Below, one piece after another: positions 1 to 64,000 of a DNA stretch of 64,000 nt. The notes beneath the pieces were generated by a model. It did not search any database. It had not been told where the DNA came from and saw only the letters and a program-made list of their open reading frames with translations. Both the position numbers and the translations under genes were made by a program. Position 1 is the stretch's first letter. Each line of letters begins with the position of its first letter. Origin of the DNA: Torpedo marmorata (lineage: Eukaryota); assembly GCA_977017645.1 (NCBI GenBank), contig OZ360253.1, positions 35,712,001 to 35,776,000 on the forward strand, in the 5' to 3' direction.

Positions 1-560
1 TTGCTGTCCATGACTGCTTCTATTGCCTGACTTTACTTACCCGTGGGCAAGTAGGAGTGAGCCACTGTCTTGATCTGTTGCTCTCCCTCTGGTGAAGGGA
101 CCCCGACAATGCTGTTGGGGAGGAAGTTAGAGGTTTAGACCCAGCTCAGACAAAGAAACAGCATTGCACATCTCACACAACATGGTGTACGACTGGGAGG
201 AGATAAAGCAAGTGGTGGTGTTACCACCCGACTCTTGCTGCTGTCCTTTTTGCTGTTAGAATTGGCAGATTTGGGAGGTGCTATTAGCGTGTCTGGGCAA
301 GTAACTGTACACTGTGTGGAGATGATGAGGGTTCATTGTCATACTGCCAATGAAGTGCTCCCTTGGCCTTCCCTTCCTCAAGTCCTTGGTCTTGTTGACG
401 TTGAGAGGAAGATTATTATTCTGGCACCACTCCGACAGATTCTCAATCTCCATCCTATATTTTGACTCAGCATTATCCGGTATGATGGATGTCCTTTTGA
501 ATCAGGTGTGGTCCTGAGACAACAGTTACGTACAGGGTGTAGAGGGATGGAATACCAGTC
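1..560 (-). mobile_element. Degenerate Rex/Babar-like LINE RT fragment
   Basis: ORF 256..453 EIENLSEWCQNNNLPLNVNKTK is homologous to the RT at 37311-38130. Confidence 0.7.
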
Positions 561-990
561 ATGCAGACTGCTTTGTCCTTTGTCAAACTGCTTGTGTGTT
601 TTTGAAGCTGCATCCATACAGGCAAGTGGAGAGGATTCCTTCCCCTTCCTTGTGGATGGTTAAATGGTTCTATGGTATCAGGAGATGCAGATTATCCATC
701 CTCTTGTCTGGTCTTGTCACGTCATTTTTGTGGCTGGTCCATTTGAGTTTCTCGTCTTTTGCTGCATCCATTTCTTTTAGCTATTTGACGACATTACATG
801 GACTAGATTCTACGATGGTGGGGATCTCGGGTAGAAGCCGAGATGGATTCTCTATTCGGGTCTTCTGGCTGAACATTGTTTTGAATGGCCCTGCTCTCGT
901 TGAGGATGGGATGTTCTTGGAGCATCCTTCTCTCCTTAATTCTTTAATTGTCCATTGATGTTCAGCTCGATATTGTAGGACCACAGAGCA
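560..990 (-). mobile_element. Old CR1-like LINE ORF2 remnant
   Basis: FSQKTRIENPSRLLPEIPTI resembles the linker before RT in CR1-group LINEs. Confidence 0.45.
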
Positions 991-1149
991 TTGACCATTG
1001 AATAAATTTACAGTCAGTGTAGTTTTTTAGCTGCAAGGTAAGAGGTAGATTAATTTCATTCTGATTTCTTTCAATGTGTACATTTGATCTTGACCCTTTG
1101 ACTCAAAATATGGTAATTCACTATTCTATGATTTTTGTTTGTCGTGCAG

Positions 1150-1230
1150 GCTTCTCTCAATAAACTCATGGAGACCCTGGGACAGGCGGAGCCTTATTTT
1201 GTCAAGTGCATTCGATCAAATGCAGAAAAG
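1150..1230 (+). CDS. MYO9A: MYO9A exon, motor domain ([27 protein letters not shown])
   Basis: tgcag| acceptor; myosin LxxLMxTL..PxFVKCI motif; donor |gtcttg, phase 0. Confidence 0.95.
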
Positions 1231-2201
1231 GTCTTGTATTTATTCCTCAACTTGAAGATGAATTGGTTGAGAAATCAAAATTGAAAAGAAACATTTGTAG
1301 CATAGGGCAAATTGTACTAATGGGAGAAGGAGAAGACAGCTGTCTGACCGAACAATATATATAGATGCTAGAAACCGGAAATGAAAGCATCAATTGCCAG
1401 AAATATATAGAAGGTTGGATCGCATCTTTGGAGAGAGTAAAATGATAATTCATTAGAATAACAGTGCACTTGCATGAAGAACTTAATGTCCAAAGGCAAA
1501 GGTGCAGTCAAAGCTGAATGAGATTACAGCTATGAGAGGAGCTAGGTCAAGTTGGGTTTTACTAAGATTAGTTTTGCTGTGAAATCGAAGTTAGTGATAT
1601 GGTAATGGAATTTGGTGTCTTTGGTGTACATGTGAAAGCCATTGTTATTTCAAGATGATGTCGGTTCGGTAACTTAAGAGTAGAGATAGATGAATGCAAT
1701 TTAGAGAGATCTTTCAAATAATGTGCTGGATCAACATGATAAATAATTGCAATAAGAAGATAAATAAGCAAGCGCAATCCACTGCGAACAATAGAGAAAG
1801 CAGTTTGGACAAAATGTTGTGGTCAGACCCGGAGAGATTATTCACGTCGCTAAAGTCTATTTATGATTTTGCTTAGGATTGTTTCCAGAGAAACCAGATT
1901 GGAATATTTGAAGCATGGATTCCAAGTGAGATGGACAAACTTGGCTAATGATGTGACATTCTTGGACAAGAGGAAATAAAACTGGAAGTGTGAAACTGTA
2001 GTGGGGCTTAAGTGTGAATTTCTGGGGAAACGTTGTGATGGGATTACCATATCGGCGTGTGGTGAGGGGTTGTAGTGTGAAAGAAGTGTGGTCAGAAATT
2101 GAGTGAAAGTGGGATCAAGGGAGCCGGTTGAGGTTTGTTGGCAAGTTCAGGGAAATGCTGCCTACAGCTGCCTGTGACATTTACTTTTGTCAACTTTGTA
2201 G

Positions 2202-2312
2202 CTTCCCTTGCGCTTCAATGATCATCTAGTCCTGAGACAACTGCGGTATACGGGCATGCTGGAAACTGTCAGGATACGACAATCAGGCTACAGTATAAAG
2301 TACACGTTTCAG
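2202..2312 (+). CDS. MYO9A: MYO9A exon, motor SH2/SH1 region ([37 protein letters not shown])
   Basis: tgtag| ... |gtgagt; [14 protein letters not shown] motif; 111 nt. Confidence 0.96.
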
Positions 2313-3198
2313 GTGAGTGCCTCTGGTTACTCACGAGCTTTGGTGTTGTATTCAATTCGGCATTGAATCAGATTCAGAAATTATATCTATTTGAAAAATA
2401 TTGCACTAAAATTGTAAATCAATTGATTGCAGTTTGAATTAGATTCCAATGATTTGCACATCACTGAGCCAAATGATCAAACCTTTGGAATTTGGCCCAA
2501 TTTGAGTCTGTGAATTTACATTCAGACTTGAATTGATCAATTTACATTTTTAAAATGATAGGGTAAGAAATTAAAGAACTAAACTGAGATTTTGTGGACA
2601 TTAAAGTTATAATCTGATCTTCAAGTTTAAAGAACTGGGGATCTGTACAGAGCTGACTATCTCCCAATCCATACCCAGTCTGATTGGCTCATTCCAGCCA
2701 CTTTGCCTTTGTCGAATGAATTCAGAATGCAGGGCCACAGATTTTGTCACTTTTCCTGAAGCTATTCAGTCTGTAGTTCATGGGTGATGTTATTTCCCCT
2801 TCTGCACCACTCCAAATTGGCTAGTCTTAAAGTACAAATCCAGATGTAAGTAACATTGGTTATTTGAACATTTATAATGGCATTTAATGTTCACAGCAGG
2901 GTTCAACGTTAAATCATGAGTGTAGACTCCAGCTATATTTTTGGTCCTCTTTGTCTCCTGCAACACCGCTGATGTGGCCCAATCGCTGCTTTTGCATGGT
3001 TGGCTCCCAGTGACTGTTTCAACATAGATGAAATGTCATTTTTATTGCTGGAGGGAGTGCACCCTGGATTTGGATTTTCATCCTTATCGGGTTCGTTCTC
3101 CCAGTTGCTTCATAACATTCGAGCACTTTATTTAAAACAAATGATAAGAATTCAATGTACTGAATATAGCTAATGTAAGATTTTTTGAAATATTTCAG

Positions 3199-3321
3199 GA
3201 ATTTGTGGATCATTTCCATGTACTTTTGCCGCAAGGTATCACATCTTCACAAAGCAGTATTCGGGAGTTTGTGAGAAGTGTGAACCTCAACGTAAACAGT
3301 TATCAAGTGGGCCAGACAATG
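3199..3321 (+). CDS. MYO9A: MYO9A exon, converter (EFVDHFHVLL...YQVGQTM)
   Basis: ttcag| ... |gtgcgt; 123 nt, phase 0. Confidence 0.93.
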
Positions 3322-4067
3322 GTGCGTTTTATTATATAAATAGCAACTGTATTAAATTGGGAATGCACAATTGAAAGTAGTTAGGCAAATTTATATTGGC
3401 AGTAAAATATAAGGTGTGCATAGAAATCTTACTTTGTTGGCATTGTAAAGGTCATATTGTTTGTATTATAATATGTCTGGTACAAGTTGCATTGCTTCTG
3501 GCAAAAGCAAAAGTTTTCATTGCTCATTGAGAGGAGACAGTCTTTTTTTGAGTAAAAGCTTTGTTTAAATGACAAGCGTCTTGTTTTTTTTTTTTTGGAG
3601 AACATTTATTCATGATAGTTCTGAGTACAACCACAATTTTCCCACGGCAGTTTGATGGTAATAGTTTGTAGATTTGGGGATTGAACTTGACCATCATTCT
3701 TGCCTGATCCAACATCCATTTGCCATTTGCACTTTTCGGCACAAGTCATTAGGTTAGATGGGCCCTAGTTGAAAGTTTCAATACCCCCTTTCTAATTCTC
3801 CATTTTCATAAATACATCAATATAATGACACCATACGCAAGAGCTAAACTTCTTCGCCATTCTGTACCTCTTTAAGATCCTTGGTCCACATTTTAGTTCA
3901 ATTCTTCTGACTGCTTTCAAACATTGTTGCAGTCCCCTTTTCTCACACCACGTAATATACCATGATGTTTTGCTTCTTTGGAGGTGCAATTGCATCTGCG
4001 TATTTAATTGTTCATACTTTCATTGTTGTGCCACACTTCTGCATTTGTTCTGCGTGTTCCTCCATAG

Positions 4068-4217
4068 ATATTTATGAAGGAGAGTGAGCGTCAAAGACTG
4101 CAGAACCTGTTGCATAAGGAGGTCCTGCGGAGAATCATTTTGCTTCAGAGCTGGTTTCGCACTGTGCTTGAACGGCGACAGTTTCTTCAGATGAAACGCG
4201 CAGCAGTTGTTATACAG
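4068..4217 (+). CDS. MYO9A: MYO9A exon, converter end plus IQ1 and start of IQ2
   Basis: catag|ATATTTATG ... ATACAG|gtttgt; LQSWFR IQ-like motif; 150 nt. Confidence 0.95.
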
Positions 4218-4445
4218 GTTTGTACGGGACTGAAAGTTTCAGAGGTTCATTTTTAATCTATCTTAAACCTGTACGCTGATTTAATATTAATCATGAGAGG
4301 AAGGCATTCTGGTGAGAAGCAACAAGTGCTGCATGCACTGTCCAAACTGTTGCTTGTTTGCTGCTATGTGCCGCAAAGCTTGATTGATTTTCTTTTGATT
4401 GGACTGCACTTTGTTACTGGTTTATTCTGTTTGAATCTTCTGAAA

Positions 4446-4707
4446 GGGGCGGCACGGCACAGTTGGCGTAGCAGTTAGCGCAACACCTTTACAGCGCCAG
4501 CGATCGGGACCGCGGTTCGAATCCCGTGCTGTCTGTAAGGAGTTTGTACGTTCTCCCTGTGTCTGCGTGGGTTTTCCCTGGGGGCTCCGGTTTCCTCCCA
4601 CCGTTCAAAACGTACCGGGGGTTGTAGGTTAATTGGGTGTAAATTGGGTGGCACGGACTCGTGGGCTGAAATGGCCTGTTACCGTGCTGTATGTCTAAAT
4701 TAAAAAA
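4446..4707 (+). mobile_element. tRNA-derived V-SINE (HE1-like)
   Basis: A/B-box head (ggttcgaatccc), V-domain ggagtttgtacgttctcc...ggtttcctccca, CR1-like tail gcctgttaccgtgctgtatgtctaaat. Confidence 0.9.
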
Positions 4708-5068
4708 TCTGGTGTCTTTAAAAATATTTTTTTCTCGTGCAAATATTTTAGTTTAATTGTCAATTGCTTACCAGATTTACTTGAGTTCCCATTCACTTGG
4801 GATTGGACTAAGACTGCCCAAATAACTTTTCTTTAGGATTCTTTGCAGATTGGATTTGAATATTCGAGGTGTCTAAAACCAACTCTTTTTCAAACATGCA
4901 TGTTCCCCATGGCTGGTTATTACATTTAATTTTGTTTAATGTTTAGGACATCATGTTGAATGTCCTTTTTGCAAAATGTTATTTAACTATGTTTAATTTT
5001 TTATGGCAACTAGAACAGATGTGATATATTCCAATTTTCTCAATTTTCTTTACAATTTTTCTCTGCAG

Positions 5069-5373
5069 AATTATTGGCGAAACTACAAAATGAGGCAGAG
5101 CCTCATTTGCACAGACCTCAATGTCTTAAATACTGCAGCAACCAGTATTCAGGCAATGTGGAAAGGCTACACCCAGAGAAAGATGTACCTGCGAATGCGT
5201 GAAGCAGCTATTGTTATACAGAGGTGCTGGCATGATTACTACAGATACAAGTTTGCAGCACTGTGCATTCAGACATATTGGAGAAGGTACAAGGAAATGC
5301 AAACGTACAGAGCTTTCAGGGACAGTATCATTAAGATTCAAGCAGCGAACAGAGGATTTGTGGTGCGACGCAG
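5069..5373 (+). CDS. MYO9A: MYO9A exon, IQ motifs 2-6
   Basis: tgcag| ... |gtaatt; IQAMWKG, IQRCW, IQTYWRR, IQAANRG. Confidence 0.95.
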
Positions 5374-5734
5374 GTAATTGCACAGGACTTCATTTTTGTT
5401 TCTTGTTTGAATAGCCAAAATTCGAATCATAGTTATGATGCAGGTACACTGGTGTGTGCATATTGCCTGCCGATCACAGATGGTTTGTTAGAATAACTGG
5501 ATAGCAAAAATTACACATCCACGCGCACACTCTCTCTTCCATTTGGTTGCTGAGGTTATTTACAATGTTTTTGCAGCTGTGAGAGTGCATTTAGTTTTAA
5601 ATTGAACTTGGAACAAGTCTGAATGGATGTTAAGTATGAGAACTGATGGCATTCACTTGACCTTCTAATTGAACAAAAACAAATCAAATTGGTAGATTCC
5701 ACTCCCTTTAACGATTTCTTGCCTTTTGTTTCAG

Positions 5735-7411
5735 ATTTCAGGCGTTGAGAAGACAAAAGTGCAAAGAAGAGAGAAAACAACTGGATAGCGAACAGAAAAG
5801 AGCATTGGATAAGCACTTGGATGAAAACCTTTCTCAGCGCGCTGCAGCTGATCTCAACAAATTAGCTGAACTGAAGGAGAACCGTGCCTCACAAGAGAAT
5901 GACCTGCAGGATGTACGTGCTGACCGTAATGACGTATCTCTGGATATGCAGGGTGGAACTTTCAGATTTGCCAATAGTGCAGATTTACTACAGGATGTTG
6001 TGGTGAGGGAGAGGCCAAAGTCGCTGTCTGGAGACCCTGAGAAGCAGAAAGTGGTGCGTGCCAAACGACACAGCCGGAGAATGAGAGAATTAGAGCAGGC
6101 CAAATTCAGCCTTGAACTACTGAAGGTGAGGTCCGGAGGTGTGTCTCCCTCAGAGGAGGGGCGCTGGTGCAATGAGCTGATTTCTGACGGTGTGAACTCC
6201 TTGTCTCCTCAACGAACACCGGATAGTGATAGCTCACGAGGTAGTTTTGAAGTCCCCAGTGGTGATGATGGCCAGAGGAGGCAACTTTCTTTAACTGTTT
6301 CTGATGACCTGGTTTCTGATTCCCATGAGCATACTGCTCATGGGAATCTTTCAACTAATCCAAAGCTCAATGATCACGGTCTGCAACAGAATGGAACTGA
6401 CCTGTCTTCCATTCTTCCTTCTAACACAAATTGCAATAGTCATATTTCCCCGTCTTTAGAAATAGCCAACCGAGAACCTAATTTTCAACGATTGAGTTCT
6501 GAAGGTCGATCTCCCAGTTCTGGTCCCAAGCTGGATTCTAGTATTTCAAGCTTGTTGCCAAATCATGATAGTGTGCCCAGTAGCCCAGTGCCAAATGACA
6601 CTGCTGTTGTAGGTAGTGACAACCATAAAATTGAAGACCGTGCCATTGGACCCAAAACTTACAGAGCAGAAGGTGACAAAGCTTTGCCACTCTATGGTGA
6701 ATCTGCCGTGCTGGATGATGCAAGCACAGATTCCCTATCATGTACTACAATTTTGGAAAAACTAGAATGGTTAAACGTCCAGCAGGCAGAGAGGCAAAAG
6801 CAAAAACGGCAGCAGAACGAGAAGGAGATGATGGAACAGATAAGGCAACAGACAGAAATCCTTGAGAAACAACGCAAAGTTTTTGAGAAGCAGGAGAAGG
6901 ACATGTTTGAAAGACAGCGAGGCGAAGCTCTGCAGAAGATAGAGCAGAGCAGACAAAATGATTCCATTCAGGTCCCTTTCAAATCTCCAGACACACAGGC
7001 TGACAGGCCTCTGTCTTTGCACCTCCTGCATGCAGACAAAAAACGGGATCCAAGTATCAGTTCAGATTCTCTTTCAACATCAGCCATTGAGCCTAAGTTA
7101 TTGAATGCTGTGGAATCTTCTTATACTGAAAATACTTCACGTCAGCCTGAAGTAAAAAATCGATCCATCAGCATGTTTTTTGAAACAAAGGACCTGCGAC
7201 CAAGTGGCCAACAGGAAATCAATAAGCCGGATGGCTGGACCCCCCAGCTGAGCTTGGAGTCCCGTGAACCTCTTCCCAGTGTAGAGCGCTTCCGACGTGC
7301 TCAACCTCAAAGAGGGAAAGCAAACACAAAAGGAGAGTCTACCAATAATATTGCCAAGGACAAAAACAATGTCTTGTTCTTTTTGCCAAAAGACAAGAAT
7401 ACAGACAGCAA
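5735..7411 (+). CDS. MYO9A: MYO9A large tail exon (1677 nt; coiled-coil and disordered)
   Basis: Covers ORF 5745..7415; ttcag| acceptor, |gtaagt donor; RRMRELEQAKFSLELLKVR and EKEMMEQIRQQTEILEK blocks typical of MYO9. Confidence 0.95.
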
Positions 7412-8071
7412 GTAAGTTGTTTTTCTTGATTATTCAGGAATACAAATAAACAGTGAAGGTTTGTGTAAGTGCACTCAAATCGAGAGGTGAATCGTGGTGT
7501 ACTAATACACAGCACCCGTGGAATAACCACCAAGTGCCTGACTATAAGATAAAGCTCTGTCCAAAAGTGTTGGAGAAATTTCCCAATTTTGGAAAGGGTC
7601 TGTTCCAGTAGTTAAAACGTGGGATGGAGTTAGCTTTTTGGATACCGGAAAAATAATGTCCTAAATGGCTCAAGAAACTACTGAACTAAGTATTCAGACC
7701 TTTTCTTTGGAGTCCTAATATATTAACTGATTAATTCTCTTTTCATCATCATGAGAAGCTTGGATGAGTAGCACCAGTTGAAAACAGGAGAGGTTATGTC
7801 AGGTGGCACCTGATTGAGATTTGAAGCAGATAGGTTGTGGACAATTTTGTAAATCTGGGAGAAATGTAGATGAATGTTGCCTCCCCCCACAGTAAGGGTG
7901 CAGGCAAAACCTGCAGATTGTAAGTAAAAATTGGAACTTTTAAGAAGGGTTGTAATAAATGTTATTTTCAGACAATGGTAGACAGTAAGTGTCTTGCTAT
8001 TACTTGACATTTTTTCCATACTTTCCCTCTGAACGATGTCATCTTTTTAAAAATTTTTCAATTTTTAAAAT

Positions 8072-8308
8072 TTAAATTTAGACGTACAGCACAGTAACAA
8101 GCCATTTCGACCCAATTACACCCAATTGACCTACAATCCCTGGTATGTTTTGAACGGTGGGAGGAAACCGGAGCACCCGGAGAAAACCCACACAGACACG
8201 GGGAGAACGTACAAACTCCTTACAGACAGCGTGGGATTCGAACCCCGGTCCCAATTGCTGGCGCTGTAACAGCGTTGTGCTAACTGCTACACTAACCGTG
8301 CCACCCCT
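8072..8308 (-). mobile_element. V-SINE (HE1-like)
   Basis: Reverse complement of the 4446 element. Confidence 0.9.
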
Positions 8309-8666
8309 TCTGAAAGTGCTGCACTTCAACATTACTGAACTGGATTACCATTTTGAATTATGTGCTTAATTTGATGCACAGCTGAGAACAATTCACCAGA
8401 CAGAAATTTGGGATGGGAATCCAAGCTCTTGTCTCTTTCCCAGTATTTCCTACTCCTGCCACACTCATCTAAGCCAGGGAGAAGTCAGTATTTGTTACCT
8501 GAGCTCTAGGGCACTCCTAGAAGTAACCGATTTGGTGTGGCTCAGTCTGTGATGGTCATTGTGTTTACCTGTGGCCATTAAGTACCAATGTTTTATGCTG
8601 TTAGTTCTTAGAAATTTGTTTTCAGTGTATTTGCTCATCATTCATTATTAATACTGCACTTTACAG

Positions 8667-8772
8667 GATTGACAAAGATTCTGTGAATCTGGAAAAATCT
8701 CTTGCTTTTTCCAAAGAAGATCAAGCTTTCAGAGAAAAGATGGTGAAAACATCACTGCTGAAAGTAACTGAT
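8667..8772 (+). CDS. MYO9A: MYO9A tail exon (IDKDSVNLEK...LKVTD)
   Basis: tacag| acceptor in phase 2 matches the previous exon; |gtaagc donor in phase 0 (in-frame alternative donors after 8742 and 8763 possible). Confidence 0.75.
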
Positions 8773-8912
8773 GTAAGCAATCTAATCCTATATAGGAAAT
8801 TATACATTGAGGATATGATGGAACAGTTAGTTGAGAGAGCACAAGTTTGTGGTAAATTAGATGTTTAAAAAAATACATCTTGTACGGTGTGCAGCTGCGG
8901 AACCTATTAAGA

Positions 8913-9269
8913 CAGGGGTGGCCAAACTATGGACCGCAGGCCAACTTCAGCCTGTTGCCCATTTTTAAGTGGCCCGTTGGAGCTTTGTCTCTCACAATAA
9001 ATTGCACTGTATGTACATTACACTTCTTAGTTTCAACACTAGATGTCGCTGTCATTGTGAACAACTACTAGACCGACCGTTACAATGTTACTCATTGATG
9101 AAAACATTTACCTCAGTTTAAAAAAAAAAGTGACCTCAGTTTAAAAAACAGTTGGTCTAAAAACCCCTCTTTCTTGCAGTGTAACTGGTTGAAAACTGCC
9201 GGGCTTAATATTGTTTGGGCCGTATTTTTCTGTATGTGGCCCCCAACCAAACAAGTTTGGCCACCCCTG
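8913..9269. mobile_element. hAT (Charlie-like) MITE
   Basis: TIR CAGGGGTGGCCAAACT at both ends; 8-bp TSD tattaaga/tattagga. Confidence 0.85.
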
Positions 9270-9539
9270 TATTAGGACCATAGCTTAAAACTGGAACTTT
9301 GGGATATTTAAGCCACTTTGGCACGAGTTTTCAGAACAAGCATAGAAGGATTCTATTTTTGAACTTGGCCTCTTAAATTTTTCTTTTACCCACACCCCAA
9401 TCTCCTGAACGAGCAAACTGCTTTAGGTTGTTCTGCCATATGTGACGGACCTTCCTGCATCACTCCCCAGTAGCTGCTGTTCATGAGCAAATTAATGTGT
9501 TGGGGGTTACTGGAATTTGTTGTGGGCGTGGGTGAGGGG

Positions 9540-9869
9540 CAATGTTCCCTCTAATTTTTAGTAGTCAGTGTGCGCAAAAATCTTATGTTGTGCAAATTTT
9601 TTTCCTGTGACAAAAATATGTGCGCACTGAATGCTTGTGCAAATGTAAACTTGAAATTGTTTCAAGATAATTTTGGCACAGTCTATCTCTCATGGCTAAT
9701 AAAACTGTATTGGCATGTTTTAATATAATACAAGTATGATTGCATTCTACGAAGTAACGTATTTAGTTAAGATTTTATTCTATACTTTGAACTACTTTGT
9801 GCGCACATTAGTTTCCTTTGTGCGCTGGTTGCAAGACGTGTACACGCGTACAGCTTAGAAGAAACAGCA
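9540..9869. mobile_element. hAT-type MITE
   Basis: Degenerate TIR caatgttccctctaa / ttagaagaaacagca; perfect 8-bp TSD GTGAGGGG. Confidence 0.75.
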
Positions 9870-10232
9870 GTGAGGGGTATTACATCAAATCACAATTCTG
9901 TCACCTTCAGGCACCCTAACTTCACTTTCCAGCAGGAGTTGCAGGATAGTGATCAGGAGAAGGTACCATCAAAAATTCAGTGGAGATGCTGTCAAGCTTG
10001 ACATGCCCAGACCTGAATGGTTGGACTGTTCACAAGGATCTTTGTTCGTTTTTGTTCCGAATATCAATGGCTTTGACCTCTTGCAATATTTACATTCTTC
10101 ACCACTATAACATGCCTCTTCTTTTTATCGTTAGCGTGATGTGTATAGTCTCCGTCAGGCCTCGTGGTGGTCTGGTGTGTTATATTCTCACAGCAACATG
10201 TTTTGATCTTTGTGTGTTATTTGGTCAATCAG

Positions 10233-10445
10233 GTTGCAAGACCAGTGCACAAAAAGAGAGCCCGCATGTCGCGGACCCGCTCTGATTTCTTGACTAGAAG
10301 CTCTAATGCTGAAGGGGAGGGAGAGACCGATGAAGAGGAGTGTGATGACCCCTCCATTGAGCCCCCTCTCTCCCCCAACCAACATAGATCTGAGCTGAGA
10401 CCAAAGGACAGTGCTGGGCAGGCCTGTTACAGTGACTCAGAAATG
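10233..10445 (+). CDS. MYO9A: MYO9A 71-codon cassette exon (VARPVHKKRARMSRTRSDFLTR...SDSEM)
   Basis: atcag| ... |gtaaat; 213 nt, symmetric phase 0; resembles the optional tail insert of mammalian MYO9A as I recall it. Confidence 0.9.
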
Positions 10446-10850
10446 GTAAATAAATTGGGTGCGAGTCAAATCTGGAAGCATCCCTTTGCTAACCCTTACT
10501 GTGGAGTAGAAAGCAATACTGACATCTGGAACTGCTTAACCTCCCCACCTTTCAGATTTTAGAAGGTAACACTCAATGCACAAGCACAGTGATTTTTACT
10601 GTGGATTATTGTGTCACGCTCACTGTGTTGTGTACTGCAGTTATATTTCTATACACAATACTGCTCTTAACACAAGATTTTTCAGTTTGTTGGGCACAAT
10701 GTTAATTGGATTATTGAAAGTGGTGCAATTTCATGCACATCCCACATACTTCTATGGAGGAACATTTCATTTAAATAATAAATTACAGATTTTACTGCCA
10801 AATAACCAATGTTGAGAGGATTTTCTGCACAATTTATGTAAAAATATTTT

Positions 10851-11110
10851 AGGGGTGGCATGGTTAGCGTAGTGGTTAGCACAACGCTGTTACAGCACCA
10901 GTGGATCGAGACCGGGGTTCGAATCCCAGACTGTCTGTAATGAGTTTGTACATTCTCCCCGTGTCTCCATGGGTTTCCTCCAGGGCTCTGGTTTCCTCCC
11001 ACTGTTCAAAACGTACCTGGGGTTGTAGGTCAATCGGGTGTAAATTGGGCGGCATGGGCTCGTGGCCGAAAGGGCCTGTTACCGTGCTGTATGTCTAAAT
11101 TTAAAATTTA
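10851..11110 (+). mobile_element. V-SINE (HE1-like)
   Basis: Same head, V-domain and tail as 4446. Confidence 0.9.
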
Positions 11111-11748
11111 AAATGGAAAATACTAGAAATACTCAGCAGGTAGCTTCTGTGAAGAGAGAAACAGAGTTAACAGTTCAGGTTGACGATCTTTCACGCCTGC
11201 CCTGCTGAGTATTTGAAGCATTTTCTGTTTTTATTTCAGGTTTCCGCATCTGGAGGGTTTATTTTCATTGAGACAACCACAGGTTGACATGTATTGGACC
11301 ATTTTCTCAATTCTGAAACTGCACAAAATATTACATTGGCACTTCACAGCATACAAGGCACAGTATTACACACATTTAGTCTCTTACCTGAGGATCAATA
11401 CATTTTGTATTCTGTAGGTTTTTATTATTGAGACACTCAGATTTGCATCAGAATATTTTGGTACTTCCCTTTTAAGCACTCACCTGTTGAAGCATTCACT
11501 TTCTGCTTCACCCGATAATGCTGATGTAATATTTTAACCTCATTAATAACACCATCGATTTGGATTAAATGGGGAGATAGATGAAAAACTATCCATTTTT
11601 CACATCATTTTGCTTGACCAGGTGAAATACTTAATTGCAGTGATGCCTGGTTAACTGAGGCAGAATTAGCTTCATTAGTGAAGTATAAACTACTGCAGCA
11701 ACACAGTAATCTATGGCACTTTCGTGAGAAGGAGATAAGAGATAAATA

Positions 11749-11963
11749 CAGTAAAATCCCTGTTATCTGGAATTCAAGCAACCCGCAGCCTCAAGCAACC
11801 GGCAAAAAAAATTGCGGAAAATAAATAGCTAAAAAATACGGAAGTTTAAAATTGGTGCGCCTCACCGTTATTTTGCCAATCACACAACACGCAACCTCAA
11901 GCAACTGGAAAATTCACTTATCTGGCATCTACCAATCCCCATAGGTGCCGGATACCAGGGGTT
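11749..11963. mobile_element. Tc1/mariner (Tigger-like) MITE, right end truncated
   Basis: TA|CAGTAAAATCCCTGTTATC; same family as 13539-13747. Confidence 0.8.
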
Positions 11964-12789
11964 GAAGATATCCCACAAAGTGAAGGATATGTTGAGAAAG
12001 GTCCTTTTGAATGCGATTGAGTGTTTCCTTTTAAAACAGCAATATAATTGGGATGTAGATGTCTGTTGCACTAGCAATTCCTGCTAAACTCTAGAAGATC
12101 TGGTCAGGTTGTTCTTGAACTGAATATGGGCCATTCTAATACTCAGGCAACTTTCTTCACCAGCCACTACTACTACCACCCTGGACTGTGACCACCATAG
12201 TATTCTCCTCGTCAATTTTATTCACCAAATTACTGCATGACAAAGCTTATCTAATTCCACTGCTTGGATTTCACTTCCGCATCTATTTTGCTACTTTCAC
12301 ATTTAACACCTGAAATCAATCTGTATTCTAATGTCTGAGTTTTATTAACAGCATGTTGGGTGGCTCAATGCTACCACCTCTGTTTTTTATTCTTTCACTG
12401 GCAATTTTGTGTTAACTTTACAAAAAGTGCTGAAATTTTTGTTTTAAGTTTTTAATAAGTGTGAAGTGTCGATGCTAGTTATGTGAATGTTTTATAAGGT
12501 ACCTCTTGTGGATGTCTTTCATGTGGTTGCAGTTTTCATTATCTGCCCAAAGATTATCAAACAATTTCTTGCAAGGTATGACAAAAGATTCTATTTTGAG
12601 GTACCAGGTCCATTCAAGAAGTTATGGTGCCATCCGTGACTGATTCCTCCTCTCCAACCCCTTGACCCACGCCACGGTTGATGTTGCAAATGTTTGTTCC
12701 AATTACATTATTTGCACAAACGTAAAAGCGGTAAATGCTGGATAACCTCCACAGGTCAGGCAGCATCTGTGGAAATGCAAGGCTGGAAA

Positions 12790-13810
12790 GGTTGGGGAAC
12801 CCTAGGTGTCCAGATATATTGCTCTGCTCAAGGTAAAAGAGGCATGTGCAAGTTATGGGCAGGTGAAATCATGCAAATCTTTTCAGCAGTTCAGAGGACA
12901 AAGAGAGAGCATGAGATGGCTCTGGCAGATAAGGCAAAGAAGAATCCCAAGAAATTCTGCGTATATTAAAGGCAAAAGAGCAGCTATGGAAAGAATGGTC
13001 AACGCCAACAAAACCCTCACCCTGGGGAGTGTTGTAGAACAAAGAGACTTGGGGGTACAGGTACATAGTTCCATGAAAGTGGCGACAGAGGTAGACAGGG
13101 TGGTGAAGAAGGCCTTTGGCACACTTGTCTTCAGTCAGGTCATTGAGTCCAGGAGCAGCGATGTCATGTTACGATTGTACAAGACATTAGTCAGAACGCA
13201 CTTGGGAGTATTATGCACAATTTTGGTCACACAGCTTTTGGAAATGTAGCATTAAGCTGGAAAGGGTGCTGATAAGATTCACCAGAATGTTACTGGGACT
13301 GAATTATAAGGAGAGGCTGGATAAGCTGGGACTTTTCTTCCCTGGAGCAAAGGAGACCTTTGAGGTTTATAAAATCATGGATTAGGTAGGAAAATCTAAA
13401 ACTCGATTGCATAGACTTTAGATGAGAGGGGACCTGAGGACCATCTTCACACAGCAGGTGGTGGTCATTATATGGCAAAGGCTGCCAGAAGAAATGGTAG
13501 AAGCAGGGACGTTTGTGATATTTCTGAGAAATCAGGTACAGTAAAATCCCTGTTATCCGGAATTCAAGCAACAGGCAACAAAAAAATTGCGGAAAATAAA
13601 TAGGTAAAAAATATGAACGTTTAAAATTGGCTCCCCCTTTTGGTCAGTTCGCCAATCCACGCAACACCCTATCTCAAAAAACCGGAAAATTCACTTATCC
13701 GGCATCTACCAATCCCCATAGGTGCTGGATAACCGGGGGTTTTACTGTACATGGAAAGGTTTCAAGGGACATGGGCCAAATGCAGGCAGATGGGACTAGC
13801 TTGGTTGGCA
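12790..13810 (+). mobile_element. Degenerate CR1 LINE fragments interrupted by a MITE
   Basis: EQRDLGVQVHSSMKV...LYKTLVR peptide; CR1 3' sequence continues after 13747. Confidence 0.8.
13539..13747. mobile_element. Tc1/mariner (Tigger-like) MITE
   Basis: TIR CAGTAAAATCCCTGTTATCC / GGATAACCGGGGGTTTTACTG with TA TSDs. Confidence 0.88.
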
Positions 13811-15889
13811 AGGGCTTTATGAAAGAGAAACTGTTAACTTTGTTCATTTTGTTCTCTTGGCTTTGTGACTGGACAATATAAACTGAGGACAGATTTGTGA
13901 ATGCATATGTGGTGTACGAGAGGTGAGTGGGTGTTTAGCCACATCTTATGTTACTCTGCTTTTAAATTTGATGGGTTCCAAACTAGTGCAAGTTACTTTC
14001 TAACAGCCCCTCATGATCAAATTAAAAATACAGTTCCTGCTGGTATGAATGATAAGATGTTCATAAATCTTGATTGTTCAAGTGTTTGGTTGAGAGCCAA
14101 TACATTGGACGTAGGGTTGCTGACAAAAATAAGGCAAACTGTTAACCATTGAAATTAAGTTCCAAGTCACACGTGCTTCGACCACAGTACATCATTACAA
14201 AATGAGTTGACAACCTCAGCTTCATCATTGGGGAAGATGTACTGAAGTTTGGTTCAAAACGCATTCTACACTACAATTTAAGTAAATTTGGAGATTAAAA
14301 AAAAATCACGAAATCAAGATACTTGAACATTATACTCGTGTGTTTCTTGTCTGACATTTGTAATTCATCTCCTTAGATTGTAATTCTCGCCACCTCGATT
14401 TGATCAGAAGTAATCCATCTGAAAATATTGTTCTTGTATAATTAAAGTCGAGAAGCCCTGCATTTTTCCTTACTCCTGAATGTTTTCCACAGTCCGTTAC
14501 GTTTTATGTGACAAGGTTGAATAATACCGTCACAGAGCTGGGATTGGGGGGAATAAAAGCCCATACTTTTTAATTGTCTCAGAAGGTCTGACGAAAGAAT
14601 GTCTTTTCAGAGTCTGAGAAATAGTCAGACTTAATGTGACCTCAAATAAATGTATTTCATGTTTTTGGGGAAGCATCTCGAGGCTGGTGAGGTAATTGTT
14701 CTGTTTTTGGAAAATCTGGCATCCATTGTGACGAGAGAATCCTGGCAGCATTTCTCTGCACAATCACTTTGTTCTGTTCCAAGTGCATTTCCCCATCCTG
14801 TGTTGAACACCCCTCCCAAAACATTGGCCTTTTGTGAGTTGTGCTTAAAATCTTGTGGAGTAGGATTGCAACAGATCATTGGAGAGAGGGGTTCAAGATG
14901 GGGAGCTACATAATAAACAGAATATGTTTGTACAATGGTATGGATTAGTGAAGAGTTTATACACCAGTGTTGTCCCTTAAATTAAAAACAATGTTTAAAG
15001 TAGGTGCAGGCCATACTGCCTCTTAGAACCATAGAACATTACAGCACAGAAATAGGCCCCTTCGGCCCTTCAAGTCTGTGCCGAACTATTTTTCTGCCAA
15101 GTCCCACTGACCTGCACCCAGTCCATAGCCCTCCATACCCCTCCCAATAGAATCATAATTCTTGAGCCTTGACTTTTAATAAATTGGGTGTTGTGTGACG
15201 TAGATACAGATACAGAAGAAATTATGCTCATTGATGTTTCACAAATTATAGCACTGAGATTCATTTTCAATTTTGCATCAATATGATTAAAATAAAACAT
15301 TCCCTACAATTTATTCATGGTCGCCGCTCAGTGGTAGTGATACGATTTCATTTGAAGCCGAAGCCTGGTTCTTCATTGGAACAATAAACGTCTGTTTTTC
15401 GCTCTCTGAATTTTGACCTGCTGTTAGCTCCATTGAAGAGCAGTCTGTGACTCGGACAGTCATGATCTGATCCTAATGATGCACTGCCACCTTCAGGCCT
15501 CCGTGGACACTGCCTGCATTCTTCACATGCCAGATTTAACTTCTGTGGATGTTTCATTGCAACTCCAGGCACTTCATTCAAATCATTAATATACTTCAAG
15601 TGATTTGGGTCATTTAAATGCCTGTCTCAGAAGATTTTGCTTAATAGGTATCATTTTGGTATTTAAACCAAGAAGGGCATGGATAAAGTGAATGGTCAGT
15701 CTTTTTCCCCAGGGTAGAGGAGTATAAAGCTTGAGGGCATTGATGAAAGGTGAGGTGGGAAGGATTTAAAGGGGAATTCCGGGGTGGTGGGTAGATAGAA
15801 CAAGCTGCCAGAAGACGTGGTAGTGGTGGGGACAACTGGAACATTTAAAAATCATTTAGTAGGTTTGGATAGGGAAAGTTTAGAGAGAC

Positions 15890-17215
15890 AGATTCAGATT
15901 TATTATCAGAGTACATACATGACATCACATACAACCCTGAGATTCTTTTAGAACTCAGGCAGACATTTCAGAAGATCTGGAGTGGAACACCTCATCTTGG
16001 GAACAGATGCGGCGGAAGCGGAGAAATTGAGAGAAGGGGATGAAGTCCTTGCAGGGGACAGGGTGTGAGGATGTGTAGTCCAGATAGTTGTGGGAGTTGG
16101 AGGGTTTGTAGTAAATGTCGGTGGAAAGCTTGTCTCCCGAGATGGAGACAGAGAGATCCAGGAAGGGGAGAGTGTTATCGGAGATGGACCAGGTGAGTTT
16201 GAGATCGTGGTGAAAGTTGGATGCGAAGTGGATGAAGTTGACAAGCTCATCGTGGGTGCATGAGGCAGCCCCGATGTAGTCGTCGATATACCGGAGGAAG
16301 AGATGAGGGGTCTTGCCTGTGTAGGCTTGCAGCATGGATTGCTCCACAAAGCCCACAAACAGGCAGGCGTAGCTGGGACCCATGCAGGTACCCATGGCTA
16401 CTCCTTTGATTTGGAGGAAGTGGGATGAGTTGAAGGAGAAGTTATTGAGAGTGAGGACAAGTTCTGCCAGGCGGAGGAGGGTGGTGGTAGAGGGTGACTG
16501 GTCGGGTCTTTGGTCCAGGAAGAAGTGAAGTGCTTTCAGACCTTCTGTGTGGGGGATAGAGGTATAAAGGGATTGGACATCCATGGTGAAGATAATGCGG
16601 TCCGGTTCAGGGAATCTGAAGTCATTGAGGAGATGGAGGGCATGTGAGGTGTCGCGGATGTAGGTGGGGAGGGATTGGACCAGGGGAGAAAAGATGGAGT
16701 CAAGGTAAGATGAAACTAGTTCGGTGGGGCAGGAGCAGGCAGAAACAATGGGTCTGCCCGGATGGTTGGGTTTGTGAATCTTGGGTAGAAGGTAGAAACG
16801 GGCAGTGCGGGGGTGGAGATTCTTTTCCCTGCAGGCGTGGCAGAATTACCACTTATTGGTAGTGCAAAAAGAACTGTACACAATGTACACATGTAAACAA
16901 ATAAAGAAATGTAAACAGATTGACCGTGCAGTACAGAGACAAATAAAAAACAAACAATAAAGTGCACAAGTAAGAGTCCTTAAATGTTCCTGGTTGAGTT
17001 TGTTGTTGAGAAGTCTGATGGTGGAGGGGTAGCAGCTGTTCCTGAACCTGGTGGTGCAAGTCTTGTGGCACCTTTGCCTCTTTCCTGATGGTAGCAGCGA
17101 GAACAGAGTGAGTGCTGGGTGGTGTGGACCTTTGATTGCTGCTGCCCTCCGATGGCAGCGTTCCCTGTAGATGTTCTCAATGGTGGGGAGGACTTTCACC
17201 GTGATGTCCTGGGCT
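15890..17215 (-). mobile_element. Rex/Babar-like LINE 3' fragment, split by a PLE and inserted in a CR1 remnant
   Basis: HHPAxxLFSLLPSGKR..TTRFRNS peptide; 3' tail found at 15890-15949. Confidence 0.85.
15950..16815 (-). mobile_element. Penelope-like element, internal RT fragment
   Basis: MDVQSLYTSIPH, GVAMGTxMGPSYACLF and RYIDD motifs; 11-bp TSD GAGATTCTTTT. Confidence 0.9.
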
Positions 17216-18913
17216 TGACATGAGGCAAACTCAGGCAAACAGGACTAGCTCAGGTAGGCAACTTGGTTGGCATGGACGATGCAGGCCAAAGGGCCTGTTT
17301 CTATGCTGTAAAACTGACTGCAATTAAAAAGTTATTACAAAAAAAAGTACAGAATTTAATTTGATCTTCAGGCCTGTTTTCTGCACCTTGCTGTTAAGTA
17401 ATTGAGAGGGAATCACCTTAATTGGAGCGGTGAATGCACACGGGCCATTTGAATTAGGATTGTTCAAACATAACGCTGTTAATTTGCTGGAAGGAACCCT
17501 GGAGTGACAGCCCTGGTTGTTTGCACCCAACTCACTAATTAGATTGGGACAATTAAAATCAGTAATGGAGTCTGCAGTGTTACTCGAACTGTGATGCACC
17601 AACTTGATATGGACCTGAGACCAAGTATGGAACTTCACTCCTTGTCATTCTGGATGGTACCTTGTTCAGCGAGATATTTCAGTTTTTCATATTTTCATGC
17701 TGGAAGACTATATCCTTACTTTAATATATTGAATGCGAACATGTTAAAAGTTTTATAATTTTGTATGTGCGTTATTTCTGTGCAAAGCAACAAATGTTGG
17801 TAATTTGCATAACTAGTAAATGTAAGTTCTTTTTGCAGCTTAAGGTTTGCATCCTTTTAGGAATTGGCCTAATTTGAAGCCAATGAGGCTTCTTCAACAC
17901 TAAAGATGAATCTGTCTGCCAATAATTCAGCAGTTTCATTCTCTCATTTTTCTGCCACCTGGAGGGTTAAATTTTTCAATAATTTTAAATATGTATAAAA
18001 TGGCCCAGGGTCAATTTTGGCAATTACAGGACATTTTTCGTATGTTCAGTTTGTAGAATTCTGCTATCTTTACCATCCACCAATATGAGTACACATTCAT
18101 TCTAACTCGTATATAAACATGAAGCGAAGAAGAGTTTATGCGTATAATTGTTTTCAGTGCAGGGACCTCATTCACCTTGGGCTACCACAACCACTCCACC
18201 AATTTCTTGATTATTTTCCCATCCCCCACGACTTGTTCGCAAAATGTAATACTTGTACAATAAAAGCATAAACATAAAGCCAACAGCAAAGCTATTAAAA
18301 TGGATACATCAAGTTATTTTCCTTTTTAAATGTGTCAGTAGGCTCTCGGCCTCATTGTAATATATCTAATAAAGGAACAATTTTTAGCTTTGTCAAGATG
18401 AATACGTGGTTTAAGCAAAACTTCCATCGTGAACAGACTGATTTTCAGGTTCTGTAAGTACGCAGAAACTTTGTCCTTACTATTGAACTTCAGTGTGTGT
18501 GAAGCTTCCTCAGTCTTCCACGTGGACCTGATGTTTGGCAGGTTTGGGCATTTGTAGATAAGCTAACCTTACTCCCCAAATGAGAGTCACCTTTTATTTG
18601 TTTACCAAGTTCATTGTAATAGAGTGCTTCCCAGTTGAATCACAATCAAAGTTGATGTTCTGGTTTCAGATTTGTATTCTTAGGCTTCTATTCCCTGATC
18701 ATCAAACCCTTGTTTTCATTGGATGCTTCAGTGAGGTAACTGTGTACACTATTTTGAACTTTCATTCATTTGATTGACTGAAATGCATTTGCATGTTGAA
18801 CTCTGCAAATGAAACTAAGGGTGGTTTTCCTTTGTATCAGTAAACCACCAAATCAGCTGTCGGCAAAAAAAGTCAATAATCCCCACGGTTCTAGCTTGTG
18901 CTCTGTGTTGCAG

Positions 18914-19020
18914 ATGCAATCGTCAAGAAACAAAGACCTAAAGAAACTCCACAAAGCACAGTCTCAAGATGAATTGGGCAGATTGGACACTGTTCAGAAG
19001 AGTAACGTCCCAGATGGCAG
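18914..19020 (+). CDS. MYO9A: MYO9A tail exon (MQSSRNKDLKKLHKAQSQDE...)
   Basis: ttgcag| ... CAG|gtgaaa; KLHKxxSQxE motif; phase 0 to 2. Confidence 0.85.
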
Positions 19021-19568
19021 GTGAAAAAGATGAGAATTTTTTATTGTAAATAGGTGCTGATCTACACAATATTTGAAGTGGTCGAGTTCATCCTCCAGTC
19101 TGATGCAAAGTGGAACATATAAAATTATTTCACCAGATCTTGTCAATTATTGTAGGCGTTTTTATACGACTGACTGAAGGATACTGTAAATGTGTTAATT
19201 CACCAGCCACAGTTATCTACAGTAGATCTTGTATCAGAACTATTTGTAATAGTTATGTTAACAAAGAGCAGTACAGCACAGGAACAGGCCCTTCGCCTCA
19301 TGTGTCTGTGCTGAATGTGATATGCAAATCAAACTAATAAAAACACAGCAACATTGATTGAAGCAACTGGCAACACGTTGCTCCCATCCTATCACAGGTG
19401 TGCCTTTGATCCGCTGCATGACCTACTTTTACTGGTATGGGGAATAAAAGTTTACGAGGAGGCTGAAAATTGATTGAAACGAATGACCATTCCTTTTTGC
19501 AGTTTACGGCCAATGTCGGTTATCCAAGTTTAATGATGTGTATTTTCCTGACTGGTTTCTAAATGTAG

Positions 19569-19780
19569 AGCTGTGAAGGGTCGAATGAGATTCTGGGGAA
19601 ATAAAAAACAGGGAGAAAAAAAGTTGTCAAGAGAGAAACTGGCCACTCAGTTGGAGCTCCAGGAGCTGAATATGGATCAGGAGATACAGGCACCACTGTG
19701 GCACCGAGAGTTTACACCCAGTGAGACCTCACTCAGTCTGCCACTGCCAGAAGGAAGAGAAAGCACATTGAAAGGTCAAG
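19569..19780 (+). CDS. MYO9A: MYO9A tail exon (AVKGRMRFWGNKKQGEKK...)
   Basis: tgtag| ... G|gtaaat; MRFWxxxKQGEKK motif; phase 2 to 1. Confidence 0.9.
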
Positions 19781-20101
19781 GTAAATCATTCAATTAAGAT
19801 AACACTTTTCTTTTTACAGGTCCCTAAATTCTTCCACTACTTTGGAATATGATTGTTATTTAATCACAGAACCCAATTTTGTTTACTTGCAACATTTACA
19901 CAATGCAGTGATTCAAAAATAATAAGTACTAAAAACCAAACACGAGGGAATAATTGAAATAAAGTTTTAAAAAAAACTGAGCTTACTTGTTTACCTATCA
20001 CTGTTTGCAATCCCCATTCCTACGAAGTTGACATTTGACACATTCGTTATACTTTTATTAAGCAGTGAAACTTAATTGAGATGCATTCGACTTGCCATAC
20101 A

Positions 20102-21053
20102 TAACGATCTGGAAGAGGGGACAGAGTGTAGTGAATCTAAGTTTGCTGATGACACTAAATTGAGTGGAAAAGCAAATTGTGCAGAGGATACAGAGAGATA
20201 TAGATAGGTTAAGTGAGTGGGCAAGGGTCTGGCAGATGGGGTACAATGTTGGCAAATGTGAGGTTATCCACTTTGGAAGTAAAAATGGAAGATCAGATTG
20301 TTACTTAAATGGCAAGCGATTGCAGCATGCTGCCGTGCAGAAGGACTTGGGAGTGCTTGTGCATGAATTGCAAAAGGTTGATTTGCAGGTGCAGCAGGCT
20401 ATCAAGAAGGCAAACGGAATGTTGGCCTTCATTGCTAGAGGGATTGAATTTAGGAGCAGGGAGGTTATGCTGCAGCTGTACACGGTACTGGTGAGGCCGC
20501 ATCTGGAGTACTGTGTGCAGTTCTGGTCTCTTTACTTGAGGAAGGATGTACTGGCTTTGGAGGCGGTGCAGAGGAGGTTCACCAGGTTGAGGTGAGGGGG
20601 TTAGCCTATGAGGAGAGATTGAGTCATCTGAGACTGTACTCGCTGGAATTTGGAAGAAGAGAGGCGATCTTATAGAAACATATAAAATTATGAAAGGCAT
20701 AGAAAAGATAGAGGTAGGTAAGTTGTTTACATTGGTAGGAGAGACCAAAACCAGGGGATATAGCCTCAAGATTCAGGGTAGTAGATTCAGGGTAGAGATG
20801 AGGAGGAACTGCTTTTCCCAGAGGGTGGTGAATCTGTGGAATTCGCTGCCAATTGAAGCAGTGGAGGCGATCTCAGTAAATATATTTAATACAAGGTTGG
20901 ATAGATTTCTACATAGTAGGGGAATTAAGGGATATGGGGAAAAGGCAGGTAGGTGGAGATGAGCCTATCATCAGATCAGCCATGATCACATTGAATGGTG
21001 GAGCAGGCTCGATGGGCCGGGTGGCCGACTCCTGCTCCTATTTCTTATGTTCT
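20102..21053 (+). mobile_element. CR1 LINE, 5'-truncated 3' end
   Basis: [35 protein letters not shown]; tail ttcttatgttctt. Confidence 0.92.
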
Positions 21054-21762
21054 TGTGTTCATGCACTGAGCTGTTTTGGATGCAGAGGATTGAATGAGTT
21101 CATCCTCTGGACCTGGGAGGCTCACTGGCTCCCAGAATACCTTTGACAAGAGGCAGGCTGGATATTGAACCTTATTTTGTGTCAGAGCTGGAAGACTTTA
21201 ATAGTTTCAATGTGATTGATATCCAGAGACCTTTTAAAGAATAACATTGTTTTAAAAAGATTAAAAAAAAGATTAAAAAAATAAAAAGTACTAAAAACAA
21301 AACAAAGGAATAATCAAAATAAAGCAAACCATTAACTGATCTTACCTTTAACTAATCTATGGGGCTGGGAATCTGTGGGGCAAGGGCATAGAATCCAAGA
21401 GGTGGATTCCCCTGTGTAATGCATGATTAGACTTCACTGTTGACTCCACCTGGAGTTCAGCAGAAGAGAAGAGTGATAGATGCACTGTAACGTTGCAGGC
21501 TTGGAGCGCGTAGAGGAGAAAACGATTACTGGATAGCTTAGTTTGACCACACGTCAATTAATTTTGCAATATCCAAGCAAAATGCCATTCATGACATTAA
21601 GCTTATTTTAGAGCTTTCATCCCATCCAGCCCAGTACTTAACTCCTTTAATGTCTTGAACATTCTGCCCTTAATAGTTTTATAAAGCCTTTTGGGCTCAA
21701 GACACAATTTGCAGGCTCAGTTTTTTTTTTAAATTCAAAAGTTAATCTTGCATTGGTAATTC

Positions 21763-22436
21763 TCAGAGGATCTTTCCTGGATCCAACACACTATTCGCAT
21801 CATGAAGAAAGCATGTTCGCGCCTATACTTCCTCAAGAGTTTGTGGAGGTTTGGTATGACACCAGAAACCCTGGCAAATTTCTCCAGATGTGTGGTGGAA
21901 AGTGTGCTGACCGGCTGCATCACGGTCTGGTATGGGGACACCTATACCCCTGAGCGTAAAACACTCCAAAAGGTAGTGGACACAGCCCAGGACATCACAG
22001 GCAAAACTCTCCCCACTATCGAGAACATCTACGGGGAACGCTGCTGTCAGAGAGCAGCAGCAATCATCAAGGATCCACACCACCCAGCACACGCTCTGTT
22101 CTCGCTGCTACCATCGGGAAAGAGGTATAGGTGCCACAAGACTCACACCACCAGGTTCAGGAACAGCTGCTACCCCTCCACCATCAGACTCCTCAACAAC
22201 AAACTCAATCAGAGACTCATTTAAGGACTCTTACTTGTGCACTTTATTGATTTTTTTAATTCTCTCTGGATTGCACAGTCAGTTTGTTTACATTCGTTAT
22301 CTGTTTACAGTTCTTTATTTGTTTACATGTATATGCTGTGTACAGTTTTTTTGTAATTCTGCCTCGCCCGCAGAAAAAGAATCTCAGGGTTGTATGTGAT
22401 GTCATGTATGAACTCTGACAATAAATCTGAAATCTA
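21763..22436 (+). mobile_element. Rex/Babar-like LINE 3' fragment
   Basis: ORF 21802..22224 nearly identical to the C-terminus of 37114..38130; tail aataaatctgaaatct. Confidence 0.9.
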
Positions 22437-22499
22437 ATGCCGGTACATCCCTGAGGAAGAATAAAATGAAAGGGGAGGAATAGAAAAATATATACTGTA

Positions 22500-22689
22500 N
22501 NNNNNNNNNNNNNNNNNNNNNNNNNNNNNNNNNNNNNNNNNNNNNNNNNNNNNNNNNNNNNNNNNNNNNNNNNNNNNNNNNNNNNNNNNNNNNNNNNNNN
22601 NNNNNNNNNNNNNNNNNNNNNNNNNNNNNNNNNNNNNNNNNNNNNNNNNNNNNNNNNNNNNNNNNNNNNNNNNNNNNNNNNNNNNNNNN
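22500..22689. other. Assembly gap (190 N)
   Basis: Run of n. Confidence 0.99.
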
Positions 22690-23235
22690 GATACCCGGCG
22701 TTGCCCGGGCTTTGCTCCACAATGTTGGCATACCTCTGACATGGAGCCAATTACAACTGCATTAATGGAAGAATACTCAATGTCAACTGAGTAATTGAAT
22801 GCAGCATTTAGCAGGTTGGCTGTAGTAAATGGTGCTGCCCTTCGGCTGGTGGCTTTTGTTCGCATTGCTTGGAGTCTTGCTTGTTCTTCCTCAGCAGACT
22901 CTTATTGTCTGCTCATGGAATGTCTGGCGGCATCAGCATTGAGGCGGGCTTGGCGTTGTTCCTCAGTTTCCTGCTGCCTGCTCCTTGTTTGTCTGGAGGC
23001 CTGAGCACTGAGGCAGGCCTGGTGTTGCTGTTCTGTTTCCTGCTGCCTGCTCCTTGCATGTCTGGAAGCATCAACAGTGAGGCGAGACTGATGTTCCTCT
23101 GCTGTCTCTTGCTTTCTCTTTTGCTTTCTCTACGGGCTTGTGAAGAACTTTTGCCAATGTTGCTTCGCTTTTTTGGGCCCATATTGAACTGGGTTTGGCC
23201 ACTTGTTTTTATTCTGAATGTACATTGATGCACAG
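22690..23235 (-). mobile_element. Internally deleted Helitron remnant
   Basis: Minus strand: 23-aa RSRQQETEEQRQARL-type repeats, NAAFNY...VVIGSMSEVCQHCGAK zinc-finger start, then hairpin CCCGGGCAACGCCGGG. Confidence 0.7.
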
Positions 23236-23739
23236 CACTGTAACTAATTGAGGTGTCCCTGGTGCAAGTTCAAATTTTTTTGTTATTGAACTTTTGAATT
23301 ATGACCTTAAAGGTTAAATTCAATGTGGTCATGACATTCAGCATCAAATGTCACCACAATTATAGTAAACAGTAATGCAAGTCAGTGCATAGTAAATACT
23401 TGTATAATAAACAGTAATGCAAGTTAGTGGAAGCTGTGCATGTTTTTGCACTGAGGACCAGAGAACGCTGTTTCGTCAGATTGTACTTGGACAATCTGAT
23501 GATAATAACATTGAATTTAAACACATCTGATTGAGATGGACTATCATTGTGGGATTTCAATTTAAATGTGGAAAGTTTGAAATAAAATTAAGTGCATTTA
23601 GTGTTGAAAGGTGCATTGAACTGCAAAAGGAAAATGGATTGTAATTTCCAATAACTTGAAAGATTGAATAAAAAATAAGTAGCTATACCTTTGTGCAGAG
23701 GCTGGTTTAATGATTCTTCTGAACTTCCTGTCACCACAG

Positions 23740-23969
23740 GTCAAGCTCCTTCACCTCCCAACCTAACTCCTCCGAGGAGTCCTGACTTGGGAACAGAGCG
23801 AGGGAAAGAGTTTAAGGAGAACAGAGAACCATCACCCAAAGTAAAGAGGAGGAGAAGTGTGAAGATCAGTAACGTGGGCCTGGAGCCAATCCAATTGCAG
23901 CACGACACCTTGCAGATCATTACTTGTGCCAACGATTTCAAGTGTATGAATGAATTCCTGCAGAAGAAG
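23740..23969 (+). CDS. MYO9A: MYO9A exon (QAPSPP...KENREPSPKVKRRRSVKISNV...EFLQKK)
   Basis: cacag| acceptor gives the required phase 1; donor |gtaaat. Confidence 0.9.
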
Positions 23970-24280
23970 GTAAATCTGAAAACGCATTCACCAGTCTTCA
24001 GAAAGTGCAAAATGAAATATTGTGAGTGAGTGGTGCAGTGAGGTGGAATGTGATCTTTTGTCTCCTGGACAGAATAAAACCTTGAGCTATTTTATGGTCC
24101 TGCATGTGTAAATGGGTTTTGGACAATATCAGGACAATGCCAATTGGACTGAGACTGGGTGGGGAGAAGTACAAGGTCAGGAAATATGTTATTTTGAAAG
24201 AATGGAGTACATTTTACTTTCCACCATACTGTCTGACGTTAACCACTTCACATCATCATTTAAGAGTATTTTAATTGCAG

Positions 24281-24397
24281 ATCACTGACCTTGACACCGA
24301 TGATTGCAAGAAAGATACATTTGTGGATGTCGTTTTCAAGAAATCTCTTAAAGAGCTCCGCTTAAATATATTTAACTCTTATTCAACGGCTTTAGCG
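24281..24397 (+). CDS. MYO9A: MYO9A exon (ITDLDTDDCKKDTFVDVVFKK...TALA)
   Basis: tgcag| ... |gtgagt; 117 nt. Confidence 0.94.
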
Positions 24398-24710
24398 GTG
24401 AGTACAGGACTGTGGCTTGTTGTTAGAGCAGGTTGCAGAATAAGATGTGAAGCCGTAAATCACAATGAGTTGTTTTCCTCATGGCTTTTGGGTTTTCTGG
24501 AATGGCCGTTTCTTTATTGCTTCTGTGGAACTGCCTGAAACCTTATTTGTGAATTTATTTTTACAGGATGGAGGAGCTTGCTCTTCTGTCCCATGCAGGA
24601 GTGAATGCATGAAGTGCATGCTATGAGTGATTGTATGCGAGAGGGCCATGATGGTGCAGAGCTCTGACACCCCATCCCATTGTTCAGTTGTGACGTTGTT
24701 TCTGCTGCAG

Positions 24711-24899
24711 ATGGACGATGGGAAGAGTATCCGGTACAAAGATCTGTATGCACTGTTTGAGCAGATTCTGGAGAAGACGATGAGGCAGCAGCGACGGGAT
24801 TGGAATGAGTCACCTGTCAAAGTATGGGTCAACACTTTCAAGGTGTTCTTGGATGAGTTCATGTTGGAACACAAAATTCTTGACAGCAGTACTGGAAAG
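24711..24899 (+). CDS. MYO9A: MYO9A exon (MDDGKSIRYKDLYALFEQILEK...VWVNTFKVFLDEF)
   Basis: tgcag| ... |gtgaga; 189 nt. Confidence 0.95.
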
Positions 24900-25159
24900 G
24901 TGAGATGTTTGAAACATTACTCTGAATATCACTTATTTCAGTGAACACTCAAAGGTCTACACTGCAAAGCACCACCAGGTTTGAAATAAAAACAAAGGAA
25001 GGAAAACAGAGAAATAATGTTTTGGGAAACACCAAGTTTATTTTTCACATTTCCTTGGAAAAGCAAGACAGTGGAAGGTCAGGAACTTGATCTTAAAATC
25101 TTGATGGAAAGTGAGTGTAAATGATGGGTGGCTTGAATGGAAGATACAGAGCATTGGAG

Positions 25160-25646
25160 CACTGGTGTCACTAAGGGGGTGCAGGGGGTGCGCCATCAGA
25201 GGGGGTGACACGAAAATGTCTATAAAATTTTTGTGCAGTGTTTCAGCAGAAATGTATTATTTTTTATAAAAATATCCCTGTAGTTAGTTATAACAATAAA
25301 AACATTTTTCGTAAGCCCAGCTCACATGTATCAATACAAGGCTAAATCTCTATGCTAATTTACTTTTTGAACCTTCTAATGCGTTAGAGCTGTCATTATT
25401 ACCCAATTACAATGACGCTTCGAATCACGTGGTTTTGCACGCGCTACAAGCACGCGCTGTTGTTTTCATTGTTTGTCAAATTTTCTGGTGTTTTAGCAAC
25501 AATATTGTGGTAATTAGTATTTATGAACCTATATCAATAACTTTTTTGAGAATGAAGTAGTATGATATTGTAATGTAAAGGTGTAATTTTAATTTTGCTA
25601 GTTGTTTTTACTGCACTGGGTGACACCAACCCGAGTGACGCCACTG
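25160..25646. mobile_element. hAT-type MITE
   Basis: TIR cactggtgtcact / agtgacgccactg; perfect 8-bp TSD CATTGGAG. Confidence 0.85.
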
Positions 25647-26055
25647 CATTGGAGATGCTTCAAAAGAGGCACTGAAACTCGAACATTTTATCGGGCCATC
25701 GAAGCTTCATGTTCAATTCCTTGTGGTTGTGCTGAATTAATGATCTCAGTTGGAGAGGTATTACAATGTGCACAACCAGAAACCCATAATCTGCCCAATG
25801 GATCTTGGTTGTCTTCAGGTTTCAGTTTATCTGCCATTCTTTTGATGATTACAAGCTTGTCAACGCTCACGGTTTGAGCTGGCAGATGTTGAGTACCTCT
25901 TAGGTCTGGCTTCAATGATGTTTATCCTCAAGACGGAACAGCAAGTTTTCAGTTGGATACGAGGGCTTTTATATTCTCATAGACAAATTAGAATCAAGAG
26001 TTTCATGCATGTATGTACATGTTCACTCATTTCAAAATTCAAATTTATTTTTCAG

Positions 26056-26103
26056 GTGCAAAAAACTGAAAGAAAAAAGAGACGGAAAAAAGAGACAGAT
26101 ATT
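26056..26103 (+). CDS. MYO9A: MYO9A 48-nt exon (VQKTERKKRRKKETDI)
   Basis: ttcag| ... |gtaagt; basic stretch preceding C1. Confidence 0.93.
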
Positions 26104-28287
26104 GTAAGTTATCTGACCCTCCTGTCATGTTCTGTGCTTGGTTCTGAGCCACAATTCTTATATCCAATAATATCTTTAAACTGCACATAATTTCAGCATT
26201 AGCAAGCTGTCTTGTGTCCTCTTCTTCCCACCTGCCTCCATCATTCTGTGATTTGAATAGAGCTGACACCATATGCATATCCGCTGATGCAGGATATTTG
26301 TTGCTTGTGCTTTCTTCAAACTACTTGACCAGCTCACAGCTTTCATTTTTCCTAGGTTGCAGTGTCCCTAATTTCGGGCAACATTGTTCTATTTTGAACA
26401 TGTTACACTATGTTGGCCAAATGTATCGATGGTCCTTTTCCCAAAGATGTTCACACTCCTGTTACCACATGTTTACTGGCAAAAACTTATAAAGAGGTTT
26501 GTCTAAGAGTCACAAAACGCAGGTTGCTTTGGAAATACTGCTTGACTGCACATAAGACACTAATTCTGCATAGGATTACAGAACGTGCCAGCGGATCAGT
26601 TAAAGGCTGACATTTGTTTTTCTGGTCTGATAGCCCTATTTTCCCTCCATTGCCTCATGTCTTCCTGTTTGTTACCCACATCTCATTATCTGTGAGCTTC
26701 ACTTTGCTGCCATCTCGGGAAATGTTGACTCATTCTGCAAGGTAGAAAGCTCAGCTGATTGTGATCCATCAGGAAAAGATGAGATCATTCTGTTTGTACA
26801 AGTCACTGGTAGTTAGAGGTCATGACTTTACCTTGGTACAGTCTACAGTGTTGCAACATGCAACAATTTGTCCTTTCGCAAGGTTTTTTGTCTTGATTAA
26901 CAATTAAATGGATATTCATTGTGCTTTGCTGCTTGTAGCTGTTCAGTGTTAAATCCTTTCCCCTTTTATCTGATATAATTTTGAAATCATGTGCTTTTAA
27001 AGAAGACTATTAGATTAATAGTCTTATCCTGGATCCTCCTCATTTGAACGTAATGCACCATCCACATGTTCTCTTTGCCCCAAAGTATTCCTTTGCTCTA
27101 TCTGATATTGCACTTTCATCTGGTGTGAATGTGTTTAAAGCACTCATTGATACTTCTAAAGAGTGTTGGGGATAAACTGCCTACCCTTACTCTTGTATTT
27201 TATGAGGTATTGCACATTAAGTGTGACTGTTATAGTTCCTTTCAACCTTTTGGAGATCAGTATCGTGTGTTATGTTCTCTTAACATGCCAGTTTGGATAT
27301 AATGATACAGAATGATTCAGCTGCAATCTGAGATAAAGATGGGTTAAGCAGAACATGCAATTTCTGGTGTGTTGGCTGTAAAAGCTACTGTTTGTTACTT
27401 TGAATGTAGATCTGCGAAAAATATCTACGAAATTGTGTTTTTTTGAATGGAGTTTAATTTATATTAGTCATACATAATTGGAGTGATTTTCATGTTTCAA
27501 GGAATCTATCTCAAGCTGATTTTCTTTAAGTTCCAATGAAGTAGATGTGCTAGTATTGCTTTGATTTTGTTATCTAGATGTAGCTAGTCCATGCTCGAAA
27601 ATATTATCGTCCCCTTATTGCCCTGAAGAAGAAGATGGTGGTGAGCCATTTGCTTAAACCTCCTTGAGCCTTCTGATTATGTTTTTTTTCTTCGTGGTAT
27701 TGTACATGCAGCTCTGGGATTTAGACCTGGTGATAAAGGAGGAAAATAATATGTTTCTTAGTTTGGATGGTCTGGGACTCAGAGACCCTGTGGACCTGCT
27801 CCTTTGTTCTTCCTCATTGGTGTCGACAATGCACCTTTGGGAAATATCGTTGAAGTAGTCTTGAGGAGTAATTGTAATGCACTTTGTTGATGATGCACAA
27901 TGCAGCCATGGCGGGCCAGCAATGGAAGGAAAAGATGCTGTGGGTGGGTTGGGGAATAATCAGGCCTTCATGTCAATCTTGAGTGTTACATGGTGAAAAG
28001 ACGTTATGGCATCAGAGACCAGCCTGTGAGTGGCCCAACTGAGTTTCTGGTCAAAGGTAGCCCACATGACGATTATGATGGGATACTGAGCACTACTAAT
28101 GCCATTAAATGGTAAGCGTATGTAGCCAGGCAATTTGTTGGAGATGATCATTGCGAGGCATTTGAATGCACAGATATTGCTGGCCTCAGCAGCCCATACC
28201 TGTGACATCATGTCAGCACATCATTGATGAAACAAAATACCGTCCTGAGAATCTCCAGGTGCTTGCTTTTAAAAAAAAAAAAAAAAT

Positions 28288-28482
28288 TAAATTTAGACAT
28301 ACAGGCCCTGATCCCGTACCGCCTAATTACACCCAATTGACCTACAACCCCCGTACATTTTGGAGGGTGGGAGGAAACCCATGCAGGCATGGGGAGAATG
28401 TACAAACTCCTTACAGACAGCACCGGATGCAAACCCGAGTCGCCGGTACAGTGTTGCTCTAACCACTACGCTAACCGTGCCG
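28288..28482 (-). mobile_element. V-SINE (HE1-like)
   Basis: Reverse-strand V-domain and tail. Confidence 0.85.
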
Positions 28483-29317
28483 CTTGTTTAACCTTCAACT
28501 GCCACAACCATTTCCTTCCTTTCCTCCTTGATCCTGGCTTATCAGTTGACCAATGTTCCTTCATGTCACACTGAGTTAAATTTGCCGACAATCGTGTGGG
28601 GCGGGGATGCGGGGAAGTGTGCTATTGTATCCAGTTGTGCTGCTGACACAAAGCTGAGTCAGCATTTTGCTTGTGTGGAGGATGCAGAGAAGCTGAAAAG
28701 GGGTAGAACTGAAAAGCTAAAAACTGAAGCTGCTGAAAATCTGAAATAAAAGAAATAAATGCTCAAGGTACTCTGCAAGTCAGAAGTATTTCTGGAGTGA
28801 GAAATGGAGTGATTGTTTCAGATTGATACCAGATTGTGTGAATTGGCAAGAACATGGCAAGTGAACTGTTATGTGGAAAATGAATTTATCCACATTTTGG
28901 TTGGGGAAAAAAAAGTAGAAAATGTATTTTTTTAAGAAATGAACATTGCAAATTTTCAGTGGCCTGTGTATCCCTGAACGTGAATCACTGAAAGTTCACA
29001 TGCAGTTAAAACAATCAGGAGGGCATGAATTATATTGGAGTTTATTGCAAAAGGATTGAATTCAAGATTAACAATGTCCAGATGAAATTAGTTTGAACCT
29101 TGGCATGATTGCAATCCCCCCACTCCAGAATATTGTCGGCTTATAATAGTGGGAACAGCAATGGTCCAGCCTACTGCTTCCTGAAATGGAGTGATAATGC
29201 AGAAGACATTATGCATAGAGGCCCTTCACTGTCTAGAGTTTAGAAAATTGAGAAGTGATCTTATTATGCATACAAAATTCTTACATGCCACGATAAATGA
29301 GATGCAGGATGATGCAC

Positions 29318-29545
29318 ATTAGCGCAGGGGTTAACGCAACGCTGTTACAGCGCCAGCAACCTGGGTTTGAATAAGGCGCTGTCTGTAAGAAGTTTGTACG
29401 TTCTCCCCGTGACTGCATGGATTTTCCCCGGGTGTTCCAGTTTCCTACCACATCCCAAAATGTACGGGGTTGTAGGTTAATTTGGGTGTAATTGGGCGGC
29501 ACGGGTTTAAACGGCCGGAATCGGCTTCTACTGTGCTGTAAATAA
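29318..29545 (+). mobile_element. V-SINE (HE1-like)
   Basis: V-domain gtttgtacgttctccccgtg and tail. Confidence 0.85.
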
Positions 29546-29732
29546 AATGTTATTTGGTTCTCCTGTTGCTTTTGCTCCGCAATGCCTCATGGACGGCAAG
29601 ATTTTACCTGTCAGAATTCAGTGCAACGGTGGTCCCACATAACAGAATAGCTCAGGAATCATGCACAGTTTTATCTTTATTACTGATTCTGAGCAGGAAT
29701 GATTTAACCAACCCAAGTATCTTTAATTGTAG

Positions 29733-29844
29733 GTGGAAGAGTACAATGGTCATATTTTCAAATCAACGCAGTATAGTATTCCCACTTATTGCGAGTTTTG
29801 TTCCTCTCTCATCTGGATGATGGATCGAGCTTGTGTCTGTAAAT
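29733..29844 (+). CDS. MYO9A: MYO9A exon, C1 zinc finger N-half (HIFKSTQYSIPTYCEFC...CVCK)
   Basis: tgtag| ... |gtaagt; H-x12-C-x2-C pattern. Confidence 0.95.
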
Positions 29845-30477
29845 GTAAGTACCCAGAGATGTGGAAACAAAATGTAAGAAAAGGAAAAGGCTCTTGGTGA
29901 ATGCATTCTTGTTCATTGATTCCCTTTTCCTGTCTCCCTGGAACTGATGTTCAAAATGTATTTGTTTTAATGAGAATATTTGTACTGTGCACTTCAGTGG
30001 CTTACTGTCCTTGTCTGGTAACTTACCGAATCATAGTCACACAGCACAGAACAGGCCCTTCAGCCCAGCTCGTCTCTGCTGACCAAATTCCATGATCACA
30101 AAGATAAAAGTATTCCAGCTAATTTTCCATCACATTGTAAATTTCTAATGTTGAATATATTGATGCCCAGGGGAAAATGCGGCAGCACCTGGCATTTTGA
30201 AATTACTGTATGATTTAAACATTTTCCTGTCGTGAAGTCCCTATGGAAGGCGGAGATAATGAGTGTCAAGCCATCCAAAGTTATCTGTTATTATCAATTT
30301 CTATTAAAAACATACCGAAATGCTGAAGGAACTCAGCCGGTCTTTCAGTGTCCATAGGAGACAAAGGTGTGTTGCTGAAGTTTCGGGCCTGAGCCCTTCT
30401 TCAAGGAATAAGCAGAAACAATTTATATGCAGCTTCATATGAGCAAGTTAACCCACTTGTGCACTTTTGTTTTCCAG

Positions 30478-30539
30478 TGTGTCGGTATGCTTGCCATAGG
30501 AAGTGCTGCTCGAAAACCATCATCAAATGCTCAAAAAAG
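30478..30539 (+). CDS. MYO9A: MYO9A exon, C1 C-half (LCRYACHRKCCSKTIIKCSKK)
   Basis: tccag| ... |gtagga; completes the C1 Cys/His ligands. Confidence 0.95.
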
Positions 30540-30985
30540 GTAGGAAATCTTGCATTGATTGAGTATAAATTGATTTTAAAGGTATGACATATGAATGTCA
30601 GGTTTTTAATTATTAAACAATAATCATTGTTTAAATATAGTGATAGTCATTCAGCACGGAAAGAGGCTGTTCAGCTTGCCGGCTATCAAATACCTATCCA
30701 TACTGATCCCATTGATTTTATCAGCTTTGCACTACCAACAATGCCAATTGATATGTTCTGATGAAGGATCTTTGACCTGATACGCTGGGTTTCTTTTGAT
30801 CTCCCCAGTGAAATTTTTAGATCTTTAAAGTGCTTCCAGTATTATTTACTTTTGTTCCTACCTTCTCCATTGTGGGAGGCATTGGGCATTGTCCATGTTA
30901 TTATTCTTTAAATCATGAATATTGTCAGTTATGCTTGCCTAAATCAAATGTAAACACACCACTGTCAGATGGAGTAACTGCATAA

Positions 30986-31396
30986 AAGTAAAAGCACAAT
31001 GCTGGAGAAACTCAGCAGGTCAAATAGTGTTCTTTATATAGCAAAGATAAAAATACATAACCGACGTTTCGGGCTTGAGTCCTTCATCAAGGTATGGACA
31101 AAATGTCGGCAGGCGTCCGAATAAAAGGGTAAGGGGGGAGGTGTGGTCACAAAGGCAGGAGGTAATAGGTGGAGAAGGGAGGGAGGGCACAGCAGCAAGC
31201 AAGGAGAGGAGGGATGGCTAGGTGAATAGAGAGGGAAGGGGGTGGAGAGCTGACAGGGGGAAGGGAAGGGGGAGGGGGAAGAGGAGAGCAGGTTAGCAGA
31301 AACCGGAAAAGTCGATGTTAATACCATCTGACTGGAGAGTGGCCAGATGTAAAATCAGGTGTTGTTCCTCCAATTTACGGGTGGTCTTGGTGGGAT
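30986..31396 (-). mobile_element. PLE 3' fragment with terminal repeat (pLTR)
   Basis: Homologous to 40052-40455; RKLEEQHLI peptide; 13-bp TSD AGTAACTGCATAA (30973-30985 / 31397-31409). Confidence 0.85.
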
Positions 31397-31599
31397 AGTA
31401 ACTGCATAATTCTGAAGACCTGTGCCTAGTTTTTTTTTTCCATCCATGATTGCTGAGGCCACTTATGGTTCTAAGTTTGGATCTTCCTTTCATTAATTGC
31501 TTGCTTTGTACTGGTAATGTAGGTTTGATTCATTGGAGGTGTTTGAACTCCTCAAATTTCGCTGCCACGTGCCTAAACCCTGTCTTTTCATTCACACAG

Positions 31600-31792
31600 T
31601 ACGAACCTGAGCTATCATCTCGGCAGTTTGGAGTGGAAGTCTCCCGTCTAACCAATGACGAGAGGACAGTGCCGCTTGTGGTGGAGAAGCTGATCAATTA
31701 CATTGAAATGCATGGCCTGTACACCGAGGGAATTTACAGGAAGTCAGGATCGACCAACAAAATCAAGGAACTGAAACAAGGCCTGGATACAG
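31600..31792 (+). CDS. MYO9A: MYO9A exon, RhoGAP start (FGV...VPLVVEKLI...TEGIYRKSG)
   Basis: cacag| ... |gtaatg; arginine-finger motif EGIYR intact. Confidence 0.96.
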
Positions 31793-32195
31793 GTAATGGG
31801 CACCAACCAATCGAGTGGCTGCATTGACAGACTCCTCCAGCTCTGCAGGAGGGGTGAATGAGCATCCGTGAATTTAAGTGAAAGCAGAACTATATACTGG
31901 GGGTTTGTTTGTGATCAAGGATTGTAACAATGGTTGGTTGCATTTCAGTAATTCTAGAAATTTTATTATAGGAATTACATTGTAGAAATTCTCACCCATA
32001 TTTTGGGAGTGCCTTTATCGTGTGCGCCACAAGTTCTGGAAAAAAGCTGACCACGTACCAGAATGGCAGTGGGGATGCGGAGTAAATATTGGCTTCAGGA
32101 GAGTCACACATGAAGTTCACATTTCTATTTGTAAGAAGTTGAGAGGAAATTATATGACAGCTGCTTCTGGAACTGACTGGAATTTCTTTCTGCAG

Positions 32196-32324
32196 ATATT
32201 AACAGCATGAATTTGGATGAGTATAGCATTCACGTCATTGCCAGCGTTTTCAAACAATGGCTGCGAGATCTCCCGAATCCTCTAATGACCTTTGAACTCT
32301 ATGATGAGGTTTTGCGTGCAATGG
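32196..32324 (+). CDS. MYO9A: MYO9A RhoGAP exon (IHVIASVFKQWLRDLPNPLMTFELY)
   Basis: tgcag| ... |gtaagt; KxWLRxLPxPL motif. Confidence 0.96.
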
Positions 32325-32837
32325 GTAAGTGCAAGTTATTCTTCCAGTTCTGTGTTAATATTAGAAATGGATTCAATCATTTTGACAAAGAAAATAAAAA
32401 TTAAATTTGAAAGGAGTTGTTTGTCAGCTCATCTTTTCCACTAAAGTAAGACTGAACTGCATCCTTTCTACATAAAAGATACTGTTTGACCTGCTGAGTT
32501 ACTCCAGCATTTGTGTTTTTTACTGAACTGCATCCCTTGTGTGAGGAAAGTTTCTGGTATCATGTAGCATTTTTACTCTATTGTACTTTCTTCAAATCAA
32601 ATGTTATGGGGCAAGGCCAACTTCTTTCCCCCCCCCCTTTCTCTCACCCCCGACCCTTCCTGTCTCTCTCACCCAACCCTCCCTGCACACTCGTGTGCAC
32701 TTTTTCGTGTGGAATTGCAAATTAATGGAATAGAAAAGGAACCGACTAATTTTCATGTTCTTGAAGAAAGAGCATTGTTATGCTGCATTGAATTAGACAG
32801 TTCAGCTTTATCAGGACTAGAATCTGGAATATATATA

Positions 32838-33054
32838 GACATATAGCACAATAACAGGCCCTTTTGGCCCACTAGCCAGTGCCGCCCAAATACCCCAGTA
32901 CATTTTGAAAGGTGGGAGGAAACCGGAGCACCCAGAGGAAACCCACGCGGACACGGGGAGGACGTACAAACTCCTTACAGACAGTGGCGGCTTCGAACCC
33001 GGATCACTTGTGCTGTAATAGCATTGCGCTAACTGCTATGCTAACTATGCCACT
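32838..33054 (-). mobile_element. V-SINE (HE1-like)
   Basis: Reverse-strand V-domain and head. Confidence 0.85.
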
Positions 33055-33202
33055 CTTAACAGCCTTACTCTGTTTGTGAAGCATTTTTGAATATGTTAAT
33101 GGTATTTATCATAATTGCAGCTCTCTTGTCTTGATGTGGTTTGCTTACGTGTAATTAAAATATGGCTTTTGCTGAAGTGAAGGTTGTTTTCATTGTCCAC
33201 AG

Positions 33203-33308
33203 GTCTACAGGACCGGAAGGAAATGATTCATGGTGTATATTCTATAATTGATCAGCTGTCACGGACTCACGTCATTACGCTAGAGCGACTCATCTTTCAT
33301 CTTGTCAG
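33203..33308 (+). CDS. MYO9A: MYO9A RhoGAP exon (LQDRKEMIHGVYSIIDQLSRTHVITLERLIFHLV)
   Basis: cacag| ... |gtaaat; phase 1 to 2. Confidence 0.95.
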
Positions 33309-33564
33309 GTAAATATTTAAATGACATGCATCAGGATTTGGATATCTTAATTTTGCAGTGAAGGATTATATGAAGTAGATACATGTTTGAAAGATCAGGG
33401 AATTGATGGTGATGGGGAACTGGCATAGAAGAGGAGATGAAGGCTGGGGTAAATCAGCCATGATCACGTTAAATGGTGGGGCAGTCTTCAGGGGCCAAGT
33501 GACCTCCTCCTGCTCCTTTGTTCTTTTGTATTCCAACATTTTGTTCTTACCAGTAACACTGAAT

Positions 33565-33790
33565 GAATGAGTGGCTCTACACGGACATCCGTTGCGCAGT
33601 CCAAATCAGTGGGTGGGAAACAGATAGTTTCCCCATCAAGTCTGGAGTTAGGCAAGGCTGCCCGCTCTCTCCAGTCTTATTTGTGTGCTGCATAGAGCCC
33701 TTTGCTGAATCCATCAGGATGGATGAGGGCATAAGAGGAGTGACATTGCCAGGCAGTTGAGCCATTCAGGTCAAGGACTCCTTGACCGTT
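33565..33790 (+). mobile_element. L1/Tx1-clade RT fragment
   Basis: SGVRQGCPLSPVLFVCCIEPFAESIR. Confidence 0.8.
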
Positions 33791-33854
33791 GACGAAGTCC
33801 ACACTTAGAGATCCTGGATCCTTGTGAGCAACTCTCTTTAACATGGTGTCACTC

Positions 33855-34178
33855 AGAATCAGAATTTATTGTCATGAACATGTCACGAAATTTGTTGTTT
33901 TGTGGCAGCATCATAGTGCAAATATTTATATAAACCACCTTACAAAATAAATAAAAATAGTGCAAGAAAAAGACAAAGTAAGGCAGTGTCTGTGGTTCAT
34001 TGTTCATTCAGGAATCTGATGGCAGAGGGGAAGAAGCTGTCCTTGTGCTGCTGAGTGCTCGTCTTCAGGCTCCTGTACCTCCTTCCCGATGGTAGCAGAG
34101 TGAAGAGGGCATGGCCTGGGTGGTGGGGGTCCTTGAGGATAGAGGCTGCTTTCTTAAGACACCGCCTCTTGTAGATTT
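33855..34178 (-). mobile_element. Rex/Babar-like LINE 3' end (second subfamily)
   Basis: KDPHHPGHALFTLLPSGRRYRS; tail ending ttctgattctga on the minus strand. Confidence 0.8.
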
Positions 34179-34557
34179 CACTGTGCCAGTGATTAAAAAT
34201 CCCAGGCCTTTGTAGCTTGGTAGGGCAAACGAAAAGTAACATTGATGACTGAACTCGTTTACTTTTTATGCAAAAATACCTTGGACATTTGACATTCACA
34301 AGTTAGGTTGTCCCATGAAGTTGTGGCTAACATCAGAAAACCTCCCGACTGTTTATCAGACATTTTGCAGTTTATTCAGAGGTTATCGATGTGAGAGATC
34401 TCTCATCAGATAGCTGCAGTTGCATAAAAGCAGGTTTTTAAAAGTGTGGTGGCTCACATGATCTTTTCCCTGTTCTCTTCTGCTCCGCTTCAGTCTGGCA
34501 ACTGCAGTTGTTTTGAATTTTACACTGCTTTGGGAACAGGTGCAGAGAGTGAAATAT

Positions 34558-35272
34558 ATTAGAGCCATAGAATATTGCAGCACAGAAAACAGGCCCTTCG
34601 GCCCTTCTAGTCTGTGCAGAACTATTATTCTGCCTAGTCCCACTGACCTGCACCCACTCCATACCCCTCCCATCCATGTACCTGTCCACATTCTTAAATG
34701 TTAAAATTGAGCCTGCATTCTCCACGTCAGCTGGCAGCTCATTCCACACACCCACCACTCTCTGTGTGAAGAAGTTCCCCCTAAATTTTTCCACTTTCAC
34801 CCTTAACCCATGTCCTCTGGTTTGTATCTCACCTACCCTCAGTGGAAAAAACCTACCTACATTTACTCTGTCTATCCTCCTCATAATTTTAAATATCAAA
34901 TCTCTCCTCATTCTTCTACGCTCCAGGGAATAAAGTCCTAACCTGTTTAACCTTTCCCTGTAACACAGTTCCTGAAGCCCCAGCAACATCCTAGTAAATC
35001 TTCTCTGAACTCTTTCAATCTTATTGATATCTTTCCTGTGATTAGGTGACCAAAACTGCACACAATACTCCAAATTTGGCCTCACCAATGTCTTATATAC
35101 ATCTTTATCATAACATCCCAACTCCTTTCCTCAATACTTTGATTTATGAAGGCCAATATGCCAAAAGCTCTCTTTACAACCCTTTCCACCTGTGACACCA
35201 CTTTCAGGGAATTATGTATCTGTATTACCAGATCCCTCTGTTCTACCGCACTCCTCAGTGTCCGACCATTCG
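34558..35272 (-). mobile_element. CR1 LINE 3' fragment
   Basis: [15 protein letters not shown]...FFTQRVVGVWNELP. Confidence 0.92.
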
Positions 35273-35451
35273 TGACATTTATTGGAGAATTCTGTTCACA
35301 ATTCTCAAGTATGAAATGGAATTTTGCTCAGAAATGTATTCTTCAGGAGATCTCTAGCAAACTTATTCTGACAATACACTGCTGAGAGAGAAGAATAATT
35401 TTCATAATTCTCTTTTTTGTCACCCCCCTCGTTTGTTGTGCTCCTTTCCAG

Positions 35452-35583
35452 GATTGCCCTGCAAGAAGATACCAACCGGATGTCCTCAAATGCGTTGGCC
35501 ATCGTCTTTGCTCCATGCATTCTTCGATGTCCAGATACCACGGATCCTTTACAAAGTGTTCAAGATATTTCAAAAACAACTGC
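35452..35583 (+). CDS. MYO9A: MYO9A RhoGAP exon ([25 protein letters not shown]...)
   Basis: tccag| ... |gtaaga; NxMxxxxLAIVFxP motif. Confidence 0.96.
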
Positions 35584-35751
35584 GTAAGAATGCTTTCATT
35601 TCTTAACATGAACTTTGGTTTAAAGAGAGTAATAACACTGTAGTATTTATGCTATTAGCTTGTTTTCATGGTGATTGGAGAATATTTTAAAATAATGGTT
35701 ACTTGGGTTTTCACCTTGTGATGAGAACTTATTAGATTTAAAAAAAAAAAA

Positions 35752-36006
35752 AATTTAGACATACAGCACTGTAACAGGCCAATTTGGCCCTACGAGTCCG
35801 TGCCGCCCAATTTACACCCCATTAACCTACACCCTGGTACGTTTTTGAAGGGTGGGAGGAAACCAGAGCCCCCGGAGAAAACCCAGGCAGACACGGGGAG
35901 AACATACAAACTCCTTACAGACAACGCGGGATTCGAACCCAGGTCCAGTCCCGATCGCTGGTGCTGTAAAGGCGTTGCGCTAACCGCTACGCCAACCATG
36001 CCACCC
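35752..36006 (-). mobile_element. V-SINE (HE1-like)
   Basis: Full-length reverse copy with A-rich flank. Confidence 0.9.
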
Positions 36007-36110
36007 AAGCAAAATCTCTTGGCGAAATCACAGAAACTGCTAAATCTGGAATTTCGATTGACTAAAACTGGCTCATTTGCCTTTGTTGAAATAATATTCT
36101 TCAATAAGTA

Positions 36111-36672
36111 CCGTATTTGACGGCATATAAGACCCACTTTTTCCCCCCAAAAAATGGCTCAAAAATATCCCCGGGTCTTATATGGGAAGTTGAAATTAGA
36201 GTGATAATGGTGAGTAACGCCGACAGTGATCATCGTCGCTGCATGGCTCACTAGCATCACCGCCATCTATTGTTGGGGGCTGGTGGCGGGCTGTCGGGGG
36301 TGGGGGGGTGCAGGGCGGTGGGATCAGTGTGGGGGCTGGTGGCAGGCTGTCGGGGGGAGCAGGGTCGTGGGATCAGTGTGGGGGCTGGTGGCGGGCTGTC
36401 GGGAGACTCTCAGTGGCCCGCTGTCGGTCCCTGCACTGGTCCCGCTGCCCCATTCCCCCCGATAGCCCGCCACCAGCCCCAACACCGATCCCACCGCCTC
36501 GCTCCCTCCCGACAGCCCGCCACCAGCGCCCACACTGATCCCACCGCTACATATTTCAATAATGTTAAATGCTTACCCGTAAATACACTAAAAAAAAAAT
36601 TCTTAATATCCCCTGCTGAAATGGGGGGGGGGGTCATATATGCCTGTGGGTCTTATATGCTGTCAAATACGG
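36111..36672. mobile_element. Tc1/mariner-type MITE with internal GC-rich inverted tandem repeats
   Basis: 27-bp TIR CCGTATTTGACGGCATATAAGACCCAC (one mismatch) with TA TSDs. Confidence 0.88.
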
Positions 36673-37310
36673 TAATTCTAATGCATACAAATTAGTTTAT
36701 GACATTTCTGAAAAATAGGGAATACTCAGAAAAACTGAGAATTGTTATTTGCCCCGTCAGCCCTTTCCTGCTTCATCTGTTTTAAATTCTATTTGAACGT
36801 GCAGTTTTTCTGCTATACTGTTGCCACATTGAACCAAATGTTGTGGGTAAATATTGCATCAGTTAAACTGTACTTCTCAAAGGAAGATCAGAACAAGTTC
36901 CCATCCATGCAGTTTTTGATTTGAGTATTCACTAGCAGGTTTCACATTCATCTCAATGCCCTGCGTGAAATGACTCTGGAGGCAAAATAATAAAATAACC
37001 TGGATCATAATATTGAAGAAAGGAAAGCTGAGCCTTGTCTGAACTATGAGAGCATAGAAAGATAGAAGCATGGGCAGAACCATCGACCCTTTGAGGCTGC
37101 TCTGCCATTCAGTGTGACTGCAATTGATCCTCTGTCTCAGTTGCATGTTCCCCACCTATCCTCGCACTCCTTCATACCTCTAGTCTCCAGACATCTTTTT
37201 ATTTCCTCATTTTATGCATTCATTAATTTGACCTCCACAACCTTCTGTGGTAGACAATTCCACAGGTGCACCACTTTTGCAGTGAAGGAGCATCTCCTCC
37301 TCTCACCCCT

Positions 37311-38345
37311 AAACATCTCCTCCACAATCTCCATCAGTACTGGAGCACCACAGGGCTGTGTTCTTAGCCCCCTGCTCTACTCACTTTACACCTACGACTG
37401 TGTGGCTTGGTACGACAATAACACCATCTACAAATTTGCCGACGATACCACTGTAGTGGGTTGTATAAAGGAAGGGGATGAGTCAGCATACAGGATGGAG
37501 ATTGAAAACTTGGCTGAATGGTACAACAACCTTGCACTCAATGTCACCAAAACCAAGGAGCTGATGGTTGACTTCAGAAAGGGAAAACCAGAGATATACG
37601 ATCCAGTGATCATTGGGGGATCGGAGGTGGAGAGGGTGAGCAAATTTAATTTCTTGGGAGTCATTATCTCGGAGGATCTTTCCTGGACCCAAAACACTAA
37701 TGGCATCGTGAAGAAAGCACGTCAGCGCCTCTATTTCCTCGGGAGTTTGCGGAGGTTTGATATGACACCGGAAACCCTGGCAAATTTCTATAGATGTGTG
37801 GTGGAAAGGGTGCTCACCGGCTGCATCACGGTCTGGTATGGGGACACCAATACCCCTGAGCGTAAAGCCCTGCAAAAGGAAGTGGACATAGCCCAGGACA
37901 TCACAGGCAAAACCCTCCCCACCATCGAGAACATCTACAGGGAACACTGCCGTCGGAGAGCAGCAGCAATCCTCAAGGATCCACACCACCCAGCACACGC
38001 TCTGTTCACGTTGCTGCTATCAGGAAAGAGGTATAGGTGCCACAAGACTCGCACCACCAGGTTCAGGAACAGCTGCTACCCCTCCACCATCAGACTCCTC
38101 AACAACAAACTCAATCAGGGACTCATTTAAGGTCTCTTGTGTACTTTATTGATTTTTTTTTCATTCTCTCTGTATTGCACAGTCAGTTTGTTTACATTTC
38201 TTTATTTGTTTACATGTGTACATTGTGTACAGTTTTTTTTGCACTACCAATAAGTGATAATTCTGCCTCGCCTGCAGGAAAAAGAATCTCAGGGTTGTAT
38301 ATGATGTCATATATGTACTCTGACAATAAATCTGATTCTGAAATG
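37311..38345 (+). mobile_element. Rex/Babar-like LINE, 5'-truncated, RT C-half with open frame
   Basis: GAPQGCVLSPLLYSLYT, KFADDTT, open to the stop at 38130; tail aataaatctgattctgaa; inserted in an old minus-strand CR1. Confidence 0.9.
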
Positions 38346-39084
38346 TCATTCTTCATATTGTCTTTTCTCCGTGCATTCCAAGGACCCTGTGGAAAAATGA
38401 AATTCCTCCCAATGTCCAGCCTGTTAAGCCCTGTTACATGTTTTTACATTCCAATGAGATTTCCTCAAATTCTTCTAAGCTCTACTGAATGCAAGCCTTT
38501 TCATCCCAATCACTCCTCAAAGGTAATCGTGCAATCCCAGGTATCATTCTGATCACTCTTAAGGCACTCTGTTTTAACAAGCATATCCTTTCTGTGGTAA
38601 GGAGATTAAAATTCCTGGTGCCGTCTCACCAGGGCTCTGCGTAATTTTAGAAATACATCCTTCTTCCTTTACTGAAAACCCGTTGCAATGAATTTTGGTA
38701 CCATTGCCTTCTTTCGACTGCGCGACTCTTGCTGAGCCTGCATGTTTGCTTTCAGCAGTGGTGTCCATGGACACCAAAATCTCTCTCAACATTTTCCAAT
38801 GTAGCACCCTTTTAGTAAGTCTTCCAAATGATGAATTTCAAATGATGAATTCACATTTCTCCGTGTCATACTAGATCTGCCATGTATGTGCCCACTTAGT
38901 CAACTTGACTAAATTTGCATACTCACAATCCCCATCCAAATCCAGACAAATTCATGTCGTTATCAAACTAAAAATATTTTATTGGGTTCCCTCATTCAAA
39001 TAATTTATGTAAACTGTGAATAGCTGGGGCCCAGTGATTGCTATGATATCCCATGAGTCACCCCTTGCCATTCTGAAAGTTTTA

Positions 39085-39300
39085 AAAACACACCGAAATG
39101 CTGGAGGAACTCAACCGATCTTTTCAGCGTCCATAGGAGACAAAGATATATTACCGACGTTTCGGGCCTGAGCCCTTCTTCAAGGAATAAGCAGAATGAG
39201 TCAGAAGCAGGAAATCTCAGAAAGTCTCAGAATTCAGACAGTGCCGGCTGGGGGAGGAATCCAGACCAACAAAAGGAGTTAATTGGATATGATAAAGGGA
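39085..39300 (-). mobile_element. PLE terminal repeat, subfamily B (second copy at ~30308-30418)
   Basis: gaaatgctggaggaactc...ccgacgtttcgggcctgagcccttcttcaaggaataag shared by both copies. Confidence 0.75.
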
Positions 39301-40051
39301 GAGGTAAAAGTCCCTTATTCTGAAAATTTTATCAAGTACTATTTCCCTTTCATAAACCTTTGACTTTGCCTAATCCCTTTGATATTTTCCAAGTGTCCTG
39401 TTATCAAATCCAGGTTTGATTTTGTCTAATTCTGTGGTGGTCTGTAAGTGTCCTGTTATAATAACCTTAATAAATAGATTCCAGCAGCATTTTCCTGCTA
39501 CTGGCGTTGGGATAACCAGCTTACAGTTCTCTATTTCTCTCTTCCTCCTCTTTTAAATCGATTACATTTATCACCTTCCAATCTGCAGGAACCATTCCAC
39601 AATCTGCAGGGTCATGGCTGATGACAACCAATATATTCAGTCTTTCCAGTGCTACCATTTTTTTGTACTCTGGGTTGCAGATTGTCACACCCTTGGGATT
39701 TGTCATCTTTCAGTTTCATTAATTTCTCCATCACTGCTGGTTTTACTAGTATCACTTTCCTTTAATTCATCCTCTCATTTGACTCTTGGTTCCCCAACAT
39801 TTTTGGTAAGTAATGTGTGCCCTCTTATGAAGCTTGAATTGAAGTATTTATTTAATTGCTGTGCATGGGACCTTGGTTTGTCTTTACTGGACTTTTTCTT
39901 TTAACATATTTGTCCGTTTTACAGTCTGTTTTTATGTTCTTTTCAAGTTTACTCTCCTTTATTCTTGCTTCCTTCATCAAACGTTTGTCCTTTTTTTGCC
40001 GAATTCTAAGTGAATTGAATTGACAACATTTAGTTCACAGGCGTTTGCAGA

Positions 40052-41697
40052 AGTAAAAAACACAAATGCTGGAGAAACTCAGCAGGTCAAACAGTGTCTT
40101 TTATGTAGCAAAGGTAGAAATACATAACCGACGTTTCGGGCTTGAGCCCTTCATCAAAGTATGAGAAAATGCCGGCAGGCGTCCGAACAAAAGAGTGAGG
40201 GGGGAAGCGGGGGGGGGGTGGCAAAGGCAGGAGATGATAGGTGGAGAAAGGAGGGAGGGGACAGCAGCAAAGAGGGGGAGGAGGGATGGCTGGGTGGGTG
40301 GAAAAAAACAGGAAAGACAGGTGAGGGGGGAGGGGAAGGAAAAGACAAGCAGGTTTAGTGGAAAGCAGAAAAGTCAATGTTAATGCCATCTGGCTGGAGA
40401 GTACCCAGACGGAAAATGAGATGTTATTCCTCCAATTTGCGGGCAGTATGGGTGGGATGGTACATAAGGCCATGGACAGACATGTGAGTGTGGGAGTGTG
40501 ACTTGGAATTGAAATGGTTGGCTACTGGGAGGTTGCTGTTGTTGCGGACGGAGAGGAGGTGCTCAGCAAAGCGATCTCCCAATCTACGACCGGTCTCTCC
40601 GATGTAGAGTAAGCCACAAAGGGAGCACCGGATGCAGTAAATAAGTTCTCTGGATGTACAAGTGAAGTATAGCTTCACTTGAAAGGCCTGTTTGGGGCCC
40701 GGACCGTGGTGAGGGGGGAGGTGTGGGCGCAGATGTTGCACCTCCTGCGGGCACAGGGGAAGGTACCGGGGGTGCGATGGGTGGGGAGGGATGAGTGCAT
40801 GAGGGAATCGCGGAGGGAGCGGTCCCTGCGGAAGGCCGAGAGTGGAGGAGAAGGAAAAATGTGTCTGGTGGTCCTGAATGTGTCTGATCCTGTAGTAAGT
40901 GCCTTAAATTCTGGTGGATAATGTGTTGGATGCGGAGGCTGGTGGGGTGGTAGGTGAGGATGAGGGGGATTCTATGTTTGTTGCGTCTGGGGGTAGAGGG
41001 GGCCAGGGCAGATGAGCGGGAAATGGAGGAGATGCGGGTGAGGGCTGAGTTGATGGTGGTGGAGGGGAAGCCACGTTTGTGAAAGAAGGCAGACATTTCA
41101 GAAGATCTGGACTGGAAGACCTCATCTTGGGAACAGATTCGGCGGAGTCGGAGAAATTGAGAGAAGGGGATGGAATCCTTGCAGGGGACAGGGTGTGAGG
41201 AAGTGTAGTCCAGATAGTTGTGGGAGTTGGAGGATTTGTAGTAACTGTCGGTGGAAAGCTTGTCTCCCGAGTTGGAGACAGAGAGATCCAGGAAGGGGAG
41301 AGTGTTATCGGAGATGGACCAGGTGAGTTTGAGATCGGGATGGAAGTTGGACGCGAAGTGGATGAAGTTGACAAGTTCATCGCGGGTGCATGAGGCAGCC
41401 CCGATGTAGTCGTCGATATACCGGAGGAAGAGATGAGGGGTCTTGCCTGTGTAGGCTTGCAGCATGAATTGCTCCACAAAGCCCACAAACAGGCAGGCGT
41501 AGCTGGGACCCATGCGGGTACCCATGGCTACTCCTTTGATTTGGAGGAAGTGGGATGAGTTAAAGGAGAAGTTATTGAGAGTGAGGACAAGTTCTGCTTT
41601 GCTACATAAAAGACACTGTTTGACCGACTGAGTTTTTCCAGCATTTGTGTTTTTTACTTCAACCACAGTGTCTACAGATTTTCGTGATTTACTTCTT
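40052..41697 (-). mobile_element. Penelope-like element (Neptune-type), 5'-truncated, with inverted pLTR
   Basis: RT (GVAMGTRMGP, RYIDD), Cys linker GTFPCARRRCNICAH, GIY-YIG LIYCIRCSLCGLLYIGETGRRLGDRFAEH; pLTR at 40052-40165, inverted copy 41597-41697; TSD GC(G/A)TTTGCAGA; frameshifted. Confidence 0.92.
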
Positions 41698-42027
41698 GCA
41701 TTTGCAGAGGTGATGGGCTTAAATGCTGAGAATACAAGTGTGTAAAATAATTTTGGAATAAATTAAAGAGCAGGACCTTGGCATGCTAAATTTGAGTTGT
41801 GGATTTCTGCCATGAGATGTTGTGAATAAGACAATATGACTGAGTTTTTAATTTATTTGGTTGTGTTTCTGGAGAAAGGCTCGAGAGCAATGATTAAAAA
41901 CAAGATGATAATTTGAGTAACTGGAGTGGAATTGATAGAATTTCCCTTGATCTGCAAGATCACTCTTCGTTGAAGAGAGATGCTTCAAAAATAGAGTACT
42001 TCAGCAACACATTGATCTTCTCTGCAG

Positions 42028-42151
42028 GTGTGTGGAACTAATTATCATGGAGCAAATGAACAAGTACCGAGCACGTCTAAAGGACATCAGCAGCTTGGAG
42101 TTTGCAGAGAACAAAGCCAAGAATAGGCTGTCTCTCATCCGACACTCAATT
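42028..42151 (+). CDS. MYO9A: MYO9A exon, RhoGAP end (CVELIIMEQMNKY...RLSLIRHSI)
   Basis: tgcag| ... |gtaaga; ends in phase 0. Confidence 0.95.
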
Positions 42152-42719
42152 GTAAGAATTTTACTCAGATCTATGATACTGTAATATTGTTTCTTGTTCT
42201 AACTGCATTAAATGAAGACCCATTTCCCATTGAATGTAACAAAAATTTATATTTGCTGAGAATCCTCGTACTTTTAGAAATCTTGTGCATTCATCTTGTT
42301 TACTACATTGGTTAGTCAATTCTTTTCACGTTTTCTTTGAGTACGGAGTCTCTGTTGCTTTCCACCACGGTGTTGATTCAGCATGCATGTATGTTCTCGC
42401 TGTCCTGGGGTTCTTCTGCTGCTTCAGCTGTTGATATCGATCAGTCACTATTTTTATGGCCAACAAAGATTGAGTGACCTATGGATTAGGCCCATGCATT
42501 CTCCTGGTGGTTTTTATTTGAGTTTCCATTGTGTGTTTGGGAAAGTGTGCTGTTGGTAGAGAACAAGTGCTGTTCTGTGATCCTAAAGTAAATGTAGATG
42601 ATCTCTCTGGCTGCATTTGTAGCTGTTGCTTCATGACTCGTTGACATCTAGACTCGTGTCTCAATTTGACTTCTGTCACAGGGCAACATTTAGTCACCAT
42701 GGGTAAACCCACTCCACTT

Positions 42720-42960
42720 GGGGCGGCACAGTTAGCGTAGCAGATAGCGCAGTGCTCTTACAGCGCCAGGAATTGGGACCAGGTTCTAATCCGGTGCTGT
42801 CTGTAAGGAGTTTGTACGTTCTCCCCGTGTCTGCGTGGGTTTCCTCTGGGCGTTCCGGTTTCCTCCCACTGTTCAAAACGTACCGGGGGTTGTAGGTTAA
42901 TTGGGCGGCACGGGCTCGTGGGCCGAAAGGGCCTGTTACCGTGCTGTATGTCTAAAATTT
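42720..42960 (+). mobile_element. V-SINE (HE1-like)
   Basis: Full head, V-domain and tail. Confidence 0.9.
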
Positions 42961-45133
42961 AAAAATAAAAATAAAATTAAAATAATTTGGAATATAAATT
43001 CAATGTGACATGCATTGTTTGCAGAGTGGTCGGGGTATTTCTCAAATCTCTTGAAAACTGAATAATTACAGGAATTTGAGATTTTCAGCCGACACACACA
43101 AAAGGTGCAATATTCAGCTGGCAAGTTATGGTGCGCTGTTAGTTTGGAAATGCATATGCACACTATTGAAGGGTAATCTTGTCACATTGTGAAGTCTCCT
43201 GTTTAGGAATAGTCTATTTGGCAGGTCTGCATGACCATGGAATCACAATTATGCAGTATGGAGATTTGTCCCTACCAACCAGCGGGTTTCCTTCTGTATA
43301 AATCCCACCGCCCAGCACTTGGTCCGTAGCCCTCAATCACAAGGCAATTCAAGTGCTCCTCTGAGCATTTCTGAAATGCTGTCAGCGAGCAGGTTTTTAC
43401 CACTCAGGCCGTGCATTCCAGTGACTTGCACTCTGAGAGGAGGTCCCCCTCTGATCCCCTCTAAATCTCTCTTTCCTTGCCCTAAGCTTTTCCTAGCTTT
43501 ATCTACCTCTGATATGGGAAACATTTCCTGCTGTGCCTCTGCTTTGCCATACCACATGTTGCAGAGAAATTGACTTTTTTTATTTGAGGTAAAATTGCCT
43601 TGAAATCTTACATGGCTCTGTGTGAATCAGGATGAAAAGAATGATATGCACATTGTTTGCAGGGTAAGAGCCCTTAATTCCATCACTCTTGATTGCAGGA
43701 TTCAAAGTTCCATACAGCACTGATTCTTTTTTCCTTCATTCTTTTCAACTGGCAACATCACCGTTCATCTCTTGATTTTTGTCATGATGTCTCTGTGATT
43801 TTGGCACGTTAGCTGCCCTTTCTTTTAACCTAACAATGCAAATAATCAATGTAGTAGAAATTACACCAACATTGGAAAAGCAAATGAAATGTTCACTGGT
43901 GCCTCTTGTCAAAGGCACAACTTGTTTCCAAATGGCCTGGTCAAAACTTCTGCAAAATGAAAAGCTGATTAAAAGGTGAGAATTCCATGTTGAGCGTTTA
44001 AGGTGGTCTCAAGGTAAGAATTTAGTCACTTGTGTGTGAGGCTGTTGCAGGTAAAAGGTTTTACAAGTGTAAGCAATATAATTGCATTCACAAAGATTGG
44101 ATGCATAATTTCACATTAACATCCTTAGTCATTTTCTTTCTGACGTGTATGCAGTTTTTAAAAAATAGATGTTCAGTGTGTAACCTGTTCTGTAACATGT
44201 ACTAATCAGTGGCGTGTTGTAGTGGAGGTGGATTTCATGCTGTCCATGTGCTTTGATGTTGGTATTTTCCTTCTGTCAAATCTCCTTGAATCATATCAAA
44301 CCACTCATTACAACACAGTCCTGTTTGCATATTACCTGTGAATCTGTGTGCCTCTCTCTGTCATAGTCATTTCCAGTATGAGGTGCACTTAATTTGGCAA
44401 AGTGATTATTTGTAAATCATTTCCAATGGTAATTCTTTTGCAAATAAAGTATTGTACTAAACAAAGTTTTAAATTTAATAATAAATTTAAAGTTCTCCAG
44501 CAGCGTAATGTGTTGAAGATTCTGACAGGTAGTCTGTGGTCTGTGTACGAGTTGATCTCCATTTACTTGTAATGCATGTTTGAAATCCGTGCGAGCTCTT
44601 GATTGCTGTCCAGTGACTTCTATTGAACCGTGTACGCATGAACATAGATGAAGCCAGAGTTAAGGGGACCTATTGATAGTTGTGAGATGGTTCAATACAT
44701 TGATATTGGCCATTTAGTTCACCTAATGCAAGCTTAGAGTTTTAATCCAACTGATGTTATCTTCATTAAGTGAAAGAGGAAAATAAGTGGGGATGGGATA
44801 GGATTAAAAAGTGAAAGGTACATACAGTTTACAGAATAGCAACATTTGAAATTTAGTCAAAAGCAAAAAAAATCTGGAAACAGGCAGCATGAACGGAGAG
44901 AGAAGAGCAAAACTTGATATTCCAGGTCAAAGATCATTATCAGAATTGGAAAAATGAGAAATAGTTATGTTTTAAGTTGCAGAGAGGGGGAGGGGTGGAG
45001 TGAACAGAGGAAATACCATACTCTTTACTGACTCACAACAAGAAACATTCATTTTCCTTTAACCTGTATGTGCCTGTTGATTGCATGGTCAGACTAACCT
45101 GATCCTCTACTTTTCATGTTCTTTCTACTATAG

Positions 45134-45187
45134 AAACCAGTTATAATAGCGGTTAGATTCATGAGCATGAATCGCAATTTGATTCCG
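45134..45187 (+). CDS. MYO9A: MYO9A 54-nt cassette exon (KPVIIAVRFMSMNRNLIP)
   Basis: Branch point GACTAAC (45092-45098), pyrimidine tract, tag| ... |gtaggt; symmetric phase 0; resembles the KPVLIAVRFM optional exon of tetrapod MYO9A as I recall it. Confidence 0.85.
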
Positions 45188-46180
45188 GTAGGTATTCCTC
45201 CTCCACGCCACCAATTCCTTTCCATAATCCCATTCATCACTTGATAATTTATCTCAAGCCTCGGAAATAAACCAGATGTGCATTGTCTTGGAACAGAATG
45301 AGTTGTGTTGTTTGGAGTTTTTGCTATTGGTCGTGGTCTGTGTTATTTGCTCCTTTTGGCTGTTGCATTTTTCAGTATTTGACGTTTGAACGTTGGTTTT
45401 GGTATAAAGGTTGCATTGTGTGAAAGGTTAATGCTACAATAATGTAAGCTCCTGTTGAGTTATCTGTGAAAGATTTTCACATTTACACAGAGCAAGGTGC
45501 TTGACGTTCACTTGAGATTACTTTTCAAATTTATTTCCGCATTGAGCCAAGGTGATCTTCATACTCTGGTCACCGTTGTTTGCCGTGTTCAATAATTAGT
45601 CCTTCATATTCTCTAATTGGATTAAATAGCAAAATTCTTAATTTAAGGGACATGAATTACATATCAACTGCACACTTCAATGAAATGAGTGTTCTCAAAA
45701 AAATGTCAAGAGCACTTGCATGGTAGTTGGATCCATGCATCTCTTCATGCCATCGATTCATCAACTGCTTGGGTTTCTGCCCTAGCCTTTGTGCTCCTGG
45801 TATTGTCCAGGGCCAATTAATTCACCACATTTTGGTCAAGTCTTGGTTTTAGTAACATTAGATGATGATGAGTATTTTCCTGATGGGCTGTTTTATGTGG
45901 AATCTCAATGGAATCACTGCAATCCAACAAGAATCAGATTGACTACCATTGCACTTTATTATACACATTTTATTGCTTAAATTATAAGCAAACATTAGCC
46001 AGAAATGCTGAGTGGATGATCCATTTTTTGCCGCCTCAAGCCCCACCACAGCTAATTTGATTTTTCTCCATGTGTTTATCAAGAAATGGTGGAAAGCACC
46101 ATATGGAGCAAAGGCTGCCTGATTATAGAATACGTGCTGCAGCGCTGAAAACAGATTCATCCAGCAAGCATCCAGTCAAG

Positions 46181-46462
46181 TTAAACAGGAAAGTCTGCAG
46201 ACGCTGTGATTGTAGTGCAATGCACAAAAGTGCTGGAGAAACTCAGCAGGTCGTGCATCATCTAGAGGAAGTAAAGGGTAACAAACGTTTTGGGCCTGAG
46301 CCTTTCATCAAGAGCTTTACGAAGGGCTTACCTTGACGAAGGACTCAGGCCCAAAACGTTGGTCACCCTTTACTTCCTATAGATGCTGCGTGACCTGCTG
46401 AGTTTCTCCAGCACTTTTGTACATTGCACTAGACGACAGTATCTGCAGATGTTCTTGTTGAC
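46181..46462. repeat. Palindromic pair of PLE terminal repeats (~130-bp arms)
   Basis: 46181-46312 is the diverged reverse complement of 46331-46462. Confidence 0.88.
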
Positions 46463-47054
46463 CTCAGGTTTTACAGTACCCCCCTGTCTGTTCTGTTCAA
46501 GAGTTTGAGAAAATGCCATACAGAACAGTCAGACATTGTGTTTCAATGTTGGTTCTTGTCAGATGGGTGAGGAGTTCAAGAAAGTAGCTACATTTTATCT
46601 GATTACTCCTGTGATTCCGAGATGAAAACTTTGCCAGTGATCTATGCCATCTGCTTGAAAGGCATCTGAGGTTGACACTTGCCTTGATTCTGAGCATTGC
46701 AGCAGCAGAGTGCTTTTGCCAGTGGCACCTGACGTGCAAGTTGAGCACAAACCATCAAAAACTAGTTCTTCAAGCTCCTTGTAGTAGCACAGTTTTGTTG
46801 GTTGGTAATGACAGCTCCAAACTTCAGGTAGAACATTGAAGGTGGTAGTATGAGAGAATACCAATAAAGAAAGAGCTGTTAACAAAACAGTTCTATCTGA
46901 TTTACTCAGGAGCCATGGGCTGTTAATACACTTCAGTCAACTTTATTTATTTACATTAGCATAAATTTCCTTTGTTAAATGGTTTGTTGGAGGGGCCTAG
47001 GTGGTCTGTTTCTGTGCTGTAATTGTTCTATGGTTGTGGCAAATTTCTTTGCAC

Positions 47055-47956
47055 TGTTACAAATTCAAACCAGCAACGACAGAAGACGCAATGCAAAAGG
47101 GGTAAAATTGAAATGACTATTTATTAAACACAATTAAACATATAATTTCACAACAATTAACCCCACTATAAACGTCTATAAACACTATTCTTAACTAAAA
47201 GGTGTGTGTGTGTGTGTGTGTGTAAAGCCCAGACCATTACAGTCTGTGCCCAACCCTGATGTAAAAATGGAAAAACTTTCCCCAAAAACCCCAGGTCAGT
47301 CATAAAAAACAAGTCAGTCAAAAAAAAGGATAATACAGTCTACAAAATTCACTCTCTAAGTTCAGGCTTCAACTTCAGCTCTGTGTCTGGTAGAAGTACT
47401 TCTGAATGAACGTTGGAGAGAGACAATGACTGTTTATGCTTACAAATACTTGTTTTCTTCTCTGATGACGTCCCCTTCTTGTATGTTCATAAGGATTTCG
47501 AGTTCAGATCAGTATACCACTGATTTAGGCGTATGCTTGAATCTCACAGCTAGTCTCGCTGATCTCACGCCTGTTCTCCACAGAAGTTGCTTTTCCTCAG
47601 AATTTCTCTGAGACAGGAGGCCATGTGCTATCCTGCCAGTCTTTTCTCTCTGGCTGTGCAAGCCTGGATTTGGCTGTGTCCTCTAGCCTTTGCAACTTAC
47701 AACTGTCTGCCTTGTGCAGTGAACTACACCTGCTTTTTGCAAAAGTGAAACAAATGTATCTTGTCCACAGTCTGTCTCTCTCTCTGGTCTCTCTCTGTCT
47801 GGGTACACCAAGAGTGCAACAATGTATCTTGTCTGGGTACACCAAGTCGCTGGGGAAGTTAACTCTTTCAGTACCTGGCCCCAGTGTGTACTCCAAAAGA
47901 CTTCATCCTTCCTGCTGACCGTCCACAGTCCAAATGGTCAGTCATGGTCCATAACA
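47055..47956 (-). mobile_element. Solo LTR (~900 bp)
   Basis: TGTTA...TAACA termini, 4-bp TSD GCAC, AATAAA on the minus strand near 47120; contains (TG)n at 47202-47223. Confidence 0.75.
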
Positions 47957-49112
47957 GCACGGAGGAGCAAAGAATAGCATTGAGAGTTGAAATAGTATAT
48001 TTTTGGTTCGTTTCTTCACCTTTCGCACAATATTATATTGGTGATTATTTCAGAACAGGGTCAGCCTTTTTGGACCATGAGAGATTTCTTCACAGAGGAT
48101 TGCATATTTTTTGGAATTCTTGAGCATCAGGTTTGTGAATGCTCAGTCTTAGAACACAGAACAGTACAGCAGAGTGCGAGCCCTTTGGCCCACAATGTTG
48201 TGCTGACCTATGTAATTGAGGGATGCCACGAAACGTTGGTTATGTATTTCTACCTTTGCTACATAAAAGACACTGTTTGACCTGCTGAGTTCTCCAGCTT
48301 TTGTGTTTTTTACTATGTAATCTGTCCCTTCCCTCCCTCACAGCCCATAACCCTCCATTTTTCTTGTATCCATGTGCCTATTTAAGAGTCTTTTAAATGT
48401 TCTACTGTATCATCCTAAAATAAAATAAAACCCTACCTCTGGCATCCCCCCCCCTCCTAAACTTTCCTCCACTTGTCTTAAATGGATGTCCTCTGGAATT
48501 GGCCATTTCCAACCTTGGGAAAAGGTGATGACTGTCCACTCTATCTATGCCTCTCATAATCTTATATACCTCTTAAGTCACCTCTCATCCTCCAGCCTGA
48601 GCTGATTCAACCTTTCTGTTATTGAATACATCCAAGGCAAAGATCCAGAGGTAATTGAATACCAAGGAAAGCGGGGTGGGGGGGCGGGGGAGGAAGATGC
48701 TGAGGCACAGTATTAGAACTATGTGGTGGAAGACTCAAAGGACCTTGTTTATCCAGGACTCTTGGTCTCGAATGCAGCAACATCAGATGTTTTTGATGTA
48801 AGGTGAACAGTTTTAATCACCATTTAATTTAGCAATTGGATTCTGGGGTGTGATCATTCGCTAATGCATTAAGATTGGACTGTAGATTTCCAGATGCAGG
48901 AATATCAGAGATCGATCTGCAGTTCAGAAATGTGTGTTAAGTTACAGTTTTAACTTTTGATCCTGTTCTTAATTTTGCAAATTGATGGTGTAAAACTCAG
49001 GTGTTTTATTTTCTTTTGAACAGCATAATTTCTGGAGAGTGCAAATGAAGAACAGTATGTTGTTTAAACATGAGACTGCCTTGCGTGATGTTGAAGTGTT
49101 GTATCTATAGCA

Positions 49113-49602
49113 AACAGTAAAACACGAAAGTCTGCAGACACTGTGGTTGAGGTAAAAACACAATGCTGGAGAAACTCAGCAGGTCAAACAGTGTACTTTA
49201 TGTAGCAAAGATACATAACCAACGTTTCGGGCTTGAGCCCTTCATCAAATTAACATCGACTTCTCCGGTTTCTGCTAGCCCACTCCATGTTCTCCCTCTC
49301 TTCCCCATCCCTCTGTCTTCTTTCCTCCAGCTCTCCACTCCCTTCCCTCTCCATTCACAGAGCCATCCCCCCTCCCCCTGCTTGCTGCTGTGCCCTCCCA
49401 CCCTTATCCACCTATTACCTCCTGCCTGTGGGACTGTGCTCCTCCCCCTGCCCCTCCTAACCATATTGTTCAGACGCCTGCCTACATTTTGATCATACTT
49501 TGATGAAGGGCTCAAGCCCGAAACGTCGGTTATGTATCTTTATCTTTGCTATACAAAGTACGATGTTTGACCTGCTGAGTTTCTCCAGCATCGTGTTTTT
49601 AC
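49113..49602 (+). mobile_element. PLE 3' end preceded by inverted pLTR
   Basis: Inverted arms ~49155-49248 / 49499-49602; 11-bp TSD TATCTATAGCA. Confidence 0.88.
49493..49534 (+). ncRNA. Minimal type I hammerhead ribozyme motif in pLTR (U3 variant)
   Basis: cauacu-UUGAUGA-A-GGGC(UCAA)GCCC-GAAA-CG-UC-gguuaug. Confidence 0.65.
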
Positions 49603-50222
49603 TATCTATAGCAGTCGTTGGGTTACCTAGTCTGATAGCACACAGGTCTTCATCTATGCAGTAACAATGTAAATAATGACTATCACAATAATATTTATGA
49701 AATAAGAGATTTGTGGAATCAAATTGAAGGTAGCTTTGAACCATCTTGGCCCACACCATGTCTGTGCCGTTTCACAAATCACTTGATCTTTCTGGAAATA
49801 AGTTTAGCAAAAGTCGTTGAAACTTTTCATGTTTTCTCTTTGTTGCTCATGCAGCCGAATGGTAATAAAAAGGTAATTTGGTTTGTCTGTTATATGTGCT
49901 TTTCGTGATGTCCTTTTCTTGGTGATGGCTCTTCCAAATGTAGCACCACACTGCATCGACTCCAGTGCATGAGGGATGCCCATCAAATGTTTTAAAATGC
50001 AACAAACCTGCTTGCCACAGAGTCTGGAATAAAGAAGAAAGCTATTCTCAACCCATTTCCTGTTCCTCTATGGTTCAGTCTGAACTTGAACTTGCAAGTT
50101 TTACTTTATGCTTTTGAGGTTCGTCATATCACAGTTTTATTTTAATTGTAGGTTTAATGTGCTTTGACCCAAAATACCCCATGGGCGCAGGTTGTGTGAG
50201 GAACAGTGATGTTGATTTCAGG

Positions 50223-50447
50223 AGTAAAACACAAAAGTCCGCAGACACCGTGGTTGAAGTAAAAACACAATGCTGGAGAAACTCAGCAGGTCAAACAGTG
50301 TACTTTATATAGCAAAGATAAAGATATGTAACCAATGTTTTGGGCTTGAGCCCAAAACATTGGTTACGTATCTTTTATCTTTATCTTTGCTGCATGAAGT
50401 ACACTGTTTGACCAGCTGAGTTTCTCCAGCATTGTGTGTTAACTTCA
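50223..50447. repeat. Fold-back palindrome of PLE terminal repeat
   Basis: Axis at the TTGA loop 50346-50349; arms ~95 bp. Confidence 0.88.
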
Positions 50448-51051
50448 GGGTTTGATCTACTATCAAGTTAGATGTATTCTTAAACTTTTCCAATGTGTAT
50501 ACAAACTGGAGTGAGATGAAGCGAGGGAAAAAAAACAATCTGTTGACACTTTTTTGGTTTATTTTCTCTTCGTTTGCTGTTCATGTGTTCAATTAGAATT
50601 CTCACAGAGGTGTAATCTTCAGGCCAGGTAACGTCTGGTGCATTTTTCCGGCATTAACTGTGAGCCATTTAACTAATAAGGTGTGGTCACAGCAGTCTGA
50701 ACCTCACCCAATGTTCACGTATGCTTTAAGCGGTAACCAGTGGAATGTAGTGAGCAGGAACCCTGCAAGATCAGCTCAATCACAACAGACAAAGAATTGA
50801 ACTTTAAATTTTTTAGGTCCATGCTCATAGCTAAGATACTGAGACGTTCCTGATCTTGCCTATTTTGATGTCACTGTATCATAATCTTGACCCTTTGCCA
50901 TGATTTTTATGTTAAAATTGCATAACTATGATTAAAAAAAGGTGAATTTTATGACTTTGGCAAGGAATGTCAAATTTTTCACAATTGAGCACACTTTGTA
51001 TTTTAATTCCTTTCATCTTTGACTGACTGGGATCTTCTGAAACTTTCATAG

Positions 51052-51254
51052 GGAAAAGGTTGGCTTCGCCGCTCCAATCACAGCAGCCCTACCTCTTCAG
51101 TAGGAATGCGACGGCTATCAGTTGCAGATGTTCCTGAAGAAATGGCGAGTGCTGATGAGTCGATTGATGTGGATTTGACAGAGCAACAGAAAGCAGCCAT
51201 GCAGCAAGAGGAGCAAGCGTTAACTGAACAAATAGAGACTCTACAAAAAGAAAA
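51052..51254 (+). CDS. MYO9A: MYO9A exon (GKGWLRR...AAMQQEEQALTEQIETLQKE), C-terminal coiled coil
   Basis: catag| ... |gtaaga; phase 0 to 2. Confidence 0.94.
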
Positions 51255-51850
51255 GTAAGAGGAACAAAGTAGTTAGAGAAAATAACAGGTACTCAGTGAA
51301 GTGTAGAAGCTATTGAGATGTGCACCGAGTTAAAGTAGCCATGTGCTACAATGTTTTGATTAAATAACAGATTATGTTGATGAAGAAAGAAAATGGCACA
51401 AGGTATTCGTTAAAGTAAAAAAAAAAAGTTGTTAGCAAAATGGAGACCTAAGTAAACCTGGATGATAAATTACCTTGAGACTTAAAGCAGAGATTTGAGG
51501 TAAACCATTGGTTTTCAGACTGGAGAATGTCAGGTGGTGGTGTTTCTCAAAGTTCAGAGTGAGGACCATGTCTTTTTTAAAAATCTATATTCCTGGGTCT
51601 GACATCTTCAGTGACATTCATGCTAAGGCACGTTCACTGATTATTGCACAATACACCAGTTACACCTCAGAAATGAAACAGTCCATGCTTGCAAACAGCA
51701 AAACATCAGGCTGTGGGCTGATTGGTGATAAGTAACATTTGCCACATATTCATTGTTTTTAACAAGAGAGTCTGTAACCATCTGTCCTCAATGTTCAGAT
51801 GCAATTATGTTATTCAGTGTCCCATCGTAAGTATAGTCGAGCGTAACCAC

Positions 51851-52511
51851 TGTTACGTGTGATCAAATCAGATTTGCAGAGAAACGAGTCCAGACACAGG
51901 CTAAACAAACAAAGGATGATCTTTATTGCACACACGGGGAAATAGTAACGGGGAAGACACAAAACAACACTCGGTACTAAAACAATGTAAGCAGTCACAT
52001 CGGATACAGCGATCTCCAATACCAGTGGCCACCTACTCTCTTTCTCTCTCACAGGTGCAGTAATATTCAGTAACTAGCACACTCTTACTATACTGGTTCC
52101 CTGTTCCAATGGCGTACGGCTCAATGCTAAGTATTCCCACACAATACTATGGTCCTGCTCTAAGTGTAGTGCACACCTTACCAACGACTCCTCCAGCGAT
52201 GTCCTCAGTTTGCGATCTGGCGCAGAGCAGCATTTGCAGTCAGGACCATGGAGCAAAGAGAATGAGCTGCTGCACGTGGTGGGCTTTTAAAGTGCATTAA
52301 GCTGAGGAGTCCAGCCCAGGTAACCTGTAAGTGATTAAAGGGGCCAGTGGTCAGGTGTGCACTAATGGGTAGGTAGAGTCCAACCTTGATTGGCAGGTGA
52401 TGCGACTTCCGACTAGGTTCCAGACGGAGAGGTCATGTGACCCTCCACAATCCACACTCCCACCAGGTTCCATACAGAGAGGCCACATGATCCTCCACAA
52501 TCCACACTACA
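51851..52511 (-). mobile_element. Solo LTR (661 bp)
   Basis: TGT...ACA termini, 5-bp TSD ACCAC, AATAAA on the minus strand near 51925. Confidence 0.72.
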
Positions 52512-52726
52512 ACCACTGACTGGAATCTCAACTGGAGAGTCAAGAGAAATGAGGTTGGATAGCTTGCTGAGAGTGACTTGCTTTCAGATACTGAAACGTT
52601 TCCACTTTCCTTGTAAAAGGTGGAAATGCTCTGACCACAGTAAAAAAAGCAGAACATTTTATTTCAGTGCACATCTCATTGTCTGCATTGATGGCTCACA
52701 CTTTTACAAATTATACCCTGCTTTAG

Positions 52727-52869
52727 GGACGAGCTGACATTTGAAATACTTGCTCTGGAGCCGCGAGCCTCGGATGACGAAACCCTGGAGTCAGAAGCGT
52801 CCATTGGAACTGCTGACAGCCTTGAAAATTTAAATCTGGATTCTGAGGGTGCATTGTCTGAACTTTCAG
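52727..52869 (+). CDS. MYO9A: MYO9A penultimate exon (DELTFEILALEPRASDDETLESEASIGTADS...)
   Basis: tttag| ... |gtaact; LEPRASDDETLESEASIGTADS block. Confidence 0.95.
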
Positions 52870-52905
52870 GTAACTGACATTTGCTCTCAAAATAATGCTG
52901 CATGC

Positions 52906-54672
52906 TGTGTAAGACAGTTTATTTGGAATGGCAAAGTTTCCAGAATCTCCATGGAAAAGATGATGTGGGATTATAAACTCGGGGGCCTATGGTTACCGGA
53001 TTTTAAGAAGTACTATTTAGCAGCCCAGTCGAGGTTTCTTCTCACCTTTTTCGAGGAGGTGATACCCCTCCATGGGTCCAAATTGGACTAAACGCAATAG
53101 GGGAGAAAATAGCTAAAGACTTTGTTTAAAAATGGAATACTAAACTAATATCAAAAAGAACGGATAATCCCATTCTGAAACATATGGTTAAAATCTGGCA
53201 AGAACGTAATGACTGTATTGGAGGAAAAGTTGGAATATCTCCCAAAACACCTCTGTTTCAAAACGAACTTGTACCCATGAATTTGGGCAATAAAATAGGA
53301 GAAAATTGGTACCAAAAGGGGATTTGTTATATTGAGGATTGCTATGACAATGAACAACTCATGTCCTTCGAACAACTTAGAGTTAAATATGATTTGTCTA
53401 ATAGAACCTTTTACTGTTTTCTCCAAATAAGATCCTTCTTGCGAGAAAGGTTTTTTGGTTCTCTTTTTCTTTTTTTTCTCCCCCTTTTTCTTCTTTAAAT
53501 AATTGGTTTATTGATTTGGTTTGTTATATGATTATGTTATGATATTTCCATTGTTTTTTTGTTACATGTACGGATTTATGATACTATGTAAGGTGTACTT
53601 GTTTTTCATTTCTGTAAGTACTTTATTAAGGATTTCTATTTTGAAAAAAAACCCAATAAATAAATTTATAAAAAAAAAAGAAAGGTGGGGTCCGATAATG
53701 ACCCCACCTATAAGCAACGAGGTGGAGCAGATACTTCGACTGGGAAATTCACTCAAATTCACATCCAGAATGTACTTTGTCCTACAGAGTGAAAGCCCTA
53801 ATCCAGGTATACATAGATCGAGGGAGAGGTGGGAGTCGGACATGGATACAACAATTCACGAACGTTGCTGGTCGGACTGGTGTAGGCATAGTATGACGGC
53901 TGTTATTAATGCCAGACACAGACTGATCCAGTATAACTTCTTACACCAATTATATCTTACACCACAAAAGTTACACAAGTCTAAACCCGAAATATCGGAG
54001 ATGTATTTCAGATGTGGTGTAGAAACTGGAACTTTTCTGCACTCCACCTGGTCCTGTGTAAAGGAACGCCCCTTTTGGCATGATATATCTAATACACTAA
54101 CCAGAATTACGGGGGTAAACTTTCCGCTGGACCCGGAGTTGTATCTTTTAGGAAATTTAATGGACATAAACTACAAATTATCTAAATTTCAAATTCAATT
54201 TGTAAAAGTTGCTTTGTCCGTGGCAAAGAAATGTATAGCAATAACTTGGAAGTCCGACTCCCCCCTTCTCATCACTCGATGGTCAACAGAAATGCACAGC
54301 TGTGTTCCCATGTAGAAAATCACATATAATATTAGGAACAAATACGATACATTTGTTAAGGTGTGGCAACCATACCTGGAGTATATTGGGGTCCAGTTAT
54401 AACTCAAACTCCAAGGTACAGTAAAATGTAATGTGTAAAAAATTAATGGTGTAACGTCTCCAAAAAGGTGGGAACTGACGGTACGTTTAGTTTTCTTTTC
54501 TTTTATTTGCATGTTTTGTTTCTTAGGTTTTGTTTTTCCTTTTTAGTTGGGGGGGAGGGAAGGGAAATATAAAAATAATGTTGTATACATTATTGTATAC
54601 AACATTGTACGATTATGTTTATATTGTTAATCTATTTGTGAAAAATGAAAAAAATAAAATATTCCAAAAAGA
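52906..54672 (+). mobile_element. L1-clade LINE, 5'-truncated, with a nested poly(A) insert at ~53452-53678
   Basis: KLGGLWLPDFKKYY; RCGVETGTFLHSTWSC zinc knuckle; T-rich 3'UTR and A tail; 17-bp TSD aaaataatgct(g/t)catgc. Confidence 0.88.
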
Positions 54673-54703
54673 AAAATAATGCTTCATGCCAGCAATTCAT
54701 ATA

Positions 54704-54913
54704 GAGGTATACCCAGCTTTACGAATACTCGCTTTACAAATATTCGCTTTTACGACTAAACCTATCCGAAAGAAATTTGAATGGGTTTTGAATGGGTTTT
54801 TGCTTTTACAAAAATAGCCTTCAAGAGTAGTGAATGGGTCTTCGCTTTATGCCATTTCGGCTTACGAAAGGTTTCATAGGAATGCTGTACTTTCATAAAG
54901 CGGGGTATACCTG
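54704..54913. mobile_element. Tigger-like MITE
   Basis: TIR aggtatacccagctttacgaa / ttcataaagcggggtatacctg flanked by TA. Confidence 0.8.
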
Positions 54914-55099
54914 TAATTCCAATGGAAAGAGAGAGATGTTGATGCCAGGTTATGTGTAAGATTTAAATGCTCAGAACGCATTTCCTGGCTGTTACCTGGC
55001 CGATTGAGAGGGGCAGGTAGAAAATCCAGCAGGGCACATAACACTCATGAAGCCAAGTGGAAGGAAAGCACAGTGGTTTGGAGGGAGCAAGAGGAGAGA

Positions 55100-56125
55100 A
55101 CATAAGAACATTAGAAATAGGAGCAGGAGTCGGCCATCCGGCCCGTCGAGCCTGTTCCGCCATTCAATAAGATCATGGCTGATCTGATGATAGACTCATC
55201 TCCACCTACCTGCCTTTTCCCCATATTCATTAATTCCCCTACTATGTAAAAATCTATCAAACCTTGTCTTAAATATATTTACTGAGGTCGCCTCCACTGC
55301 TTCAATAGGTAGAAAATTCCACAGATTCACCACCCTCTGGGAAAAGCAGTTCCTCTTCATTTCCATCCTAAATCTACTACCCTGAATCCTGAGGCTATAT
55401 CCACTAGTTCTGGTCTCCCCTACCAATGGAAACAACTTACCTACCTCTATCTTATCTATGCCGTTCATAATTTTGTATGTTTCTATGATCCCCTCTCATT
55501 CTTCTAAATTCCAGCGAGTACAATCCCAGACTACACAATCTCTCCTCATAGGCTAACCCCTTCATCCCTGGAATCAACCTGGTGAACCTCCTCTGCACCA
55601 CCTCCAATGCCAGTACATCCTTCCTCAAGTAAGGAGACCAGAACTGCACACAGTGCTCCAGATGCGGCCTCACCGGTACCTTGTACAGTTGCAGCATAAC
55701 CTCTGCTCTTAAATTCAATCCTTCTAGCAATGAAGGCCAACATTCCATTTGCTTTCTTGATAGCCTGCTTCACCTGCAAACCAACCTTTTGCGATTCATG
55801 CACAAGCACTCCCAAGTCCTTCTGCACAGCAGCATGCTACAATTGCTTGCCATTTAAATAATATTCTGATCTTCCATTTTTCCTTCCAAAGTGGATAACC
55901 TCACATTTACCAACATTGTACTCCATCTGCCAGACACTTGCCCACTCACTTAACCTATCTCTCTGCAGACTCTCTGTATCCTCTGCACAATTTGCTTTTC
56001 CACTCAATTTAGTGTCATCAGCAAACTTAGACACACTACACTCTGCCCCCTCTTCCAGATCGTTTATGTATATTGTGAACATTTGCGGGCCCAGCACCGA
56101 CCCCTGCGGCACCCTGCTCACCACT
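55100..56125 (-). mobile_element. CR1 LINE 3' fragment (same subfamily as 20102-21053)
   Basis: VPQGSVLGP, KFADDTKL, FSQRVVNLWN. Confidence 0.92.
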
Positions 56126-56984
56126 GAAGTTGGGTCTCTGTGGGTAAATCATGGGTCTGAAAGATTATGGTTGGGAGAGGCATGATTGGTGTGGATAAAT
56201 CAGGATTGGGAATTGCGTCCCCTGTTGCCTTGCCAGATGTTCCTGTCCAGAAGGATGTAGATTCATATTGAGGAGTGGATGCATGCAGCAATCCCCAGAA
56301 CTTTGGGGGCAGAGTGGGAAAGGTGGGTGGGCTGGCAGGTGTAGAGGCCTGCTGTAAAAACAGAAAATGCTAGAGAGATTCAGCAGGTCAGGCAGTGCCT
56401 GTAGAAAATGAACATTTCAGTTCAAGAACCCTTGGTCTGACGTAGGGTGTTCAACCAGAAATGTTCACTGTTTCTCTTTTCCCAGGAGTCTTTCCACCAT
56501 TTTCTATGTTTGGATTTCCAGCAACTGCAGTTTTTTTTAATTGCTGCAGGGGCAAAGAGAGGGTCATGGGTCTGATTGAAGGGAGGAGAGTGCAATGTTG
56601 GAGGTATGGGGATCAACTGTTTTGGAGGATGGATAGTTGAGGACAATGCAGAAAAGGGACAGCACAACACTAGGTCAGGCTTTTCGGCCGACCCTGTCTG
56701 CACCCAACACAATACCAAATTAAAGAAAGCCTCTCCTGCCTACTCATGATCCTTATCCCTCCATTTCCTTCATATTCCTGCTTTTATCTAAAAGCCACTT
56801 AAGCACAACTATCATGTCTGCTCCCACCACTACCCCTTGCATTCAGTTGGTATAACCAGTCCTTTATCCTCTTGCCTTCAGCTACTTACTTCTCCCAGTC
56901 CTTGGAAATCTGGTGTATGGCTATTAATCCTAAGATGCATCTTGAGTTTGATTCAAGACTCATTAAAATGTTTAGAGAACAAGT

Positions 56985-57537
56985 TATTAGGAAGAGACCG
57001 CACTTAAGAGTATTGTGTTCAGTTCTGGTCACCTCATTACAGGAAGGATGTGGAAGCTGTGGAGAGGGTGCAGAGGAGATTTACCAGGATGTTACCTGGA
57101 TTGGAAAGTAAGTCTTATGAGGCAAGGTTAGCAGAGCTGGGACTTTTCTCTTTGGAGCGTAGAAGGATGAGAGGAGACTTGATAGAGTCTACAAGATTAT
57201 GAGAGGCATAGATAGGGTGGACAGCCAGCACCTGTTTCCCAGGGCAGGATCAGCAAACACCAGGGGTCATCTGTACAAAGTGAAGGGAGGGAAGTTTAGG
57301 GGAGACATCAGGGCTAAGTCTTTTACAGAGAGTTGTGGGTGTCTGGAATGCCTTGCCAAAAATGGTGGTGGAGGCTGAAACATTAGGGGCATTTAAGAGA
57401 CTCTTAGACAGGCACATGGATTGAAGAAAAATAGAGGGTTACAGGGTAGGGAGGGTTTAGTACTTTTTCTTATGGAATATATGGGTCGGCACAACATCGA
57501 GGGCTGAAGGGCCTGTACTGTGCTGTAGTGTTCTATG
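56985..57537 (+). mobile_element. CR1 LINE 3' fragment
   Basis: gagtattgtgttcagttctggtc...; tail gaagggcctgtactgtgctgtagtgttctatg. Confidence 0.88.
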
Positions 57538-57632
57538 AAATTGGGTAGCTTTTGTCAGCACTAACATTCGAGTAGAATTGATCCAACAGAGAACTTGTTG
57601 ATACTAACATCTGTTTTATTGTTCATGGACAG

Positions 57633-58102
57633 AAAGAAGTTCAATTGTATGTTCTGTTGGTCAGCCCCACGCTGAAGCAATGAGAAGGTTGAGGCGGTCA
57701 CAGAGGAAGAAGATGGATCCTCTAGTGTCGGCTGAATTGACTGTGCATTCGTCACCCACAGTATCACAATCATTGTCCGGTTTACCTCAAGGAGGAAAGC
57801 GTTTCCGTTTCCGCTCAAAATCACCTTCACCAGCATTTTACCGCTCACACATTGTCACTAACAGCACTGAGCAGAGGGCAGATGGAGCGAAGGGTCAGGA
57901 AGAGAAGGCGCAGTTTACAAGCAGGGGGACCTTCAATCCGGAAAAGGGCAAACAAAAACTGAAGATGATGAAGCGCTCGGCGCAGATGTCCAAAGACGCA
58001 ACTGATGGGGCTTCGGGCACAGAGAAAAAGTGCAGTGCTGAGCCTGACTTTGGTGCTCCCCAGCAGCTGATGGTGTTCGGGAACAATGAGTTCATGGTGT
58101 GA
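57633..58102 (+). CDS. MYO9A: MYO9A last coding exon ending FGNNEFMV* (putative PDZ-binding terminus)
   Basis: Branch point TACTAAC 57602-57608, gacag| acceptor in phase 1, in frame with ORF 57680..58102; QFTSRGTFNPEKGKQKLK motif. Confidence 0.95.
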
Positions 58103-60745
58103 GACCAAGAGTCTTGTAAGTTTCTGTCTGAATCGAGTGGAGGTCTTTCATCCATCCCAGCACATCTTCCTCTGGTAGCTGCTATCTCAGTGCATCACAC
58201 GCAATACGTCCAATCCTCATTGATGGCATTGCTGCGTCAAGATATGAAAAAGGGAAGTGATTTCTCTATTTAAAGAAAAATCCGCCAGAAGGTTTACACT
58301 GTGGCCTTAACCATTTAAACACTGAGGAGACATGAACTCTGCACCTGTCGCGTGCCAAGAAGGATCTGGGCTGCAGATGCATTCACAAAGAGCGGTTCTT
58401 GAGGATCAGCAAGCAGGACTGCAGTCCAGAGGAAGGCCATGCTTAAAGAAGCACTTGTTTAAACGGTGTTTGCCATTCAGGGGACTTTCCAGAAGGCTGA
58501 AGGAAGAAAGTGGATTAAAACTGTCATCCCAGTCACACTCCATGAACACTTATGGTCAAAGATTATCAAGAGAGCTGATTTAAGAAATCACAAATGACCA
58601 AGATGCTTACAATCGGACTCGAAAGCACTTCTCACGAACTTGAGCACTGCTGTTGGTTAAGCATTTTTCAGTGTTTCAGAAACAGCCAGTGGCCCCTGGG
58701 AAACGTAAGCCAAAACGTCTGTGTACAAAAATGCATTAACCGTACGTCCTGTGTCTGACATTTTTACAGGGTTTCAGGAACCACTTTACCAATCAAGTTA
58801 TGCTGCTCCTCCCTGCATGTGTAGAACTTAGGAAGTGTGGAGTTGAAGGGACCAACCTGACCAGTCTTTGAGCTTGCAGATCCAACACCTGTCTGCATAG
58901 CAGTGGGCATGGGCAAAAGTACAGTTATGTTACAGCTCATCGACTGAGATGCATGGTGATAGTGTAGATAAGGCAATATCATACATGATCCTTGAAATTT
59001 AGCCCAGAAGAAAATCTTTTATTGAATTGTCAGTATTAAAAACAATGAGGACTTGAAGAATTTTTAGGCTGATTTCTAAAACTTACTGTTAACTCGATGT
59101 TTTTTGAAAAAATCTTCCATTTTATTTGATTTTTTTTTTACATTTTGATTTCTGTGATACAAGACTGTAGCTTCCTGCCCAAAGGGAGTATCTATGGAGT
59201 AGATTAGGAACAAAACTGAATGTAACAATCACTGGAACGGGCATGCTGGGCCTCTTGTAACTTATAGTATGATCTGTTTGTAAAGGATATATTATCCTGT
59301 GTCATATTCTATAATAAGTACTCGTATAGACTGCTCAGTAGCCTCCATCCCAACATACGAGAGGTTCCTGTACAGCTTCAACTCTGTATTTTTGACATTA
59401 GCAATTGGGGTGGCATCTTGTGTATGAAGTGCAATTTATCTAATATTTCTTAAATATATCTATGTGTGGTGTACAAACAAATTCCTGAACAATTAGCCCA
59501 CAGCTTATTAAAGAACAAGCTGTAAAACTTGCATCCTGACTTTCTTCTTGTGCTTAGAAGAGGAATCTGAAAGATATGGTCAAATTTGTGGGGCCAGAAA
59601 GACTGAATGCATCTCATTGCATTAAAAAAAACGAAACCTTTATGCCCCACTCCCGGGGACAGGTAGATAATGGGAGGGGGTGTGTGTGTTAATGATCCCT
59701 GAAATACTTTCAACCATAGTAGAGGTGATTTGAACTGCTCCCACCTAAATCTTTAGAATTCATTCATTGGCCTACACCCTTGAATCTGCATTGTTCAAAT
59801 CTTCTCTGTTCAAAGCTACTTATTAATTCACTGTAACTTGGGAGTTTACCTTTACCATCCTGGCAAGCTTTATGGAACGCAAATGGTTCAACTCATCAAA
59901 ATTAATTTTTCTCTCTGGCAACAGAAAAATATTTATCAAGTTGTTTGTCATTGACAGTTTTGCATATGAGCGGGGATATAGAATGAAACTGGATCTCATA
60001 CAGTACGAGGTGCAGGAGGAGAGCTGATCCCAGGTTGGAGATGATGAGTGCATCCCTGTTTGAATATATTACCCTTGCCGGGCTCCTTAGTCTTCATTAG
60101 TCTTGCTTGTTGTATTTTGCATGAAAGTTTTATCAGTTTTTTTGCTCATTCTATGCCTCCCCCACCTCCCTGAGACTCTTTGATTCCCAATCTAATGCTG
60201 CCTTCACCTAGTATGTTCAAACATACTTTCTGGCAATGATGAACTCAACCCATTACAGACTTTCTTTTCCATTTTGCGTCCTGGGATGTTGATTTTGATT
60301 TTCTTTGCACCCTGTTGGCTGATCACCCAACGGGTGTGAAGTGTGCAACATGGGCGTGTGGCATAACATTGGAAACTAAGAACAGCCCAACATCTTATGG
60401 AAGGAACGGGTTAAGCAGTGTTGAGTAACCTGGAGAAACAGGAATCGTTGCAACATTGAGTCCACTGGTCCAGTTAGCCCCGAAGGAGCACGAGACCCTG
60501 CCTCTGTGGATCTGCTTCTTGTATCTGACGTGATAAGGGCACAGCAGGAGGAAGAACCTTTCCCTTTCTGTGAAATAAATTTCAACAAAAGTGTTAGACA
60601 AAGTTTATAAGGAAAGTGTCCATGAAATGTGGCTGAAACATTGGTATTACAGGGTTGGTTTTTTGGAACACATTTCTGGGTTACTGTTTTAATTGTATGC
60701 TAATTTAATAATTTGCCATGAGCTAATAAAGTACTTTTCTGTCTT
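58103..60745 (+). other. MYO9A: MYO9A 3'UTR (approximate end)
   Basis: Stretch after the stop codon with no repeat I recognise, up to AATAAA plus a downstream U-rich tract. Confidence 0.6.
60725..60730 (+). terminator. Candidate polyadenylation signal AATAAA
   Basis: AATAAA followed by ttttctgtcttttt; repeats resume after ~61170. Confidence 0.55.
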
Positions 60746-61171
60746 TTTATGGAGTTGTAGCCAATATTTTTTCTTATTGAGAGAGGGAGTTTATGGCACT
60801 GTATAATATGATCATGTTTGAAGCTTCTTCAATCTTAAATGATTTCTCAACCTTTCCTCCTGAATGCATTGACTGCTTGGTGTGTATAATTTCATTATTC
60901 TTTGGCTGACGTCTGGTGCTTCATCAAGAAGCTGTTCTTCAATATTTGACATTGAATTGAAAGTTTGGAAGACAGTTGGTGTCAAAATTGTGCTACAATT
61001 CAAGAGGATGATTTCGCGTATTAAACTTTTCTGCATTAAAATAATCCCAATCATTCTTCACATTACTTTTGTTGCCACTTACCCTCTGGTTATTAATTTG
61101 TTCCACCTATGAAAAATGTTTCTAGTTTATTTTTCCAAAACACAAACTGGCAGTGCTGAAGATATGTTCTC

Positions 61172-61415
61172 GCGGCACATTTAGTGTAGCAGTTACCGCA
61201 ACACTGTTACTGCACCAGCGACCAGGGTTCAAATCAGGCACTGTCTGTAAGGAGTTTGTATGTTCTCCCCGTGTCTGTGTGGGCTTCCTCCTGGTGCTCC
61301 GATTTCCTCCCATCCTTCAAAACGTACCGGGGGTGTTGGTCAATTGGGTGTAATTGGGCGGCACGGGCTCGTGGGCTGGAAGGGCCTGTTACCGTGCTGT
61401 ATGTCTAAATTTTAA
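61172..61415 (+). mobile_element. V-SINE (HE1-like)
   Basis: Head, V-domain and tail. Confidence 0.9.
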
Positions 61416-61424
61416 AAAAACTAG

Positions 61425-62390
61425 GTGTGCTTCTAACCAAGCTGTTCCAATGCAGTTACTGCACTGGCATCAGCTTTTCGGTGTGGAAAGTTTCTCAGGT
61501 ATATCATGTTCATGAACAGCAGGACAAATCCAATCTGGCTAAATACAACCCAGTAAAGCCTCATCTCGGTCATCACCAAACTGATGGAGGGATCAGCAGC
61601 ATCTCCCCTGAGATGCTTACTAATGCTATTGGTTTTTACCAGTTCCACTCGGCTTCAGACCCAATGACGTCCTTAGTCTAAATATGGACCAAGGAACTGA
61701 ATTCTAGTGACTGCTCTTGATCTCAAGACAGCATTTGGTGTGGCATCCATGGCTCCTGGTGAAACTTGTCAATAGGTACTGAAGGAGAAAGGGACCAATG
61801 GTTGGAGTCCAACTTGCACAAAGAAAGATGATTGAGGTTGCTGGAAGTCGATCATCCAAGCCCCAGGACATTGCAGCACGAGTTCCTCATTACAGTGTTC
61901 TAAGTCCAATCATCTTTGGTTGCTTCCTCAATAACCTTCCTGTCATCATAATGTCAGAAGTAGGATGTCAATTGGGCCAGTTACATAAATAGTCTGTCTA
62001 CAAAAGCTGGAAGAAGCTGTTTATCCTGAGACGAATGACTCATCTCCATACACCCAAAGGTCTTTCACTATCTGCAAAGTACAAGTAAGGAGCATGATGG
62101 GATATTCTGCAGAAAACCACTCAGCTCAAAGCTATCCACGACACACCAGCCCATCATCCACCACCCATAATGTTTACTCTCTCAGCAATGTGACATCTGA
62201 GAAATGTGCTGAAGTTGCTCGCTTAGCCAACATCAAGGGTATCTCCAACACCTGTGGTTTCTTCATATAAGAATAAAAGCATTGGGTGTTTGGAAACACT
62301 AATTTCCAAGCTCTTCTCCAAGTCCCACACCTTCATGAATTAGAAATATATCACTGTTAGTTCTAAAATCCTTGAGCTTCCCACCCAACA
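61425..62390 (+). mobile_element. Old degenerate CR1-like LINE
   Basis: QDIAARVPHYSVLSPIIFGCFLNNLP, a degenerate GVPQGSVLGP motif. Confidence 0.6.
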
Positions 62391-62407
62391 GCATTCTAAA
62401 ACTTCCA

Positions 62408-62579
62408 AAAGGAAAACATGAGAGTCTGCAGACACCGTGGTTGAGGTAAAAACACAACGCTGGAGAAACAGCAGGTCAAACTGTACTTTATATAGCAAAG
62501 ATAAAGATACATAACCAACGTTTCGGGCTATGGAAAAAGCACACTGACCTGCTGAATTTCTCCAGCAATGTGTTTTTAC
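62408..62579. mobile_element. Short inverted PLE terminal-repeat element
   Basis: pLTR plus partial inverted copy; 14-bp TSD TTCTAAAACTTCCA. Confidence 0.85.
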
Positions 62580-63084
62580 TTCTAAAACTTCCACAACCTT
62601 CAACAGAAGGGCTGAGGTGTTTCAAAAAGTGGTTTCATTTTCTGAGCAGTTGTGAATGGATTTGAATGTTCATCCTGAAACTTCCTTCTCAGTGGTGGGA
62701 GTACTTTCCCGCACAAAGATCTCAGCATTTCCAGAAGCTCACTCACTGCTGAGTACTTGGGCAACTTGAAATGGGAATCCAGGAGCATCCTTGACCTCTG
62801 AATGAAAATAAGATGAACAGTCAGAGTTCACAATGTAATTCTTCAAATTTCTACATTGGTCCAATGTAAAACTGAGAGAAATAGCAATCTGTAAGTTTAC
62901 TTAAATGTATTTTGTCCTGGATATGGCTCTTACTCAGGTGATGCACCTGTATTGTTCCCTTTTTCTTCCAGGGACAAATATTCAGAATAAAGAAATTAAT
63001 ACAGTGAACTTTTGGATTGATAAAGAATGTTGAATGCAACTGTCGTAGCTTCTTTTATAAAGAAAAATCATGAAAAAATAACTC

Positions 63085-64000
63085 CTTTTTTTATTTTATT
63101 TAAAATTTTTAAATCACACATTACAGAGTTTAAAATGCAAAATTATCAAATTACATGTGATACATTTTCACCCCCCCTTCCCTCCCTCCCCTCCCTAACC
63201 CTCCCGAAAAAAAGAAAGAAAGAAGAAAAAGTTAAAGTAAGGAGAATGTCACTCTAAACAAAACAACTATAAACTAATTTTATTGTGGAACACAGGTTCG
63301 CTAGTCAGATCCAATATCCGGAGATCTTCAAATCCTTAAACCGACAGTTTTTATATATGGGCTCCATATTTTCAAGAAGAAATGATATTTATTACGTAAA
63401 TTATAAGTAATTTTTTCAAGTGGTATACATAAACGCAATTCTGCATGCCATCTTTCTAACCCTAAATCTACATCCGATTTCCATGTAATAGCAATACATT
63501 TCTTAGAAACAGCTAAAGCAATACGCAAAAATTCTGTTTGATACATATTTAATTTCATTTTAACACTGATTCTTTTAATATCTCCAAACAAAAATATCAT
63601 AGGATCCATTGGGAGTGTAATTCTTAATACTTTATCTAAAAACTTTTTAACTTTCAACCAAAAATCATATATCTTTGGACAAAACCATGTAGAATGTACA
63701 AAAGAACCTTCCTCTCTATTACATCTAAAACATAAGCCGGATAATGTTGGATTAAATTTCTTTAATTTTTTAGGTGTTAAATATAATTGATGAAAAAAAT
63801 TATATTGCACCAATCTATATCTAACATTAATAATCTTCGTCATACTTTGTTTACATAATTCGTTCCAATGTTCTTCATCTATTGTTACGTTCAAATCTGT
63901 TTCCCAATTTAATCTTGATTTATGAATTCCTGGTTTAGGCATTTTCCTCTGTAACAATCTATACATTTGAGAAATAAATTTATTAACACCTCCATTAGTA
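63085..64000 (-). mobile_element. L1-clade LINE ORF2 C-terminus and 3'UTR (continues beyond the window)
   Basis: ORF 63328..63966 with CFRCNREEGSFVHSTWFC zinc knuckle; paralogous to the 52906 element. Confidence 0.9.

Follow-up and report, generated by a model that had tools for sequence, protein, structure and literature searches.

Background

Minimal type I hammerhead ribozymes are already known from the terminal repeats of metazoan Penelope-like elements (PLEs), where monomers are described as inactive and dimers as weak (Cervera and De la Pena 2014, PMC4209133, a report that names fish Neptune elements). Among the 56 representatives of its Fig. S3, from which cartilaginous fish are absent, 53 carry a C3-G8 pair, 2 a U3-A8 pair (Schistosoma) and 1, without comment, a U3-G8 pair (Saccoglossus), which is the one precedent in print for the unusual pair considered here. 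In Poseidon, an Anolis carolinensis element (Frangieh et al. 2024, PMC11167929), the hammerhead lies upstream of two adjacent RT starts that produce an optional tail, both target strands are primed, cutting was obtained only with protein, and uncut RNA is given as the main insertion substrate. The role of the hammerhead in endonuclease-positive Penelope elements has been described as unclear (bioRxiv 10.1101/2021.04.23.441226).

The window (the whole stretch of 64,000 nucleotides of Torpedo marmorata DNA that was analysed) contains motifs that share with the metazoan PLE hammerheads of PMC4209133 the type I topology, the additional base 9/10.1, the G10.1-C11.1 pair, a palindromic 15.2-16.2 segment without stem III loop, a short stem I, the terminal-repeat position and an occurrence mostly as solo truncated copies. 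They differ from them by U3 with G8 and by a stem II of 4 bp, shorter than many there. The arrangement described for Poseidon, including copies from uncut RNA, is probably shared, but that element belongs to the Poseidon clade, has a C3-G8 core and an ORF start within the hammerhead (PMC11167929), whereas here the linker zinc finger suggests Neptune and cleavage is putative. Head-to-head arms, a 30-40 bp tail usually at one end, target duplications and junction palindromes are as in inverted-pLTR insertions (PMC3846280, bioRxiv 10.1101/2021.04.23.441226); nothing of substance separates the window copies from these insertions of endonuclease-positive PLEs, one junction here passing through hammerhead stem II. 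Position 3 can also be U in natural core variants (Perreault et al. 2011, PMC3088659; PMC7151607), one saltern variant being given as U3 with G8 and two inserted bases. The variants of PMC3088659 are rare and microbial, and their U3 is usually compensated by A8, whereas the very abundant family here retains G8.

Non-LTR retrozymes (PMC7229834, bioRxiv 10.64898/2026.07.22.740005) have type I hammerheads akin to those of PLE terminal repeats, and are present in the one chondrichthyan genome sampled. A retrozyme consists of tandem repeats and contains two or more complete hammerheads; assignment to this group was rejected for the window copies, which are solo or head-to-head rather than head-to-tail tandem units with complete hammerheads, and are linked to RT and endonuclease.

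Element copies and host gene

Table 1. Features of the window, with strand and distinguishing characters
Positions	Strand	Feature	Characters
1147-58102	+	Host gene: myosin IXa (MYO9Aa), 3' part	Introns hold all copies 30304-56520
15957-16845	-	Second RT fragment, same family	Hammerhead end not kept
30304-30417	-	Decayed subfamily B copy	Stem III palindrome and stem I broken
30370-30410	-	Hammerhead motif, decayed	U3 = 30404
30751-30830	+	Possible very old relic	C3 heptamer at 30758; homology weak; E 3.7
30986-31400	-	5'-truncated subfamily A copy	14-bp target duplication
31056-31096	-	Hammerhead motif, subfamily A	U3 = 31090
32461-32524	+	Tail-only stub	~14 bp target duplication
39084-39196	-	Subfamily B copy	Hammerhead 39149-39189
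39149-39189	-	Hammerhead motif, subfamily B	U3 = 39183; A7; covaried stem I
40052-41596	-	5'-truncated PLE, putatively Neptune-type	tblastn, linker motif, sequence
40123-40163	-	Hammerhead motif, subfamily A	Covariance model E 7e-10
41597-41699	+	Inverted tail arm of the 40052-41596 insertion	Long tail
46184-46459	.	Head-to-head subfamily C arms	U3 at 46311 (-) and 46333 (+)
46277-46311	-	Hammerhead motif, decayed	U3 = 46311
46327-46367	+	Hammerhead motif, decayed	U3 = 46333
48229-48314	+	Stub beginning at stem II end	~10-bp target duplication
49113-49248	-	Inverted arm, long tail, begins at about U3	Without stem I 5' strand; U17
49214-49248	-	Hammerhead motif, partial	Without stem I 5' strand; U17
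49249-49603	+	Direct arm: 3' UTR, hammerhead, short tail	Sense of host pre-mRNA
49494-49534	+	Hammerhead motif, subfamily A	U3 = 49500; predicted cut after 49527
50220-50447	.	Two subfamily A arms forming a palindrome	Joined through stem II (50342-50353)
56358-56520	.	Very old inverted pair, related tail-bearing family	Covariance model E 7.4
62407-62582	.	Head-to-head stub: long-tail arm starting in stem II, short-tail arm	~14 bp target duplication

The copy at 40052-41596 (Table 1) comprises the C-terminal half and thumb of an RT of PLE type, a linker with a CX4CxxC zinc finger, a GIY-YIG endonuclease at the C terminus, a pyrimidine-rich 3' UTR, the hammerhead and a short tail. It was matched by tblastn with the PLE protein P0003 at 41597-40881, 40908-40693 and 40699-40361; its GIY-YIG domain is frameshifted, with stops, and the corresponding match (E 5e-4) is below the Pfam cut-off. 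A CX2-5CxxC zinc finger in the linker is common to Neptune and Nematis (bioRxiv 10.1101/2021.04.23.441226), and the linker motif together with the host group points to a Neptune-type element. The second RT fragment is 96% alike to 41087-41597.

The inverted arm of the 40052-41596 insertion begins 16 nt downstream of the predicted cut, and a target duplication of ~11 bp flanks 40052-41699. At 49113-49603, which is flanked by a 12-bp target duplication, the inverted arm is 88% complementary to the direct arm, with which it would pair in a + strand transcript. The copies starting at 30304 and 39084 share their 5' start, the 5' half of the core is missing from the 50220-50447 palindrome, and both subfamily C arms carry G12A and U17 and are predicted to be dead. 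Of the 5 head-to-head insertions, 4 have one long and one short end, the exception being the subfamily C pair with its two long ends; target duplications of at least 10 bp, with sizes of 10-14 bp, were found at 7 of the 11 insertions tested, one of them weak. Apart from the U3-G8 comparison, the window copies are ordinary insertion debris. The stub at 62407-62582 is beyond the 30986-50447 region of interest.

Detection and structure of the hammerhead motif

The covariance model was trained on 26 C3-bearing metagenome motifs only, and its search is partly circular since the core and the greater part of stem II were preset in the search pattern. Out of 38 matches up to E 10, those with E <0.005 were exactly the 8 motif sites of the window, followed by a match at E 0.46; the best was the subfamily B motif at 39149-39189 (E 1e-10). 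The nhmmer profile built from the 8 window copies gave 86-104 bits on these copies, and 5 shuffled windows peaked at 8.5. The 13 matches up to E 5 of an Rfam scan included no hammerhead family.

The core (U4 G5 A6 N7 G8 A9, G12 A13 A14 A15.1, U16.1, H17) is intact in the copies with position 3 at 49500, 40157, 31090, 39183 and 49248, and decayed at 30404, 46333 and 46311. The additional base between 9 and 10.1 is present, and stem II is closed by G10.1-C11.1, with G10.1 lost only at 46311 and one stem II mismatch in the 31090 copy. Stem I is short and open-ended, with 6 pairs and one bulge in subfamilies A and B. In the 40123-40163 motif, located ~200 nt behind the endonuclease end (40361) in the terminal repeat, U3 is 40157, G8 40152 and G12 40137, with a predicted cut after 40130.

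The first-pass annotation had recognised minimal type I hammerhead motifs in Penelope terminal repeats, a reading that is supported here. Every site that it listed was located, although the one at 49214-49248 lacks the stem I 5' strand and carries U17; the degenerate motifs that it placed near 30372-30410 and in both arms of 46181-46462 were recovered as decayed copies, its palindromic stem III ACGU is present in 7/8 copies, and its cut after 49527 coincides with the one predicted here. A minimal type I hammerhead motif with palindromic stem III is real in these repeats. Its 3-8 pair is not the Watson-Crick C3 pair of the strict consensus and its stem III is not stable intramolecularly, and the window motifs are not filed as a canonical active hammerhead.

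Stem I covariation and register of the core

Two compensatory changes in stem I distinguish subfamilies A and B, as had been noted, but the quoted CAUACC strand occurs at 31090 alone; the other two full A copies have CAUACU, which closes stem I with a U-G pair. These changes form a single contrast among 5 distinct rows. When covariation was checked across copies, the score was reached by 14/500 shuffles and the number of covarying pairs by 304/500. Stem I covariation is real, yet it is one contrast, with a chance of about 2-4%.

In another register, the actual C3 would be the C that precedes the two U's, and the core would have a one-base insertion like saltern variants. Natural low-activity hammerheads with insertions near C3 are described (PMC3088659), and the covariance model was gapped here in two decayed copies, but in the covarying register this C is the partner of G1.1 (slid registers pair 6-46% of cells, versus 86%), and the commonest X1 form has U there (82%), leaving no C in either register. 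A shifted register is therefore considered extremely improbable.

Origin and expected effect of U3

U3 with G8 is retained in 8/8 copies reaching core position 3, and U3 is common to three subfamilies that are only 73-81% alike. Metagenome matches of the same architecture, used as outgroup, have C3 in 124/127 cases; from these counts and the 53/56 C3-G8 of the published alignment, C3 is the ancestral state, as the first-pass annotation had assumed. It had further associated U3 with a young active lineage and C3 with old copies, a view contradicted by the decayed copies 30404, 46333 and 46311, which likewise have U3; judged from these copies, the change to U3 is old. A recent fixation by the active lineage, with older copies of the same lineage keeping C3, is thus very unlikely. 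It would agree with ancestral C3 and with two very old window fragments bearing a C3-like heptamer (30758 and 56437), but it conflicts with U3 in decayed B and C copies and in subfamilies this divergent. Moreover, both C3 relics, invoked earlier as evidence, score at noise level (E 3.7 and 7.4), are too decayed for argument, and would at best belong to a separate, older family. The + arm at 56437, in which an intact hammerhead is absent, aligns with other old tail-bearing fragments (equally good in 0-1 of 300 shuffles); the 30758 alignment is weaker (at best 1/300 shuffles, over six comparisons).

The putative U3-G8 wobble is outside the minimal hammerhead consensus and inside the published set of PMC4209133. 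In a comprehensive mutagenesis of another hammerhead (PMC9901934), the 3-8 pair was rescued only by a C-G swap, the remaining single and double mutants of that region being poorly active; by analogy, it is plausible that U3 weakens self-cutting. A literature search found no cleavage data for any U3-G8 PLE hammerhead.

U3 could also be near-neutral, losing part of the 3-8 pair and at the same time weakening an inactive rod, with net activity close to that of C3 PLE hammerheads. In the predicted rod, the partner of position 3 would be the G-G with which stem I starts; with C3 in silico, the open fold of 41-nt motifs became 0.3-2.2 kcal/mol more costly, and 4/4 full copies showed more rod pairing. 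Such compensation is nevertheless rather improbable, considering that with 145 nt of context the predicted difference is -0.35 to +0.9 kcal/mol, that the rod is also predicted for 61/74 natural motifs from metagenomes, nearly all of them C3, and that several published C3 motifs likewise begin the stem I 3' strand with G-G (PMC4209133).

5' ends and proposed explanation

None of the 13 measured 5' ends is within 11 nt of the predicted cut: 8 are upstream by 12-41 nt, another 2 are far upstream, and the remaining 3 are 15-27 nt downstream. Therefore the copies are likely to derive from uncut RNA.

Beyond what is directly established (the motif and its location after the endonuclease gene, the presence of U3 in all three subfamilies, and the conservation between subfamilies of stem II and of the other core positions), the explanation that we favour, by a little over even chances, is that of an old ribozyme weakened by U3-G8, which would be slow and would cut as a dimer or with the element protein. 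The copies would be truncated, target-duplicated 3' ends of a Neptune-type PLE with a minimal type I hammerhead. The element protein would nick the target, and the cDNA would start ~78 or ~113 nt downstream of the predicted cut. Reverse transcription would have to pass the hammerhead, and since copies of the coding sequence would then come from uncut RNA only, a slow ribozyme may be tolerated or favoured. Frequent halting or strand swapping inside the hammerhead hairpin would produce the stubs and head-to-head pairs, and inserted copies would decay neutrally, the host pre-mRNA presumably not being cut by them. U3 is not required for these products, because families with C3 likewise give rise to uncut copies and to inverted junctions close to the hammerhead (25/111 contexts have an inverted copy in the 150 nt upstream). 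Good proliferation is reported for Naiad elements, which lack the hammerhead (bioRxiv 10.1101/2021.04.23.441226), so that cleavage and its weakening may both be without consequence.

Uncompensated U3-G8 in a very abundant family provides a direct comparison case for the role of the hammerhead. If the family thrives with hardly any cutting, then cleavage can be dispensed with or has to be slow; if cutting is restored by the element protein, such help works even for a damaged core. Whole families in rays are missed by descriptors that require C3. More tentatively, a very abundant ray Penelope clade with a wobble 3-8 pair, its remaining core conserved while the subfamilies split, may possess a ribozyme switched on only by the element protein, or a former ribozyme used as the pause and strand-switch point from which the inverted ends are built; if true, it would be a natural experiment on hammerhead function for Penelope elements.

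Sequence constraint and variants in Logan contigs

Differences between subfamilies A and B affect 0/22 constrained positions versus 18/58 downstream (Fisher p 0.001-0.009; 1/22 with the 31090 copy) and are located at N7, in loop II and at paired positions of stem I; the fold was therefore conserved after U3 arose. A-versus-C contrasts are not significant (p 0.13 and 0.27). The A-B conservation is a constraint on sequence, not proof of catalysis, and the motif may no longer cut, its hairpin or sequence being retained for protein binding, RT pausing or strand switching, or an overlapping promoter signal. Source elements have seen the spread of U3, of U17 and of the U-G closing pair, a rod that pairs the core is the predicted fold of isolated subfamily A motifs, the hammerhead is where 5' ends and inversion points concentrate, and catalytic mutants left Anolis insertion in vitro unimpaired (PMC11167929). 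However, the unpaired G5, A6, G8, A9, G12, A13 and A14 are fixed between A and B while N7 changes, which is the pattern of catalysis rather than of a plain hairpin, and a non-cutting motif is regarded as unlikely.

Logan contigs from four organisms show two maxima of depth, one at the hammerhead and one at the tail hairpin, separated by a trough (clear in X2, X7 and X11), and the X2 joints among the matches listed include 40144-40150. U3 appears to be the majority state in the four organisms, an inferred bound, and U3>C is absent among the 40 variant rows listed. Three of four runs show G12>A, after insertion, at a frequency close to that of its CpG partner C11.1>U (11/9, 9/9 and 28/29%; 4/9% in X11). 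U17 exceeds its CpG partner in the four runs (18/12, 58/6, 63/19 and 37/4%), and U is the majority at position 2.1 in X1 (the most abundant form there, 82%); the spread of these further weakening changes in source elements fits relaxed selection as well as tuning.

Recovery of the hammerhead motif

The hammerhead copies that the first-pass annotation had placed in the window were recovered both by a plain search for the core and by a profile of eight window copies. A covariance model was then built from 26 C3-bearing motifs of metagenome contigs and run on the window, where it returned eight places at E < 0.005 and no other below 0.46; this test is partly circular, since the pattern used to collect the motifs had its core fixed. 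Four copies, named here by U3 position and strand, are complete (49500 +, 40157 - and 31090 - of subfamily A; 39183 - of subfamily B) and three are decayed (30404 - of subfamily B; 46333 + and 46311 - of subfamily C), while the copy at 49248 - (subfamily A) starts at about position 3 and is without the 5' strand of stem I. All eight carry U3 and G8. An Rfam search of the window gave no hammerhead match, which fits a motif that has no stem III loop; its matches to miRNA families, with scores below gathering, fell on the inverted arms as well as on other hairpins and were rejected. The motif is real, and is a known kind of hammerhead with an uncommon core.

Covariation and conservation between subfamilies

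Stem I is 86% paired in the register used, versus 6-46% in all slid controls, and a shifted hammerhead register is considered extremely improbable. Covariation of stem I, as proposed from inspection of the sequence, was confirmed in that two compensatory pairs separate subfamilies A and B, in an alignment of 5 distinct rows that offers one contrast only. Exact compensation would arise by chance in about 0.7% of cases given two changes per strand, or 2-4% allowing for the choice of bulge. Strong covariation of stem I was also seen across the 26 motifs from metagenomes, where none of 500 shuffles scored as high; this shows an architecture constrained in nature and says nothing about the ray family. 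Stem I variants without clear compensation also occur (position 2.4 U>G at 15% in the contigs of run X1, its partner at 0.2%); these are not decisive, because a shifted bulge could absorb an uncompensated change.

Better evidence for the window family is provided by the constrained positions, none of which differs between A and B (0/22; 1/22 for the 31090 copy) versus 18/58 downstream (p 0.001-0.009). The corresponding contrasts gave p 0.03 between B and C and were not significant between A and C.

Rarity and age of U3

Position 3 was C in 124 of 127 matches of the same architecture, drawn from 118 metagenome loci (many being repeated families), and U3 is unusual in this architecture. A published alignment of Penelope-like elements (PLE) has C3-G8 in 53 of its 56 representatives, U3-A8 in two and U3-G8 in a single one, a Saccoglossus PLE (PMC4209133); the last is a printed precedent, given without discussion in the sections covered. 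Cleavage data for U3-G8 in the PLE motif were not found in the literature covered, outside which lies Lunse et al. 2017, which may treat U3 variants; on chondrichthyan PLE ribozymes only unrelated work was found.

The first-pass annotation had regarded U3 as a mark of young copies and C3-like heptamers at 30758 and 56437 as relics of older ones. The reading of U3 did not hold: subfamilies A, B and C, 73-81% alike, all have U3, decayed copies included. Both heptamers were at noise level under the covariance model. The same results argue against a recent fixation of U3, which is judged very unlikely. The related claim that C3 is ancestral was borne out, by outgroups and not by these relics. The fragment at 56437 groups with other very old tail fragments, and that at 30758 is doubtful.

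U3>C was absent among the 40 listed of 87 variant rows obtained by comparing contigs of four organisms with the 40157 copy. The lowest maximum share among the listed rows was 11.6% (40167), which suggests, as an indirect bound and if rows were ranked by share, a C3 share below about 12% in each run; this comparison counts only contigs at least 80% alike, leaving out diverged C3 families, and the window could itself derive from the source of X1. A second comparison (66 bases; 1 contig in run X19, 102 in run X12) showed other letters only at 31075-31080 and, as it did not extend to position 3, holds no information on U3. All 18 viral-contig matches are C3, mostly with longer stem III regions, and were not taken as an outgroup because nearly all lack the short, palindromic form of stem III.

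Host gene and element

Protein comparison placed the 3' part of myosin IXa in the window (table). The nearest named protein comes from the electric ray Narcine bancroftii (84% across an exon of 567 residues), with other rays next, and the host is accordingly a batoid. Introns of this gene contain every copy between 30304 and 56520. A frameshifted coding region for reverse transcriptase (RT) and GIY-YIG lies about 200 nt ahead of the 40157 hammerhead, with a CX4CxxC linker, and the closest relatives of the RT are from bamboo shark (73%). Linkers of this type mark Neptune and Nematis elements, according to bioRxiv 10.1101/2021.04.23.441226, and Neptune is the likely label of the element on this comparison.

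Of the 11 insertions tested, 7 have flanking target duplications of at least 10 bp, and one of these is weak. Head-to-head pairs make up five insertions, and in four of these one end is short and the other about 35 nt longer. The window insertions thereby share the inverted-arm-plus-tail layout known for the PLE class, as described in PMC3846280 and bioRxiv 10.1101/2021.04.23.441226; the layout with tail is attributed to two RT start sites in an Anolis element (PMC11167929).

Features of the window other than the named hammerhead copies
Feature	Position	Strand	Remark
Myosin IXa, 3' part	exons 1147-58102	+	protein comparison
Very old fragments with the family's tail hairpin motif	11118-11229, 12733-12775, 28755-28787, 56358-56412		hammerhead part mostly lost
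GC-rich imperfect inverted repeat	36274-36547		about 270 bp, intronic, not Penelope family
Dispersed repeat of about 250 bp, copies 1-5 of nine	4455-4715, 8052-8308, 10849-11121, 28282-28484, 29314-29540
Dispersed repeat of about 250 bp, copies 6-9 of nine	32830-33059, 35750-36006, 42720-42978, 61172-61428
Other RT-encoding element fragments	20097-21060 and 55098-56071		91% alike
Other RT-encoding element fragments	21761-22430 and 37667-38335		86% alike

Predicted folding

For isolated subfamily A motifs the predicted preference was an inactive rod, formed by pairing between the 5' core strand and the stem III region, and for the subfamily B motif an open form; of 74 natural metagenome motifs, 61 were likewise predicted to form the rod. 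An in silico change of position 3 to C pushed short constructs further toward the rod, which favours a U3 that is near-neutral for activity, but the effect fades with longer context, and near-neutrality is held to be unlikely. On co-folding, the active dimer was the minimum-energy form for 0 of 8 copies; the 4-bp dimer duplex contributes only -1.7 kcal/mol, and the co-folding model is therefore silent on dimer activity. Folding z-scores were weak (-2.2 to +1.3).

Evidence on cutting and proposed mechanism

In a mutagenesis study of another hammerhead, every change in the 3-8 region gave low activity except a C-G swap (PMC9901934), so that, by analogy, U3 is likely to attenuate cleavage. Among 13 measured arms the start was never closer than 12 nt to the predicted cut: it lay 12-41 nt upstream of it in 8 arms, 15-27 nt downstream in 3 and far upstream in 2, the query edge having been placed at the palindrome centre for the two arms at 50.3 kb. 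This DNA record points to uncut templates. Contig depth, a rough measure, showed no drop upstream of the predicted cut in any of four runs. Signs of uncut templates hold for C3 elements as well: uncut RNA was the main substrate of the Anolis C3 element (PMC11167929), and an inverted copy lies within 150 nt upstream in 25 of 111 metagenome contexts.

Inserted copies appear to decay neutrally, because in three of four runs mutations of the catalytic G12 are roughly as common as those of its CpG partner. U17 and U2.1 have spread in some source elements, which fits tuning or relaxed selection alike. Maintenance of the motif for a non-catalytic structural role is regarded as rather unlikely. Cleavage of host pre-mRNA was rejected as unlikely, the sole intact sense copy (49500) being preceded, 250 nt upstream, by an arm of its own insertion that is complementary to it.

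The mechanism preferred, as a whole with moderate confidence, is one in which target-primed reverse transcription would start at either of two sites 3' of the hammerhead and would have to read through it; a weak ribozyme would be tolerated or favoured, cutting would depend on dimer formation or on the element's protein, and truncation and inversion would be promoted by the hairpin.

Other observations on repeats

The nine copies of the dispersed repeat of about 250 bp are 68-87% alike and are probably a SINE.

A long stem-loop is predicted in the tail, the sequence 3' of the hammerhead, in both A (40052-40102, -) and B (39084-39135, -) although the two have diverged by about 30%, and it coincides with a depth peak in other organisms; it may serve the RT as a signal for binding or initiation. 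The subfamily B copies at 39084-39196 and 30304-30417 begin at one and the same point, some 41 nt upstream of the predicted cut; a hot spot of truncation or a short non-autonomous unit could account for this.

Both arms at 50220-50447 meet inside stem II and have four common changes relative to the family (G12, 16.2, N17 and one stem I base); one arm was therefore copied from the other or converted, and if the template had the four changes, a dead hammerhead was retrotransposed. The joints listed for runs X2 (40040-40235) and X1 (31045-31110) include same-strand ones that run from stem II or core back to the tail of a preceding copy and are short head-to-tail duplications of hammerhead segments. 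Several C3 minimal-hammerhead families are present among the metagenome loci, and inverted junctions are frequent in them just 5' of the core.
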